From: Eledone cirrhosa
Lineage: Eukaryota
Assembly: GCA_964016885.1 (NCBI GenBank)
Contig: CAXHJY010000517.1
Span: 62,001 to 126,000, forward strand
Reading direction: 5' to 3'
Length of the DNA stretch: 64,000 nucleotides
The notes beneath the pieces are model-generated. The model worked only from the letters and a program-made list of their open reading frames with translations. It ran no database searches and was not told where the DNA came from. The translations under genes were made by a program, and so were the position numbers. How positions within the stretch are numbered: position 1 is the first letter of the stretch; each line of letters opens with the position of its first letter. Below are positions 1 through 64,000 of the stretch, one piece after another.

Positions 1-17
1 AGTAGAGTGGGTAATAG

Positions 18-103
18 GAAAATGTTTGACCCCGTCCAGAAAAAGCTGTCCAGAAATAGCGGTCGAAACAGCTTGAGCTCTGCCGTCGGGGTCAAACCTT
101 TTC
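18..103. repeat. Degenerate inverted repeat (hairpin), possible MITE relic
   Basis: GAAAATGTTTGACCCCG (18-34) pairs with CGGGGTCAAACCTTTTC (87-103) at 16/17. An inner pair AAGCTGT/ACAGCTT lies at ~43-49 and 68-74. Confidence 0.6.
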
Positions 104-125
104 ATATATATATATATATATATAT
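104..125. repeat. (AT)n microsatellite
   Basis: Perfect AT dinucleotide run read directly. Confidence 0.95.
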
Positions 126-169
126 CGCTTGTATAAAACAGGGCTCTGTTTATTATATATGTATATAAA

Positions 170-325
170 GGTGGCGAATTGGCAGAGTCATTAAGACGTT
201 GGATAGAATGCTTTGCGGTATTCGTCCCACCTCAATTCGCGTTCTGAGTTCAAATCCTGCCGGTGTCAACTTTGCCTTTCATCCTTTCGCGGTCGATAAT
301 AAGGTACCAGTCCAGTACTGGGGTC
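170..325 (+). mobile_element. tRNA-derived SINE, octopus-type, 3' end truncated or decayed
   Basis: Pol III A-box-like TGGCAGAGTCA (~180-190) and B-box GTTCAAATCC (248-257), then ACTTTGCCTTTCATCCTTTCGCGGTCGATAATAAGGTACCAG...TACTGGGGTC. I recall this as the conserved central domain of abundant Octopus SINEs (not searched). Confidence 0.8.
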
Positions 326-336
326 TATTCTGCCTC

Positions 337-1097
337 TATAGAAAAATTCGGCTATTCCAGCATGCCTTACTATGAATCAAGCAACGAATTTGGTAAGTTG
401 ATACCCTAGCCAGTTCACAAGCAGCAACCCCAATTGGAATAACTATCTCCCGCACATATAAGAACTGCTACTTGAGAAATTCTGACATATGCTTACTGGT
501 CGGTGTAGCGACTAACACGTATGACTGGTAACGTATCAATCTCGTTTGGATTATTTTTGTCTGAAATACGCCGTTGAAATACGTATAACAAAATGAATAG
601 GGATGTACGAATGAAATCGTCTTTCTTGTTTATTATAATAATAAAACTCTGGATGAATAAAAACCGTAGAGTGCTTCACAGCTGTTAAGAATAAAATCCC
701 AAATAAAGATATTTCATCTGATGAACGAAATCAGACGTTTTTGTTAGAATCGCCTAACTTCGCGAAACCTTGGGTAATGGAATAATTATATTGTGTTGCT
801 TATTATATATATATATATATTTTATATATATTATACATTTGGTGTATGTGTATGCATGCGCGCGCGATATATCTGAGTGATCTTTTATGAAGACATCCGT
901 GAAATAACTGTCGAACTACTTTTCGAACGAAGACCTTCGTAATATTTGTTCTAAACCGAGTCTCAGACACTCCCTTGTCATTATTTACTCACTATTTGCT
1001 TTTTAAGTACTGCTTGTGAACTGGCTAGGGTATCAACTTACCAAATTCGTCACTTGATTCATAGGAAGGCATGCTGGAATAGCCGATTTTTTCTATA
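337..1097. mobile_element. Non-autonomous DNA transposon / MITE with 88-bp terminal inverted repeats
   Basis: 337-424 is the reverse complement of 1010-1097 at 84/88. Both ends finish in TATA, compatible with a TA target-site duplication. The interior is AT-rich with no ORF in the track. Confidence 0.85.
803..833. repeat. (TA)n microsatellite inside the MITE
   Basis: Interrupted TA run read directly. Confidence 0.85.
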
Positions 1098-1222
1098 AAT
1101 ATATTGAACCAATCAAATAAACCCGAAATAAATGAAATATGTGGATGAAGGATGAAGAAAAACTAATGGTGGTGACACGTAGATATGAGGATGGAGGAGC
1201 AGGATAATTAGTTTGGTGAGCT

Positions 1223-1242
1223 GAGAGAGAGAGAGAGAGAGA
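1223..1242. repeat. (GA)10 microsatellite
   Basis: Read directly. Confidence 0.95.
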
Positions 1243-1287
1243 ATGACGGATGTAACTTTTGGACACATCAAATTAAATAACATCCTA

Positions 1288-1290
<3 letters not shown>

Positions 1291-1343
<53 letters not shown>

Positions 1344-1368
1344 CCCTCTCTCTCTCTCTCTCTCTCTC
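1291..1368. repeat. (CT)n microsatellite with one interruption
   Basis: Read directly. It explains the RE/SL dipeptide ORFs in the track. Confidence 0.95.
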
Positions 1369-1402
1369 CCACCCCAGGGCTCTGATACACCTCTCTCCTG
1401 GG

Positions 1403-1570
1403 ACCGGAGAATATATATCAAACAATAACTTGAAGCAACCGGATCAATTAGACACGGTTACTTCTGACAGGACCCGTTGGGAGGAGTGTTTGGGGACTCT
1501 GCCCCCCACGACCCTCTCTGGGAGAAGAAGAAGAAGAAGAAGAAGAAGAAGAAGAAGAAGAAGAAGAAGA
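1403..1570 (+). mobile_element. 3'-terminal fragment of an RTE-clade (Expander/Rex3-like) LINE with an (AGA)n tail
   Basis: Translation PDQLDTVTSDRTRWEECLGTLP; removing one C from the C6 run gives ...LPPRPSLG. This resembles the Expander/Rex3 ORF C-terminus as I recall it (PEELEEVAGEREVWASLLRLLPPRP). A trinucleotide tail follows directly, typical of RTE 3' ends. Confidence 0.45.
1523..1570. repeat. (AGA)16 microsatellite
   Basis: Read directly. It produces the poly-Arg in ORF 1430..1615. Confidence 0.95.
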
Positions 1571-1633
1571 CTAATCTATATAGTAGGTATGACACATAGG
1601 TCAAACATGGGCTGAGTTAGCTATCACCTGTTA

Positions 1634-1692
1634 TGGTTGTTGTTGCTGTTGTTGGTGGTGGTGGTGATGATTAGAGGCGGTGGTGGTGGTGT
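1634..1692. repeat. Degenerate (GTT)n/(GGT)n low-complexity tract
   Basis: Read directly. It gives the poly-T/H/Q end of ORF 1631..1999. Confidence 0.8.
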
Positions 1693-1817
1693 ATAATGAA
1701 ATAGATGACCACTCCCAGCAGTGAATACCGACATAGTTTACTAATTGAGGTTCACAGTTGTAGAAATGTAAATATAGCTTAGTTGTTAAAGTGAGACCCA
1801 AAGAGTATCCCCCACCA

Positions 1818-2020
1818 TTAACTAACTTGCCTCTGGGCCCCGGCCGACAGGATGGAGAATGTATTGCCCTGGAGAATGGCAAGGGAGATATGCTGAAGCA
1901 GCCACTCCACCTCGCGGGGCTTGTACCGATAGCAATGAGTAGGGCTGTGGTCCGGGGGCCAAGAACGCCAGAAGTCTCCACTGCTACAGGCTCTACCACA
2001 GAGAGCGGCCGATACTTAGG
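1818..2020 (-). pseudogene. Frameshifted C-terminal fragment of a CRE-clade-like (restriction-like endonuclease) non-LTR retrotransposon ORF
   Basis: The minus strand reads KYRPLSVVEPVAVETSGVLGPRTTALLIAIG, then in another frame PREVEWLLQHISLAILQGNTFSILSAGAQRQVS* (stop at 1818-1820). This matches the recalled motif KY..L....F.P.AVET.G..G...(W)L.QR.S.A..RGN...I at the end of CRE-like ORFs. Confidence 0.65.
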
Positions 2021-2357
2021 CAGTTTACTAATTTACACTGAACCCTCACCACCCTCTGAGGAAACACCTTCCCTACTCTGTCCGCCACGACCGCGGGGCA
2101 GCCAGCGAGTGGGTTCCCACTTGCATATAATAGTGAGAGATGAGGTAAGCGAGAGAGACGGAGACAGTGAACAAAAGAAAGAGAACACATATACTTGATA
2201 AGACAAGGAAAATTGAGAAGAGTGAAAATTCTATTCATTATTGTCATTAGTTCATTTATTCTCGTTTACTAATTTACGCTAAACCCTGGAAAGGTCACTC
2301 TGTATCTCAAATATATATTTTGTCTGTGACATCTGGAGATATTGGTCTCAGAATACA

Positions 2358-2990
2358 AGAGGGCTGGTACGCAGCAGGTACGACGACACCCTCGGAGAAG
2401 CCCTAGACATGGAGGAGGACGAACTGGCCGGCCTGTTCGGTAGGACATTCAGCCCGGGACCTATGGACAACTTCCAGAAGTCCCTGGCCTGGCAGTGCTA
2501 CCGAGGGGCTTTACCCGTTCGAGAAAGGCTCTACAGACACGGGCGCCCGGGTAGGGACCCCGCCAAAAAGATCTGTCCCAGATGCGTGTGCGACGAGGAA
2601 ACCGTTGCACACGCATTGGTACACTGCTCGGGCGTAGCCGATCTGTGGGGCTATGTCGAACAACTGCTGTCAAGGGTGGGACCGATCCGGTTGACCACCG
2701 AGTCTATTGTAATGATCAAGCCGCCTCCCCCCTTCAAAGATGAAGCAGAGGCGGTGTTTCTGTGCGTAATAGCCATGGCCAAAGAGGTTGTATGGTGGAC
2801 GCGTCTGAAAGGACTGAGGTCAGGCACCTTTCTCTCTGGCCAACAACTGGTCCGTTTCTTCCGATATCATTTCGGAAGAAGGATCAGGATGGAGAGAGAG
2901 GTGCTCCACCCCAGTCGTTTTTATGAAAGGTGGGTGAAAGTGGCGAGAATGGCCCGTGTGAATGGGCCTTCTCTTTACATGAGCCTGTAG
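2358..2990 (+). pseudogene. C-terminal part of a Tx1/L1-clade LINE ORF2 (zf-RVT-type CCHC zinc finger), 5'-truncated
   Basis: ORF 2409..2990 contains SLAWQCYRGALPVRERL...CPRC-x4-ETVAHALVHC...DLW, the zinc-binding domain C-terminal to RT in L1/Tx1 elements. The frame stays open upstream of the Met (RGLVRSRYDDTLGEALD), so the Met is internal. RT and endonuclease are absent. Confidence 0.85.
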
Positions 2991-3257
2991 GTGGAAAAGA
3001 GGAAGGAACGAGGGAGCACCCCTTCTCTGTGCTCCTGAGGAAAAGGGTTGCACACTTTTTTCGGGGGTGTGTGCGACCCCCCAAGGCGCCTCCTCTCTAT
3101 TGAGGATTTTGTTATAAATTTTATTTTTTGTTATATCTTATTTTATTTTTATATTTTGTTATTGCCTCCTCCTTATTGAGGACGCCTTTTTGTGTAAACT
3201 CCCCCCTTTGTACTTGTCCCACTTTTGATGCCCTAGTGACAAATAAAAGAAACAAAT
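2358..3257 (+). mobile_element. 5'-truncated Tx1/L1-like LINE copy including 3' UTR and A-rich tail
   Basis: ORF2 remnant, a ~250-bp 3' UTR with stem-loops and T-rich tracts, AATAAA at 3242-3247 and a decayed A tail. Confidence 0.75.
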
Positions 3258-6200
3258 CTATCACTACAGAACAAACAGTAATAGCAGTAGCAATAGACAT
3301 GACCTCTGGCCTATATTAGATTAGTTCCTTTATTCATTTTAACACGTTCCAATCATTAGACTGCTGTCTTTAAGGTTCGGTCATTAGACTGCTGTCTTTA
3401 AGGGTTTCAGTCATTAGACTGCTGTCTTTAAGGTTCGGTCATTAGACTGTTGTCTTTAAGGTTCGGTCATTAGACTGCTGTCTTTAAGGGTTTCAGTCAT
3501 AAGACTGCTGTCTTTAAGGTTCGGTCATTAGACTGCTGTTTTTAAGGTTCGGTCATTAGACTGCTGTCTTTAAGGTTCAGTCATTAGACTGGTGTCTTTA
3601 AGGTTTAGTCATTAGACTGCTGTCTTTATGGTTCGGTCATTAGACTGTTGTCTTTAAGGTTCAGTCGTTAGACTGCTGTCTTTAAGGTTCGGTCATTAGA
3701 CTGCTGTCTTTAAGGTTCGGTCATTAGACTGCTGTCTTTAAGGGTTTCAGTCATTAGACTGTTGTCTTATAGGGTTTCAGTCATTAGACTGTTGTCTTTA
3801 AGGTTTGGTCATTAGACTGCTGTCTTTAAGCTTCAGTCATTAGACTGCTGTCTTTAAGGGTTTCAGTCATTAGACTGTTGTCTTTAAGATTCGGTCATTA
3901 GACTGCTGTCTTTAAGGTTCAGTCATTAGACTGCTGTCTTTAAGGTTCAGTCATTAGACTGGTGTCTTTAAGGTTCAGTCATTAGACTGCTGTCTTTAAG
4001 GTTCGGTCATTAGACTGCTGTCTTTAAGATTCAGTCATTAGACTGTTGGCTTTATGGTTCGGTCATTAGACTGTTGGCTTTATGGTTCGGTCATTAGACT
4101 GTTGTCTTTAAGGTTCAGTCATTAGACTGCTGTCTTTAAGGTTCAGTCATTAGACTGCTGTCTTTAAGATTCAGTCATTAGACTGCTGTCTTTAAGGTTC
4201 AGTCATTAGACTGCTGTCTTTAAGGTTCAGTCATTAGACTGCTGTCTTTAAGGTTCAGTCATTAGACTGTTGTCTTTAAGGTTCAGTCATTAGACTGCTG
4301 TCTTTAACGTTCAGTCATTAGACTGCTGTCTTTAAGCTTCAGTCATTAGACTGCTGTCTTTAAGGGTTTCAGTCATTAGACTGTTGTCTTTAAGATTCGG
4401 TCATTAGACTGCTGTCTTTAAGGTTCAGTCATTAGACTGTTGTCTTTAAGGTTCAGTCATTAGACTGCTGTCTTTAAGGTTTAGTCATTAGACTGTTGTC
4501 TTTAAGGTTTAGTCATTAGACTGCTGTCTTTAAGGTTCAGTCATTAGACTGCTGTCTTTAAGGTTTAGTCATTAGACTGTTGTCTTTAAGGTTCAGTCAT
4601 TAGACTGTTGTCTTTAAGGTTCAGTCATTAGACTGCTGTCTTTAAGGTTCAGTCATTAGACTGCTGTCTTTAAGGTTCAGTCATTAGACTGCTGTCTTTA
4701 AGGTTCAGTCATTAGACTGCTGTCTTTAAGGTTCAGTCATTAGACTGTTGTCTTTAAGGTTCAGTCATTAGACTGCTGTCTTTAAGGTTCAGTCATTAGA
4801 CTGCTGTCTTTAAGGTTTAGTCATTAGACTGCTGTCTTTAAGGTTCAGTCATTAGACTGCTGTCTTTAAGGTTCAGTCATTAGACTGCTGTCTTTAAGGT
4901 TCAGTCATTAGACTGCTGTCTTTAAGGTTCAGTCATTAGACTGCTGTCTTTAAGGTTCAGTCATTAGACTGCTGTCTTTAAGGTTCAGTCATTAGACTGC
5001 TGTCTTTAAGGTTCAGTCATTAGACTGTTGTCTTTAAGGTTCAGTCATTAGACTGCTGTCTTTAAGGTTCAGTCATTAGACTGCTGTCTTTAAGGTTTAG
5101 TCATTAGACTGTTGTCTTTAAGGTTCAGTCATTAGACTGTTGTCTTTAAGGTTCAGTCATTAGACTGCTGTCTTTAAGGTTCAGTCATTAGACTGCTGTC
5201 TTTAAGGTTCAGTCATTAGACTGCTGTCTTTAAGGTTCAGTCATTAGACTGCTGTCTTTAAGGTTCAGTCATTAGACTGCTGTCTTTAAGGTTCAGTCAT
5301 TCGAATGTTGTCTTTATGGTTCAGTCATTAGACTGTTGTCTTTAAGGTTCAGTCATTAGACTGTTGTCTTTAAGGTTCAGTCATTAGACTGTTGTCTTTA
5401 AGGTTCAGTCATTAGACTGCTGTCTTTAAGGTTCGGTCATTCGACTGTTGTCTTTAAGGTTCAGTCATTAGACTGCTGTCTTTAAGGTTTAGTCATTAGA
5501 CTGTTGTCTTTAAGGTTTAGTCATTAGACTGCTGTCTTTAAGGTTCAGTCATTAGACTGCTGTCTTTAAGGTTTAGTCATTAGACTGTTGTCTTTAAGGT
5601 TCAGTCATTAGACTGTTGTCTTTAAGGTTCAGTCATTAGACTGCTGTCTTTAAGGTTCAGTCATTAGACTGCTGTCTTTAAGGTTCAGTCATTAGACTGC
5701 TGTCTTTAAGGTTCAGTCATTAGACTGCTGTCTTTAAGGTTCAGTCATTAGACTGCTGTCTTTAAGGTTCAGTCATTAGACTGCTGTCTTTAAGGTTCAG
5801 TCATTAGACTGTTGTCTTTAAGGTTCAGTCATTAGACTGCTGTCTTTAAGGTTCAGTCATTAGACTGCTGTCTTTAAGGTTTAGTCATTAGACTGTTGTC
5901 TTTAAGGTTCAGTCATTAGACTGTTGTCTTTAAGGTTCAGTCATTAGACTGCTGTCTTTAAGGTTCAGTCATTAGACTGCTGTCTTTAAGGTTCAGTCAT
6001 TAGACTGCTGTCTTTAAGGTTCAGTCATTAGACTGCTGTCTTTAAGGTTCAGTCATTAGACTGCTGTCTTTAAGGTTCAGTCATTAGACTGCTGTCTTTA
6101 AGGTTCAGTCATTCGAATGTTGTCTTTATGGTTCAGTCATTAGACTGTTGTCTTTAAGGTTCAGTCATTAGACTGTTGTCTTTAAGGTTCAGTCATTAGA

Positions 6201-6459
6201 CTGTTGTCTTTAAGGTTCAGTCATTAGACTGCTGTCTTTAAGGTTCGGTCATTCGACTGTTGTCTTTAAGGTTCAGTCATTCGACTGTTGTCTTTAAGGT
6301 TCAGTCATTAGACTGCTGTCTTTAAGGTTCAGTCATTAGACTGTTGTCTTTAAGGTTCGGTCATTAGACTTCTGTCTTTAAGGTTTAGTCATTAGACCGG
6401 TGTCTTTAAGGTTTGGTCATTAGACTGTTGTCTGTAAGGTTCAGTCATTAGACTGCTCT

Positions 6460-9400
6460 CTTTATGTTTCGGTCATTAGACTGCTATCTTTAAGGTTCAG
6501 TCATTAGACTGCTGTCTTTAAGGTTCAGTCATTAGACTGCTGTCTTTAAGGTTCAGTCATTAGACTGCTGTCTTTAAGATTCAGTCATTAGACTGTTGTC
6601 TTTAAGGTTCGGTCATTAGACTGTTGTCTTTATGGTTCAGTCATTAGACTGCTGTCTTTAAGGTTCAGTCATTCGACTGTTGTCTTTAAGGTTCAGTCAT
6701 TAGACTGTTGTCTTTAAGGTTCAGTCATTAGACTGTAGTCTTTATGGTTCAGTCACTAGACTGCTGTCTTTAAGGTTCAGTCATTAGACTGCTGTCTTTA
6801 AGGTTCAGTCATTAGACTGTTGTCTTTAAGATTCAGTCATTAGACTGTTGTCTTTAAGGTTCAGTCATTAGACTGTTGTCTTTATTGTTCAGTCATTAGA
6901 CTGTTGTCTTTAAGGTTCAGTCATTAGACTGTTGGCTTTATGGTTCGGTCATTAGACTGTTGGCTTTATGGTTCGGTCATTAGACTGTTGTCTTTAAGGT
7001 TCAGTCATTAGACTGTAGTCTTTATGGTTCAGTCATTAGACTGCTGTCTTTAAGGTTCAGTCATTAAACTGTTGTCTTTAAGGTTCAGTCATTAGACTGT
7101 TGTCTTTAAGGTTCAGTCATTAGACTGTAGTCTTTATGGTTCAGTCATTAGACTGCTGTCTTTAAGGTTCAGTCATTAGACTGCTGTCTTTAAGGTTCAG
7201 TCATTAGACTGCTGTCTTTAAGGTTCAGTCATTAGACTGCTGTCTTTAAGGTTCAGTCATTAGACTGCTGTCTTTAAGGTTCAGTCATTAGACTGTTGTC
7301 TTTAAGGTTCAGTCATTAGACTGCTGTCTTTAAGGTTCAGTCATTTGACTCTTACCTTTAAGGTTCAGTCATTAGACTGTTGTCTTTAAGATTCGGTCAT
7401 TAGACTGCTGTTTTTATGGTTCAGTCATTAGACTGTTGTCTTTAAGGTTCAGTCATTAGACTGTTGGCTTTAAGGTTCGGTCATTAGACTGCTGTCTTTA
7501 AGGTTCACTCATTCGACTGCTGTCTTTAAGGTTCAGTCATTAGACTGTTGGCTTTAAGGTTCAGTCATTAGACTGCTGTCTTTAAGGTTCACTCATTCGA
7601 CTGCTGTCTTTAAGGTTCAGTCATTAGACTGTTGGCTTTAAGGTTCGGTCATTAGACTGCTGTCTTTAAGGTTCAGTCATTAGACTGCTGTCTTTAAGGT
7701 TCAGTCATTAGACTGCTGTCTTTAAGATTCAGTCATTAGACTGCTGTCTTTAAGTTTCGGTCATTAGACTGCTATCTTTAAGGTTCAGTCATTAGACTGC
7801 TGTCTTTAAGGTTCAGTCATTAGACTGCTGTCTTTAAGGTTCAGTCATTAGACTGCTGTCTTTAAGATTCAGTCATTAGACTGTTGTCTTCAAGGTTCGG
7901 TCATTAGACTGTTGTCTTTATGGTTCAGTCATTAGACTGCTGTCTTTAAGGTTCAGTCATTCGACTGTTGTCTTTAAGGTTCAGTCATTAGACTGCTGTC
8001 TTTAAGATTCAGTCATTAGACTGTTGTCTTCAAGGTTCAGTCATTAGACTGTAGTCTTTATTGTTCAGTCATTAGACTGTTGTCTTTAAGGTTCAGTCAT
8101 TAGACTGTTGGCTTTATGGTTCGGTCAATAGACTGTTGGCTTTATGGTTCGGTCATTAGACTGCTGTCTTTAAGGTTCAGTCATTAGACTGTTGTCTTTA
8201 AGGTTCAGTCATTAGACTGCTGTCTTTAAGGTTCAGTCATTAGACTGCTGTCTTTAAGGTTTAGTCATTAGACTGTTGTCTTTAAGGTTCAGTCATTAGA
8301 CTGTTGTCTTTAAGGTTCAGTCATTAGACTGCTGTCTTTAAGGTTCAGTCATTCGAATGTTGTCTTTATGGTTCAGTCATTAGATTGTTGTCTTTAAGGT
8401 TCAGTCATTAGACTGCTGTCTTTAAGGTTCAGTCATTAGACTGTTGTCTTTAAGGTTCAGTCATTAGACTGTTGTCTTTATGGTTCAGTCATTAGACTGC
8501 TGTCTTTAAGGTTCACTCATTAGACTGCTGTCTTTAAGGTTCAGTCATTAGACTGTTGTCTTTAAGGTTCAGTCATTAGACTGGCTGTCTTTAAGATTCA
8601 GTCATTAGACTGCTGTCTTTAAGGTTCGGTCATTAGACTGCTGTCTTTAAGGTTCGGTCATTAGACTGCTGTCTTTAAGATTCAGTCATTAGACCGTTGT
8701 CTTTAAGGTTCGGTCATTAGACTGTTGTCTTTATTGTTCAGTCATTAGACTGTTGTCTTTAAGGTTCAGTCATTAGACTGTTGGCTTTATGGTTCGGTCA
8801 TTAGACTGTTGGCTTTATGGTTCGGTCATTAGACTGTTGTCTTTAAGGTTCAGTCATTAGACTGTAGTCTTTATGGTTCAGTCATTAGACTGCTGTCTTT
8901 AAGGTTCAGTCATTAGACTGTTGTCTTTAAGGTTCAGTCATTAGACTGTTGTCTTTAAGGTTCAGTCATTAGACTGTAGTCTTTATGGTTCAGTCGTTAG
9001 ACTGCTGTCTTTAAGGTTCAGTCATTAGACTGCTGTCTTTAAGGTTCAGTCATTAGACTGCTGTCTTTAAGGTTCAGTCATAAGACTGCTGTCTTTAAGG
9101 TTCAGTCATTAGACTGCTGTCTTTAAGGTTCAGTCATTCGACTGTTGTCTTTAAGGTTCGGTCATTAGACTGCTGTCTTTAAGGTTCAGTCATTAGACTG
9201 TTGTCTTTAAGGTTCAGTCATTAGACTGTTGTCTTTAAGGTTCAGTCATTAGACTGTTATCTTTAAGGTTCAGTCATTAGACTGTTGTCTTTACGGTTCA
9301 GTCATTAGACTGCTGTCTTTAAGGTTCAGTCATTAGACTGTTGTCTTTAAGGTTCAGTCATTAGACTGCAGTCTTTAAGGTTCAGTCATTAGACTGCTGT

Positions 9401-11500
9401 CTTTAAGGTTCAGTCATTAGACTGTTGTCTTTAAGGGTTTCAGTCATTCGACTGTTGTCTTTAAGGTTCAGTCATTAGACTGCTGTCTTTAAGGTTCAGT
9501 CATTTGACTCTTACCTTTAAGGTTCAGTCATTAGACTGTTGTCTTTAAGATTCGGTCATTAGACTGCTGTTTTTATGGTTCAGTCATTAGACTGTTGTCT
9601 TTAAGGTTCAGTCATTAGACTGTTGGCTTTAAGGTTCGGTCATTAGACTGCTGTCTTTAAGGTTCACTCATTCGACTGCTGTCTTTAAGGTTCAGTCATT
9701 AGACTGTTGGCTTTAAGGTTCAGTCATTAGACTGCTGTCTTTAAGGTTCACTCATTCGACTGCTGTCTTTAAGGTTCAGTCATTAGACTGTTGGCTTTAA
9801 GGTTCGGTCATTAGACTGCTGTCTTTAAGGTTCAGTCATTAGACTGCTGTCTTTAAGGTTCAGTCATTAGACTGCTGTCTTTAAGGTTCAGTCATTAGAC
9901 TGCTGTTTTTAAGTTTCGGTCATTAGACTGCTATCTTTAAGGTTCAGTCATTAGACTGCTGTCTTTAAGGTTCAGTCATTAGACTGCTGTCTTTAAGGTT
10001 CAGTCATTAGACTGCTGTCTTTAAGATTCAGTCATTAGACTGTTGTCTTTAAGGTTCGGTCATTAGACTGTTGTCTTTATGGTTCAGTCATTAGACTGCT
10101 GTCTTTAAGGTTCAGTCATTCGACTGTTGTCTTTAAGGTTCAGTCATTAGACTGTTGTCTTTAAGGTTCAGTCATTAGACTGTAGTCTTTATGGTTCAGT
10201 CACTAGACTGCTGTCTTTAAGGTTCAGTCATTAGACTGCTGTCTTTAAGGTTCAGTCATTAGACTGTTGTCTTTAAGATTCAGTCATTAGACTGTTGTCT
10301 TTAAGGTTCAGTCATTAGACTGTTGTCTTTATTGTTCAGTCATTAGACTGTTGTCTTTAAGGTTCAGTCATTAGACTGTTGGCTTTATGGTTCGGTCATT
10401 AGACTGTTGGCTTTATGGTTCGGTCATTAGACTGTTGTCTTTAAGGTTCAGTCATTAGACTGTAGTCTTTATGGTTCAGTCATTAGACTGCTGTCTTTAA
10501 GGTTCAGTCATTAAACTGTTGTCTTTAAGGTTCAGTCATTAGACTGTTGTCTTTAAGGTTCAGTCATTAGACTGTAGTCTTTATGGTTCAGTCATTAGAC
10601 TGCTGTCTTTAAGGTTCAGTCATTAGACTGCTGTCTTTAAGGTTCAGTCATTAGACTGCTGTCTTTAAGGTTCAGTCATTAGACTGCTGTCTTTAAGGTT
10701 CAGTCATTAGACTGCTGTCTTTAAGGTTCAGTCATTAGACTGTTGTCTTTAAGGTTCAGTCATTAGACTGCTGTCTTTAAGGTTCAGTCATTTGACTCTT
10801 ACCTTTAAGGTTCAGTCATTAGACTGTTGTCTTTAAGATTCGGTCATTAGACTGCTGTTTTTATGGTTCAGTCATTAGACTGTTGTCTTTAAGGTTCAGT
10901 CATTAGACTGTTGGCTTTAAGGTTCGGTCATTAGACTGCTGTCTTTAAGGTTCACTCATTCGACTGCTGTCTTTAAGGTTCAGTCATTAGACTGTTGGCT
11001 TTAAGGTTCAGTCATTAGACTGCTGTCTTTAAGGTTCACTCATTCGACTGCTGTCTTTAAGGTTCAGTCATTAGACTGTTGGCTTTAAGGTTCGGTCATT
11101 AGACTGCTGTCTTTAAGGTTCAGTCATTAGACTGCTGTCTTTAAGGTTCAGTCATTAGACTGCTGTCTTTAAGATTCAGTCATTAGACTGCTGTCTTTAA
11201 GTTTCGGTCATTAGACTGCTATCTTTAAGGTTCAGTCATTAGACTGCTGTCTTTAAGGTTCAGTCATTAGACTGCTGTCTTTAAGGTTCAGTCATTAGAC
11301 TGCTGTCTTTAAGATTCAGTCATTAGACTGTTGTCTTCAAGGTTCGGTCATTAGACTGTTGTCTTTATGGTTCAGTCATTAGACTGCTGTCTTTAAGGTT
11401 CAGTCATTCGACTGTTGTCTTTAAGGTTCAGTCATTAGACTGCTGTCTTTAAGATTCAGTCATTAGACTGTTGTCTTCAAGGTTCAGTCATTAGACTGTA
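6460..11500. repeat. Left satellite domain with a ~1.6-kb block repeated at offset 3,447 bp
   Basis: CTGCTATC at 6481/9928 and CATTTGACTCTTACC at 7342/10789 share the 3,447 offset. Confidence 0.8.
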
Positions 11501-14500
11501 GTCTTTATGGTTCAGTCACTAGACTGCTGTCTTTAAGGTTCAGTCATTAGACTGCTGTCTTTAAGGTTCAGTCATTAGACTGTTGTCTTTAAGATTCAGT
11601 CATTAGACTGTTGTCTTTAAGGTTCAGTCATTAGACTGTTGTCTTTATTGTTCAGTCATTAGACTGTTGTCTTTAAGGTTCAGTCATTAGACTGTTGGCT
11701 TTATGGTTCGGTCATTAGACTGTTGGCTTTATGGTTCGGTCATTAGACTGTTGTCTTTAAGGTTCAGTCATTAGACTGTAGTCTTTATGGTTCAGTCATT
11801 AGACTGCTGTCTTTAAGGTTCAGTCATTAAACTGTTGTCTTTAAGGTTCAGTCATTAGACTGTTGTCTTTAAGGTTCAGTCATTAGACTGTAGTCTTTAT
11901 GGTTCAGTCATTAGACTGCTGTCTTTAAGGTTCAGTCATTAGACTGCTGTCTTTAAGGTTCAGTCATTAGACTGCTGTCTTTAAGGTTCAGTCATTAGAC
12001 TGCTGTCTTTAAGGTTCAGTCATTAGACTGCTGTCTTTAAGGTTCAGTCATTAGACTGTTGTCTTTAAGGTTCAGTCATTAGACTGCTGTCTTTAAGGTT
12101 CAGTCATTCGACTGTTGTCTTTAAGGTTCGGTCATTAGACTGCTGTCTTTAAGGTTCAGTCATTAGACTGTTGTCTTTAAGGTTCAGTCATTAGACTGTT
12201 GTCTTTAAGGTTCAGTCATTAGACAGTTATCTTTAAGGTTCAGTCATTAGACTGTTGTCTTTACGGTTCAGTCATTAGACTGCTGTCTTTAAGGTTCAGT
12301 CATTAGACTGTTGTCTTTAAGGTTCAGTCATTAGACTGCAGTCTTTAAGGTTCAGTCATTAGACTGCTGTCTTTAAGGATCAGTCATTAGACTGTTGTCT
12401 TTAAGGGTTTCAGTCATTCGACTGCTGTCTTTAAGGTTCAGTCATTTGACTCTTACCTTTAAGGTTCAGTCATTAGACTGTTGTCTTTAAGATTTGGTCA
12501 TTAGACTGCTGTTTTTATGGTTCAGTCATTAGACTGTTGTCTTTAAGGTTCAGTCATTAGACTGTTGGCTTTAAGGTTCGGTCATTAGACTGCTGTCTTT
12601 AAGGTTCACTCATTCGACTGCTGTCTTTAAGGTTCAGTCATTAGACTGTTGGCTTTAAGGTTCAGTCATTAGACTGCTGTCTTTAAGGTTCACTCATTCG
12701 ACTGCTGTCTTTAAGGTTCAGTCATTAGACTGTTGGCTTTAAGGTTCGGTCATTAGACTGCTGTCTTTAAGGTTCAGTCATTAGACTGCTGTCTTTAAGG
12801 TTCAGTCATTAGACTGCTGTCTTTAAGGTTCAGTCATTAGACTGCTGTCTTTAAGTTTCGGTCATTAGACTGCTATCTTTAAGGTTCAGTCATTAGACTG
12901 CTGTCTTTAAGGTTCAGTCATTAGACTGCTGTCTTTAAGGTTCAGTCATTAGACTGCTGTCTTTAAGGTTCAGTCATTAGACTGCTGTCTTTAAGGTTCA
13001 CTCATTCGACTGCTGTCTTTAAGGTTCAGTCATTAGACTGATGGCTTTAAGGTTCGGTCATTAGACTGCTGTCTTTAAGGTTCAGTCATTAGACTGCTGT
13101 CTTTAAGGTTCAGTCATTAGACTACTGTCTTTAAGGTTCAGTCATTAGACTGCTGTCTTTAAGGTTCGCTCATTAGACTGCTATCTTTAAGGTTCAGTCA
13201 TTAGACTGCTGTCTTTAAGGTTCAGTCATTAGACTGCTGTCTTTAAGGTTCAGTCATTAGACTGTTGTCTTTAAGGTTCAGTCATTAGACTGTTGTCTTT
13301 ATGGTTCAGTCATTAGACTGCTGTCTTTAAGGTTCAGTCATTAGACTGTTGTCTTTAAGGTTCGGTCATTAGAATGTTGTCTTTATGGTTCAGTCATTAG
13401 ACTGCTGTCTTTAAGGTTCAGTCATTAGACTGTTGTCTTTAAGGTTCAGTCATTAGACTGTTGTCTTTATGGTTCAGTCATTAGACTGCTGTCTTTAAGG
13501 TTCAGTCATTAGACTGCTGTCTTTAAGGTTCAGTCATTAGACTGCTGTCTTTAAGGTTCAGTCATTAGACTGTTGTCTTTAAGGTTCAGTCATTAGACTG
13601 TTGTCTTTATGGTTCAGTCATTAGACTGCTGTCTTTAAGGTTCAGTCATTAGACTGCTGTCTTTAAGGTTCAGTCATTAGACTGTTGTCTTTAAGGTTCA
13701 GTCATTAGACTGTTGTCTTTATGGTTCAGTCATTCGACTGTTGTCTTTATGGTTCACTCATTAGACTGCTGTCTTTAAGGTTCAGTCATTAGACTGGTGT
13801 CTTTAAGGTTCAGTCATTAGACTGCTGTCTTTAAGGTTCAGTCATTAGACTGGTGTCTTTAAGGTTCGGTCATTAGACTGCTGTCTTTAAGGTTCAGTCA
13901 TTAGACTGCTGTATTTAAGGTTCAGTCATTCGACTGTTGTCTTTAAGGTTCGGTCATTAGACTGCTGTCTTTAAGGTTCAGTCATTAGACTGTTGTCTTT
14001 AAGGTTCAGTCATTAGACTGCTGTCTTTAAGGTTCAGTCATTAGACTGTTGTCTTTAAGGTTCAGTCATTAGACTGCTGTCTTTAAGGTTCAGTCATTAG
14101 AATGTTGTCTTTAAGGTTCAGTCATTAGACTGCTGTCTTTAAGGTTCAGTCATTAGACTGTTGTCTTTAAGGTTCAGTCATTAGACTGTTGTCTTTATGG
14201 TTCAGTCATTAGACTGCTGTCTTTAAGGTTCAGTCATTCGACTGTTGTCTTTAAGGTTCAGTCATTAGACTGCTGTCTTTAAGGTTCAGTCATTAGACTG
14301 CTGTCTTTAAGGTTCAGTCATTAGACTGCTGTCTTTAAGGTTCAGTCATTAGACTGCTGTCTTTAAGGTTTGCTCATTACACTGCTATCTTTAAGGTTCA
14401 GTCATTAGACTGCTGTCTTTAAGGTTCGGTCATTAGACCGCTGTCTTTAAGGTTCAGTCATTCGACTGTTGTCTTTAAGGTTCGGTCATTAGACTGCTGT

Positions 14501-14699
14501 CTTTAAGGTTCAGTCATTAGACTGTTGTCTTTAAGCTTCAGTCATTAGACTGTTGTCTTTAAGGTTCAGTCATTAGACTGTTGTCTTTAAGGTTCAGTCA
14601 TTAGACTGCTGTCTTTATGGTTCAGTCAATAGACTGTTGTCTTTAAGGTTTAGTCATTAGACTGCTGTCTTTAAGGTTCAGTCATTAGACTGCTGTCTT

Positions 14700-15740
14700 T
14701 AAGGTTCAGTCATTAGACTCTTACCTTTAAGGTTTAGTCATTAGACTGCTGTCTTTAAGGTTCAGTCATTAGACTCTTACCTTTAAGGTTTAGTCATTAG
14801 ACTGCTGTCTTTATGGTTCAGTCATTAGACTGCTGTCTTTAAGATTCAGTCATTAGACTCTTACCTTTAAGGTTTAGTCATTAGACTGCTGTCTTTAAGG
14901 TTCAGTCATTAGACTGCTGTCTTTAAGTTTCAGTCATTAGACTCTTACCTTTAAGGTTTAGTCATTAGACTGCTGTCTTTAAGGTTCAGTCATTAGACTC
15001 TTACCTTTAAGGTTTAGTCATTAGACTGCTGTCTTTATGGTTCAGTCATTAGACTGCTGTCTTTAAGGTTTAGTAATTAGACTGCTGTCTTTAGGGTTCA
15101 GTCATTAGACTGCTGTCTTTAAGGTTTAGTCATTAGACTGCTGTCTTTAAGGTTCAGTCATTAGACTCTTATCTTTAAGGTTTAGTCATTAGACAGCTGT
15201 CTTTATGGTTCAGTCATTAGACTGCTGTCTTTAAGGTTCAGTCATTAGACTCTTACCTTTAAGGTTTAGTCATTAGACTGCTGTCTTTAAGGTTCAGTCA
15301 TTAGACTGCTGTCTTTAAGGTTTAGTCATTAGACTGCTGTCTTTAAGGTTCAGTCATTAGACTCTTACCTTTAAGGTTTAGTCATTAGACTGCTGTCTTT
15401 ATGGTTCAGTCATTAGACTGCTGTCTTTAAGGTTCAGTCATTAGACTCTTACCTTTAAGGTTTAGTCATTAGACTGCTGTCTTTAAGGTTCAGTCATTAG
15501 ACTCTTATTTTTAAGGTTTAGTCATTAGACTGCTGTCTTTATGGTTCAGTCATTAGACTGCTGTCTTTAAGGTTCAGTCATTAGACTCTGACCTTTAAGG
15601 TTTAGTCATTAGACTGCTGTCTTTAAGGTTCAGTCATTAGACTGCTGTCTTTAAGGTTCAGTCATTAGACTCTTACCTTTAAGGTTTAGTCATTAGACTG
15701 CTGTCTTTAAGGTTCAGTCATTAGACTCTTACCTTTAAGG
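14700..15740. repeat. Sub-array enriched in the GACTCTTACC/GGTTTAG monomer variant
   Basis: About 13 copies of the variant, mostly spaced 2-4 monomers apart. Confidence 0.9.
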
Positions 15741-18700
15741 TTTAGTCATTAGACTGCTGTCTTTATGGTTCAGTCATTAGACTGCTGTCTTTAAGGTTCA
15801 GTCATTAGACTGTTGTCTTTAAGGTTCAGTCATTAGACTGCTGTCTTTATGGTTCAGTCATTAGACTGCTGTCTTTATGGTTCAGTCATTACACTGCTGT
15901 CTTTAAGGTTCAGTCATTAGACTGTTGTCTTTAAGGTTCAGTCATTAGACTGCTGTCTTTAAGGTTCACTCATTCGACTGCTGTCTTTAAGGTTCAGTCA
16001 TTAGACTGTTGTCTTTAAGGTTCAGTCATTAGACTGCTGTCCTTAAGGGTTTCAGTCATTCGACTGTTGTCTTTAAGGTTCAGTCATTAGACTGTTGTCT
16101 TTAAGGTTTAGTCATTCGACTGTTGTCTTTATGGTTCAGTCATTAGACTGCTGTCTTTAAGGTTCAGTCATTAGACTGCTGTCTTTAAGGTTTAGTCATT
16201 CGACTGTTGTCTTTATGGTTCAGTCATTAGACTGCTGTCTTTAAGGTTCAGTCATTAGACTGCTGTCTTTAAGGTTCAGTCATTAGACTGTTGTCTTTAA
16301 GGTTCAGTCATTAGACTGTTGTCTTTAAGGTTCAGTCATTAGACTGTTGTCTTTAAGGTTCAGTCATTAGACTGTTGTCTTTAAGGTTCAGTCATTAGAC
16401 TGCTGTCTTTAAGGTTCAGTCAATAGACTGTTGTCTTTAAGGTTCAGTCATTAGACTGTTGTCTTTAAGGTTCAGTCATTAGACTGCTGTCTTTATGGTT
16501 CAGTCATTAGACTGTTGTCTTTAAGGTTCAGTCATTAGACTGCTGTCTTTAAGTTTCAATCATTAGACTGCTGTCTTTAAGGTTCAGTTATTAGACTGTT
16601 GTCTTTAAGGTTCAGTCATTAGACTGTTGTCTTTAAAGTTCAGTCATTAGACTGCTGTCTTTATGGTTCAGTCATTAGACTGTTGTCTTTAAGGTTCAGT
16701 CATTAGACTGCTGTCTTTAAGGTTCAGTCATTAGACTGCTGTCTTTAAGGTTCAGTCATTAGACTGTTGTCTTTAAGGTTCAGTCATTAGACTGCTGTCT
16801 TTATGGTTCAGTCATTAGACTGTTGTCTTTAAGGTTCAGTCATTAGACTGCTGTCTTTAAGGTTCAGTCATTAGACTGCTGTCTTTAAGGTTCACTCATT
16901 CGACTGCTGTCTTTATGGTTCAGTCATTCGACTGTTGTCTTTATGGTTCAGTCATTAGACTGCTGTCTTTAAGGTTCAGTCATTAGACTTCTGTCTTTAA
17001 GGTTTAGTCATTAGACTGCTGTCTTTAAGGTTCAGTCATTAGACTGTTGTCTTTAAGGTTCAGTCATTAGACTGTTGTCTTTAAGGTTTAGTCATTAGAC
17101 TGCTGTCTTTAAGGTTCAGTCATTAGACTGTTGTCTTTAAGGTTCAGTCATTAGACTGTTGTCTTTAAGCTTCAGTCATTAGACTGTTGTCTTTAAGGTT
17201 CAGTCATTAGACTGTTGTCTTTAAGGTTCAGTCATTAGACTGTTGTCTTTAAGGTTCAGTCATTAGACTGTTGTCTTTAAGGTTCAGTCATTAGACTGCT
17301 GTCTTTAAGGTTCAGTCATTAGACTGTTGTCTTTAAGGTTCAGTCATTAGACTGTTGTCTTTAAGGTTCAGTCATTAGACTGTTGTCTCTAAGGTTCAGT
17401 CATTAGACTGCTGTCTTTATGGTTCAGTCATTAGACTGTTGTCTTTAAGGTTCAGTCATTAGACTGCTGTCTTTAAGGTTCAGTCATTAGACTGCTGTCT
17501 TTAAGGTTCAGTCATTAGACTGTTGTCTTTAAGGTTCACTCATTCGACTGCTGTCTTTAAGTTTCAGTCATTAGACTGCTGTCTTTAAGGTTGAGTCATT
17601 AGACTGCTGTCTTTAAGGTTCACTCATTAGACTGCTGTCTTTAAGGTTCGGTCATTAGACTGTTGTCTTTAAGGTTCAGTCATTAGACTGCTGTCTTTAA
17701 GGTTCAGTCATTAGACTGCTGTCTTTAAGGTTCAGTCATTAGACTGCTGTCTTTAAGGTTCAGTCATTAGACTGCTGTCTTTAAGGTTCAGTCATTAGAC
17801 TGCTGTCTTTAAGGTTTAGTCATTAGACTGCTGTCTTAATGGTTCAGTCATTCGACTGTTGTCTTTATGGTTCAGTCATTCGACTGTTGTCTTTATGGTT
17901 CAGTCATTAGACTGTTGTCTTTAAGGTTTAGTCATTAGACTGCTGTCTTTAAGGTTCAGTCATTAGACTGCTGTCTTTAAGGTTCAGTCATTAGACTGTT
18001 GTCTTTAAGGTTCAGTCATTAGACTGCTGTCTTTGGGTTTAGTCATTAGACTGCTGTCTTTAAGGTTCAGTCATTAGACTGCTGTCTTTAAGGTTCAGTC
18101 ATTAGACTGCTGTCTTTAAGGTTCAGTCATTAGACTGTTGTCTTTAAGGTTCAGTCATTAGACTGTTGTCTTTAAGGTTCAGTCAGTAGACTGCTGTCTT
18201 TATGGTTCAGTCATTAGACTGTTGTCTTTAAGGTTCAGTCATTAGACTGCTGTCTTTAAGGTTCAGTCATTAGACTGCTGTCTTTAAGGTTCACTCATTC
18301 GACTGCTGTCTTTATGGTTCAATCATTCGACCGTTGTCTTTATGGTTCAGTCATTAGACTGTTGTCTTTAAGGTTCAGTCATTAGACTTCTGTCTTTAAG
18401 GTTTAGTCATTAGACTGCTGTCTTTAAGGTTCAGTCATTAGACTGTTGTCTTTAAGGTTCAGTCATTAGACTGTTGTCTTTAAGGTTTAGTCATTAGACT
18501 GCTGTCTTTAAGGTTCAGTCATTAGACTGCTGTCTTTAAGGTTCAGTCATTAGACTGTTGTCTTTAAGGTTCAGTCATTAGACTTCTGTCTTTAAGGTTT
18601 AGTCATTAGACTGCTGTCTTTAAGGTTTAGTCATTAGACTGCTGTCTTTAAGGTTCAGTCATTAGACTGCTGTCTTTAAGGTTCAGTCATTAGACTGCTG

Positions 18701-21700
18701 TCTTTAAGGTTCGGTCATTAGACTGCTGTCTTTAAGGTTCAGTCATTAGACTGCTGTCTTTATGGTTCGGTCATTCGACTGTTGTCTTTAAGGTTCAGTC
18801 ATTAGACTGCTGTCTTTAAGGTTCAGTCATTAGACTGCTGCCTTCAAGGTTCAGTCATTAGACTGTTGTCTTTAAGGTTCAGTCATTAGACTGCTGTCTT
18901 TAAGGTTCAGCCATTAGACTGCTGCCTTCAAGGTTCAGTCATTTGACTGTTGTCTTTAAGGTTCACTAATTCGACGGCTGTCTTTAAGTTTCAGTCATTA
19001 GACTGCTGTCTTTAAGGTTCAGTCATTAGACTGTTGTCTTTAAGGTTCAGTGATTAGACTGTTGTCTTTAAGGTTCAGTCATTAGACTGTTGTCTTTAAG
19101 GTTCAGTCATTAGACTGCTGTCTTTATGGTTCAGTCATTAGACTGTTGTCTTTAATGTTCAGTCATTAGACTGCTGTCTTTAAGGTTCACTCATTCGACT
19201 GCTGTCTTTAAGTTTCAGTCATTAGACTGCTGTCTTTAAGTTTCAGTCATTAGACTTCTGTCTTTAAGGTTTAGTCATTAGACTGCTGTCTTTAAGGTTT
19301 AGTCATTAGACTGCTGTCTTTAAGGTTCAGTCATTAGACTGCTGTCTTTAAGGTTCAGTCATTAGACTGCTGTCTTTAAGGTTCGGTCATTAGACTGCTG
19401 TCTTTAAGGTTCAGTCGTTAGACTGCTGTCTTTATGGTTCGGTCATTCGACTGTTGTCTTTAAGGTTCAGTCATTAGACTGCTGTCTTTAAGGTTCAGTC
19501 ATTAGACTGCTGCCTTCAAGGTTCAGTCATTTGACTGTTGTCTTTAAGGTTCACTAATTCGACGGCTGTCTTTAAGGTTCAGTCATTAGACTGCTGTCTT
19601 TAAGGTTCACTCATTAGACCGCTGTCTTTAAGTTTCAGTCATTAGACTGCTGTTTTAAGGTTCAGTCATTAGACTGTTGTCTTTAAGGTTCAGTCATTAG
19701 ACTTCTGTCTTTAAGGTTTAGTCATTAGACTGCTGTCTTTAAGGTTTAGTCATTAGACTGCTGTCTTTAAGGTTCAGTCATTAGACTGCTGGCTTTAAGG
19801 TTCAGTCATTAGACTGCTGTCTTTAAGGTTCGGTCATTAGACTGCTGTCTTTAAGGTTCAGTCATTAGACTGCTGTCTTTATGGTTCGGTCATTCGACTG
19901 TTGTCTTTAAGGTTCAGTCATTAGACTGCTGTCTTTAAGGTTCAGTCATTAGACTGCTGCCTTCAAGGTTCAGTCATTTGACTGTTGTCTTTAAGGTTCA
20001 CTAATTCGACGGCTGTCTTTAAGTTTCAGTCATTAGACTGCTGTCTTTAAGGTTCAGTCATTAGACTGTTGTCTTTAAGGTTCAGTCATTAGACTGTTGT
20101 CTTTAAGGTTCAGTCATTAGACTGTTGGCTTTAAGGTTCAGTCATTAGACTGCTGTCTTTATGGTTCAGTCATTAGACTGTTGTCTTTAAGGTTCAGTCA
20201 TTAGACTGCTGTCTTTAAGGTTCAGTCATTAGACTGCTGTCTTTAAGGTTTAGTCATTAGACTGTTGTCTTTAAGGTTCACTCATTCGACTGCTGTCTTT
20301 AAGTTTCAGTCATTAGACTGCTGTCTTTAAGGTTCAGTCATTAGACTGCTGTCTTTAAGGTTCACTCATTAGACTGCTGTCTTTAAGGTTCGGTCATTAG
20401 ACTGTTGTCTTTAAGGTTCAGTCATTAGACTGCTGTCTTTAAGGTTCAGTCATTAGACTGCTGTCTTTAAGGTTCAGTCATTAGACTGCTGTCTTTAAGG
20501 TTCAGTCATTAGACTGCTGTCTTTAAGGTTCAGTCATTAGACTGCTGTCTTTAAGGTTTAGTCATTAGACTGCTGTCTTTATGGTTCAGTCATTCGACTG
20601 TTGTCTTTATGTTTCAGTCATTCGACTGTTGTCTTTATGGTTCAGTCATTAGATTGTTGTCTTTAAGGTTTAGTCATTAGACTGCTGTCTTTAAGGTTCA
20701 GTCATTAGACTGCTGTCTTAAAGGTTCAGTCATTAGACTGTTTTCTTTAAGGTTCAGTCATTAGACTGCTGTCTTTATGGTTCAGTCATTAGACTGTTGT
20801 CTTTAAGGTTCAGTCATTAGACTGCTGTCTTTAAGGTTCAGTCATTAGACTGCTGTCTTTAAGGTTCAGTCAATAGACTGTTGTCTTTAAGGTTCAGTCA
20901 TTAGACTGTTGTCTTTAAGGTTCAGTCAGTAGACTGCTGTCTTTATGGTTCAGTCATTAGACTGTTGTCTTTAAGGTTCAGTCATTAGACTGCTGTCTTT
21001 AAGGTTCAGTCATTAGACTGCTGTCTTTAAGGTTCACTCATTCGACTGCTGTCTTTATGGTTCAGTCATTCGACTGTTGTCTTTATGGTTCAGTCATTAG
21101 ACTGTTGTCTTTAAGGTTCAGTCATTAGACTTCTGTCTTTAAGGTTTAGTCATTAGACTGCTGTCTTTAAGGTTCAGTCATTAGACTGTTGTCTTTAAGG
21201 TTCAGTCATTAGACTGCTGTCTTTAAGGTTCGGTCATTAGACTGCTGTCTTTAAGGTTCAGTCATTAGACTGCTGTCTTTATGGTTCGGTCATTCGACTG
21301 TTGTCTTTAAGGTTCAGTCATTAGACTGCTGTCTTTAAGGTTCAGTCATTAGACTGCTGCCTTCAAGGTTCAGTCATTTGACTGTTGTCTTTAAGGTTCA
21401 CTAATTCGACGGCTGTCTTTAAGGTTCAGTCATTAGACTGCTGTCTTTAAGGTTCAGTCATTAGACTGTTGTCTTTAAGGTTCAGTCATTAGACTGCTGT
21501 CTTTAAGGTTCGGTCATTAGACTGCTGTCTTTAAGGTTCAGTCATTAGACTGCTGTCTTTATGGTTCGGTCATTCGACTGTTGTCTTTAAGGTTCAGTCA
21601 TTAGACTGTTGTCTTTAAGGTTCAGTCATTAGACTTCTGTCTTTAAGGTTTAGTCATTAGACTGCTGTCTTTAAGGTTTAGTCATTAGACTGCTGTCTTT

Positions 21701-24700
21701 AAGGTTCAGTCATTAGACTGCTGTCTTTAAGGTTCAGTCATTAGACTGCTGTCTTTAAGGTTCGGTCATTAGACTGCTGTCTTTAAGGTTCAGTCATTAG
21801 ACTGCTGTCTTTATGGTTCGGTCATTCGACTGTTGTCTTTAAGGTTCAGTCATTAGACTGCTGTCTTTAAGGTTCAGTCATTAGACTGCTGCCTTCAAGG
21901 TTCAGTCATTTGACTGTTGTCTTTAAGGTTCACTAATTCGACGGCTGTCTTTAAGTTTCAGTCATTAGACTGCTGTCTTTAAGGTTCACTCATTAGACCG
22001 CTGTCTTTAAGGTTCGGTCATTAGACTGTTGTCTTTAAGGTTCAGTCATTAGACTGTTGTCTTTAAGGTTCAGTCATTAGACTGTTGGCTTTAAGGTTCA
22101 GTCATTAGACTGCTGTCTTTATGGTTCAGTCATTAGACTGTTGTCTTTAAGGTTCAGTCATTAGACTGCTGTCTTTATGGTTCAGTCATTAGACTGTTGT
22201 CTTTAAGGTTCAGTCATTAGACTGCTGTCTTTAAGGTTCAGTCATTAGACTGCTGTCTTTAAGGTTTAGTCATTAGACTGTTGTCTTTAAGGTTCACTCA
22301 TTCGACTGCTGTCTTTAAGTTTCAGTCATTAGACTGCTGTCTTTAAGGTTCAGTCATTAGACTGCTGTCTTTAAGGTTCACTCATTAGACGGCTGTCTTT
22401 AAGGTTCGGTCATTAGACTGTTGTCTTTAAGGTTCAGTCATTAGACTGCTGTCTTTAAGGTTCAGTCATTAGACTGCTGTCTTTAAGGTTCAGTCATTAG
22501 ACTGCTGTCTTTAAGGTTCAGTCATTAGACTGCTGTCTTTAAGGTTCAGTCATTAGACTGCTGTCTTTAAGGTTTAGTCATTAGACTGCTGTCTTTATGG
22601 TTCAGTCATTCGACTGTTGTCTTTATGTTTCAGTCATTCGACTGTTGTCTTTATGGTTCAGTCATTAGATTGTTGTCTTTAAGGTTTAGTCATTAGACTG
22701 CTGTCTTTAAGGTTCAGTCATTAGACTGCTGTCTTTAAGGTTCAGTCATTAGACTGTTGTCTTTAAGGTTCAGTCATTAGACTGCTGTCTTTATGGTTCA
22801 GTCATTAGACTGTTGTCTTTAAGGTTCAGTCATTAGACTGCTGTCTTTAAGGTTCAGTCATTAGACTGCTGTCTTTAAGGTTCAGTCAATAGACTGTTGT
22901 CTTTAAGGTTCAGTCATTAGACTGTTGTCTTTAAGGTTCAGTCAGTAGACTGCTGTCTTTATGGTTCAGTCATTAGACTGTTGTCTTTAAGGTTCAGTCA
23001 TTAGACTGCTGTCTTTAAGGTTCAGTCATTAGACTGCTGTCTTTAAGGTTCACTCATTCGACTGCTGTCTTTATGGTTCAGTCATTCGACTGTTGTCTTT
23101 ATGGTTCAGTCATTAGACTGTTGTCTTTAAGGTTCAGTCATTAGACTTCTGTCTTTAAGGTTTAGTCATTAGACTGCTGTCTTTAAGGTTCAGTCATTAG
23201 ACTGTTGTCTTTAAGGTTCAGTCATTAGACTGTTGTCTTTAAGGTTTAGTCATTAGACTGCTGTCTTTAAGGTTCAGTCATTAGACTGCTGTCTTTAAGG
23301 TTCAGTCATTAGACTGTTGTCTTTAAGGTTCAGTCATTAGACTTCTGTCTTTAAGGTTTAGTCATTAGACTGCTGTCTTTAAGGTTTAGTCATTAGACTG
23401 CTGTCTTTAAGGTTCAGTCATTAGACTGCTGTCTTTAAGGTTCAGTCATTAGACTGCTGTCTTTAAGGTTCAGTCATTAGACTGTTGTCTTTAAGGTTTA
23501 GTCATTAGACTGCTGTCTTTAAGGTTCAGTCATTAGACTGTTGTCTTTAAGTTTCAGTCATTAGACTGTTGTCTTTAAGCTTCAGTCATTAGACTGTTGT
23601 CTTTAAGGTTCAGTCATTAGACTGTTGTCTTTAAGGTTCAGTCATTAGACTGTTGTCTTTAAGGTTCAGTCGTTAGACTGTTGTCTTTAAGGTTCAGTCA
23701 TTAGACTGCTGTCTTTAAGGTTCAGTCATTAGACTGTTGTCTTTAAGGTTCACTCATTCGACTGCTGTCTTTAAGTTTCAGTCATTAGACTGCTGTCTTT
23801 AAGGTTCAGTCATTAGACTGCTGTCTTTAAGGTTCACTCATTAGACTGCTGTCTTTAAGGTTCGGTCATTAGACTGTTGTCTTTAAGGTTCAGTCATTAG
23901 ACTGCTGTCTTTAAGGTTCAGTCATTAGACTGCTGTCTTTAAGGTTCAGTCATTAGACTGCTGTCTTTAAGGTTCAGTCATTAGACTGCTGTCTTTAAGG
24001 TTCAGTCATTAGACTGCTGTCTTTAAGGTTTAGTCATTAGACTGCTGTCTTAATGGTTCAGTCATTCGACTGTTGTCTTTATGGTTCAGTCATTCGACTG
24101 TTGTCTTTATGGTTCAGTCATTAGACTGTTGTCTATAAGGTTTAGTCATTAGACTGCTGTCTTTAAGGTTCAGTCATTAGACTGCTGTCTTTAAGGTTCA
24201 GTCATTAGACTGTTGTCTTTAAGGTTCAGTCATTAGACTGCTGTCTTTAAGGTTTAGTCATTAGACTGCTGTCTTTAAGGTTCAGTCATTAGACTGCTGT
24301 CTTTAAGGTTCAGTCATTAGACTGCTGTCTTTAAGGTTCAGTCATTAGACTGTTGTCTTTAAGGTTCAGTCATTAGACTGTTGTCTTTAAGGTTCAGTCA
24401 TTAGACTGCTGTCTTTAAGGTTCAGTCATTAGACTGTTGTCTTTAAGGTTCAGTCATTAGACTGTTGTCTTTAAGGTTTAGTCATTAGACTGCTGTCTTT
24501 AAGGTTCAGTCATTAGACTGTTGTCTTTAAGGTTCAGTCATTAGACTGTTGTCTTTAAGCTTCAGTCATTAGACTGTTGTCTTTAAGGTTCAGTCATTAG
24601 ACTGTTGTCTTTAAGGTTCAGTCATTAGACTGTTGTCTTTAAGGTTCAGTCATTAGACTGTTGTCTTTAAGGTTCAGTCATTAGACTGCTGTCTTTAAGG

Positions 24701-26479
24701 TTCAGTCATTAGACTGTTGTCTTTAAGGTTCAGTCATTAGACTGTTGTCTTTAAGGTTCAGTCATTAGACTGTTGTCTTTAAGGTTCAGTCATTAGACTG
24801 CTGTCTTTATGGTTCAGTCATTAGACTGTTGTCTTTAAGGTTCAGTCATTAGACTGCTGTCTTTAAGGTTCAGTCATTAGACTGCTGTCTTTAAGGTTCA
24901 GTCATTAGACTGTTGTCTTTAAGGTTCACTCATTCGACTGCTGACTTTAAGTTTCAGTCATTAGACTGCTGTCTTTAAGGTTCAGTCATTAGACTGCTGT
25001 CTTTAAGGTTCACTCATTAGACTGCTGTCTTTAAGGTTCGGTCATTAGACTGTTGTCTTTAAGGTTCAGTCATTAGACTGCTGTCTTTAAGGTTCAGTCA
25101 TTAGACTGCTGTCTTTAAGGTTTAGTCATTAGACTGCTGTCTTTAAGGTTCAGTCATTAGACTGCTGTCTTTAAGGTTCAGTCATTAGACTGCTGTCTTT
25201 AAGGTTTAGTCATTAGACTGCTGTCTTAATGGTTCAGTCATTCGACTGTTGTCTTTATGGTTCAGTCATTCGACTGTTGTCTTTATGGTTCAGTCATTAG
25301 ACTGTTGTCTTTAAGGTTTAGTCATTAGACTGCTGTCTTTAAGGTTCAGTCATCAGACTGCTGTCTTTAAGGTTCAGTCATTAGACTGTTGTCTTTAAGG
25401 TTCAGTCATTAGACTGCTGTCTTTAAGGTTTAGTCATTAGACTGCTGTCTTTAAGGTTCAGTCATTAGACTGCTGTCTTTAAGGTTCAGTCATTAGACTG
25501 CTGTCTTTAAGGTTCAGTCATTAGACTGTTGTCTTTAAGGTTCAGTCATTAGACTGTTGTCTTTAAGGTTCAGTCAGTAGACTGCTGTCTTTATGGTTCA
25601 GTCATTAGACTGTTGTCTTTAAGGTTCAGTCATTAGACTGCTGTCTTTAAGGTTCAGTCATTAGACTGTTGTCTTTAAGGTTCAGTCAGTAGACTGCTGT
25701 CTTTATGGTTCAGTCATTAGACTGTTGTCTTTAAGGTTCAGTCATTAGACTGTTGTCTTTAAGGTTCAGTCATTAGACTGTTGTCTTTAAGGTTCAGTCA
25801 GTAGACTGCTGTCTTTATGGTTCAGTCATTAGACTGTTGTCTTTAAGGTTCAGTCATTAGACTGCTGTCTTTAAGGTTCACTCATTCGACTGCTGTCTTT
25901 ATGGTTCAGTCATTCGACCGTTGTCTTTATGGTTCAGTCATTAGACTGTTGTCTTTAAGGTTCAGTCATTAGACTTCTGTCTTTAAGGTTTAGTCATTAG
26001 ACTGCTGTCTTTAAGGTTCAGTCATTAGACTGTTGTCTTTAAGGTTCAGTCATTAGACTGTTGTCTTTAAGGTTTAGTCATTAGACTGCTGTCTTTAAGG
26101 TTCAGTCATTAGACTGCTGTCTTTAAGGTTCGGTCATTAGACTGTTGTCTTTAAGGTTCAGTCATTAGACTTCTGTCTTTAAGGTTTAGTCATTAGACTG
26201 CTGTCTTTAAGGTTTAGTCATTAGACTGCTGTCTTTAAGGTTCAGTCATTAGACTGCTGTCTTTAAGGTTCAGTCATTAGACTGCTGTCTTTAAGGTTCG
26301 GTCATTAGACTGCTGTCTTTAAGGTTCAGTCATTAGACTGCTGTCTTTATGGTTCGGTCATTCGACTGTTGTCTTTAAGGTTCAGTCATTAGACTGCTGT
26401 CTTTAAGGTTCAGCCATTAGACTGCTGCCTTCAAGGTTCAGTCATTTGACTGTTGTCTTTAAGGTTCACTAATTCGACG

Positions 26480-29400
26480 GCTGTCTTTAAGTTTCAGTCA
26501 TTAGACTGATGTCTTTAAGGTTCAGTCATTAGACTGTTATCTTTAAGGTTCAGTGATTAGACTGTTGTCTTTAAGGTTCAGTCATTAGACTGTTGTCTTT
26601 AAGGTTCAGTCATTAGACTGCTGTCTTTATGGTTCAGTCATTAGACTGTTGTCTTTAATGTTCAGTCATTAGACTGCTGTCTTTAAGGTTCAGTCATTAG
26701 ACTGCTGTCTTTAAGGTTTAGTCATTAGACTGTTGTCTTTAAGGTTCACTCATTCGACTGCTGTCTTTAAGTTTCAGTTATTAGACTGCTGTCTTTAAGG
26801 TTCAGTCATTAGACTGCTGTCTTTAAGGTTCACTCATTAGACTGCTGTCTTTAAGGTTCGGTCATTAGACTGTTGTCTTTAAGGTTCAGTCGTTAGACTG
26901 CTGTCTTTAAGGTTCAGTCATTAGACTGCTGTCTTTAAGGTTCAGTCATTAGACTGCTGTCTTTAAGGTTCAGTCATTAGACTGCTGTCTTTAAGGTTCA
27001 GTCATTAGACTGCTGTCTTTAAGGTTTAGTCATTAGACTGCTGTCTTTATGGTTCAGTCATTCGACTGTTGTCTTTATGGTTCAGTCATTCGACTGTTGT
27101 CTTTATGGTTCAGTCATTAGACTGTTGTCTTTAAGGTTTAGTCATTAGACTGCTGTCTTTAAGGTTCAGTCATTAGACTGCTGTCTTTAAGGTTCAGTCA
27201 TTAGACTGTTGTCTTTAAGGTTCAGTCATTAGACTGATGTCTTTATGGTTCAGTCATTAGACTGTTGTCTTTAAGGTTCAGTCAGTAGACTGCTGTCTTT
27301 AAGGTTCAGTCATTAGACTGCTGTCTTTAAGTTTCAGTCAATAGACTGTTGTCTTTAAGGTTCAGTCATTAGACTGTTGTCTTTAAGGTTCAGTCAGTAG
27401 ACTGCTGTCTTTATGGTTCAGTCATTAGACTGTTGTCTTTAAGGTTCAGTCATTAGACTGCTGTCTTTAAGGTTCAGTCATTAGACTGCTGTCTTTAAGG
27501 TTCACTCATTCGACTGCTGTCTTTATGGTTCAGTCATTCGACTGTTGTCTTTATGGTTCAGTCATTAGACTGTTGTCTTTAAGGTTCAGTCATTAGACTT
27601 CTGTCTTTAAGGTTTAGTCATTAGACTGCTGTCTTTAAGGTTCAGTCATTAGACTGTTGTCTTTAAGGTTCAGTCATTAGACTGTTGTCTTTAAGGTTTA
27701 GTCATTAGACTGCTGTCTTTAAGGTTCAGTCATTAGACTGCTGTCTTTAAGGTTCAGTCATTAGACTGTTGTCTTTAAGGTTCAGTCATTAGACTTCTGT
27801 CTTTAAGGTTTAGTCATTAGACTGCTGTCTTTAAGGTTTAGTCATTAGACTGCTGTCTTTAAGGTTCAGTCATTAGACTGCTGTCTTTAAGGTTCAGTCA
27901 TTAGACTGCTGTCTTTAAGGTTCGGTCATTAGACTGCTGTCTTTAAGGTTCAGTCATTAGACTGCTGTCTTTATGGTTCGGTCATTCGACTGTTGTCTTT
28001 AAGGTTCAGTCATTAGACTGCTGTCTTTAAGGTTCAGTCATTAGACTGCTGCCTTCAAGGTTCAGTCATTTGACTGTTGTCTTTAAGGTTCACTAATTCG
28101 ACGGCTGTCTTTAAGGTTCAGTCATTAGACTGCTGTCTTTAAGGTTCACTCATTAGACCGCTGTCTTTAAGGTTCAGTCATTAGACTGCTGTTTTAAGGT
28201 TCAGTCATTAGACTGTTGTCTTTAAGGTTCAGTCATTAGACTGCTGTCTTTAAGGTTCAGTCATTAGACTGCTGTCTTTAAGGTTCAGTCATTAGACTGC
28301 TGTCTTTAAGGTTCAGTCATTAGACTGTTGTCTTTAAGGTTCAGTCATTAGACTGTTGTCTTTAAGGTTCAGTCAGTAGACTGCTGTCTTTATGGTTCAG
28401 TCATTAGACTGTTGTCTTTAAGGTTCAGTCATTAGACTGCTGTCTTTAAGGTTCAGTCTTTAGACTGCTGTCTTTAAGGTTCACTCATTCGACTGCTGTC
28501 TTTATGGTTCAGTCATTCGACCGTTGTCTTTATGGTTCAGTCATTAGACTGTTGTCTTTAAGGTTCAGTCATTAGACTTCTGTCTTTAAGGTTTAGTCGT
28601 TAGACTGCTGTCTTTAAGGTTCAGTCATTAGACAGTTGTCTTTAAGGTTCAGTCATTAGACTGTTGTCTTTAAGGTTTAGTCATTAGACTGCTGTCTTTA
28701 AGGTTCAGTCATTAGACTGCTGTCTTTAAGGTTCAGTCATTAGACTGTTGTCTTTAAGGTTCAGTCATTAGACTTCTGTCTTTAAGGTTTAGTCATTAGA
28801 CTGCTGTCTTTAAGGTTTAGTCATTAGACTGCTGTCTTTAAGGTTCAGTCATTAGACTGCTGTCTTTAAGGTTCAGTCATTAGACTGCTGTCTTTAAGGT
28901 TCGGTCATTAGACTGCTGTCTTTAAGGTTCAGTCATTAGACTGCTGTCTTTATGGTTCGGTCATTCGACTGTTGTCTTTAAGGTTCAGTCATTAGACTGC
29001 TGTCTTTAAGGTTCAGCCATTAGACTGCTGCCTTCAAGGTTCAGTCATTTGACTGTTGTCTTTAAGGTTCACTAATTCGACGGCTGTCTTTAAGTTTCAG
29101 TCATTAGACTGCTGTCTTTAAGGTTCAGTCATTAGACTGTTGTCTTTAAGGTTCAGTGATTAGACTGTTGTCTTTAAGGTTCAGTCATTAGACTGTTGTC
29201 TTTAAGGTTCAGTCATTAGACTGCTGTCTTTATGGTTCAGTCATTAGACTGTTGTCTTTAATGTTCAGTCATTAGACTGCTGTCGTTAAGGTTCAGTCAT
29301 TAGACTGCTGTTTTAAGGTTCAGTCATTAGACTGTTGTCTTTAAGGTTCAGTCATTAGACTGCTGTCTTTAAGGTTTAGTCATTAGACTGCTGTCTTTAA

Positions 29401-32400
29401 GGTTCAGTCATTAGACTGCTGTCTTTAAGGTTCAGTCATTAGACTGCTGTCTTTAAGGTTCAGTCATTAGACTGTTGTCTTTAAGGTTCAGTCATTAGAC
29501 TGTTGTCTTTAAGGTTCAGTCAGTAGACTGCTGTCTTTATGGTTCAGTCATTAGACTGTTGTCTTTAAGGTTCAGTCATTAGACTGCTGTCTTTAAGGTT
29601 CAGTCTTTGGACTGCTGTCTTTAAGGTTCACTCATTCGACTGCTGTCTTTATGGTTCAGTCATTCGACCGTTGTCTTTATGGTTCAGTCATTAGACTGTT
29701 GTCTTTAAGGTTCAGTCATTAGACTTCTGTCTTTAAGGTTTAGTCGTTAGACTGCTGTCTTTAAGGTTCAGTCATTAGACAGTTGTCTTTAAGGTTCAGT
29801 CATTAGACTGTTGTCTTTAAGGTTTAGTCATTAGACTGCTGTCTTTAAGGTTCAGTCATTAGACTGCTGTCTTTAAGGTTCAGTCATTAGACTGTTGTCT
29901 TTAAGGTTCAGTCATTAGACTTCTGTCTTTAAGGTTTAGTCATTAGACTGCTGTCTTTAAGGTTTAGTCATTAGACTGCTGTCTTTAAGGTTCAGTCATT
30001 AGACTGCTGTCTTTAAGGTTCAGTCATTAGACTGCTGTCTTTAAGGTTCGGTCATTAGACTGCTGTCTTTAAGGTTCAGTCATTAGACTGCTGTCTTTAT
30101 GGTTCGGTCATTCGACTGTTGTCTTTAAGGTTCAGTCATTAGACTGCTGTCTTTAAGGTTCAGCCATTAGACTGCTGCCTTCAAGGTTCAGTCATTTGAC
30201 TGTTGTCTTTAAGGTTCACTAATTCGACGGCTGTCTTTAAGTTTCAGTCATTAGACTGCTGTCTTTAAGGTTCAGTCATTAGACTGTTGTCTTTAAGGTT
30301 CAGTGATTAGACTGTTGTCTTTAAGGTTCAGTCATTAGACTGTTGTCTTTAAGGTTCAGTCATTAGACTGCTGTCTTTATGGTTCAGTCATTAGACTGTT
30401 GTCTTTAATGTTCAGTCATTAGACTGCTGTCTTTAAGGTTCAGTCATTAGACTGCTGTCTTTAAGGTTTAGTCATTAGACTGTTGTCTTTAAGGTTCACT
30501 CATTCGACTGCTGTCTTTAAGTTTCAGTCATTAGACTGCTGTCTTTAAGGTTCAGTCATTAGACTGCTGTCTTTAAGGTTCACTCATTAGACTGCTGTCT
30601 TTAAGGTTCGGTCATTAGACTGTTGTCTTTAAGGTTCAGTCATTAGACTGCTGTCTTTAAGGTTCAGTCATTAGACTGCTGTCTTTAAGGTTCAGTCATT
30701 AGACTGCTGTCTTTAAGGTTCAGTCATTAGACTGCTGTCTTTAAGGTTCAGTCATTAGACTGCTGTCTTTAAGGTTTAGTCATTAGACTGCTGTCTTTAT
30801 GGTTCAGTCATTCGACTGTTGTCTTTATGGTTCAGTCATTCGACTGTTGTCTTTATGGTTCAGTCATTAGACTGTTGTCTTTAAGGTTTAGTCATTAGAC
30901 TGCTGTCTTTAAGGTTCAGTCATTAGACTGCTGTCTTTAAGGTTCAGTCATTAGACTGCTGTCTTTAAGGTTCAGTCATTAGACTGCTGTCTTTAAGGTT
31001 CAGTCATTAGACTGCTGTCTTTAAGGTTCAGTCATTAGACTGCTGTCTTTAAGGTTCAGTCATTAGACTGCTGTCTTTAAGGTTTAGTCATTAGACTGCT
31101 GTCTTTATGGTTCAGTCATTCGACTGTTGTCTTTATGGTTCAGTCATTCGACCGTTGTCTTTATGGTTCAGTCATTAGACTGCTGTCTTTAAGGTTTAGT
31201 CATTAGACTGCTGTCTTTAAGGTTCAGTCATTAGACTGCTGTCTTTAAGGTTCAGTCATTAGACTGCTGTCTTTAAGGTTCGGTCATTAGACTGCTGTCT
31301 TTAAGGTTCAGTCATTAGACTGCTGTCTTTATGGTTCGGTCATTCGACTGTTGTCTTTAAGGTTCAGTCATTAGACTGCTGTCTTTAAGGTTCAGTCATT
31401 AGACTGCTGCCTTCAAGGTTCAGTCATTTGACTGTTGTCTTTAAGGTTCACTAATTCGACGGCTGTCTTTAAGGTTCAGTCATTAGACTGCTGTCTTTAA
31501 GGTTCACTCATTAGACCGCTGTCTTTAAGGTTCAGTCATTAGACTGCTGTTTTAAGGTTCAGTCATTAGACTGTTGTCTTTAAGGTTCAGTCATTAGACT
31601 GCTGTCTTTAAGGTTCAGTCATTAGACTGCTGTCTTTAAGGTTCAGTCATTAGACTGCTGTCTTTAAGGTTCAGTCATTAGACTGTTGTCTTTAAGGTTC
31701 AGTCATTAGACTGTTGTCTTTAAGGTTCAGTCAGTAGACTGCTGTCTTTATGGTTCAGTCATTAGACTGTTGTCTTTAAGGTTCAGTCATTAGACTGCTG
31801 TCTTTAAGGTTCAGTCTTTAGACTGCTGTCTTTAAGGTTCACTCATTCGACTGCTGTCTTTATGGTTCAGTCATTCGACCGTTGTCTTTATGGTTCAGTC
31901 ATTAGACTGTTGTCTTTAAGGTTCAGTCATTAGACTTCTGTCTTTAAGGTTTAGTCGTTAGACTGCTGTCTTTAAGGTTCAGTCATTAGACAGTTGTCTT
32001 TAAGGTTCAGTCATTAGACTGTTGTCTTTAAGGTTTAGTCATTAGACTGCTGTCTTTAAGGTTCAGTCATTAGACTGCTGTCTTTAAGGTTCAGTCATTA
32101 GACTGTTGTCTTTAAGGTTCAGTCATTAGACTTCTGTCTTTAAGGTTTAGTCATTAGACTGCTGTCTTTAAGGTTTAGTCATTAGACTGCTGTCTTTAAG
32201 GTTCAGTCATTAGACTGCTGTCTTTAAGGTTCAGTCATTAGACTGCTGTCTTTAAGGTTCGGTCATTAGACTGCTGTCTTTAAGGTTCAGTCATTAGACT
32301 GCTGTCTTTATGGTTCGGTCATTCGACTGTTGTCTTTAAGGTTCAGTCATTAGACTGCTGTCTTTAAGGTTCAGCCATTAGACTGCTGCCTTCAAGGTTC

Positions 32401-35400
32401 AGTCATTTGACTGTTGTCTTTAAGGTTCACTAATTCGACGGCTGTCTTTAAGTTTCAGTCATTAGACTGCTGTCTTTAAGGTTCAGTCATTAGACTGTTG
32501 TCTTTAAGGTTCAGTGATTAGACTGTTGTCTTTAAGGTTCAGTCATTAGACTGTTGTCTTTAAGGTTCAGTCATTAGACTGCTGTCTTTATGGTTCAGTC
32601 ATTAGACTGTTGTCTTTAATGTTCAGTCATTAGACTGCTGTCTTTAAGGTTCAGTCATTAGACTGCTGTTTTAAGGTTCAGTCATTAGACTGTTGTCTTT
32701 AAGGTTCAGTCATTAGACTGCTGTCTTTAAGGTTTAGTCATTAGACTGCTGTCTTTAAGGTTCAGTCATTAGACTGCTGTCTTTAAGGTTCAGTCATTAG
32801 ACTGCTGTCTTTAAGGTTCAGTCATTAGACTGTTGTCTTTAAGGTTCAGTCATTAGACTGTTGTCTTTAAGGTTCAGTCAGTAGACTGCTGTCTTTATGG
32901 TTCAGTCATTAGACTGTTGTCTTTAAGGTTCAGTCATTAGACTGCTGTCTTTAAGGTTCAGTCTTTGGACTGCTGTCTTTAAGGTTCACTCATTCGACTG
33001 CTGTCTTTATGGTTCAGTCATTCGACCGTTGTCTTTATGGTTCAGTCATTAGACTGTTGTCTTTAAGGTTCAGTCATTAGACTTCTGTCTTTAAGGTTTA
33101 GTCGTTAGACTGCTGTCTTTAAGGTTCAGTCATTAGACAGTTGTCTTTAAGGTTCAGTCATTAGACTGTTGTCTTTAAGGTTTAGTCATTAGACTGCTGT
33201 CTTTAAGGTTCAGTCATTAGACTGCTGTCTTTAAGGTTCAGTCATTAGACTGTTGTCTTTAAGGTTCAGTCATTAGACTTCTGTCTTTAAGGTTTAGTCA
33301 TTAGACTGCTGTCTTTAAGGTTTAGTCATTAGACTGCTGTCTTTAAGGTTCAGTCATTAGACTGCTGTCTTTAAGGTTCAGTCATTAGACTGCTGTCTTT
33401 AAGGTTCGGTCATTAGACTGCTGTCTTTAAGGTTCAGTCATTAGACTGCTGTCTTTATGGTTCGGTCATTCGACTGTTGTCTTTAAGGTTCAGTCATTAG
33501 ACTGCTGTCTTTAAGGTTCAGCCATTAGACTGCTGCCTTCAAGGTTCAGTCATTTGACTGTTGTCTTTAAGGTTCACTAATTCGACGGCTGTCTTTAAGT
33601 TTCAGTCATTAGACTGCTGTCTTTAAGGTTCAGTCATTAGACTGTTGTCTTTAAGGTTCAGTGATTAGACTGTTGTCTTTAAGGTTCAGTCATTAGACTG
33701 TTGTCTTTAAGGTTCAGTCATTAGACTGCTGTCTTTATGGTTCAGTCATTAGACTGTTGTCTTTAATGTTCAGTCATTAGACTGCTGTCTTTAAGGTTCA
33801 GTCATTAGACTGCTGTCTTTAAGGTTTAGTCATTAGACTGTTGTCTTTAAGGTTCACTCATTCGACTGCTGTCTTTAAGTTTCAGTCATTAGACTGCTGT
33901 CTTTAAGGTTCAGTCATTAGACTGCTGTCTTTAAGGTTCACTCATTAGACTGCTGTCTTTAAGGTTCGGTCATTAGACTGTTGTCTTTAAGGTTCAGTCA
34001 TTAGACTGCTGTCTTTAAGGTTCAGTCATTAGACTGCTGTCTTTAAGGTTCAGTCATTAGACTGCTGTCTTTAAGGTTCAGTCATTAGACTGCTGTCTTT
34101 AAGGTTCAGTCATTAGACTGCTGTCTTTAAGGTTTAGTCATTAGACTGCTGTCTTTATGGTTCAGTCATTCGACTGTTGTCTTTATGGTTCAGTCATTCG
34201 ACTGTTGTCTTTATGGTTCAGTCATTAGACTGTTGTCTTTAAGGTTTAGTCATTAGACTGCTGTCTTTAAGGTTCAGTCATTAGACTGCTGTCTTTAAGG
34301 TTCAGTCATTAGACTGTTGTCTTTAAGGTTCAGTCATTAGACTGCTGTCTTTATGGTTCAGTCATTAGACTGTTGTCTTTAAGGTTCAGTCAGTAGACTG
34401 CTGTCTTTAAGGTTCAGTCATTAGACTGCTGTCTTTAAGTTTCAGTCAATAGACTGTTGTCTTTAAGGTTCAGTCATTAGACTGTTGTCTTTAAGGTTCA
34501 GTCAGTAGACTGCTGTCTTTATGGTTCAGTCATTAGACTGTTGTCTTTAAGGTTCAGTCATTAGACTGCTGTCTTTAAGGTTCAGTCATTAGACTGCTGT
34601 CTTTAAGGTTCACTCATTCGACTGCTGTCTTTATGGTTCAGTCATTCGACTGTTGTCTTTATGGTTCAGTCATTAGACTGTTGTCTTTAAGGTTCAGTCA
34701 TTAGACTTCTGTCTTTAAGGTTTAGTCATTAGACTGCTGTCTTTAAGGTTCAGTCATTAGACTGTTGTCTTTAAGGTTTAGTCATTAGACTGCTGTCTTT
34801 AAGGTTCAGTCATTAGACTGCTGTCTTTAAGGTTCAGTCATTAGACTGTTGTCTTTAAGGTTCAGTCATTAGACTTCTGTCTTTAAGGTTTAGTCATTAG
34901 ACTGCTGTCTTTAAGGTTTAGTCATTAGACTGCTGTCTTTAAGGTTCAGTCATTAGACTGCTGTCTTTAAGGTTCAGTCATTAGACTGCTGTCTTTAAGG
35001 TTCGGTCATTAGACTGCTGTCTTTAAGGTTCAGTCATTAGACTGCTGTCTTTATGGTTCGGTCATTCGACTGTTGTCTTTAAGGTTCAGTCATTAGACTG
35101 CTGTCTTTAAGGTTCAGTCATTAGACTGCTGCCTTCAAGGTTCAGTCATTTGACTGTTGTCTTTAAGGTTCACTAATTCGACGGCTGTCTTTAAGGTTCA
35201 GTCATTAGACTGCTGTCTTTAAGGTTCACTCATTAGACCGCTGTCTTTAAGGTTCAGTCATTAGACTGCTGTTTTAAGGTTCAGTCATTAGACTGTTGTC
35301 TTTAAGGTTCAGTCATTAGACTTCTGTCTTTAAGGTTTAGTCATTAGACTGCTGTCTTTAAGGTTTAGTCATTAGACTGCTGTCTTTAAGGTTCAGTCAT

Positions 35401-38400
35401 TAGACTGCTGTCTTTAAGGTTCAGTCATTAGACTGCTGTCTTTAAGGTTCGGTCATTAGACTGCTGTCTTTAAGGTTCAGTCATTAGACTGCTGTCTTTA
35501 TGGTTCGGTCATTCGACTGTTGTCTTTAAGGTTCAGTCATTAGACTGCTGTCTTTAAGGTTCAGTCATTAGACTGCTGCCTTCAAGGTTCAGTCATTTGA
35601 CTGTTGTCTTTAAGGTTCACTAATTCGACGGCTGTCTTTAAGTTTCAGTCATTAGACTGCTGTCTTTAAGGTTCAGTCATTAGACTGTTGTCTTTAAGGT
35701 TCAGTCATTAGACTGTTGTCTTTAAGGTTCAGTCATTAGACTGTTGGCTTTAAGGTTCAGTCATTAGACTGCTGTCTTTATGGTTCAGTCATTAGACTGT
35801 TGTCTTTAAGGTTCAGTCATTAGACTGCTGTCTTTAAGGTTCAGTCATTAGACTGCTGTCTTTAAGGTTTAGTCATTAGACTGTTGTCTTTAAGGTTCAC
35901 TCATTCGACTGCTGTCTTTAAGTTTCAGTCATTAGACTGCTGTCTTTAAGGTTCAGTCATTAGACTGCTGTCTTTAAGGTTCACTCATTAGACTGCTGTC
36001 TTTAAGGTTCGGTCATTAGACTGTTGTCTTTAAGGTTCAGTCATTAGACTGCTGTCTTTAAGGTTCAGTCAATAGACTGCTGTCTTTAAGGTTCAGTCAT
36101 TAGACTGCTGTCTTTAAGGTTCAGTCATTAGACTGCTGTCTTTAAGGTTCAGTCATTAGACTGCTGTCTTTAAGGTTTAGTCATTAGACTGCTGTCTTTA
36201 TGGTTCAGTCATTCGACTGTTGTCTTTATGTTTCAGTCATTCGACTGTTGTCTTTATGGTTCAGTCATTAGATTGTTGTCTTTAAGGTTTAGTCATTAGA
36301 CTGCTGTCTTTAAGGTTCAGTCATTAGACTGCTGTCTTTAAGGTTCAGTCATTAGACTGCTGTCTTTATGGTTCAGTCATTAGACTGTTGTCTTTAAGGT
36401 TCAGTCATTAGACTGCTGTCTTTAAGGTTCAGTCATTAGACTGCTGTCTTTAAGGTTTAGTCATTAGACTGTTGTCTTTAAGGTTCACTCATTCGACTGC
36501 TGTCTTTAAGTTTCAGTCATTAGACTGCTGTCTTTAAGGTTCAGTCATTAGACTGCTGTCTTTAAGGTTCACTCATTAGACTGCTGTCTTTAAGGTTCGG
36601 TCATTAGACTGTTGTCTTTAAGGTTCAGTCATTAGACTGCTGTCTTTAAGGTTCAGTCATTAGACTGCTGTCTTTAAGGTTCAGTCATTAGACTGCTGTC
36701 TTTAAGGTTCAGTCATTAGACTGCTGTCTTTAAGGTTCAGTCATTAGACTGCTGTCTTTAAGGTTTAGTCATTAGACTGCTGTCTTTATGGTTCAGTCAT
36801 TCGACTGTTGTCTTTATGTTTCAGTCATTCGACTGTTGTCTTTATGGTTCAGTCATTAGATTGTTGTCTTTAAGGTTTAGTCATTAGACTGCTGTCTTTA
36901 AGGTTCAGTCATTAGACTGCTGTCTTTAAGGTTCAGTCATTAGACTGCTGTCTTTATGGTTCAGTCATTAGACTGTTGTCTTTAAGGTTCAGTCATTAGA
37001 CTGCTGTCTTTAAGGTTCAGTCATTAGACTGCTGTCTTTAAGGTTCAGTCAATAGACTGTTGTCTTTAAGGTTCAGTCAGTAGACTGCTGTCTTTATGGT
37101 TCAGTCATTAGACTGTTGTCTTTAAGGTTCAGTCATTAGACTGCTGTCTTTAAGGTTCAGTCATTAGACTGCTGTCTTTAAGGTTCACTCATTCGACTGC
37201 TGTCTTTATGGTTCAGTCATTCGACTGTTGTCTTTATGGTTCAGTCATTAGACTGTTGTCTTTAAGGTTCAGTCATTAGACTTCTGTCTTTAAGGTTTAG
37301 TCATTAGACTGTTGTCTTTAAGGTTCACTAATTCGACGGCTGTCTTTAAGTTTCAGTCATTAGACTGCTGTCTTTAAGGTTCAGTCATTAGACTGTTGTC
37401 TTTAAGGTTCAGTGATTAGACTGTTGTCTTTAAGGTTCAGTCATTAGACTGTTGTCTTTAAGGTTCAGTCATTAGACTGCTGTCTTTATGGTTCAGTCAT
37501 TAGACTGTTGTCTTTAATGTTCAGTCATTAGACTGCTGTCTTTAAGGTTCAGTCATTAGACTGCTGTCTTTAAGGTTTAGTCATTAGACTGTTGTCTTTA
37601 AGGTTCACTCATTCGACTGCTGTCTTTAAGTTTCAGTCATTAGACTGCTGTCTTTAAGGTTCAGTCATTAGACTGCTGTCTTTAAGGTTCACTCATTAGA
37701 CTGCTGTCTTTAAGGTTCGGTCATTAGACTGTTGTCTTTAAGGTTCAGTCATTAGACTGCTGTCTTTAAGGTTCAGTCATTAGACTGCTGTCTTTAAGGT
37801 TCAGTCATTAGACTGCTGTCTTTAAGGTTCAGTCATTAGACTGCTGTCTTTAAGGTTCAGTCATTAGACTGCTGTCTTTAAGGTTTAGTCATTAGACTGC
37901 TGTCTTTATGGTTCAGTCATTCGACTGTTGTCTTTATGGTTCAGTCATTCGACTGTTGTCTTTATGGTTCAGTCATTAGACTGTTGTCTTTAAGGTTTAG
38001 TCATTAGACTGCTGTCTTTAAGGTTCAGTCATTAGACTGCTGTCTTTAAGGTTCAGTCATTAGACTGTTGTCTTTAAGGTTCAGTCATTAGACTGCTGTC
38101 TTTATGGTTCAGTCATTAGACTGTTGTCTTTAAGGTTCAGTCAGTAGACTGCTGTCTTTAAGGTTCAGTCATTAGACTGCTGTCTTTAAGTTTCAGTCAA
38201 TAGACTGTTGTCTTTAAGGTTCAGTCATTAGACTGTTGTCTTTAAGGTTCAGTCAGTAGACTGCTGTCTTTATGGTTCAGTCATTAGACTGTTGTCTTTA
38301 AGGTTCAGTCATTAGACTGCTGTCTTTAAGGTTCAGTCATTAGACTGCTGTCTTTAAGGTTCACTCATTCGACTGCTGTCTTTATGGTTCAGTCATTCGA

Positions 38401-41400
38401 CTGTTGTCTTTATGGTTCAGTCATTAGACTGTTGTCTTTAAGGTTCAGTCATTAGACTTCTGTCTTTAAGGTTTAGTCATTAGACTGCTGTCTTTAAGGT
38501 TCAGTCATTAGACTGTTGTCTTTAAGGTTTAGTCATTAGACTGCTGTCTTTAAGGTTCAGTCATTAGACTGCTGTCTTTAAGGTTCAGTCATTAGACTGT
38601 TGTCTTTAAGGTTCAGTCATTAGACTTCTGTCTTTAAGGTTTAGTCATTAGACTGCTGTCTTTAAGGTTTAGTCATTAGACTGCTGTCTTTAAGGTTCAG
38701 TCATTAGACTGCTGTCTTTAAGGTTCAGTCATTAGACTGCTGTCTTTAAGGTTCGGTCATTAGACTGCTGTCTTTAAGGTTCAGTCATTAGACTGCTGTC
38801 TTTATGGTTCGGTCATTCGACTGTTGTCTTTAAGGTTCAGTCATTAGACTGCTGTCTTTAAGGTTCAGTCATTAGACTGCTGCCTTCAAGGTTCAGTCAT
38901 TTGACTGTTGTCTTTAAGGTTCACTAATTCGACGGCTGTCTTTAAGGTTCAGTCATTAGACTGCTGTCTTTAAGGTTCACTCATTAGACCGCTGTCTTTA
39001 AGGTTCAGTCATTAGACTGCTGTTTTAAGGTTCAGTCATTAGACTGTTGTCTTTAAGGTTCAGTCATTAGACTTCTGTCTTTAAGGTTTAGTCATTAGAC
39101 TGCTGTCTTTAAGGTTTAGTCATTAGACTGCTGTCTTTAAGGTTCAGTCATTAGACTGCTGTCTTTAAGGTTCAGTCATTAGACTGCTGTCTTTAAGGTT
39201 CGGTCATTAGACTGCTGTCTTTAAGGTTCAGTCATTAGACTGCTGTCTTTATGGTTCGGTCATTCGACTGTTGTCTTTAAGGTTCAGTCATTAGACTGCT
39301 GTCTTTAAGGTTCAGTCATTAGACTGCTGCCTTCAAGGTTCAGTCATTTGACTGTTGTCTTTAAGGTTCACTAATTCGACGGCTGTCTTTAAGTTTCAGT
39401 CATTAGACTGCTGTCTTTAAGGTTCAGTCATTAGACTGTTGTCTTTAAGGTTCAGTCATTAGACTGTTGTCTTTAAGGTTCAGTCATTAGACTGTTGGCT
39501 TTAAGGTTCAGTCATTAGACTGCTGTCTTTATGGTTCAGTCATTAGACTGTTGTCTTTAAGGTTCAGTCATTAGACTGCTGTCTTTAAGGTTCAGTCATT
39601 AGACTGCTGTCTTTAAGGTTTAGTCATTAGACTGTTGTCTTTAAGGTTCACTCATTCGACTGCTGTCTTTAAGTTTCAGTCATTAGACTGCTGTCTTTAA
39701 GGTTCAGTCATTAGACTGCTGTCTTTAAGGTTCACTCATTAGACTGCTGTCTTTAAGGTTCGGTCATTAGACTGTTGTCTTTAAGGTTCAGTCATTAGAC
39801 TGCTGTCTTTAAGGTTCAGTCAATAGACTGCTGTCTTTAAGGTTCAGTCATTAGACTGCTGTCTTTAAGGTTCAGTCATTAGACTGCTGTCTTTAAGGTT
39901 CAGTCATTAGACTGCTGTCTTTAAGGTTTAGTCATTAGACTGCTGTCTTTATGGTTCAGTCATTCGACTGTTGTCTTTATGTTTCAGTCATTCGACTGTT
40001 GTCTTTATGGTTCAGTCATTAGATTGTTGTCTTTAAGGTTTAGTCATTAGACTGCTGTCTTTAAGGTTCAGTCATTAGACTGCTGTCTTTAAGGTTCAGT
40101 CATTAGACTGCTGTCTTTATGGTTCAGTCATTAGACTGTTGTCTTTAAGGTTCAGTCATTAGACTGCTGTCTTTAAGGTTCAGTCATTAGACTGCTGTCT
40201 TTAAGGTTTAGTCATTAGACTGTTGTCTTTAAGGTTCACTCATTCGACTGCTGTCTTTAAGTTTCAGTCATTAGACTGCTGTCTTTAAGGTTCAGTCATT
40301 AGACTGCTGTCTTTAAGGTTCACTCATTAGACTGCTGTCTTTAAGGTTCGGTCATTAGACTGTTGTCTTTAAGGTTCAGTCATTAGACTGCTGTCTTTAA
40401 GGTTCAGTCATTAGACTGCTGTCTTTAAGGTTCAGTCATTAGACTGCTGTCTTTAAGGTTCAGTCATTAGACTGCTGTCTTTAAGGTTCAGTCATTAGAC
40501 TGCTGTCTTTAAGGTTTAGTCATTAGACTGCTGTCTTTATGGTTCAGTCATTCGACTGTTGTCTTTATGTTTCAGTCATTCGACTGTTGTCTTTATGGTT
40601 CAGTCATTAGATTGTTGTCTTTAAGGTTTAGTCATTAGACTGCTGTCTTTAAGGTTCAGTCATTAGACTGCTGTCTTTAAGGTTCAGTCATTAGACTGCT
40701 GTCTTTATGGTTCAGTCATTAGACTGTTGTCTTTAAGGTTCAGTCATTAGACTGCTGTCTTTAAGGTTCAGTCATTAGACTGCTGTCTTTAAGGTTCAGT
40801 CAATAGACTGTTGTCTTTAAGGTTCAGTCAGTAGACTGCTGTCTTTATGGTTCAGTCATTAGACTGTTGTCTTTAAGGTTCAGTCATTAGACTGCTGTCT
40901 TTAAGGTTCAGTCATTAGACTGCTGTCTTTAAGGTTCACTCATTCGACTGCTGTCTTTATGGTTCAGTCATTCGACTGTTGTCTTTATGGTTCAGTCATT
41001 AGACTGTTGTCTTTAAGGTTCAGTCATTAGACTTCTGTCTTTAAGGTTTAGTCATTAGACTGCTGTCTTTAAGGTTCAGTCATTAGACTGTTGTCTTTAA
41101 GGTTCAGTCATTAGACTGCTGTCTTTAAGGTTCGGTCATTAGACTGCTGTCTTTAAGGTTCAGTCATTAGACTGCTGTCTTTATGGTTCGGTCATTCGAC
41201 TGTTGTCTTTAAGGTTCAGTCATTAGACTGCTGTCTTTAAGGTTCAGTCATTAGACTGCTGCCTTCAAGGTTCAGTCATTTGACTCTTGTCTTTAAGGTT
41301 CACTAATTCGACGGCTGTCTTTAAGGTTCAGTCATTAGACTGCTCTCTTTAAGGTTCACTCATTAGACCGCTGTCTTTAAGGTTCAGTCATTAGACTGCT

Positions 41401-44400
41401 GTTTTAAGGTTCAGTCATTAGACTGTTGTCTTTAAGGTTCAGTCATTAGACTTCTGTCTTTAAGGTTTAGTCATTAGACTGCTGTCTTTAAGGTTTAGTC
41501 ATTAGACTGCTGTCTTTAAGGTTTAGTCATTAGACTGCTGTCTTTAAGTTTCAGTCATTAGACTGATGTCTTTAAGGTTCAGTCATTAGACTGTTGTCTT
41601 TAAGGTTCAGTGATTAGACTGTTGTCTTTAAGGTTCAGTCATTAGACTGTTGTCTTTAAGGTTCAGTCATTAGACTGCTGTCTTTATGGTTCAGTCATTA
41701 GACTGTTGTCTTTAATGTTCAGTCATTAGACTGCTGTCTTTAAGGTTCAGTCATTAGACTGCTGTCTTTAAGGTTTAGTCATTAGACTGTTGTCTTTAAG
41801 GTTCACTCATTCGACTGCTGTCTTTAAGTTTCAGTCATTAGACTGCTGTCTTTAAGGTTCAGTCATTAGACTGCTGTCTTTAAGGTTCACTCATTAGACT
41901 GCTGTCTTTAAGGTTCGGTCATTAGACTGTTGTCTTTAAGGTTCAGTCGTTAGACTGCTGTCTTTAAGGTTCAGTCATTAGACTGCTGTCTTTAAGGTTC
42001 AGTCATTAGACTGCTGTCTTTAAGGTTCAGTCATTAGACTGCTGTCTTTAAGGTTCAGTCATTAGACTGCTGTCTTTAAGGTTTAGTCATTAGACTGCTG
42101 TCTTTATGGTTCAGTCATTCGACTGTTGTCTTTATGGTTCAGTCATTCGACTGTTGTCTTTATGGTTCAGTCATTAGACTGTTGTCTTTAAGGTTTAGTC
42201 ATTAGACTGCTGTCTTTAAGGTTCAGTCATTAGACTGCTGTCTTTAAGGTTCAGTCATTAGACTGTTGTCTTTAAGGTTCAGTCATTAGACTGATGTCTT
42301 TATGGTTCAGTCATTAGACTGTTGTCTTTAAGGTTCAGTCAGTAGACTGCTGTCTTTAAGGTTCAGTCATTAGACTGCTGTCTTTAAGTTTCAGTCAATA
42401 GACTGTTGTCTTTAAGGTTCAGTCATTAGACTGTTGTCTTTAAGGTTCAGTCAGTAGACTGCTGTCTTTATGGTTCAGTCATTAGACTGTTGTCTTTAAG
42501 GTTCAGTCATTAGACTGCTGTCTTTAAGGTTCAGTCATTAGACTGCTGTCTTTAAGGTTCACTCATTCGACTGCTGTCTTTATGGTTCAGTCATTCGACT
42601 GTTGTCTTTATGGTTCAGTCATTAGACTGTTGTCTTTAAGGTTCAGTCATTAGACTTCTGTCTTTAAGGTTTAGTCATTAGACTGCTGTCTTTAAGGTTC
42701 AGTCATTAGACTGTTGTCTTTAAGGTTCAGTCATTAGACTGTTGTCTTTAAGGTTTAGTCATTAGACTGCTGTCTTTAAGGTTCAGTCATTAGACTGCTG
42801 TCTTTAAGGTTCAGTCATTAGACTGTTGTCTTTAAGGTTCAGTCATTAGACTTCTGTCTTTAAGGTTTAGTCATTAGACTGCTGTCTTTAAGGTTTAGTC
42901 ATTAGACTGCTGTCTTTAAGGTTCAGTCATTAGACTGCTGTCTTTAAGGTTCAGTCATTAGACTGCTGTCTTTAAGGTTCGGTCATTAGACTGCTGTCTT
43001 TAAGGTTCAGTCATTAGACTGCTGTCTTTATGGTTCGGTCATTCGACTGTTGTCTTTAAGGTTCAGTCATTAGACTGCTGTCTTTAAGGTTCAGTCATTA
43101 GACTGCTGCCTTCAAGGTTCAGTCATTTGACTGTTGTCTTTAAGGTTCACTAATTCGACGGCTGTCTTTAAGGTTCAGTCATTAGACTGCTGTCTTTAAG
43201 GTTCACTCATTAGACCGCTGTCTTTAAGGTTCAGTCATTAGACTGCTGTTTTAAGGTTCAGTCATTAGACTGTTGTCTTTAAGGTTCAGTCATTAGACTG
43301 CTGTCTTTAAGGTTCAGTCATTAGACTGCTGTCTTTAAGGTTCAGTCATTAGACTGCTGTCTTTAAGGTTCAGTCATTAGACTGTTGTCTTTAAGGTTCA
43401 GTCATTAGACTGTTGTCTTTAAGGTTCAGTCAGTAGACTGCTGTCTTTATGGTTCAGTCATTAGACTGTTGTCTTTAAGGTTCAGTCATTAGACTGCTGT
43501 CTTTAAGGTTCAGTCTTTAGACTGCTGTCTTTAAGGTTCACTCATTCGACTGCTGTCTTTATGGTTCAGTCATTCGACCGTTGTCTTTATGGTTCAGTCA
43601 TTAGACTGTTGTCTTTAAGGTTCAGTCATTAGACTTCTGTCTTTAAGGTTTAGTCGTTAGACTGCTGTCTTTAAGGTTCAGTCATTAGACAGTTGTCTTT
43701 AAGCTTCAGTCATTAGACTGTTGTCTTTAAGGTTTAGTCATTAGACTGCTGTCTTTAAGGTTCAGTCATTAGACTGCTGTCTTTAAGGTTCAGTCATTAG
43801 ACTGTTGTCTTTAAGGTTCAGTCATTAGACTTCTGTCTTTAAGGTTTAGTCATTAGACTGCTGTCTTTAAGGTTTAGTCATTAGACTGCTGTCTTTAAGG
43901 TTCAGTCATTAGACTGCTGTCTTTAAGGTTCAGTCATTAGACTGCTGTCTTTAAGGTTCGGTCATTAGACTGCTGTCTTTAAGGTTCAGTCATTAGACTG
44001 CTGTCTTTATGGTTCGGTCATTCGACTGTTGTCTTTAAGGTTCAGTCATTAGACTGCTGTCTTTAAGGTTCAGCCATTAGACTGCTGCCTTCAAGGTTCA
44101 GTCATTTGACTGTTGTCTTTAAGGTTCACTAATTCGACGGCTGTCTTTAAGTTTCAGTCATTAGACTGCTGTCTTTAAGGTTCAGTCATTAGACTGTTGT
44201 CTTTAAGGTTCAGTGATTAGACTGTTGTCTTTAAGGTTCAGTCATTAGACTGTTGTCTTTAAGGTTCAGTCATTAGACTGCTGTCTTTATGGTTCAGTCA
44301 TTAGACTGTTGTCTTTAATGTTCAGTCATTAGACTGCTGTCTTTAAGGTTCAGTCATTAGACTGCTGTTTTAAGGTTCAGTCATTAGACTGTTGTCTTTA

Positions 44401-47400
44401 AGGTTCAGTCATTAGACTGCTGTCTTTAAGGTTTAGTCATTAGACTGCTGTCTTTAAGGTTCAGTCATTAGACTGCTGTCTTTAAGGTTCAGTCATTAGA
44501 CTGCTGTCTTTAAGGTTCAGTCATTAGACTGTTGTCTTTAAGGTTCAGTCATTAGACTGTTGTCTTTAAGGTTCAGTCAGTAGACTGCTGTCTTTATGGT
44601 TCAGTCATTAGACTGTTGTCTTTAAGGTTCAGTCATTAGACTGCTGTCTTTAAGGTTCAGTCTTTGGACTGCTGTCTTTAAGGTTCACTCATTCGACTGC
44701 TGTCTTTATGGTTCAGTCATTCGACCGTTGTCTTTATGGTTCAGTCATTAGACTGTTGTCTTTAAGGTTCAGTCATTAGACTTCTGTCTTTAAGGTTTAG
44801 TCGTTAGACTGCTGTCTTTAAGGTTCAGTCATTAGACAGTTGTCTTTAAGGTTCAGTCATTAGACTGTTGTCTTTAAGGTTTAGTCATTAGACTGCTGTC
44901 TTTAAGGTTCAGTCATTAGACTGCTGTCTTTAAGGTTCAGTCATTAGACTGTTGTCTTTAAGGTTCAGTCATTAGACTTCTGTCTTTAAGGTTTAGTCAT
45001 TAGACTGCTGTCTTTAAGGTTTAGTCATTAGACTGCTGTCTTTAAGGTTCAGTCATTAGACTGCTGTCTTTAAGGTTCAGTCATTAGACTGCTGTCTTTA
45101 AGGTTCGGTCATTAGACTGCTGTCTTTAAGGTTCAGTCATTAGACTGCTGTCTTTATGGTTCGGTCATTCGACTGTTGTCTTTAAGGTTCAGTCATTAGA
45201 CTGCTGTCTTTAAGGTTCAGCCATTAGACTGCTGCCTTCAAGGTTCAGTCATTTGACTGTTGTCTTTAAGGTTCACTAATTCGACGGCTGTCTTTAAGTT
45301 TCAGTCATTAGACTGCTGTCTTTAAGGTTCAGTCATTAGACTGTTGTCTTTAAGGTTCAGTGATTAGACTGTTGTCTTTAAGGTTCAGTCATTAGACTGT
45401 TGTCTTTAAGGTTCAGTCATTAGACTGCTGTCTTTATGGTTCAGTCATTAGACTGTTGTCTTTAATGTTCAGTCATTAGACTGCTGTCTTTAAGGTTCAG
45501 TCATTAGACTGCTGTCTTTAAGGTTTAGTCATTAGACTGTTGTCTTTAAGGTTCACTCATTCGACTGCTGTCTTTAAGTTTCAGTCATTAGACTGCTGTC
45601 TTTAAGGTTCAGTCATTAGACTGCTGTCTTTAAGGTTCACTCATTAGACTGCTGTCTTTAAGGTTCGGTCATTAGACTGTTGTCTTTAAGGTTCAGTCAT
45701 TAGACTGCTGTCTTTAAGGTTCAGTCATTAGACTGCTGTCTTTAAGGTTCAGTCATTAGACTGCTGTCTTTAAGGTTCAGTCATTAGACTGCTGTCTTTA
45801 AGGTTCAGTCATTAGACTGCTGTCTTTAAGGTTTAGTCATTAGACTGCTGTCTTTATGGTTCAGTCATTCGACTGTTGTCTTTATGGTTCAGTCATTCGA
45901 CTGTTGTCTTTATGGTTCAGTCATTAGACTGCTGTCTTTAAGGTTTAGTCATTAGACTGCTGTCTTTAAGGTTCAGTCATTAGACTGCTGTCTTTAAGGT
46001 TCAGTCATTAGACTGCTGTCTTTAAGGTTCGGTCATTAGACTGCTGTCTTTAAGGTTCAGTCATTAGACTGCTGTCTTTATGGTTCGGTCATTCGACTGT
46101 TGTCTTTAAGGTTCAGTCATTAGACTGCTGTCTTTAAGGTTCAGTCATTAGACTGCTGCCTTCAAGGTTCAGTCATTTGACTGTTGTCTTTAAGGTTCAC
46201 TAATTCGACGGCTGTCTTTAAGGTTCAGTCATTAGACTGCTGTCTTTAAGGTTCACTCATTAGACCGCTGTCTTTAAGGTTCAGTCATTAGACTGCTGTT
46301 TTAAGGTTCAGTCATTAGACTGTTGTCTTTAAGGTTCAGTCATTAGACTGCTGTCTTTAAGGTTCAGTCATTAGACTGCTGTCTTTAAGGTTCAGTCATT
46401 AGACTGCTGTCTTTAAGGTTCAGTCATTAGACTGTTGTCTTTAAGGTTCAGTCATTAGACCGTTGTCTTTAAGGTTCAGTCAGTAGACTGCTGTCTTTAT
46501 GGTTCAGTCATTAGACTGTTGTCTTTAAGGTTCAGTCATTAGACTGCTGTCTTTAAGGTTCAGTCTTTAGACTGCTGTCTTTAAGGTTCACTCATTCGAC
46601 TGCTGTCTTTATGGTTCAGTCATTCGACCGTTGTCTTTATGGTTCAGTCATTAGACTGTTGTCTTTAAGGTTCAGTCATTAGACTTCTGTCTTTAAGGTT
46701 TAGTCGTTAGACTGCTGTCTTTAAGGTTCAGTCATTAGACAGTTGTCTTTAAGGTTCAGTCATTAGACTGTTGTCTTTAAGGTTTAGTCATTAGACTGCT
46801 GTCTTTAAGGTTCAGTCATTAGACTGCTGTCTTTAAGGTTCAGTCATTAGACTGTTGTCTTTAAGGTTCAGTCATTAGACTTCTGTCTTTAAGGTTTAGT
46901 CATTAGACTGCTGTCTTTAAGGTTTAGTCATTAGACTGCTGTCTTTAAGGTTCAGTCATTAGACTGCTGTCTTTAAGGTTCAGTCATTAGACTGCTGTCT
47001 TTAAGGTTCGGTCATTAGACTGCTGTCTTTAAGGTTCAGTCATTAGACTGCTGTCTTTATGGTTCGGTCATTCGACTGTTGTCTTTAAGGTTCAGTCATT
47101 AGACTGCTGTCTTTAAGGTTCAGCCATTAGACTGCTGCCTTCAAGGTTCAGTCATTTGACTGTTGTCTTTAAGGTTCACTAATTCGACGGCTGTCTTTAA
47201 GTTTCAGTCATTAGACTGCTGTCTTTAAGGTTCAGTCATTAGACTGTTGTCTTTAAGGTTCAGTGATTAGACTGTTGTCTTTAAGGTTCAGTCATTAGAC
47301 TGTTGTCTTTAAGGTTCAGTCATTAGACTGCTGTCTTTATGGTTCAGTCATTAGACTGTTGTCTTTAATGTTCAGTCATTAGACTGCTGTCTTTAAGGTT

Positions 47401-50400
47401 CAGTCATTAGACTGCTGTTTTAAGGTTCAGTCATTAGACTGTTGTCTTTAAGGTTCAGTCATTAGACTGCTGTCTTTAAGGTTTAGTCATTAGACTGCTG
47501 TCTTTAAGGTTCAGTCATTAGACTGCTGTCTTTAAGGTTCAGTCATTAGACTGCTGTCTTTAAGGTTCAGTCATTAGACTGTTGTCTTTAAGGTTCAGTC
47601 ATTAGACTGTTGTCTTTAAGGTTCAGTCAGTAGACTGCTGTCTTTATGGTTCAGTCATTAGACTGTTGTCTTTAAGGTTCAGTCATTAGACTGCTGTCTT
47701 TAAGGTTCAGTCTTTGGACTGCTGTCTTTAAGGTTCACTCATTCGACTGCTGTCTTTATGGTTCAGTCATTCGACCGTTGTCTTTATGGTTCAGTCATTA
47801 GACTGTTGTCTTTAAGGTTCAGTCATTAGACTTCTGTCTTTAAGGTTTAGTCGTTAGACTGCTGTCTTTAAGGTTCAGTCATTAGACAGTTGTCTTTAAG
47901 GTTCAGTCATTAGACTGTTGTCTTTAAGGTTTAGTCATTAGACTGCTGTCTTTAAGGTTCAGTCATTAGACTGCTGTCTTTAAGGTTCAGTCATTAGACT
48001 GTTGTCTTTAAGGTTCAGTCATTAGACTTCTGTCTTTAAGGTTTAGTCATTAGACTGCTGTCTTTAAGGTTTAGTCATTAGACTGCTGTCTTTAAGGTTC
48101 AGTCATTAGACTGCTGTCTTTAAGGTTCAGTCATTAGACTGCTGTCTTTAAGGTTCGGTCATTAGACTGCTGTCTTTAAGGTTCAGTCATTAGACTGCTG
48201 TCTTTATGGTTCGGTCATTCGACTGTTGTCTTTAAGGTTCAGTCATTAGACTGCTGTCTTTAAGGTTCAGCCATTAGACTGCTGCCTTCAAGGTTCAGTC
48301 ATTTGACTGTTGTCTTTAAGGTTCACTAATTCGACGGCTGTCTTTAAGTTTCAGTCATTAGACTGCTGTCTTTAAGGTTCAGTCATTAGACTGTTGTCTT
48401 TAAGGTTCAGTCATTAGACTGTTGTCTTTAAGGTTCAGTCATTAGACTGCTGTCTTTATGGTTCAGTCATTAGACTGTTGTCTTTAATGTTCAGTCATTA
48501 GACTGCTGTCTTTAAGGTTCAGTCATTAGACTGCTGTCTTTAAGGTTTAGTCATTAGACTGTTGTCTTTAAGGTTCACTCATTCGACTGCTGTCTTTAAG
48601 TTTCAGTCATTAGACTGCTGTCTTTAAGGTTCAGTCATTAGACTGCTGTCTTTAAGGTTCACTCATTAGACTGCTGTCTTTAAGGTTCGGTCATTAGACT
48701 GTTGTCTTTAAGGTTCAGTCATTAGACTGCTGTCTTTAAGGTTCAGTCATTAGACTGCTGTCTTTAAGGTTCAGTCATTAGACTGCTGTCTTTAAGGTTC
48801 AGTCATTAGACTGCTGTCTTTAAGGTTCAGTCATTAGACTGCTGTCTTTAAGGTTTAGTCATTAGACTGCTGTCTTTATGGTTCAGTCATTCGACTGTTG
48901 TCTTTATGGTTCAGTCATTCGACTGTTGTCTTTATGGTTCAGTCATTAGACTGTTGTCTTTAAGGTTTAGTCATTAGACTGCTGTCTTTAAGGTTCAGTC
49001 ATTAGACTGCTGTCTTTAAGGTTCAGTCATTAGACTGTTGTCTTTAAGGTTCAGTCATTAGACTGCTGTCTTTATGGTTCAGTCATTAGACTGTTGTCTT
49101 TAAGGTTCAGTCAGTAGACTGCTGTCTTTAAGGTTCAGTCATTAGACTGCTGTCTTTAAGTTTCAGTCAATAGACTGTTGTCTTTAAGGTTCAGTCATTA
49201 GACTGTTGTCTTTAAGGTTCAGTCAGTAGACTGCTGTCTTTATGGTTCAGTCATTAGACTGTTGTCTTTAAGGTTCAGTCATTAGACTGCTGTCTTTAAG
49301 GTTCAGTCATTAGACTGCTGTCTTTAAGGTTCACTCATTCGACTGCTGTCTTTATGGTTCAGTCATTCGACTGTTGTCTTTATGGTTCAGTCATTAGACT
49401 GTTGTCTTTAAGGTTCAGTCATTAGACTTCTGTCTTTAAGGTTTAGTCATTAGACTGCTGTCTTTAAGGTTCAGTCATTAGACTGTTGTCTTTAAGGTTT
49501 AGTCATTAGACTGCTGTCTTTAAGGTTCAGTCATTAGACTGCTGTCTTTAAGGTTCAGTCATTAGACTGTTGTCTTTAAGGTTCAGTCATTAGACTTCTG
49601 TCTTTAAGGTTTAGTCATTAGACTGCTGTCTTTAAGGTTTAGTCATTAGACTGCTGTCTTTAAGGTTCAGTCATTAGACTGCTGTCTTTAAGGTTCAGTC
49701 ATTAGACTGCTGTCTTTAAGGTTCGGTCATTAGACTGCTGTCTTTAAGGTTCAGTCATTAGACTGCTGTCTTTATGGTTCGGTCATTCGACTGTTGTCTT
49801 TAAGGTTCAGTCATTAGACTGCTGTCTTTAAGGTTCAGTCATTAGACTGCTGCCTTCAAGGTTCAGTCATTTGACTGTTGTCTTTAAGGTTCACTAATTC
49901 GACGGCTGTCTTTAAGGTTCAGTCATTAGACTGCTGTCTTTAAGGTTCACTCATTAGACCGCTGTCTTTAAGGTTCAGTCATTAGACTGCTGTTTTAAGG
50001 TTCAGTCATTAGACTGTTGTCTTTAAGGTTCAGTCATTAGACTTCTGTCTTTAAGGTTTAGTCATTAGACTGCTGTCTTTAAGGTTTAGTCATTAGACTG
50101 CTGTCTTTAAGGTTCAGTCATTAGACTGCTGTCTTTAAGGTTCAGTCATTAGACTGCTGTCTTTAAGGTTCGGTCATTAGACTGCTGTCTTTAAGGTTCA
50201 GTCATTAGACTGCTGTCTTTATGGTTCGGTCATTCGACTGTTGTCTTTAAGGTTCAGTCATTAGACTGCTGTCTTTAAGGTTCAGTCATTAGACTGCTGC
50301 CTTCAAGGTTCAGTCATTTGACTGTTGTCTTTAAGGTTCACTAATTCGACGGTTGTCTTTAAGTTTCAGTCATTAGACTGCTGTCTTTAAGGTTCAGTCA

Positions 50401-51950
50401 TTAGACTGTTGTCTTTAAGGTTCAGTCATTAGACTGTTGTCTTTAAGGTTCAGTCATTAGACTGTTGGCTTTAAGGTTCAGTCATTAGACTGCTGTCTTT
50501 ATGGTTCAGTCATTAGACTGTTGTCTTTAAGGTTCAGTCATTAGACTGCTGTCTTTAAGGTTCAGTCATTAGACTGCTGTCTTTAAGGTTTAGTCATTAG
50601 ACTGTTGTCTTTAAGGTTCACTCATTCGACTGCTGTCTTTAAGTTTCAGTCATTAGACTGCTGTCTTTAAGGTTCAGTCATTAGACTGCTGTCTTTAAGG
50701 TTCACTCATTAGACTGCTGTCTTTAAGGTTCGGTCATTAGACTGTTGTCTTTAAGGTTCAGTCATTAGACTGCTGTCTTTAAGGTTCAGTCATTAGACTG
50801 CTGTCTTTAAGGTTCAGTCATTAGACTGCTGTCTTTAAGGTTCAGTCATTAGACTGCTGTCTTTAAGGTTCAGTCATTAGACTGCTGTCTTTAAGGTTTA
50901 GTCATTAGACTGCTGTCTTTATGGTTCAGTCATTCGACTGTTGTCTTTATGTTTCAGTCATTCGACTGTTGTCTTTATGGTTCAGTCATTAGATTGTTGT
51001 CTTTAAGGTTTAGTCATTAGACTGCTGTCTTTAAGGTTCAGTCATTAGACTGCTGTCTTTAAGGTTCAGTCATTAGACTGCTGTCTTTATGGTTCAGTCA
51101 TTAGACTGTTGTCTTTAAGGTTCAGTCATTAGACTGCTGTCTTTAAGGTTCAGTCATTAGACTGCTGTCTTTAAGGTTCAGTCAATAGACTGTTGTCTTT
51201 AAGGTTCAGTCATTAGACTGTTGTCTTTAAGGTTCAGTCAGTAGACTGCTGTCTTTATGGTTCAGTCATTAGACTGTTGTCTTTAAGGTTCAGTCATTAG
51301 ACTGCTGTCTTTAAGGTTCAGTCATTAGACTGCTGTCTTTAAGGTTCACTCATTCGACTGCTGTCTTTATGGTTCAGTCATTCGACTGTTGTCTTTATGG
51401 TTCAGTCATTAGACTGTTGTCTTTAAGGTTCAGTCATTAGACTTCTGTCTTTAAGGTTTAGTCATTAGACTGCTGTCTTTAAGGTTCAGTCATTAGACTG
51501 TTGTCTTTAAGGTTCAGTCATTAGACTGCTGTCTTTAAGGTTCGGTCATTAGACTGCTGTCTTTAAGGTTCAGTCATTAGACTGCTGTCTTTATGGTTCG
51601 GTCATTCGACTGTTGTCTTTAAGGTTCAGTCATTAGACTGCTGTCTTTAAGGTTCAGTCATTAGACTGCTGCCTTCAAGGTTCAGTCATTTGACTCTTGT
51701 CTTTAAGGTTCACTAATTCGACGGCTGTCTTTAAGGTTCAGTCATTAGACTGCTGTCTTTAAGGTTCACTCATTAGACCGCTGTCTTTAAGGTTCAGTCA
51801 TTAGACTGCTGTTTTAAGGTTCAGTCATTAGACTGTTGTCTTTAAGGTTCAGTCATTAGACTTCTGTCTTTAAGGTTTAGTCATTAGACTGCTGTCTTTA
51901 AGGTTTAGTCATTAGACTGCTGTCTTTAAGGTTTAGTCATTAGACTGCTG
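26480..51950. repeat. Tandem macro-duplication in the satellite (~15.1-kb and ~10.4-kb copies)
   Basis: Rare markers GACTGATGTC at 26504/41561 and 27232/42289 (offset 15,057). TGACTCTTGT at 41281/51691 (offset 10,410). Confidence 0.85.
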
Positions 51951-54419
51951 TCTTTAAGGTTCAGTCATTAGACTGCTGTCTTTAAGGTTCGGTCATTAGA
52001 CTGCTGTCTTTAAGGTTCAGTCATTAGACTGCTGTCTTTATGGTTCGGTCATTCGACTGTTGTCTTTAAGGTTCAGTCATTAGACTGCTGTCTTTAAGGT
52101 TCAGTCATTAGACTGCTGCCTTCAAGGTTCAGTCATTAGACTGCTGTCTTTAAGGTTCAGTCATTAGACTGCTGTCTTTAAGGTTTAGTCATTAGACTGC
52201 TGTCTTTATGGTTCAGTCATTCGACTGTTGTCTTTATGTTTCAGTCATTCGACTGTTGTCTTTATGGTTCAGTCATTAGATTGTTGTCTTTAAGGTTTAG
52301 TCATTAGACTGCTGTCTTTAAGGTTCAGTCATTAGACTGCTGTCTTTAAGGTTCAGTCATTAGACTGTTGTCTTTAAGGTTCAGTCATTAGACTGCTGTC
52401 TTTATGGTTCAGTCATTAGACTGTTGTCTTTAAGGTTCAGTCATTAGACTGCTGTCTTTAAGCTTCAGTCATTAGACTGCTGTCTTTAAGGTTCAGTCAA
52501 TAGACTGTTGTCTTTAAGGTTCAGTCATTAGACTGTTGTCTTTAAGGTTCAGTCAGTAGACTGCTGTCTTTATGGTTCAGTCATTAGACTGTTGTCTTTA
52601 AGGTTCAGTCATTAGACTGCTGTCTTTAAGGTTCAGTCATTAGACTGCTGTCTTTAAGGTTCACTCATTCGACTGCTGTCTTTAAGGTTCAGTCATTCGA
52701 CTGTTGTCTTTATGGTTCAGTCATTAGACTGTTGTCTTTAAGGTTCAGTCATTAGACTTCTGTCTTTAAGGTTTAGTCATTAGACTGCTGTCTTTAAGGT
52801 TCAGTCATTAGACTGTTGTCTTTAAGGTTCAGTCATTAGACTGCTGTCTTTAAGGTTCGGTCATTAGACTGCTGTCTTTAAGGTTCAGTCATTAGACTGC
52901 TGTCTTTATGGTTCGGTCATTCGACTGTTGTCTTTAAGGTTCAGTCATTAGACTGCTGTCTTTAAGGTTCAGTCATTAGACTGCTGCCTTCAAGGTTCAG
53001 TCATTTGACTGTTGTCTTTAAGGTTCACTAATTCGACGGCTGTCTTTAAGGTTCAGTCATTAGACTGCTGTCTTTAAGGTTCACTCATTAGACCGCTGTC
53101 TTTAAGGTTCAGTCATTAGACTGCTGTTTTAAGGTTCAGTCATTAGACTGTTGTCTTTAAGGTTCAGTCATTAGACTTCTGTCTTTAAGGTTTAGTCATT
53201 AGACTGCTGTCTTTAAGGTTTAGTCATTAGACTGCTGTCTTTAAGGTTCAGTCATTAGACTGCTGTCTTTAAGGTTCAGTCATTAGACTGCTGTCTTTAA
53301 GGTTCGGTCATTAGACTGCTGTCTTTAAGGTTCAGTCATTAGACTGCTGTCTTTATGGTTCGGTCATTCGACTGTTGTCTTTAAGGTTCAGTCATTAGAC
53401 TGCTGTCTTTAAGGTTCAGTCATTAGACTGCTGCCTTCAAGGTTCAGTCATTAGACTGCTGTCTTTAAGGTTCAGTCATTAGACTGCTGTCTTTAAGGTT
53501 TAGTCATTAGACTGCTGTCTTTATGGTTCAGTCATTCGACTGTTGTCTTTATGTTTCAGTCATTCGACTGTTGTCTTTATGGTTCAGTCATTAGATTGTT
53601 GTCTTTAAGGTTTAGTCATTAGACTGCTGTCTTTAAGGTTCAGTCATTAGACTGCTGTCTTTAAGGTTCAGTCATTAGACTGTTGTCTTTAAGGGTCAGT
53701 CATTAGACTGCTGTCTTTATGGTTCAGTCATTAGACTGTTGTCTTTAAGGTTCAGTCATTAGACTGCTGTCTTTAAGGTTCAGTCATTAGACTGCTGTCT
53801 TTAAGGTTCACTCATTCGACTGCTGTCTTTATGGTTCAGTCATTCGACTGTTGTCTTTATGGTTCAGTCATTAGACTGTTGTCTTTAAGGTTCAGTCATT
53901 AGACTTCTGTCTTTAAGGTTTAGTCATTAGACTGCTGTCTTTAAGGTTCAGTCATTAGACTGCTGTCTTTAAGGTTCAGTCATTAGACTGTTGTCTTTAA
54001 GGTTCAGTCATTAGACTTCTGTCTTTAAGGTTTAGTCATTAGACTGCTGTCTTTAAGGTTTAGTCATTAGACTGCTGTCTTTAAGGTTCAGTCATTAGAC
54101 TGCTGTCTTTAAGGTTCAGTCATTAGACTGCTGTCTTTATGGTTCGGTCATTCGACTGTTGTCTTTAAGGTTCAGTCATTAGACTGCTGTCTTTAAGGTT
54201 CAGTCATTAGACTGCTGCCTTCAAGGTTCAGTCATTAGACTGCTGTCTTTAAGGTTCAGTCATTAGACTGCTGTCTTTAAGGTTTAGTCATTAGACTGCT
54301 GTCTTTATGGTTCAGTCATTCGACTGTTGTCTTTATGTTTCAGTCATTCGACTGTTGTCTTTATGGTTCAGTCATTAGATTGTTGTCTTTAAGGTTTAGT
54401 CATTAGACTGCTGTCTTTA

Positions 54420-57400
54420 AGGTTCAGTCATTAGACTGCTGTCTTTAAGGTTCAGTCATTAGACTGTTGTCTTTAAGGGTCAGTCATTAGACTGCTGTCT
54501 TTATGGTTCAGTCATTAGACTGTTGTCTTTAAGGTTCAGTCATTAGACTGCTGTCTTTAAGGTTCAGTCATTAGACTGCTGTCTTTAAGGTTCACTCATT
54601 CGACTGCTGTCTTTATGGTTCAGTCATTCGACTGTTGTCTTTATGGTTCAGTCATTAGACTGTTGTCTTTAAGGTTCAGTCATTAGACTTCTGTCTTTAA
54701 GGTTTAGTCATTAGACTGCTGTCTTTAAGGTTCAGTCATTAGACTGCTGTCTTTAAGGTTCAGTCATTAGACTGTTGTCTTTAAGGTTCAGTCATTAGAC
54801 TTCTGTCTTTAAGGTTTAGTCATTAGACTGCTGTCTTTAAGGTTTAGTCATTAGACTGCTGTCTTTAAGGTTCAGTCATTAGACTGCTGTCTTTAAGGTT
54901 CAGTCATTAGACTGCTGTCTTTAAGGTTCAGTCATTAGACTGCTGTCTTTATGATTCGGTCATTCGACTGTTGTCTTTAAGGTTCAGTCATTAGACTGCT
55001 GTCTTTAAGGTTCAGTCATTAGACTGCTGCCTTCAAGGTTCAGTCATTTGACTATTGTCTTTAAGGTTCACTAATTCACGGCTGTCTTTAAGGTTCAGTC
55101 ATTAGACTGCTGTCTTTAAGGTTCACTCATTAGACTGCTGTCTTTAAGGTTCAGTCATTAGACTGCTGTTTTAAGGTTCAGTCATTAGACTGTTGTCTTT
55201 AAGGTTCAGTCATTAGACTGTTGTCTTTAAGGTTCGGTCATTAGACTGCTGTCTTTAAGGTTCAGTCATTCGACTGTTGTCTTCAAGGTTCAGTCATTAG
55301 ACTGTTGTCTTTAAGTTTCAGTCATTAGACTGTTGTCTTTAAGGTTCAGTCATTAGACTGCTGTCTTTATGGTTCAGTCATTAGACTGTTGTCTTTAAGG
55401 TTTAGTCATTAGACTGCTATCTTTAAGGTTCAGTCATTAGACTCTTACCTTTAATGTTTAGTCATTAGACTGCTGTCTTTAAGGTTTGGTCATTAGACTG
55501 CTGTCTTTAAGGTTCAGTCATTACACTGCTGTCTTTAAGGTTCAGTCATTAGACTGCTGTCTTTATCGTTCAGTCATTAGACTGCTGTCTTTAAGGTTCA
55601 GTCATAAGACTGTTGTCTTTAAGGTTCAGTCATTAGACTGCTGTCTTTAAGGTTCACTCATTCGACTGCTGTCTTTAAGGTTCAGTCATTAGACTGTTGT
55701 CTTTAAGGTTCAGTCATTAGACTGCCGTCTTTAAGGTTCACTCATTCGACGGCAGTCTTTAAGGTTCAGTCATTAGACTGCTGTCTTTAAGGTTCACTCA
55801 TTCGACGGCTGTCTTTACGGTTCAGTCATTAGACTGCTGTCTTTAAGGTTCACTCATTCGACTGCTGTCTTTAGGGTTCAGTCATTAGACTGCTGTATTT
55901 AAGGTTCAGCCATTAGACTGCTGTCTTTAAGGTTCTGTCATTAGACTGCTGTCTTTAAGGGTTTCAGTCATTAGACTGTTGTCTTTAAGTGTTTCAGTCA
56001 TTAGACTGTTGTCTTTAAGGGTTTCAGTCATTAGACTGTTGTCTTTAAGGTTCGGTCATTAGACTGCTGTCTTTAAGGTTCAGTAATTAGACTGCTGTCT
56101 TTAAGGGTTTCAGTCATTAGACTGTTGTCTTTAAGGTTCGGTCATTAGACTGCTGTCTTTAAGGTTCAATCATTAGACTGCTGTCTTAAAGGTTCAGTCA
56201 TTAGACTGCTGTCTTTAAGGTTCAGTCATTAGACTGCTGTCTTTAAGGTTCAGTCATTAGACTGCTGTCTTTAAGGTTCGGTCATTAGACTGCTGTCTTT
56301 AAGGTTCATTCATTAGACTGCTGTCTTTAAGGTTCGGTCATTAGACTGCTGTCTTTAAGGTTCGGTCATTAGACTGCTGTCTTTAAGGTTCGGTCATTAG
56401 ACTGCTGTCTTTAAGTTTCGGTCATTAGACTGCTGTCTTTAAGGTTCATTCATTAGACTGCTGGCTTTAAGGTTCGGTCATTAGACTGCTGTCTTTAAGG
56501 TTCAGTCATTAGACTGCTGTCTTTAAGGTTCAGTCATTAGACTGCTGTCTTTAAGGTTCAGTCATTAGACAGCTGTCTTTAAGGTTCAGTCATTAGACTG
56601 CTGTCTTTATGGTTCGGTCATTAGACCGGTGTCTTTAAGGTTCGGTCATTAGACTGTTGTCTTTAAGGTTCAGTCATTAGACTGCTGTCTTTAAGGTTCA
56701 ATCATTAGACTGCTGTATTTAAGGTTCAGTCATTAGACTGCTGTCTTTAAGGTTCAGTCATTAGACTGCTGTCTTTAAGGTTCAGTCATTAGACAGCTGT
56801 CTTTAAGGTTCGGTCATTAGACTGCTGTCTTGAAGGTTCGGTCATTAGACTGCTGTCTTTAAGGTACAGTCATTAGACTGCTGTCTTTAAGGTTCAGTCA
56901 TTAGACAGCTGTCTTTAAGGTTCAGTCATTAGACTGCTGTCTTTATGGTTTGGTCACTAGACCGGTGTCTTTAAGGTTCGGTCATTAGACTGTTGTCTTT
57001 AAGGTTCAGTCATTAGACTGTTGTCTCTATGGTTCAGTCATTAGACTGTTGTCTTTAAGGTTCAGTCATTAGACTGTTGTCTTTATGGTTCAGTCATTAG
57101 ACTGTTGTCTTTAAGGTTCAGTCATTAGACTGTTGTCTTTAAGGTTCAGTCATTAGACTGCTGTCTTTAAGGTTCAGTCATTCGACTGCTGTCTTTAAGG
57201 TTCACTCATTCGACTGCTGTCTTTAAGGTTCACTCATTCGACTGCTGTCTTTAAGGTTCAGTCATTAGACTGTTGTCTTTATGGTTCTGTCATTAGACTG
57301 TTGTCTTTAAGGTTCGGTCATTAGACTGCTGTCTTTAAGATTCACTCATTCGACTGCTGTCTTTAAGGTTCGGTCATTAGACTGTTGTCTTTAAGGTTCA

Positions 57401-60400
57401 GTCATTAGACTGCTGTCTTTAAGGTTCAGTCATTAGACTGCTGTCTTTAAGGTTCAGTCATTAGACTGCTGTCTTTAAGGTTCAGTCATTAGACTGCTGC
57501 CTTTAAGGTTCAGTCATTAGACTGCTGTCTTTAAGGTTTAGTCATTAGACTGCTGTCTTTAAGGTTCAGTCATTAGACTGCTGTCTTTAAGGTTCACTCA
57601 TTCGACTGCTGTCTTTAAGGTTCAGTCATTAGACTGTTGTCTTTAAGGTTTAGTCATTAGACTGCTGTCTTTAAGGTTCAGTCATTAGACTGCTGTCTTT
57701 AAGGTTCAGTCATTAGACTGTTGTCTTTAAGGGTCAGTCATTAGACTGCTGTCTTTATGGTTCAGTCATTAGACTGTTGTCTTTAAGGTTCAGTCATTAG
57801 ACTGCTGTCTTTAAGGTTCAGTCATTAGACTGCTGTCTTTAAGGTTCACTCATTCGACTGCTGTCTTTATGGTTCAGTCATTCGACTGTTGTCTTTATGG
57901 TTCAGTCATTAGACTGTTGTCTTTAAGGTTCAGTCATTAGACTTCTGTCTTTAAGGTTTAGTCATTAGACTGCTGTCTTTAAGGTTCAGTCATTAGACTG
58001 CTGTCTTTAAGGTTCAGTCATTAGACTGTTGTCTTTAAGGTTCAGTCATTAGACTTCTGTCTTTAAGGTTTAGTCATTAGACTGCTGTCTTTAAGGTTTA
58101 GTCATTAGACTGCTGTCTTTAAGGTTCAGTCATTAGACTGCTGTCTTTAAGGTTCAGTCATTAGACTGCTGTCTTTAAGGTTCAGTCATTAGACTGCTGT
58201 CTTTATGATTCGGTCATTCGACTGTTGTCTTTAAGGTTCAGTCATTAGACTGCTGTCTTTAAGGTTCAGTCATTAGACTGCTGCCTTCAAGTTTCAGTCA
58301 TTTGACTATTGTCTTTAAGGTTCACTAATTCACGGCTGTCTTTAAGGTTCAGTCATTAGACTGCTGTCTTTAAGGTTCACTCATTAGACTGCTGTCTTTA
58401 AGGTTCAGTCATTAGACTGCTGTTTTAAGGTTCAGTCATTAGACTGTTGTCTTTAAGGTTCAGTCATTAGACTGTTGTCTTTAAGGTTCGGTCATTAGAC
58501 TGCTGTCTTTAAGGTTCAGTCATTCGACTGTTGTCTTCAAGGTTCAGTCATTAGACTGTTGTCTTTAAGTTTCAGTCATTAGACTGTTGTCTTTAAGGTT
58601 CAGTCATTAGACTGCTGTCTTTATGGTTCAGTCATTAGACTGTTGTCTTTAAGGTTTAGTCATTAGACTGCTATCTTTAAGGTTCAGTCATTAGACTCTT
58701 ACCTTTAATGTTTAGTCATTAGACTGCTGTCTTTAAGGTTTGGTCATTAGACTGCTGTCTTTAAGGTTCAGTCATTACACTGCTGTCTTTAAGGTTCAGT
58801 CATTAGACTGCTGTCTTTATCGTTCAGTCATTAGACTGCTGTCTTTAAGGTTCAGTCATAAGACTGTTGTCTTTAAGGTTCAGTCATTAGACTGCTGTCT
58901 TTAAGGTTCACTCATTCGACTGCTGTCTTTAAGGTTCAGTCATTAGACTGTTGTCTTTAAGGTTCAGTCATTAGACTGCCGTCTTTAAGGTTCACTCATT
59001 CGACGGCAGTCTTTAAGGTTCAGTCATTAGACTGCTGTCTTTAAGGTTCACTCATTCGACGGCTGTCTTTACGGTTCAGTCATTAGACTGCTGTCTTTAA
59101 GGTTCACTCATTCGACTGCTGTCTTTAGGGTTCAGTCATTAGACTGCTGTATTTAAGGTTCAGTCATTAGACTGCTGTCTTTAAGGTTCTGTCATTAGAC
59201 TGCTGTCTTTAAGGGTTTCAGTCATTAGACTGTTGTCTTTAAGTGTTTCAGTCATTAGACTGTTGTCTTTAAGGGTTTCAGTCATTAGACTGTTGTCTTT
59301 AAGGTTCGGTCATTAGACTGCTGTCTTTAAGGTTCAGTAATTAGACTGCTGTCTTTAAGGGTTTCAGTCATTAGACTGTTGTCTTTAAGGTTCGGTCATT
59401 AGACTGCTGTCTTTAAGGTTCAATCATTAGACTGCTGTCTTAAAGGTTCAGTCATTAGACTGCTGTCTTTAAGGTTCAGTCATTAGACTGCTGTCTTTAA
59501 GGTTCAGTCATTAGACTGCTGTCTTTAAGGTTCGGTCATTAGACTGCTGTCTTTAAGGTTCATTCATTAGACTGCTGTCTTTAAGGTTCATTCATTAGAC
59601 TGCTGGCTTTAAGGTTCGGTCATTAGACTGCTGTCTTTAAGGTTCAGTCATTAGACTGCTGTCTTTAAGGTTCAGTCATTAGACTGCTGTCTTTAAGGTT
59701 CAGTCATTAGACAGCTGTCTTTAAGGTTCAGTCATTAGACTGCTGTCTTTATGGTTCGGTCATTAGACCGGTGTCTTTAAGGTTCGGTCATTAGACTGTT
59801 GTCTTTAAGGTTCAGTCATTAGACTGCTGTCTTTAAGGTTCAATCATTAGACTGCTGTATTTAAGGTTCAGTCATTAGACTGCTGTCTTTAAGGTTCAGT
59901 CATTAGACTGCTGTCTTTAAGGTTCAGTCATTAGACAGCTGTCTTTAAGGTTCGGTCATTAGACTGCTGTCTTGAAGGTTCGGTCATTAGACTGCTGTCT
60001 TTAAGGTACAGTCATTAGACTGCTGTCTTTAAGGTTCAGTCATTAGACAGCTGTCTTTAAGGTTCAGTCATTAGACTGCTGTCTTTATGGTTTGGTCACT
60101 AGACCGGTGTCTTTAAGGTTCGGTCATTAGACTGTTGTCTTTAAGGTTCAGTCATTAGACTGTTGTCTCTATGGTTCAGTCATTAGACTGTTGTCTTTAA
60201 GGTTCAGTCATTAGACTGTTGTCTTTATGGTTCAGTCATTAGACTGTTGTCTTTAAGGTTCAGTCATTAGACTGTTGTCTTTAAGGTTCAGTCATTAGAC
60301 TGCTGTCTTTAAGGTTCAGTCATTCGACTGCTGTCTTTAAGGTTCACTCATTCGACTGCTGTCTTTAAGGTTCACTCATTCGACTGCTGTCTTTAAGGTT

Positions 60401-63345
60401 CAGTCATTAGACTGTTGTCTTTATGGTTCTGTCATTAGACTGTTGTCTTTAAGGTTCGGTCATTAGACTGCTGTCTTTAAGATTCACTCATTCGACTGCT
60501 GTCTTTAAGGTTCGGTCATTAGACTGTTGTCTTTAAGGTTCAGTCATTAGACTGCTGTCTTTAAGGTTCAGTCATTAGACTGCTGTCTTTAAGGTTCAGT
60601 CATTAGACTGCTGTCTTTAAGGTTCAGTCATTAGACTGCTGCCTTTAAGGTTCAGTCATTAGACTGCTGTCTTTAAGGTTTAGTCATTAGACTGCTGTCT
60701 TTAAGGTTCAGTCATTAGACTGCTGTCTTTAAGGTTCAGTCATTAGACTCTTACCTTTAAGGTTTAGTCATTAGACTGCTGTCTTTAAGGTTTAGTCATT
60801 AGACTGCTGTCTTTAAGGTTCAGTCATTAGACTGCTGTCTTTAAGGTTCAGTCATTAGACTGTTGTCTTTAAGGTTCAGTCATTAGACTGCTGTCTTTAT
60901 GGTTCAGTCATTAGACTGTTGTCTTTAAGGTTCAGTCAGTAGACTGCTGTCTTTAAGGTTCAGTCATTAGACTGCTGTCTTTAAGTTTCAGTCAATAGAC
61001 TGTTGTCTTTAAGGTTCAGTCATTAGACTGTTGTCTTTAAGGTTCAGTCAGTAGACTGCTGTCTTTATGGTTCAGTCATTAGACTGTTGTCTTTAAGGTT
61101 CAGTCATTAGACTGCTGTCTTTAAGGTTCAGTCATTAGACTGCTGTCTTTAAGGTTCACTCATTCGACTGCTGTCTTTATGGTTCAGTCATTCGACTGTT
61201 GTCTTTATGGTTCAGTCATTAGACTGTTGTCTTTAAGGTTCAGTCATTAGACTTCTGTCTTTAAGGTTTAGTCATTAGACTGCTGTCTTTAAGGTTCAGT
61301 CATTAGACTGTTGTCTTTAAGGTTCAGTCATTAGACTGTTGTCTTTAAGGTTTAGTCATTAGACTGCTGTCTTTAAGGTTCAGTCATTAGACTGCTGTCT
61401 TTAAGGTTCAGTCATTAGACTGTTGTCTTTAAGGTTCAGTCATTAGACTTCTGTCTTTAAGGTTTAGTCATTAGACTGCTGTCTTTAAGGTTTAGTCATT
61501 AGACTGCTGTCTTTAAGGTTCAGTCATTAGACTGCTGTCTTTAAGGTTCAGTCATTAGACTGCTGTCTTTAAGGTTCGGTCATTAGACTGCTGTCTTTAA
61601 GGTTCAGTCATTAGACTGCTGTCTTTATGGTTCGGTCATTAGACAGCTGTCTTTAAGGTTCGGTCATTAGACTGCTGTCTTGAAGGTTCGGTCATTAGAC
61701 TGCTGTCTTTAAGGTACAGTCATTAGACTGCTGTCTTTAAGGTTCAGTCATTAGACAGCTGTCTTTAAGGTTCAGTCATTAGACTGCTGTCTTTATGGTT
61801 TGGTCACTAGACCGGTGTCTTTAAGGTTCGGTCATTAGACTGTTGTCTTTAAGGTTCAGTCATTAGACTGTTGTCTCTATGGTTCAGTCATTAGACTGTT
61901 GTCTTTAAGGTTCAGTCATTAGACTGTTGTCTTTATGGTTCAGTCATTAGACTGTTGTCTTTAAGGTTCAGTCATTAGACTGTTGTCTTTAAGGTTCAGT
62001 CATTAGACTGCTGTCTTTAAGGTTCAGTCATTCGACTGCTGTCTTTAAGGTTCACTCATTCGACTGCTGTCTTTAAGGTTCACTCATTCGACTGCTGTCT
62101 TTAAGGTTCAGTCATTAGACTGTTGTCTTTATGGTTCTGTCATTAGACTGTTGTCTTTAAGGTTCGGTCATTAGACTGCTGTCTTTAAGATTCACTCATT
62201 CGACTGCTGTCTTTAAGGTTCGGTCATTAGACTGTTGTCTTTAAGGTTCAGTCATTAGACTGCTGTCTTTAAGGTTCAGTCATTAGACTGCTGTCTTTAA
62301 GGTTCAGTCATTAGACTGCTGTCTTTAAGGTTCAGTCATTAGACTGCTGCCTTTAAGGTTCAGTCATTAGACTGCTGTCTTTAAGGTTTAGTCATTAGAC
62401 TGCTGTCTTTAAGGTTCAGTCATTAGACTGCTGTCTTTAAGGTTCAGTCATTAGACTCTTACCTTTAAGGTTTAGTCATTAGACTGCTGTCTTTAAGGTT
62501 TAGTCATTAGACTGCTGTCTTTAAGGTTCAGTCATTAGACTGCTGTCTTTAAGGTTCAGTCATTAGACTGTTGTCTTTAAGGTTCAGTCATTAGACTGCT
62601 GTCTTTATGGTTCAGTCATTAGACTGTTGTCTTTAAGGTTCAGTCAGTAGACTGCTGTCTTTAAGGTTCAGTCATTAGACTGCTGTCTTTAAGTTTCAGT
62701 CAATAGACTGTTGTCTTTAAGGTTCAGTCATTAGACTGTTGTCTTTAAGGTTCAGTCAGTAGACTGCTGTCTTTATGGTTCAGTCATTAGACTGTTGTCT
62801 TTAAGGTTCAGTCATTAGACTGCTGTCTTTAAGGTTCAGTCATTAGACTGCTGTCTTTAAGGTTCACTCATTCGACTGCTGTCTTTATGGTTCAGTCATT
62901 CGACTGTTGTCTTTATGGTTCAGTCATTAGACTGTTGTCTTTAAGGTTCAGTCATTAGACTTCTGTCTTTAAGGTTTAGTCATTAGACTGCTGTCTTTAA
63001 GGTTCAGTCATTAGACTGTTGTCTTTAAGGTTCAGTCATTAGACTGTTGTCTTTAAGGTTTAGTCATTAGACTGCTGTCTTTAAGGTTCAGTCATTAGAC
63101 TGCTGTCTTTAAGGTTCAGTCATTAGACTGTTGTCTTTAAGGTTCAGTCATTAGACTTCTGTCTTTAAGGTTTAGTCATTAGACTGCTGTCTTTAAGGTT
63201 TAGTCATTAGACTGCTGTCTTTAAGGTTCAGTCATTAGACTGCTGTCTTTAAGGTTCAGTCATTAGACTGCTGTCTTTAAGGTTCGGTCATTAGACTGCT
63301 GTCTTTAAGGTTCAGTCATTAGACTGCTGTCTTTATGGTTCGGTC
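54420..63345. repeat. Right satellite domain with 3,254-bp and 1,708-bp tandem duplications
   Basis: ATGATTCGGT at 54951/58205 and CACTAATTCACGG at 55069/58323 (3,254). TGAAGGTTCG at 59973/61681 and GACTCTTACC at 60746/62454 (1,708). Confidence 0.85.
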
Positions 63346-64000
63346 ATTCGACTGTTGTCTTTAAGGTTCAGTCATTAGACTGCTGTCTTTAAGGTTCAGT
63401 CATTAGACTGCTGCCTTCAAGGTTCAGTCATTTGATTGTTGTCTTTAAGGTTCACTAATTCGACGGCTGTCTTTAAGTTTCAGTCATTAGACTGCTGTCT
63501 TTAAGGTTCAGTCATTCGACTGTTGTCTTTAAGGTTCAGTCATTAGACTGTTGTCTTTAAGGTTCAGTCATTAGACTGTTGTCTTTAAGGTTCAGTCATT
63601 AGACTGCAGTCTTTAAGGTTCAGTCATTAGACTGCTGTCTTTAAGTTTCAGTCATTAGACTGTTGTCTTTAAGGGTTTCAGTCATTCGACTGCTGTCTTT
63701 AAGGTTCAGTCATTTGACTCTTACCTTTAAGGTTCAGTCATTAGACTGTTGTCTTTAAGGTTCAGTCATTAGACTGCTGTCTTTAAGGTTTAGTCATTCG
63801 ACTGCTGTCTTTAAGGTTCACTCATTCGACTGCTGTCTTTAAGGTTCAGTCATTAGACTGTTGTCTTTATGGTTCTGTCATTAGACTGTTGTCTTTAAGG
63901 TTCGGTCATTAGACTGCTGTCTTTAAGATTCACTCATTCGACGGTTGTCTTTATGGTTCAGTCATTAGACTGCTGTCTTTAAGGTTCAGTCATTAGACTG

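What the first reader, a model, noticed from the sequence alone, without database searches (positions are those of the whole stretch)
3320..3900. The 28-bp satellite may derive from the end of an octopus SINE, with the origin junction preserved
Seen: the array begins after a pyrimidine-rich leader (TTAGTTCCTTTATTCATTTTAACACGTTCCAATCATTAGACTGC), and early monomers often carry the longer AAGGGTTTCAGTC form. Recalled, not searched: the antisense 3' end of common Octopus SINEs reads roughly TCTTTTACTTGTTTCAGTCATT(A/T)GACTGCGGCCATGCTGGAGCAC(C/T)GCCTT(G/T)AAGGGTTT. Inference: the monomer looks like this segment with the GGCCATGCTGGAGCA interior removed near an ACTGC microhomology. The array variants CATTTGACTG, GCTGCCTTCAAGG and AAGGGTTTCAG all lie closer to that SINE sequence. 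This would be a SINE-to-satellite conversion amplified to over 60 kb.
Basis: partly seen in the sequence, partly recalled or inferred. Interest (0 to 1): 0.75.

Follow-up and report, generated by a model that had tools for sequence, protein, structure and literature searches.

The report
Satellite grown from a SINE tail
This 78,000-base block of 28-letter repeats matches a shortened piece from the tail end of a common jumping element in the same genome and most likely grew out of one such copy; the process is known from reptiles and humans, but this genome keeps at least 17 sister arrays that look like in-between stages.

Summary
Confirmed in substance. The array runs from window 3353 to G000:C544:143,399 (78 kb, 2,785 units), and its junction pattern occurs nowhere else. 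The genome holds a dispersed ~390-nt tRNA-type SINE whose 3' end, read antisense, carries both halves of the unit 16 nt apart; unit and junction beat 1,000 of 1,000 shuffles. The leader fits the SINE tail, not the unit. New here: the SINE has an imperfect 10-nt direct repeat 46 nt apart; 46 - 16 = the 30-mer, - 2 = the 28-mer. Three other arrays close at that repeat (46/43, 46, 39/37 bp), and 17 other arrays use this SINE end. Not supported: the ACTG microhomology, two of three 'closer' variants, any SINE remainder at the far end. Birth in place versus import from a sister array is open. The octopus family name was not testable. It is a new member of a known kind (squamate SINE-derived satellites, PMC10702118). 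The scan noted LINE- and RTE/SINE-derived arrays elsewhere in this genome, not this family.

The parts
3320..3352 (-). Leader: decayed 3' simple-repeat tail of the SINE (SINE sense is on the minus strand)
   Evidence: Anchored alignment score 24 to the SINE tail, 7 and 6 to the 30- and 28-mer; 1 of 5,000 genomic 33-mers and 0 of 5,000 shuffles reach 24; real copies score 9-56. nhmmer did not detect the leader alone.
3345..3364 (-). First, decayed SINE core unit joining leader and array
   Evidence: 17 of 20 identical to the SINE consensus; single copies average 16 of 20
3353..64000 (+). 28-bp tandem array; continues to G000:C544:143,399 (78 kb, 2,785 whole units)
   Evidence: 1.1-1.6 differences per unit from the commonest unit
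3387..3416 (+). First 30-nt unit, inferred ancestral form (46-nt SINE segment less 16 nt)
   Evidence: 20 of 20 match in first half; second half fits the 10 nt before the SINE's internal repeat, 97 of 100,000 shuffles as good
16062..55943 (+). Central block without 30-nt units
   Evidence: 1,426 units between successive 30-mers
18833..63430 (+).
   Evidence: 35 units in the whole array, none among the first 100
55944..59373 (+). Two blocks rich in 30-nt units; like blocks recur beyond the window

Best explanation
The array is a single-locus satellite whose unit matches the 3' end of this genome's dispersed tRNA-type SINE, and it most likely grew in place from one SINE copy whose tail survives as the leader. 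Shown: the SINE end carries an imperfect 10-nt direct repeat 46 nt apart, and the 30-nt unit equals the stretch between the two repeats less 16 internal bases; the 28-mer is the 30-mer less 2. Inferred: slippage or unequal exchange between the two repeats made the first tandem copy; the 16-nt deletion came before or soon after; the 28-mer then swept most of the array during expansion by unequal exchange, leaving 30-mers near the edges; a later rearrangement removed the rest of the SINE at the right end. No function is indicated. SINE origin about 0.95; birth in place about 0.6.
For: Profile built from 30 copies picked on a motif outside the unit: junction, leader plus first unit, 28-dimer and 30-dimer each beat 1,000 of 1,000 shuffles. 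Leader fits the SINE tail. Internal repeat 8 of 10 at offset 46, next best 5 of 10; second half in fixed register 97 of 100,000 shuffles and 115 of 100,000 genomic 10-mers. The same closure is used at three other loci. The C12 array keeps both SINE ends, tail leader and body, around 39/37-bp units. Nine single SINE copies carry 4-19-nt deletions of the same interior, control 0; L218 has a 16-nt one. The last unit of the array has the long SINE-like form. All 1,677 genome hits of the deleted junction lie in this array. Short direct repeats as seeds of Alu minisatellites are described in PMC3389668 (passages).
Against: The second half alone is not significant when any register is allowed (7 of 11; 8,184 of 20,000 shuffles). 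No SINE body or head lies next to the far end, so the bracket is one-sided and target-site duplications cannot be read. The 30-mer matches the consensus 20 of 20 where 0 of 30 single copies do, and the first unit only 17 of 20. The TGTCTT variant is in 0 of 56 unselected singles but in 7 of 17 other arrays. No longer unit survives inside this array. No single-step microhomology explains the 16-nt loss (read from the consensus).
Confidence: 0.62

Rival explanations
1. The unit is SINE-derived but was born in another array (a 37-bp unit as on C12, or a 46-bp unit as on C26) and copied into an old resident SINE by ectopic conversion or circle re-insertion; the leader is then a landing site, not the birthplace.
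For: Best relatives of the 30-mer plus closure: C12 37-mer 38 of 40 with one 7-nt gap, C26:4.607 46-mer 37 of 40 with one 16-nt gap. The C12 37-mer shares the whole second half. One 71-bp junction is shared exactly by 6 loci on C8 and C26, on both strands, whose flanks share only short dispersed repeats. Unit looks younger than its leader.
Against: C12 and C26 units fit almost equally, so one extra substitution separates the routes and convergence is possible. The test that arrays are closer to consensus than singles was weak (p 0.11 and 0.03). C544 and C12 flanks share only dispersed repeats. A single copy with a 16-nt deletion exists.
Confidence: 0.24
2. The first tandem copies were laid down during retrotransposition (reverse transcriptase restarting at the RNA 3' end, or a master SINE that carried a repeated 3' end), and later shrank and expanded.
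For: Short arrays mix units of different length that each restart at the tail. L244 on C8 is one extra 71-bp unit followed by a SINE body, with the C26 junction. In C26:4.335, 71-, 46- and 43-bp units coexist. PMC3389668 suggests initiation during retrotransposition (passages).
Against: This array's unit restarts at the internal repeat, not at the tail. The SINE's 5' part also seeds an array (65-bp spacing at C3:41.33 Mb), so the 3' end is not the only source. 0 of 30 copies picked on a mid-element motif carry an array.
Confidence: 0.1
3. The likeness to the SINE is chance, or the array is an assembly artefact.
For: The unit is short and the family was first sought with a pattern taken from it.
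Against: 20-nt exact match, independent leader match and register fit. The array has 26-58 distinct unit types per 150 units and block structure. Contigs of a public run hold array units with variant letters (X1; that run may be the assembly's own source).
Confidence: 0.04

Closest known systems
SINE-derived satellites (sSat1-3) of squamate reptiles, PMC10702118 (parts 1-4 of 5 of the whole text read; supplements not opened)
   Same: Tandem unit is part of a tRNA-type SINE; one end keeps a longer unit that runs to the SINE terminus; many loci from a few to hundreds of units; long loci homogeneous; minor variants with internal deletions reported.
   Different: Unit 28 bp against about 67-290 nt; 2,785 units against at most about 1,200 reported; here the closure maps to an internal direct repeat and sister arrays of 46, 43, 39 and 37 bp share it. 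The authors say it is uncertain whether such satellites are restricted to squamates. Subtelomeric position could not be tested for an unplaced contig.
Alu- and other TE-derived human minisatellites, PMC3389668 (passages; Jurka and Gentles 2006 known only as cited there)
   Same: Tandem copies of a SINE segment, some seeded by short direct repeats, then expanded locally.
   Different: Mean 2.3-2.4 units per Alu-derived locus there; here tens of kilobases at three loci (78 kb, about 119 kb, at least 19.6 kb).
Octopus tRNA-derived SINEs, including the CORE-SINE OR2 (Ohshima and Okada 1994, not read; named in passages of PMC4758252 and PMC5804259)
   Same: tRNA-type head, central conserved block and simple-repeat tail in the family rebuilt here; likeness of the central block to CORE is recalled, not tested.
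   Different: No sequence comparison was possible; the family name is open.

Membership tests
tRNA-derived SINE (source element) | Dispersed, multi-copy, non-coding, under about 600 nt | tested here: met
   192, 45, 70 and 203 exact hits for four motifs, controls 0 (counts include array units); about 390 nt; 4 single copies in 200 kb of unselected DNA; head linked to the 3' end in 6 of 12 loci
tRNA-derived SINE (source element) | Pol III A and B boxes in the head | tested here: inconclusive
   One B-box match at the expected place in the 12-copy consensus; the loose A-box pattern matched at 7 places, one of them in the head
tRNA-derived SINE (source element) | Homology of the head to a tRNA | tested here: inconclusive
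   Rfam gave no tRNA match on 9 decayed copies
tRNA-derived SINE (source element) | Simple-repeat or A-rich 3' tail | tested here: met
   A-rich 8-nt repeat tail in consensus
tRNA-derived SINE (source element) | Target-site duplications | not tested
   Not examined on dispersed copies; unreadable at this locus because the far end is lost
Named octopus SINE (OR2 or other) | Identity to a curated consensus | not testable with these tools
   No Dfam or Repbase library; a full-text search for a 17-nt motif on both strands found 0 papers
SINE-derived satellite (sSat, PMC10702118) | Unit is a SINE fragment shorter than the SINE | tested here: met
SINE-derived satellite (sSat, PMC10702118) | At least four middle monomers, homogeneous in long loci | tested here: met
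   2,785 units, 1.1-1.6 differences per 28 nt
SINE-derived satellite (sSat, PMC10702118) | A terminal unit extended to the SINE terminus at one end | tested here: met
   Left end: SINE tail; right end: none
SINE-derived satellite (sSat, PMC10702118) | Subtelomeric position (a tendency, not a definition) | not testable with these tools
   C544 is a 209,562-base contig of unknown place
Minisatellite seeded by short direct repeats | Direct repeats in the source that bound the unit | tested here: met
   8 of 10 at offset 46; used at 4 loci

The most novel reading that the evidence does not exclude
This SINE acts as a satellite delivery system: tandem seeds of its 3' end move between loci, by retrotransposition of a master with a repeated end or by conversion into resident copies, and then shrink stepwise (71 to 46 to 43; 46 to 39, 37, 30, 28 bp). 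One genome would then hold the whole path from a dimer to 78-119-kb satellites, with the 28-mer as the end product that no longer looks like a SINE.
Probability: 0.3. Interest if true: 0.65.

Novelty: new member of a known kind. Interest (0 to 1): 0.42.

Why it matters
How satellites begin is usually inferred from the end state. Here one SINE end gives at least 18 arrays in one assembly, from a few units to about 119 kb, with shared junctions and shrinking units, so models of satellite birth (direct-repeat slippage, transfer between loci, seeding at retrotransposition) can be tested against each other. It also bears on the question left open in PMC10702118, whether SINE-derived satellites occur outside squamates. 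It shows that a 28-bp satellite can hide a SINE origin. No function is shown, and the process itself is in print.

Tried and rejected
ACTG-microhomology route: gives a 19-nt loss (L217), so it would need a further 3-nt duplication; not favoured. Two 8-nt slips at 3-nt microhomologies also give the unit on paper, but no such intermediate appeared among the 9 deleted single copies.

Named variants as ancestral: rejected for two of three. A SINE remainder beyond the far end: none; nearest body hit about 40 kb away. Segmental duplication as the source of the sister arrays: flanks of the loci compared (18 flank sets) share only short dispersed repeats. Regular higher-order repeat: no lag above 9% identity among rarer units. 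Arrays younger than singles: weak. 3' end as a unique hotspot: not shown; 4 of 30 loci against 0 of 12 for a head motif, and a head-derived array exists. tRNA homology by Rfam: no hit.

Public runs: 24 listed, no RNA holder listed. Four were laid; most cover is on the upstream LINE. Window 3350-3420 had cover in 3 of 4 runs (three organism codes) and one contig of X4 showed the 2-nt shorter form; this is only a hint that the array or a relative exists in another organism. 3275-3349 had no cover in any of the four, which proves nothing. The orthologous-site question stays open.

Literature: seven searches listed no paper on SINE-derived satellites in cephalopods; the library lacks most subscription journals. 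PMC13282606 has 0 occurrences of 'satellite' as a word start (passages); PMC12692304 lists SINEs among satellite sources (passages); PMC9224753 added nothing (passages). No supplements were opened; those of PMC10702118 hold the unit alignments and may bear on the comparison.

Full report
The array. The window is G000:C544:62,001-126,000 in a 3.0-Gb assembly. A 28-bp tandem array starts at window 3353 and ends at C544:143,399: 78 kb, 2,785 whole units, of which 2,729 are 28 nt, 30 are 30 nt, 21 are 27 nt and 5 are 29 nt. A pattern for the unit's internal junction has 1,677 hits in the genome, and all 1,677 lie in this array. The 30-nt form is 5 of the first 20 units and 25 of the other 2,765; the last, cut unit also has the long form. 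A central run of 1,426 units has none. Blocks rich in 30-mers recur from window 55,944 on, so the left edge is enriched but not unique.

The source element. A 21-nt pattern found 192 exact hits, reversed control 0; 30 loci were read. To avoid circularity a profile was built from 30 further loci picked on a motif outside the unit. Twelve long copies give an element of about 390 nt: a head with a B-box match and a loose A-box match, a central block, a dinucleotide microsatellite, a 3' body and an A-rich repeat tail. The head motif is linked to the 3' end in 6 of 12 loci. Rfam found no tRNA in 9 copies.

Unit against SINE. Junction, leader plus first unit, 28-dimer and 30-dimer each scored above all of 1,000 shuffles. 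The first half of the 30-mer equals the consensus at 20 of 20; none of 30 single copies does, mean 16. The second half is weak alone: 7 of 11, matched by 8,184 of 20,000 shuffles in free register, although its best place is 16 nt downstream. The consensus has an imperfect direct repeat of its 10-nt start, 8 of 10, at offset 46; the next best is 5 of 10. The second half fits the 10 nt just before that repeat, with 97 of 100,000 shuffles as good. So 46 less 16 gives the 30-mer, and 2 less the 28-mer. The register was fixed after seeing the data, so that figure is supportive, not a clean test.

The leader. Window 3320-3352 aligns to the SINE tail with score 24, against 7 and 6 for the units; 1 of 5,000 genomic 33-mers and 0 of 5,000 shuffles reach 24; real copies score 9-56. 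At the right end the array abuts a piece of another dispersed repeat seen in 3 other fetched loci, and no SINE body or head is near.

The deletion. Nine single SINE copies have 4-19-nt losses in the same interior, control 0; none is in an array; L218 has lost 16 nt, L217 the 19 nt that an ACTG microhomology predicts.

Sister arrays. Pattern hits led to 17 other arrays of three or more units from the same SINE end: C2 (49, 48, 46, 50 bp), C3 (50 bp; ends about 119 kb apart, about 39 kb of it read), C12 (39/37), C17 (80), C25 (83, 89) and eight on C26 (43-72, often mixed). They were found by exact patterns, which favours arrays, so this is a lower bound and no rate. In unselected DNA 0 of 4 copies in 200 kb and 0 of 30 mid-motif copies were arrays. 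The closure at the internal repeat occurs at four loci: this one, C26:4.335, C26:4.607 and C12:31.17 Mb. The C12 array keeps a tail leader and runs out into the SINE body, which is the complete form of the structure proposed here. A 71-bp junction is shared exactly by 6 loci on C8 and C26, whose flanks share only short dispersed repeats.

Mechanism. Shown: unit structure, leader identity, internal repeat, recurrent deletions, shared closure. Inferred: first duplication by slippage or unequal exchange at the direct repeat, shrinkage to 30 and 28, expansion and homogenisation by unequal exchange, loss of the SINE body on the right. Against birth in place: the unit looks younger than its leader, its closest relatives are units of the C12 and C26 arrays, and a variant common in arrays is absent from 56 unselected singles. 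A direct test of 'arrays younger than singles' was weak (p 0.11 and 0.03). The SINE's 5' part also seeds an array, so a 3'-specific process is not shown.

Known systems. The closest is the squamate sSat class (PMC10702118), then Alu-derived minisatellites seeded by short direct repeats (PMC3389668). Differences are the very short, internally deleted unit, the length, and the graded sister arrays. Seven literature searches listed no cephalopod case. Earlier notes of this scan describe LINE- and RTE/SINE-derived arrays in other pieces of this genome; look-ups by sequence and by place found none like this one.

Verdict.

Noticed in passing
G000:C3:337,896,167-338,015,080 (L056-L060): The 50-bp SINE-derived array, about 119 kb, lies between two consecutive sulfotransferase-like exons (PF00685 model positions 136-166, 20.5 bits, below cut-off; and 167-203, 27.6 bits), so it appears to fill one intron.
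   Followed up: partly
G000:C12:31,171,770-31,176,933 (L258, L272): Array of 39- and 37-bp units with both SINE ends kept, an alternating 39/37 block, and a 182-nt interruption.
   Followed up: yes
G000:C26:1.19-7.69 Mb: Cluster of at least eight SINE-end arrays plus dimers on both strands with shared 71- and 58-bp junctions and unrelated flanks.
   Followed up: partly
G000:C3:41,330,016-41,334,891 and beyond: Array with 65-bp spacing that holds a motif of the SINE's central block; seen only as pattern hits.
   Followed up: no
window 2385-3260: 3' end of a LINE: open frame with zf-RVT (PF13966, 28.2 bits) and an A-rich end about 70 nt before the leader; related sequence is in all 4 public runs laid.
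   Followed up: partly
window 337-424 and 1010-1097: 88-nt inverted repeats, 95% complementary, 585 nt apart; likely a MITE.
   Followed up: no
window 169-330: Piece of a second common SINE-like repeat; the same motif is seen in several fetched loci.
   Followed up: no
L022:7406-8060 (C544:143,406-144,060): Dispersed repeat with an internal 286-bp duplication abutting the array's far end; its end looks Helitron-like by recall, untested.
   Followed up: partly
L022:8809 to L023:2700: 21-bp AC-rich array and degenerate CAC-rich repeats begin 1.4 kb past the array.
   Followed up: no
array unit position 6: The commonest polymorphism (C 1,379, T 771 of 2,165) sits exactly at the deletion junction, where a one-base shift of the breakpoint in a C26-type unit would give either letter; may be chance.
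   Followed up: no
L061:5052-6251: 84-bp periodic sequence that looks like a C2H2 zinc-finger array, 10 kb past the C3 satellite; not scanned.
   Followed up: no
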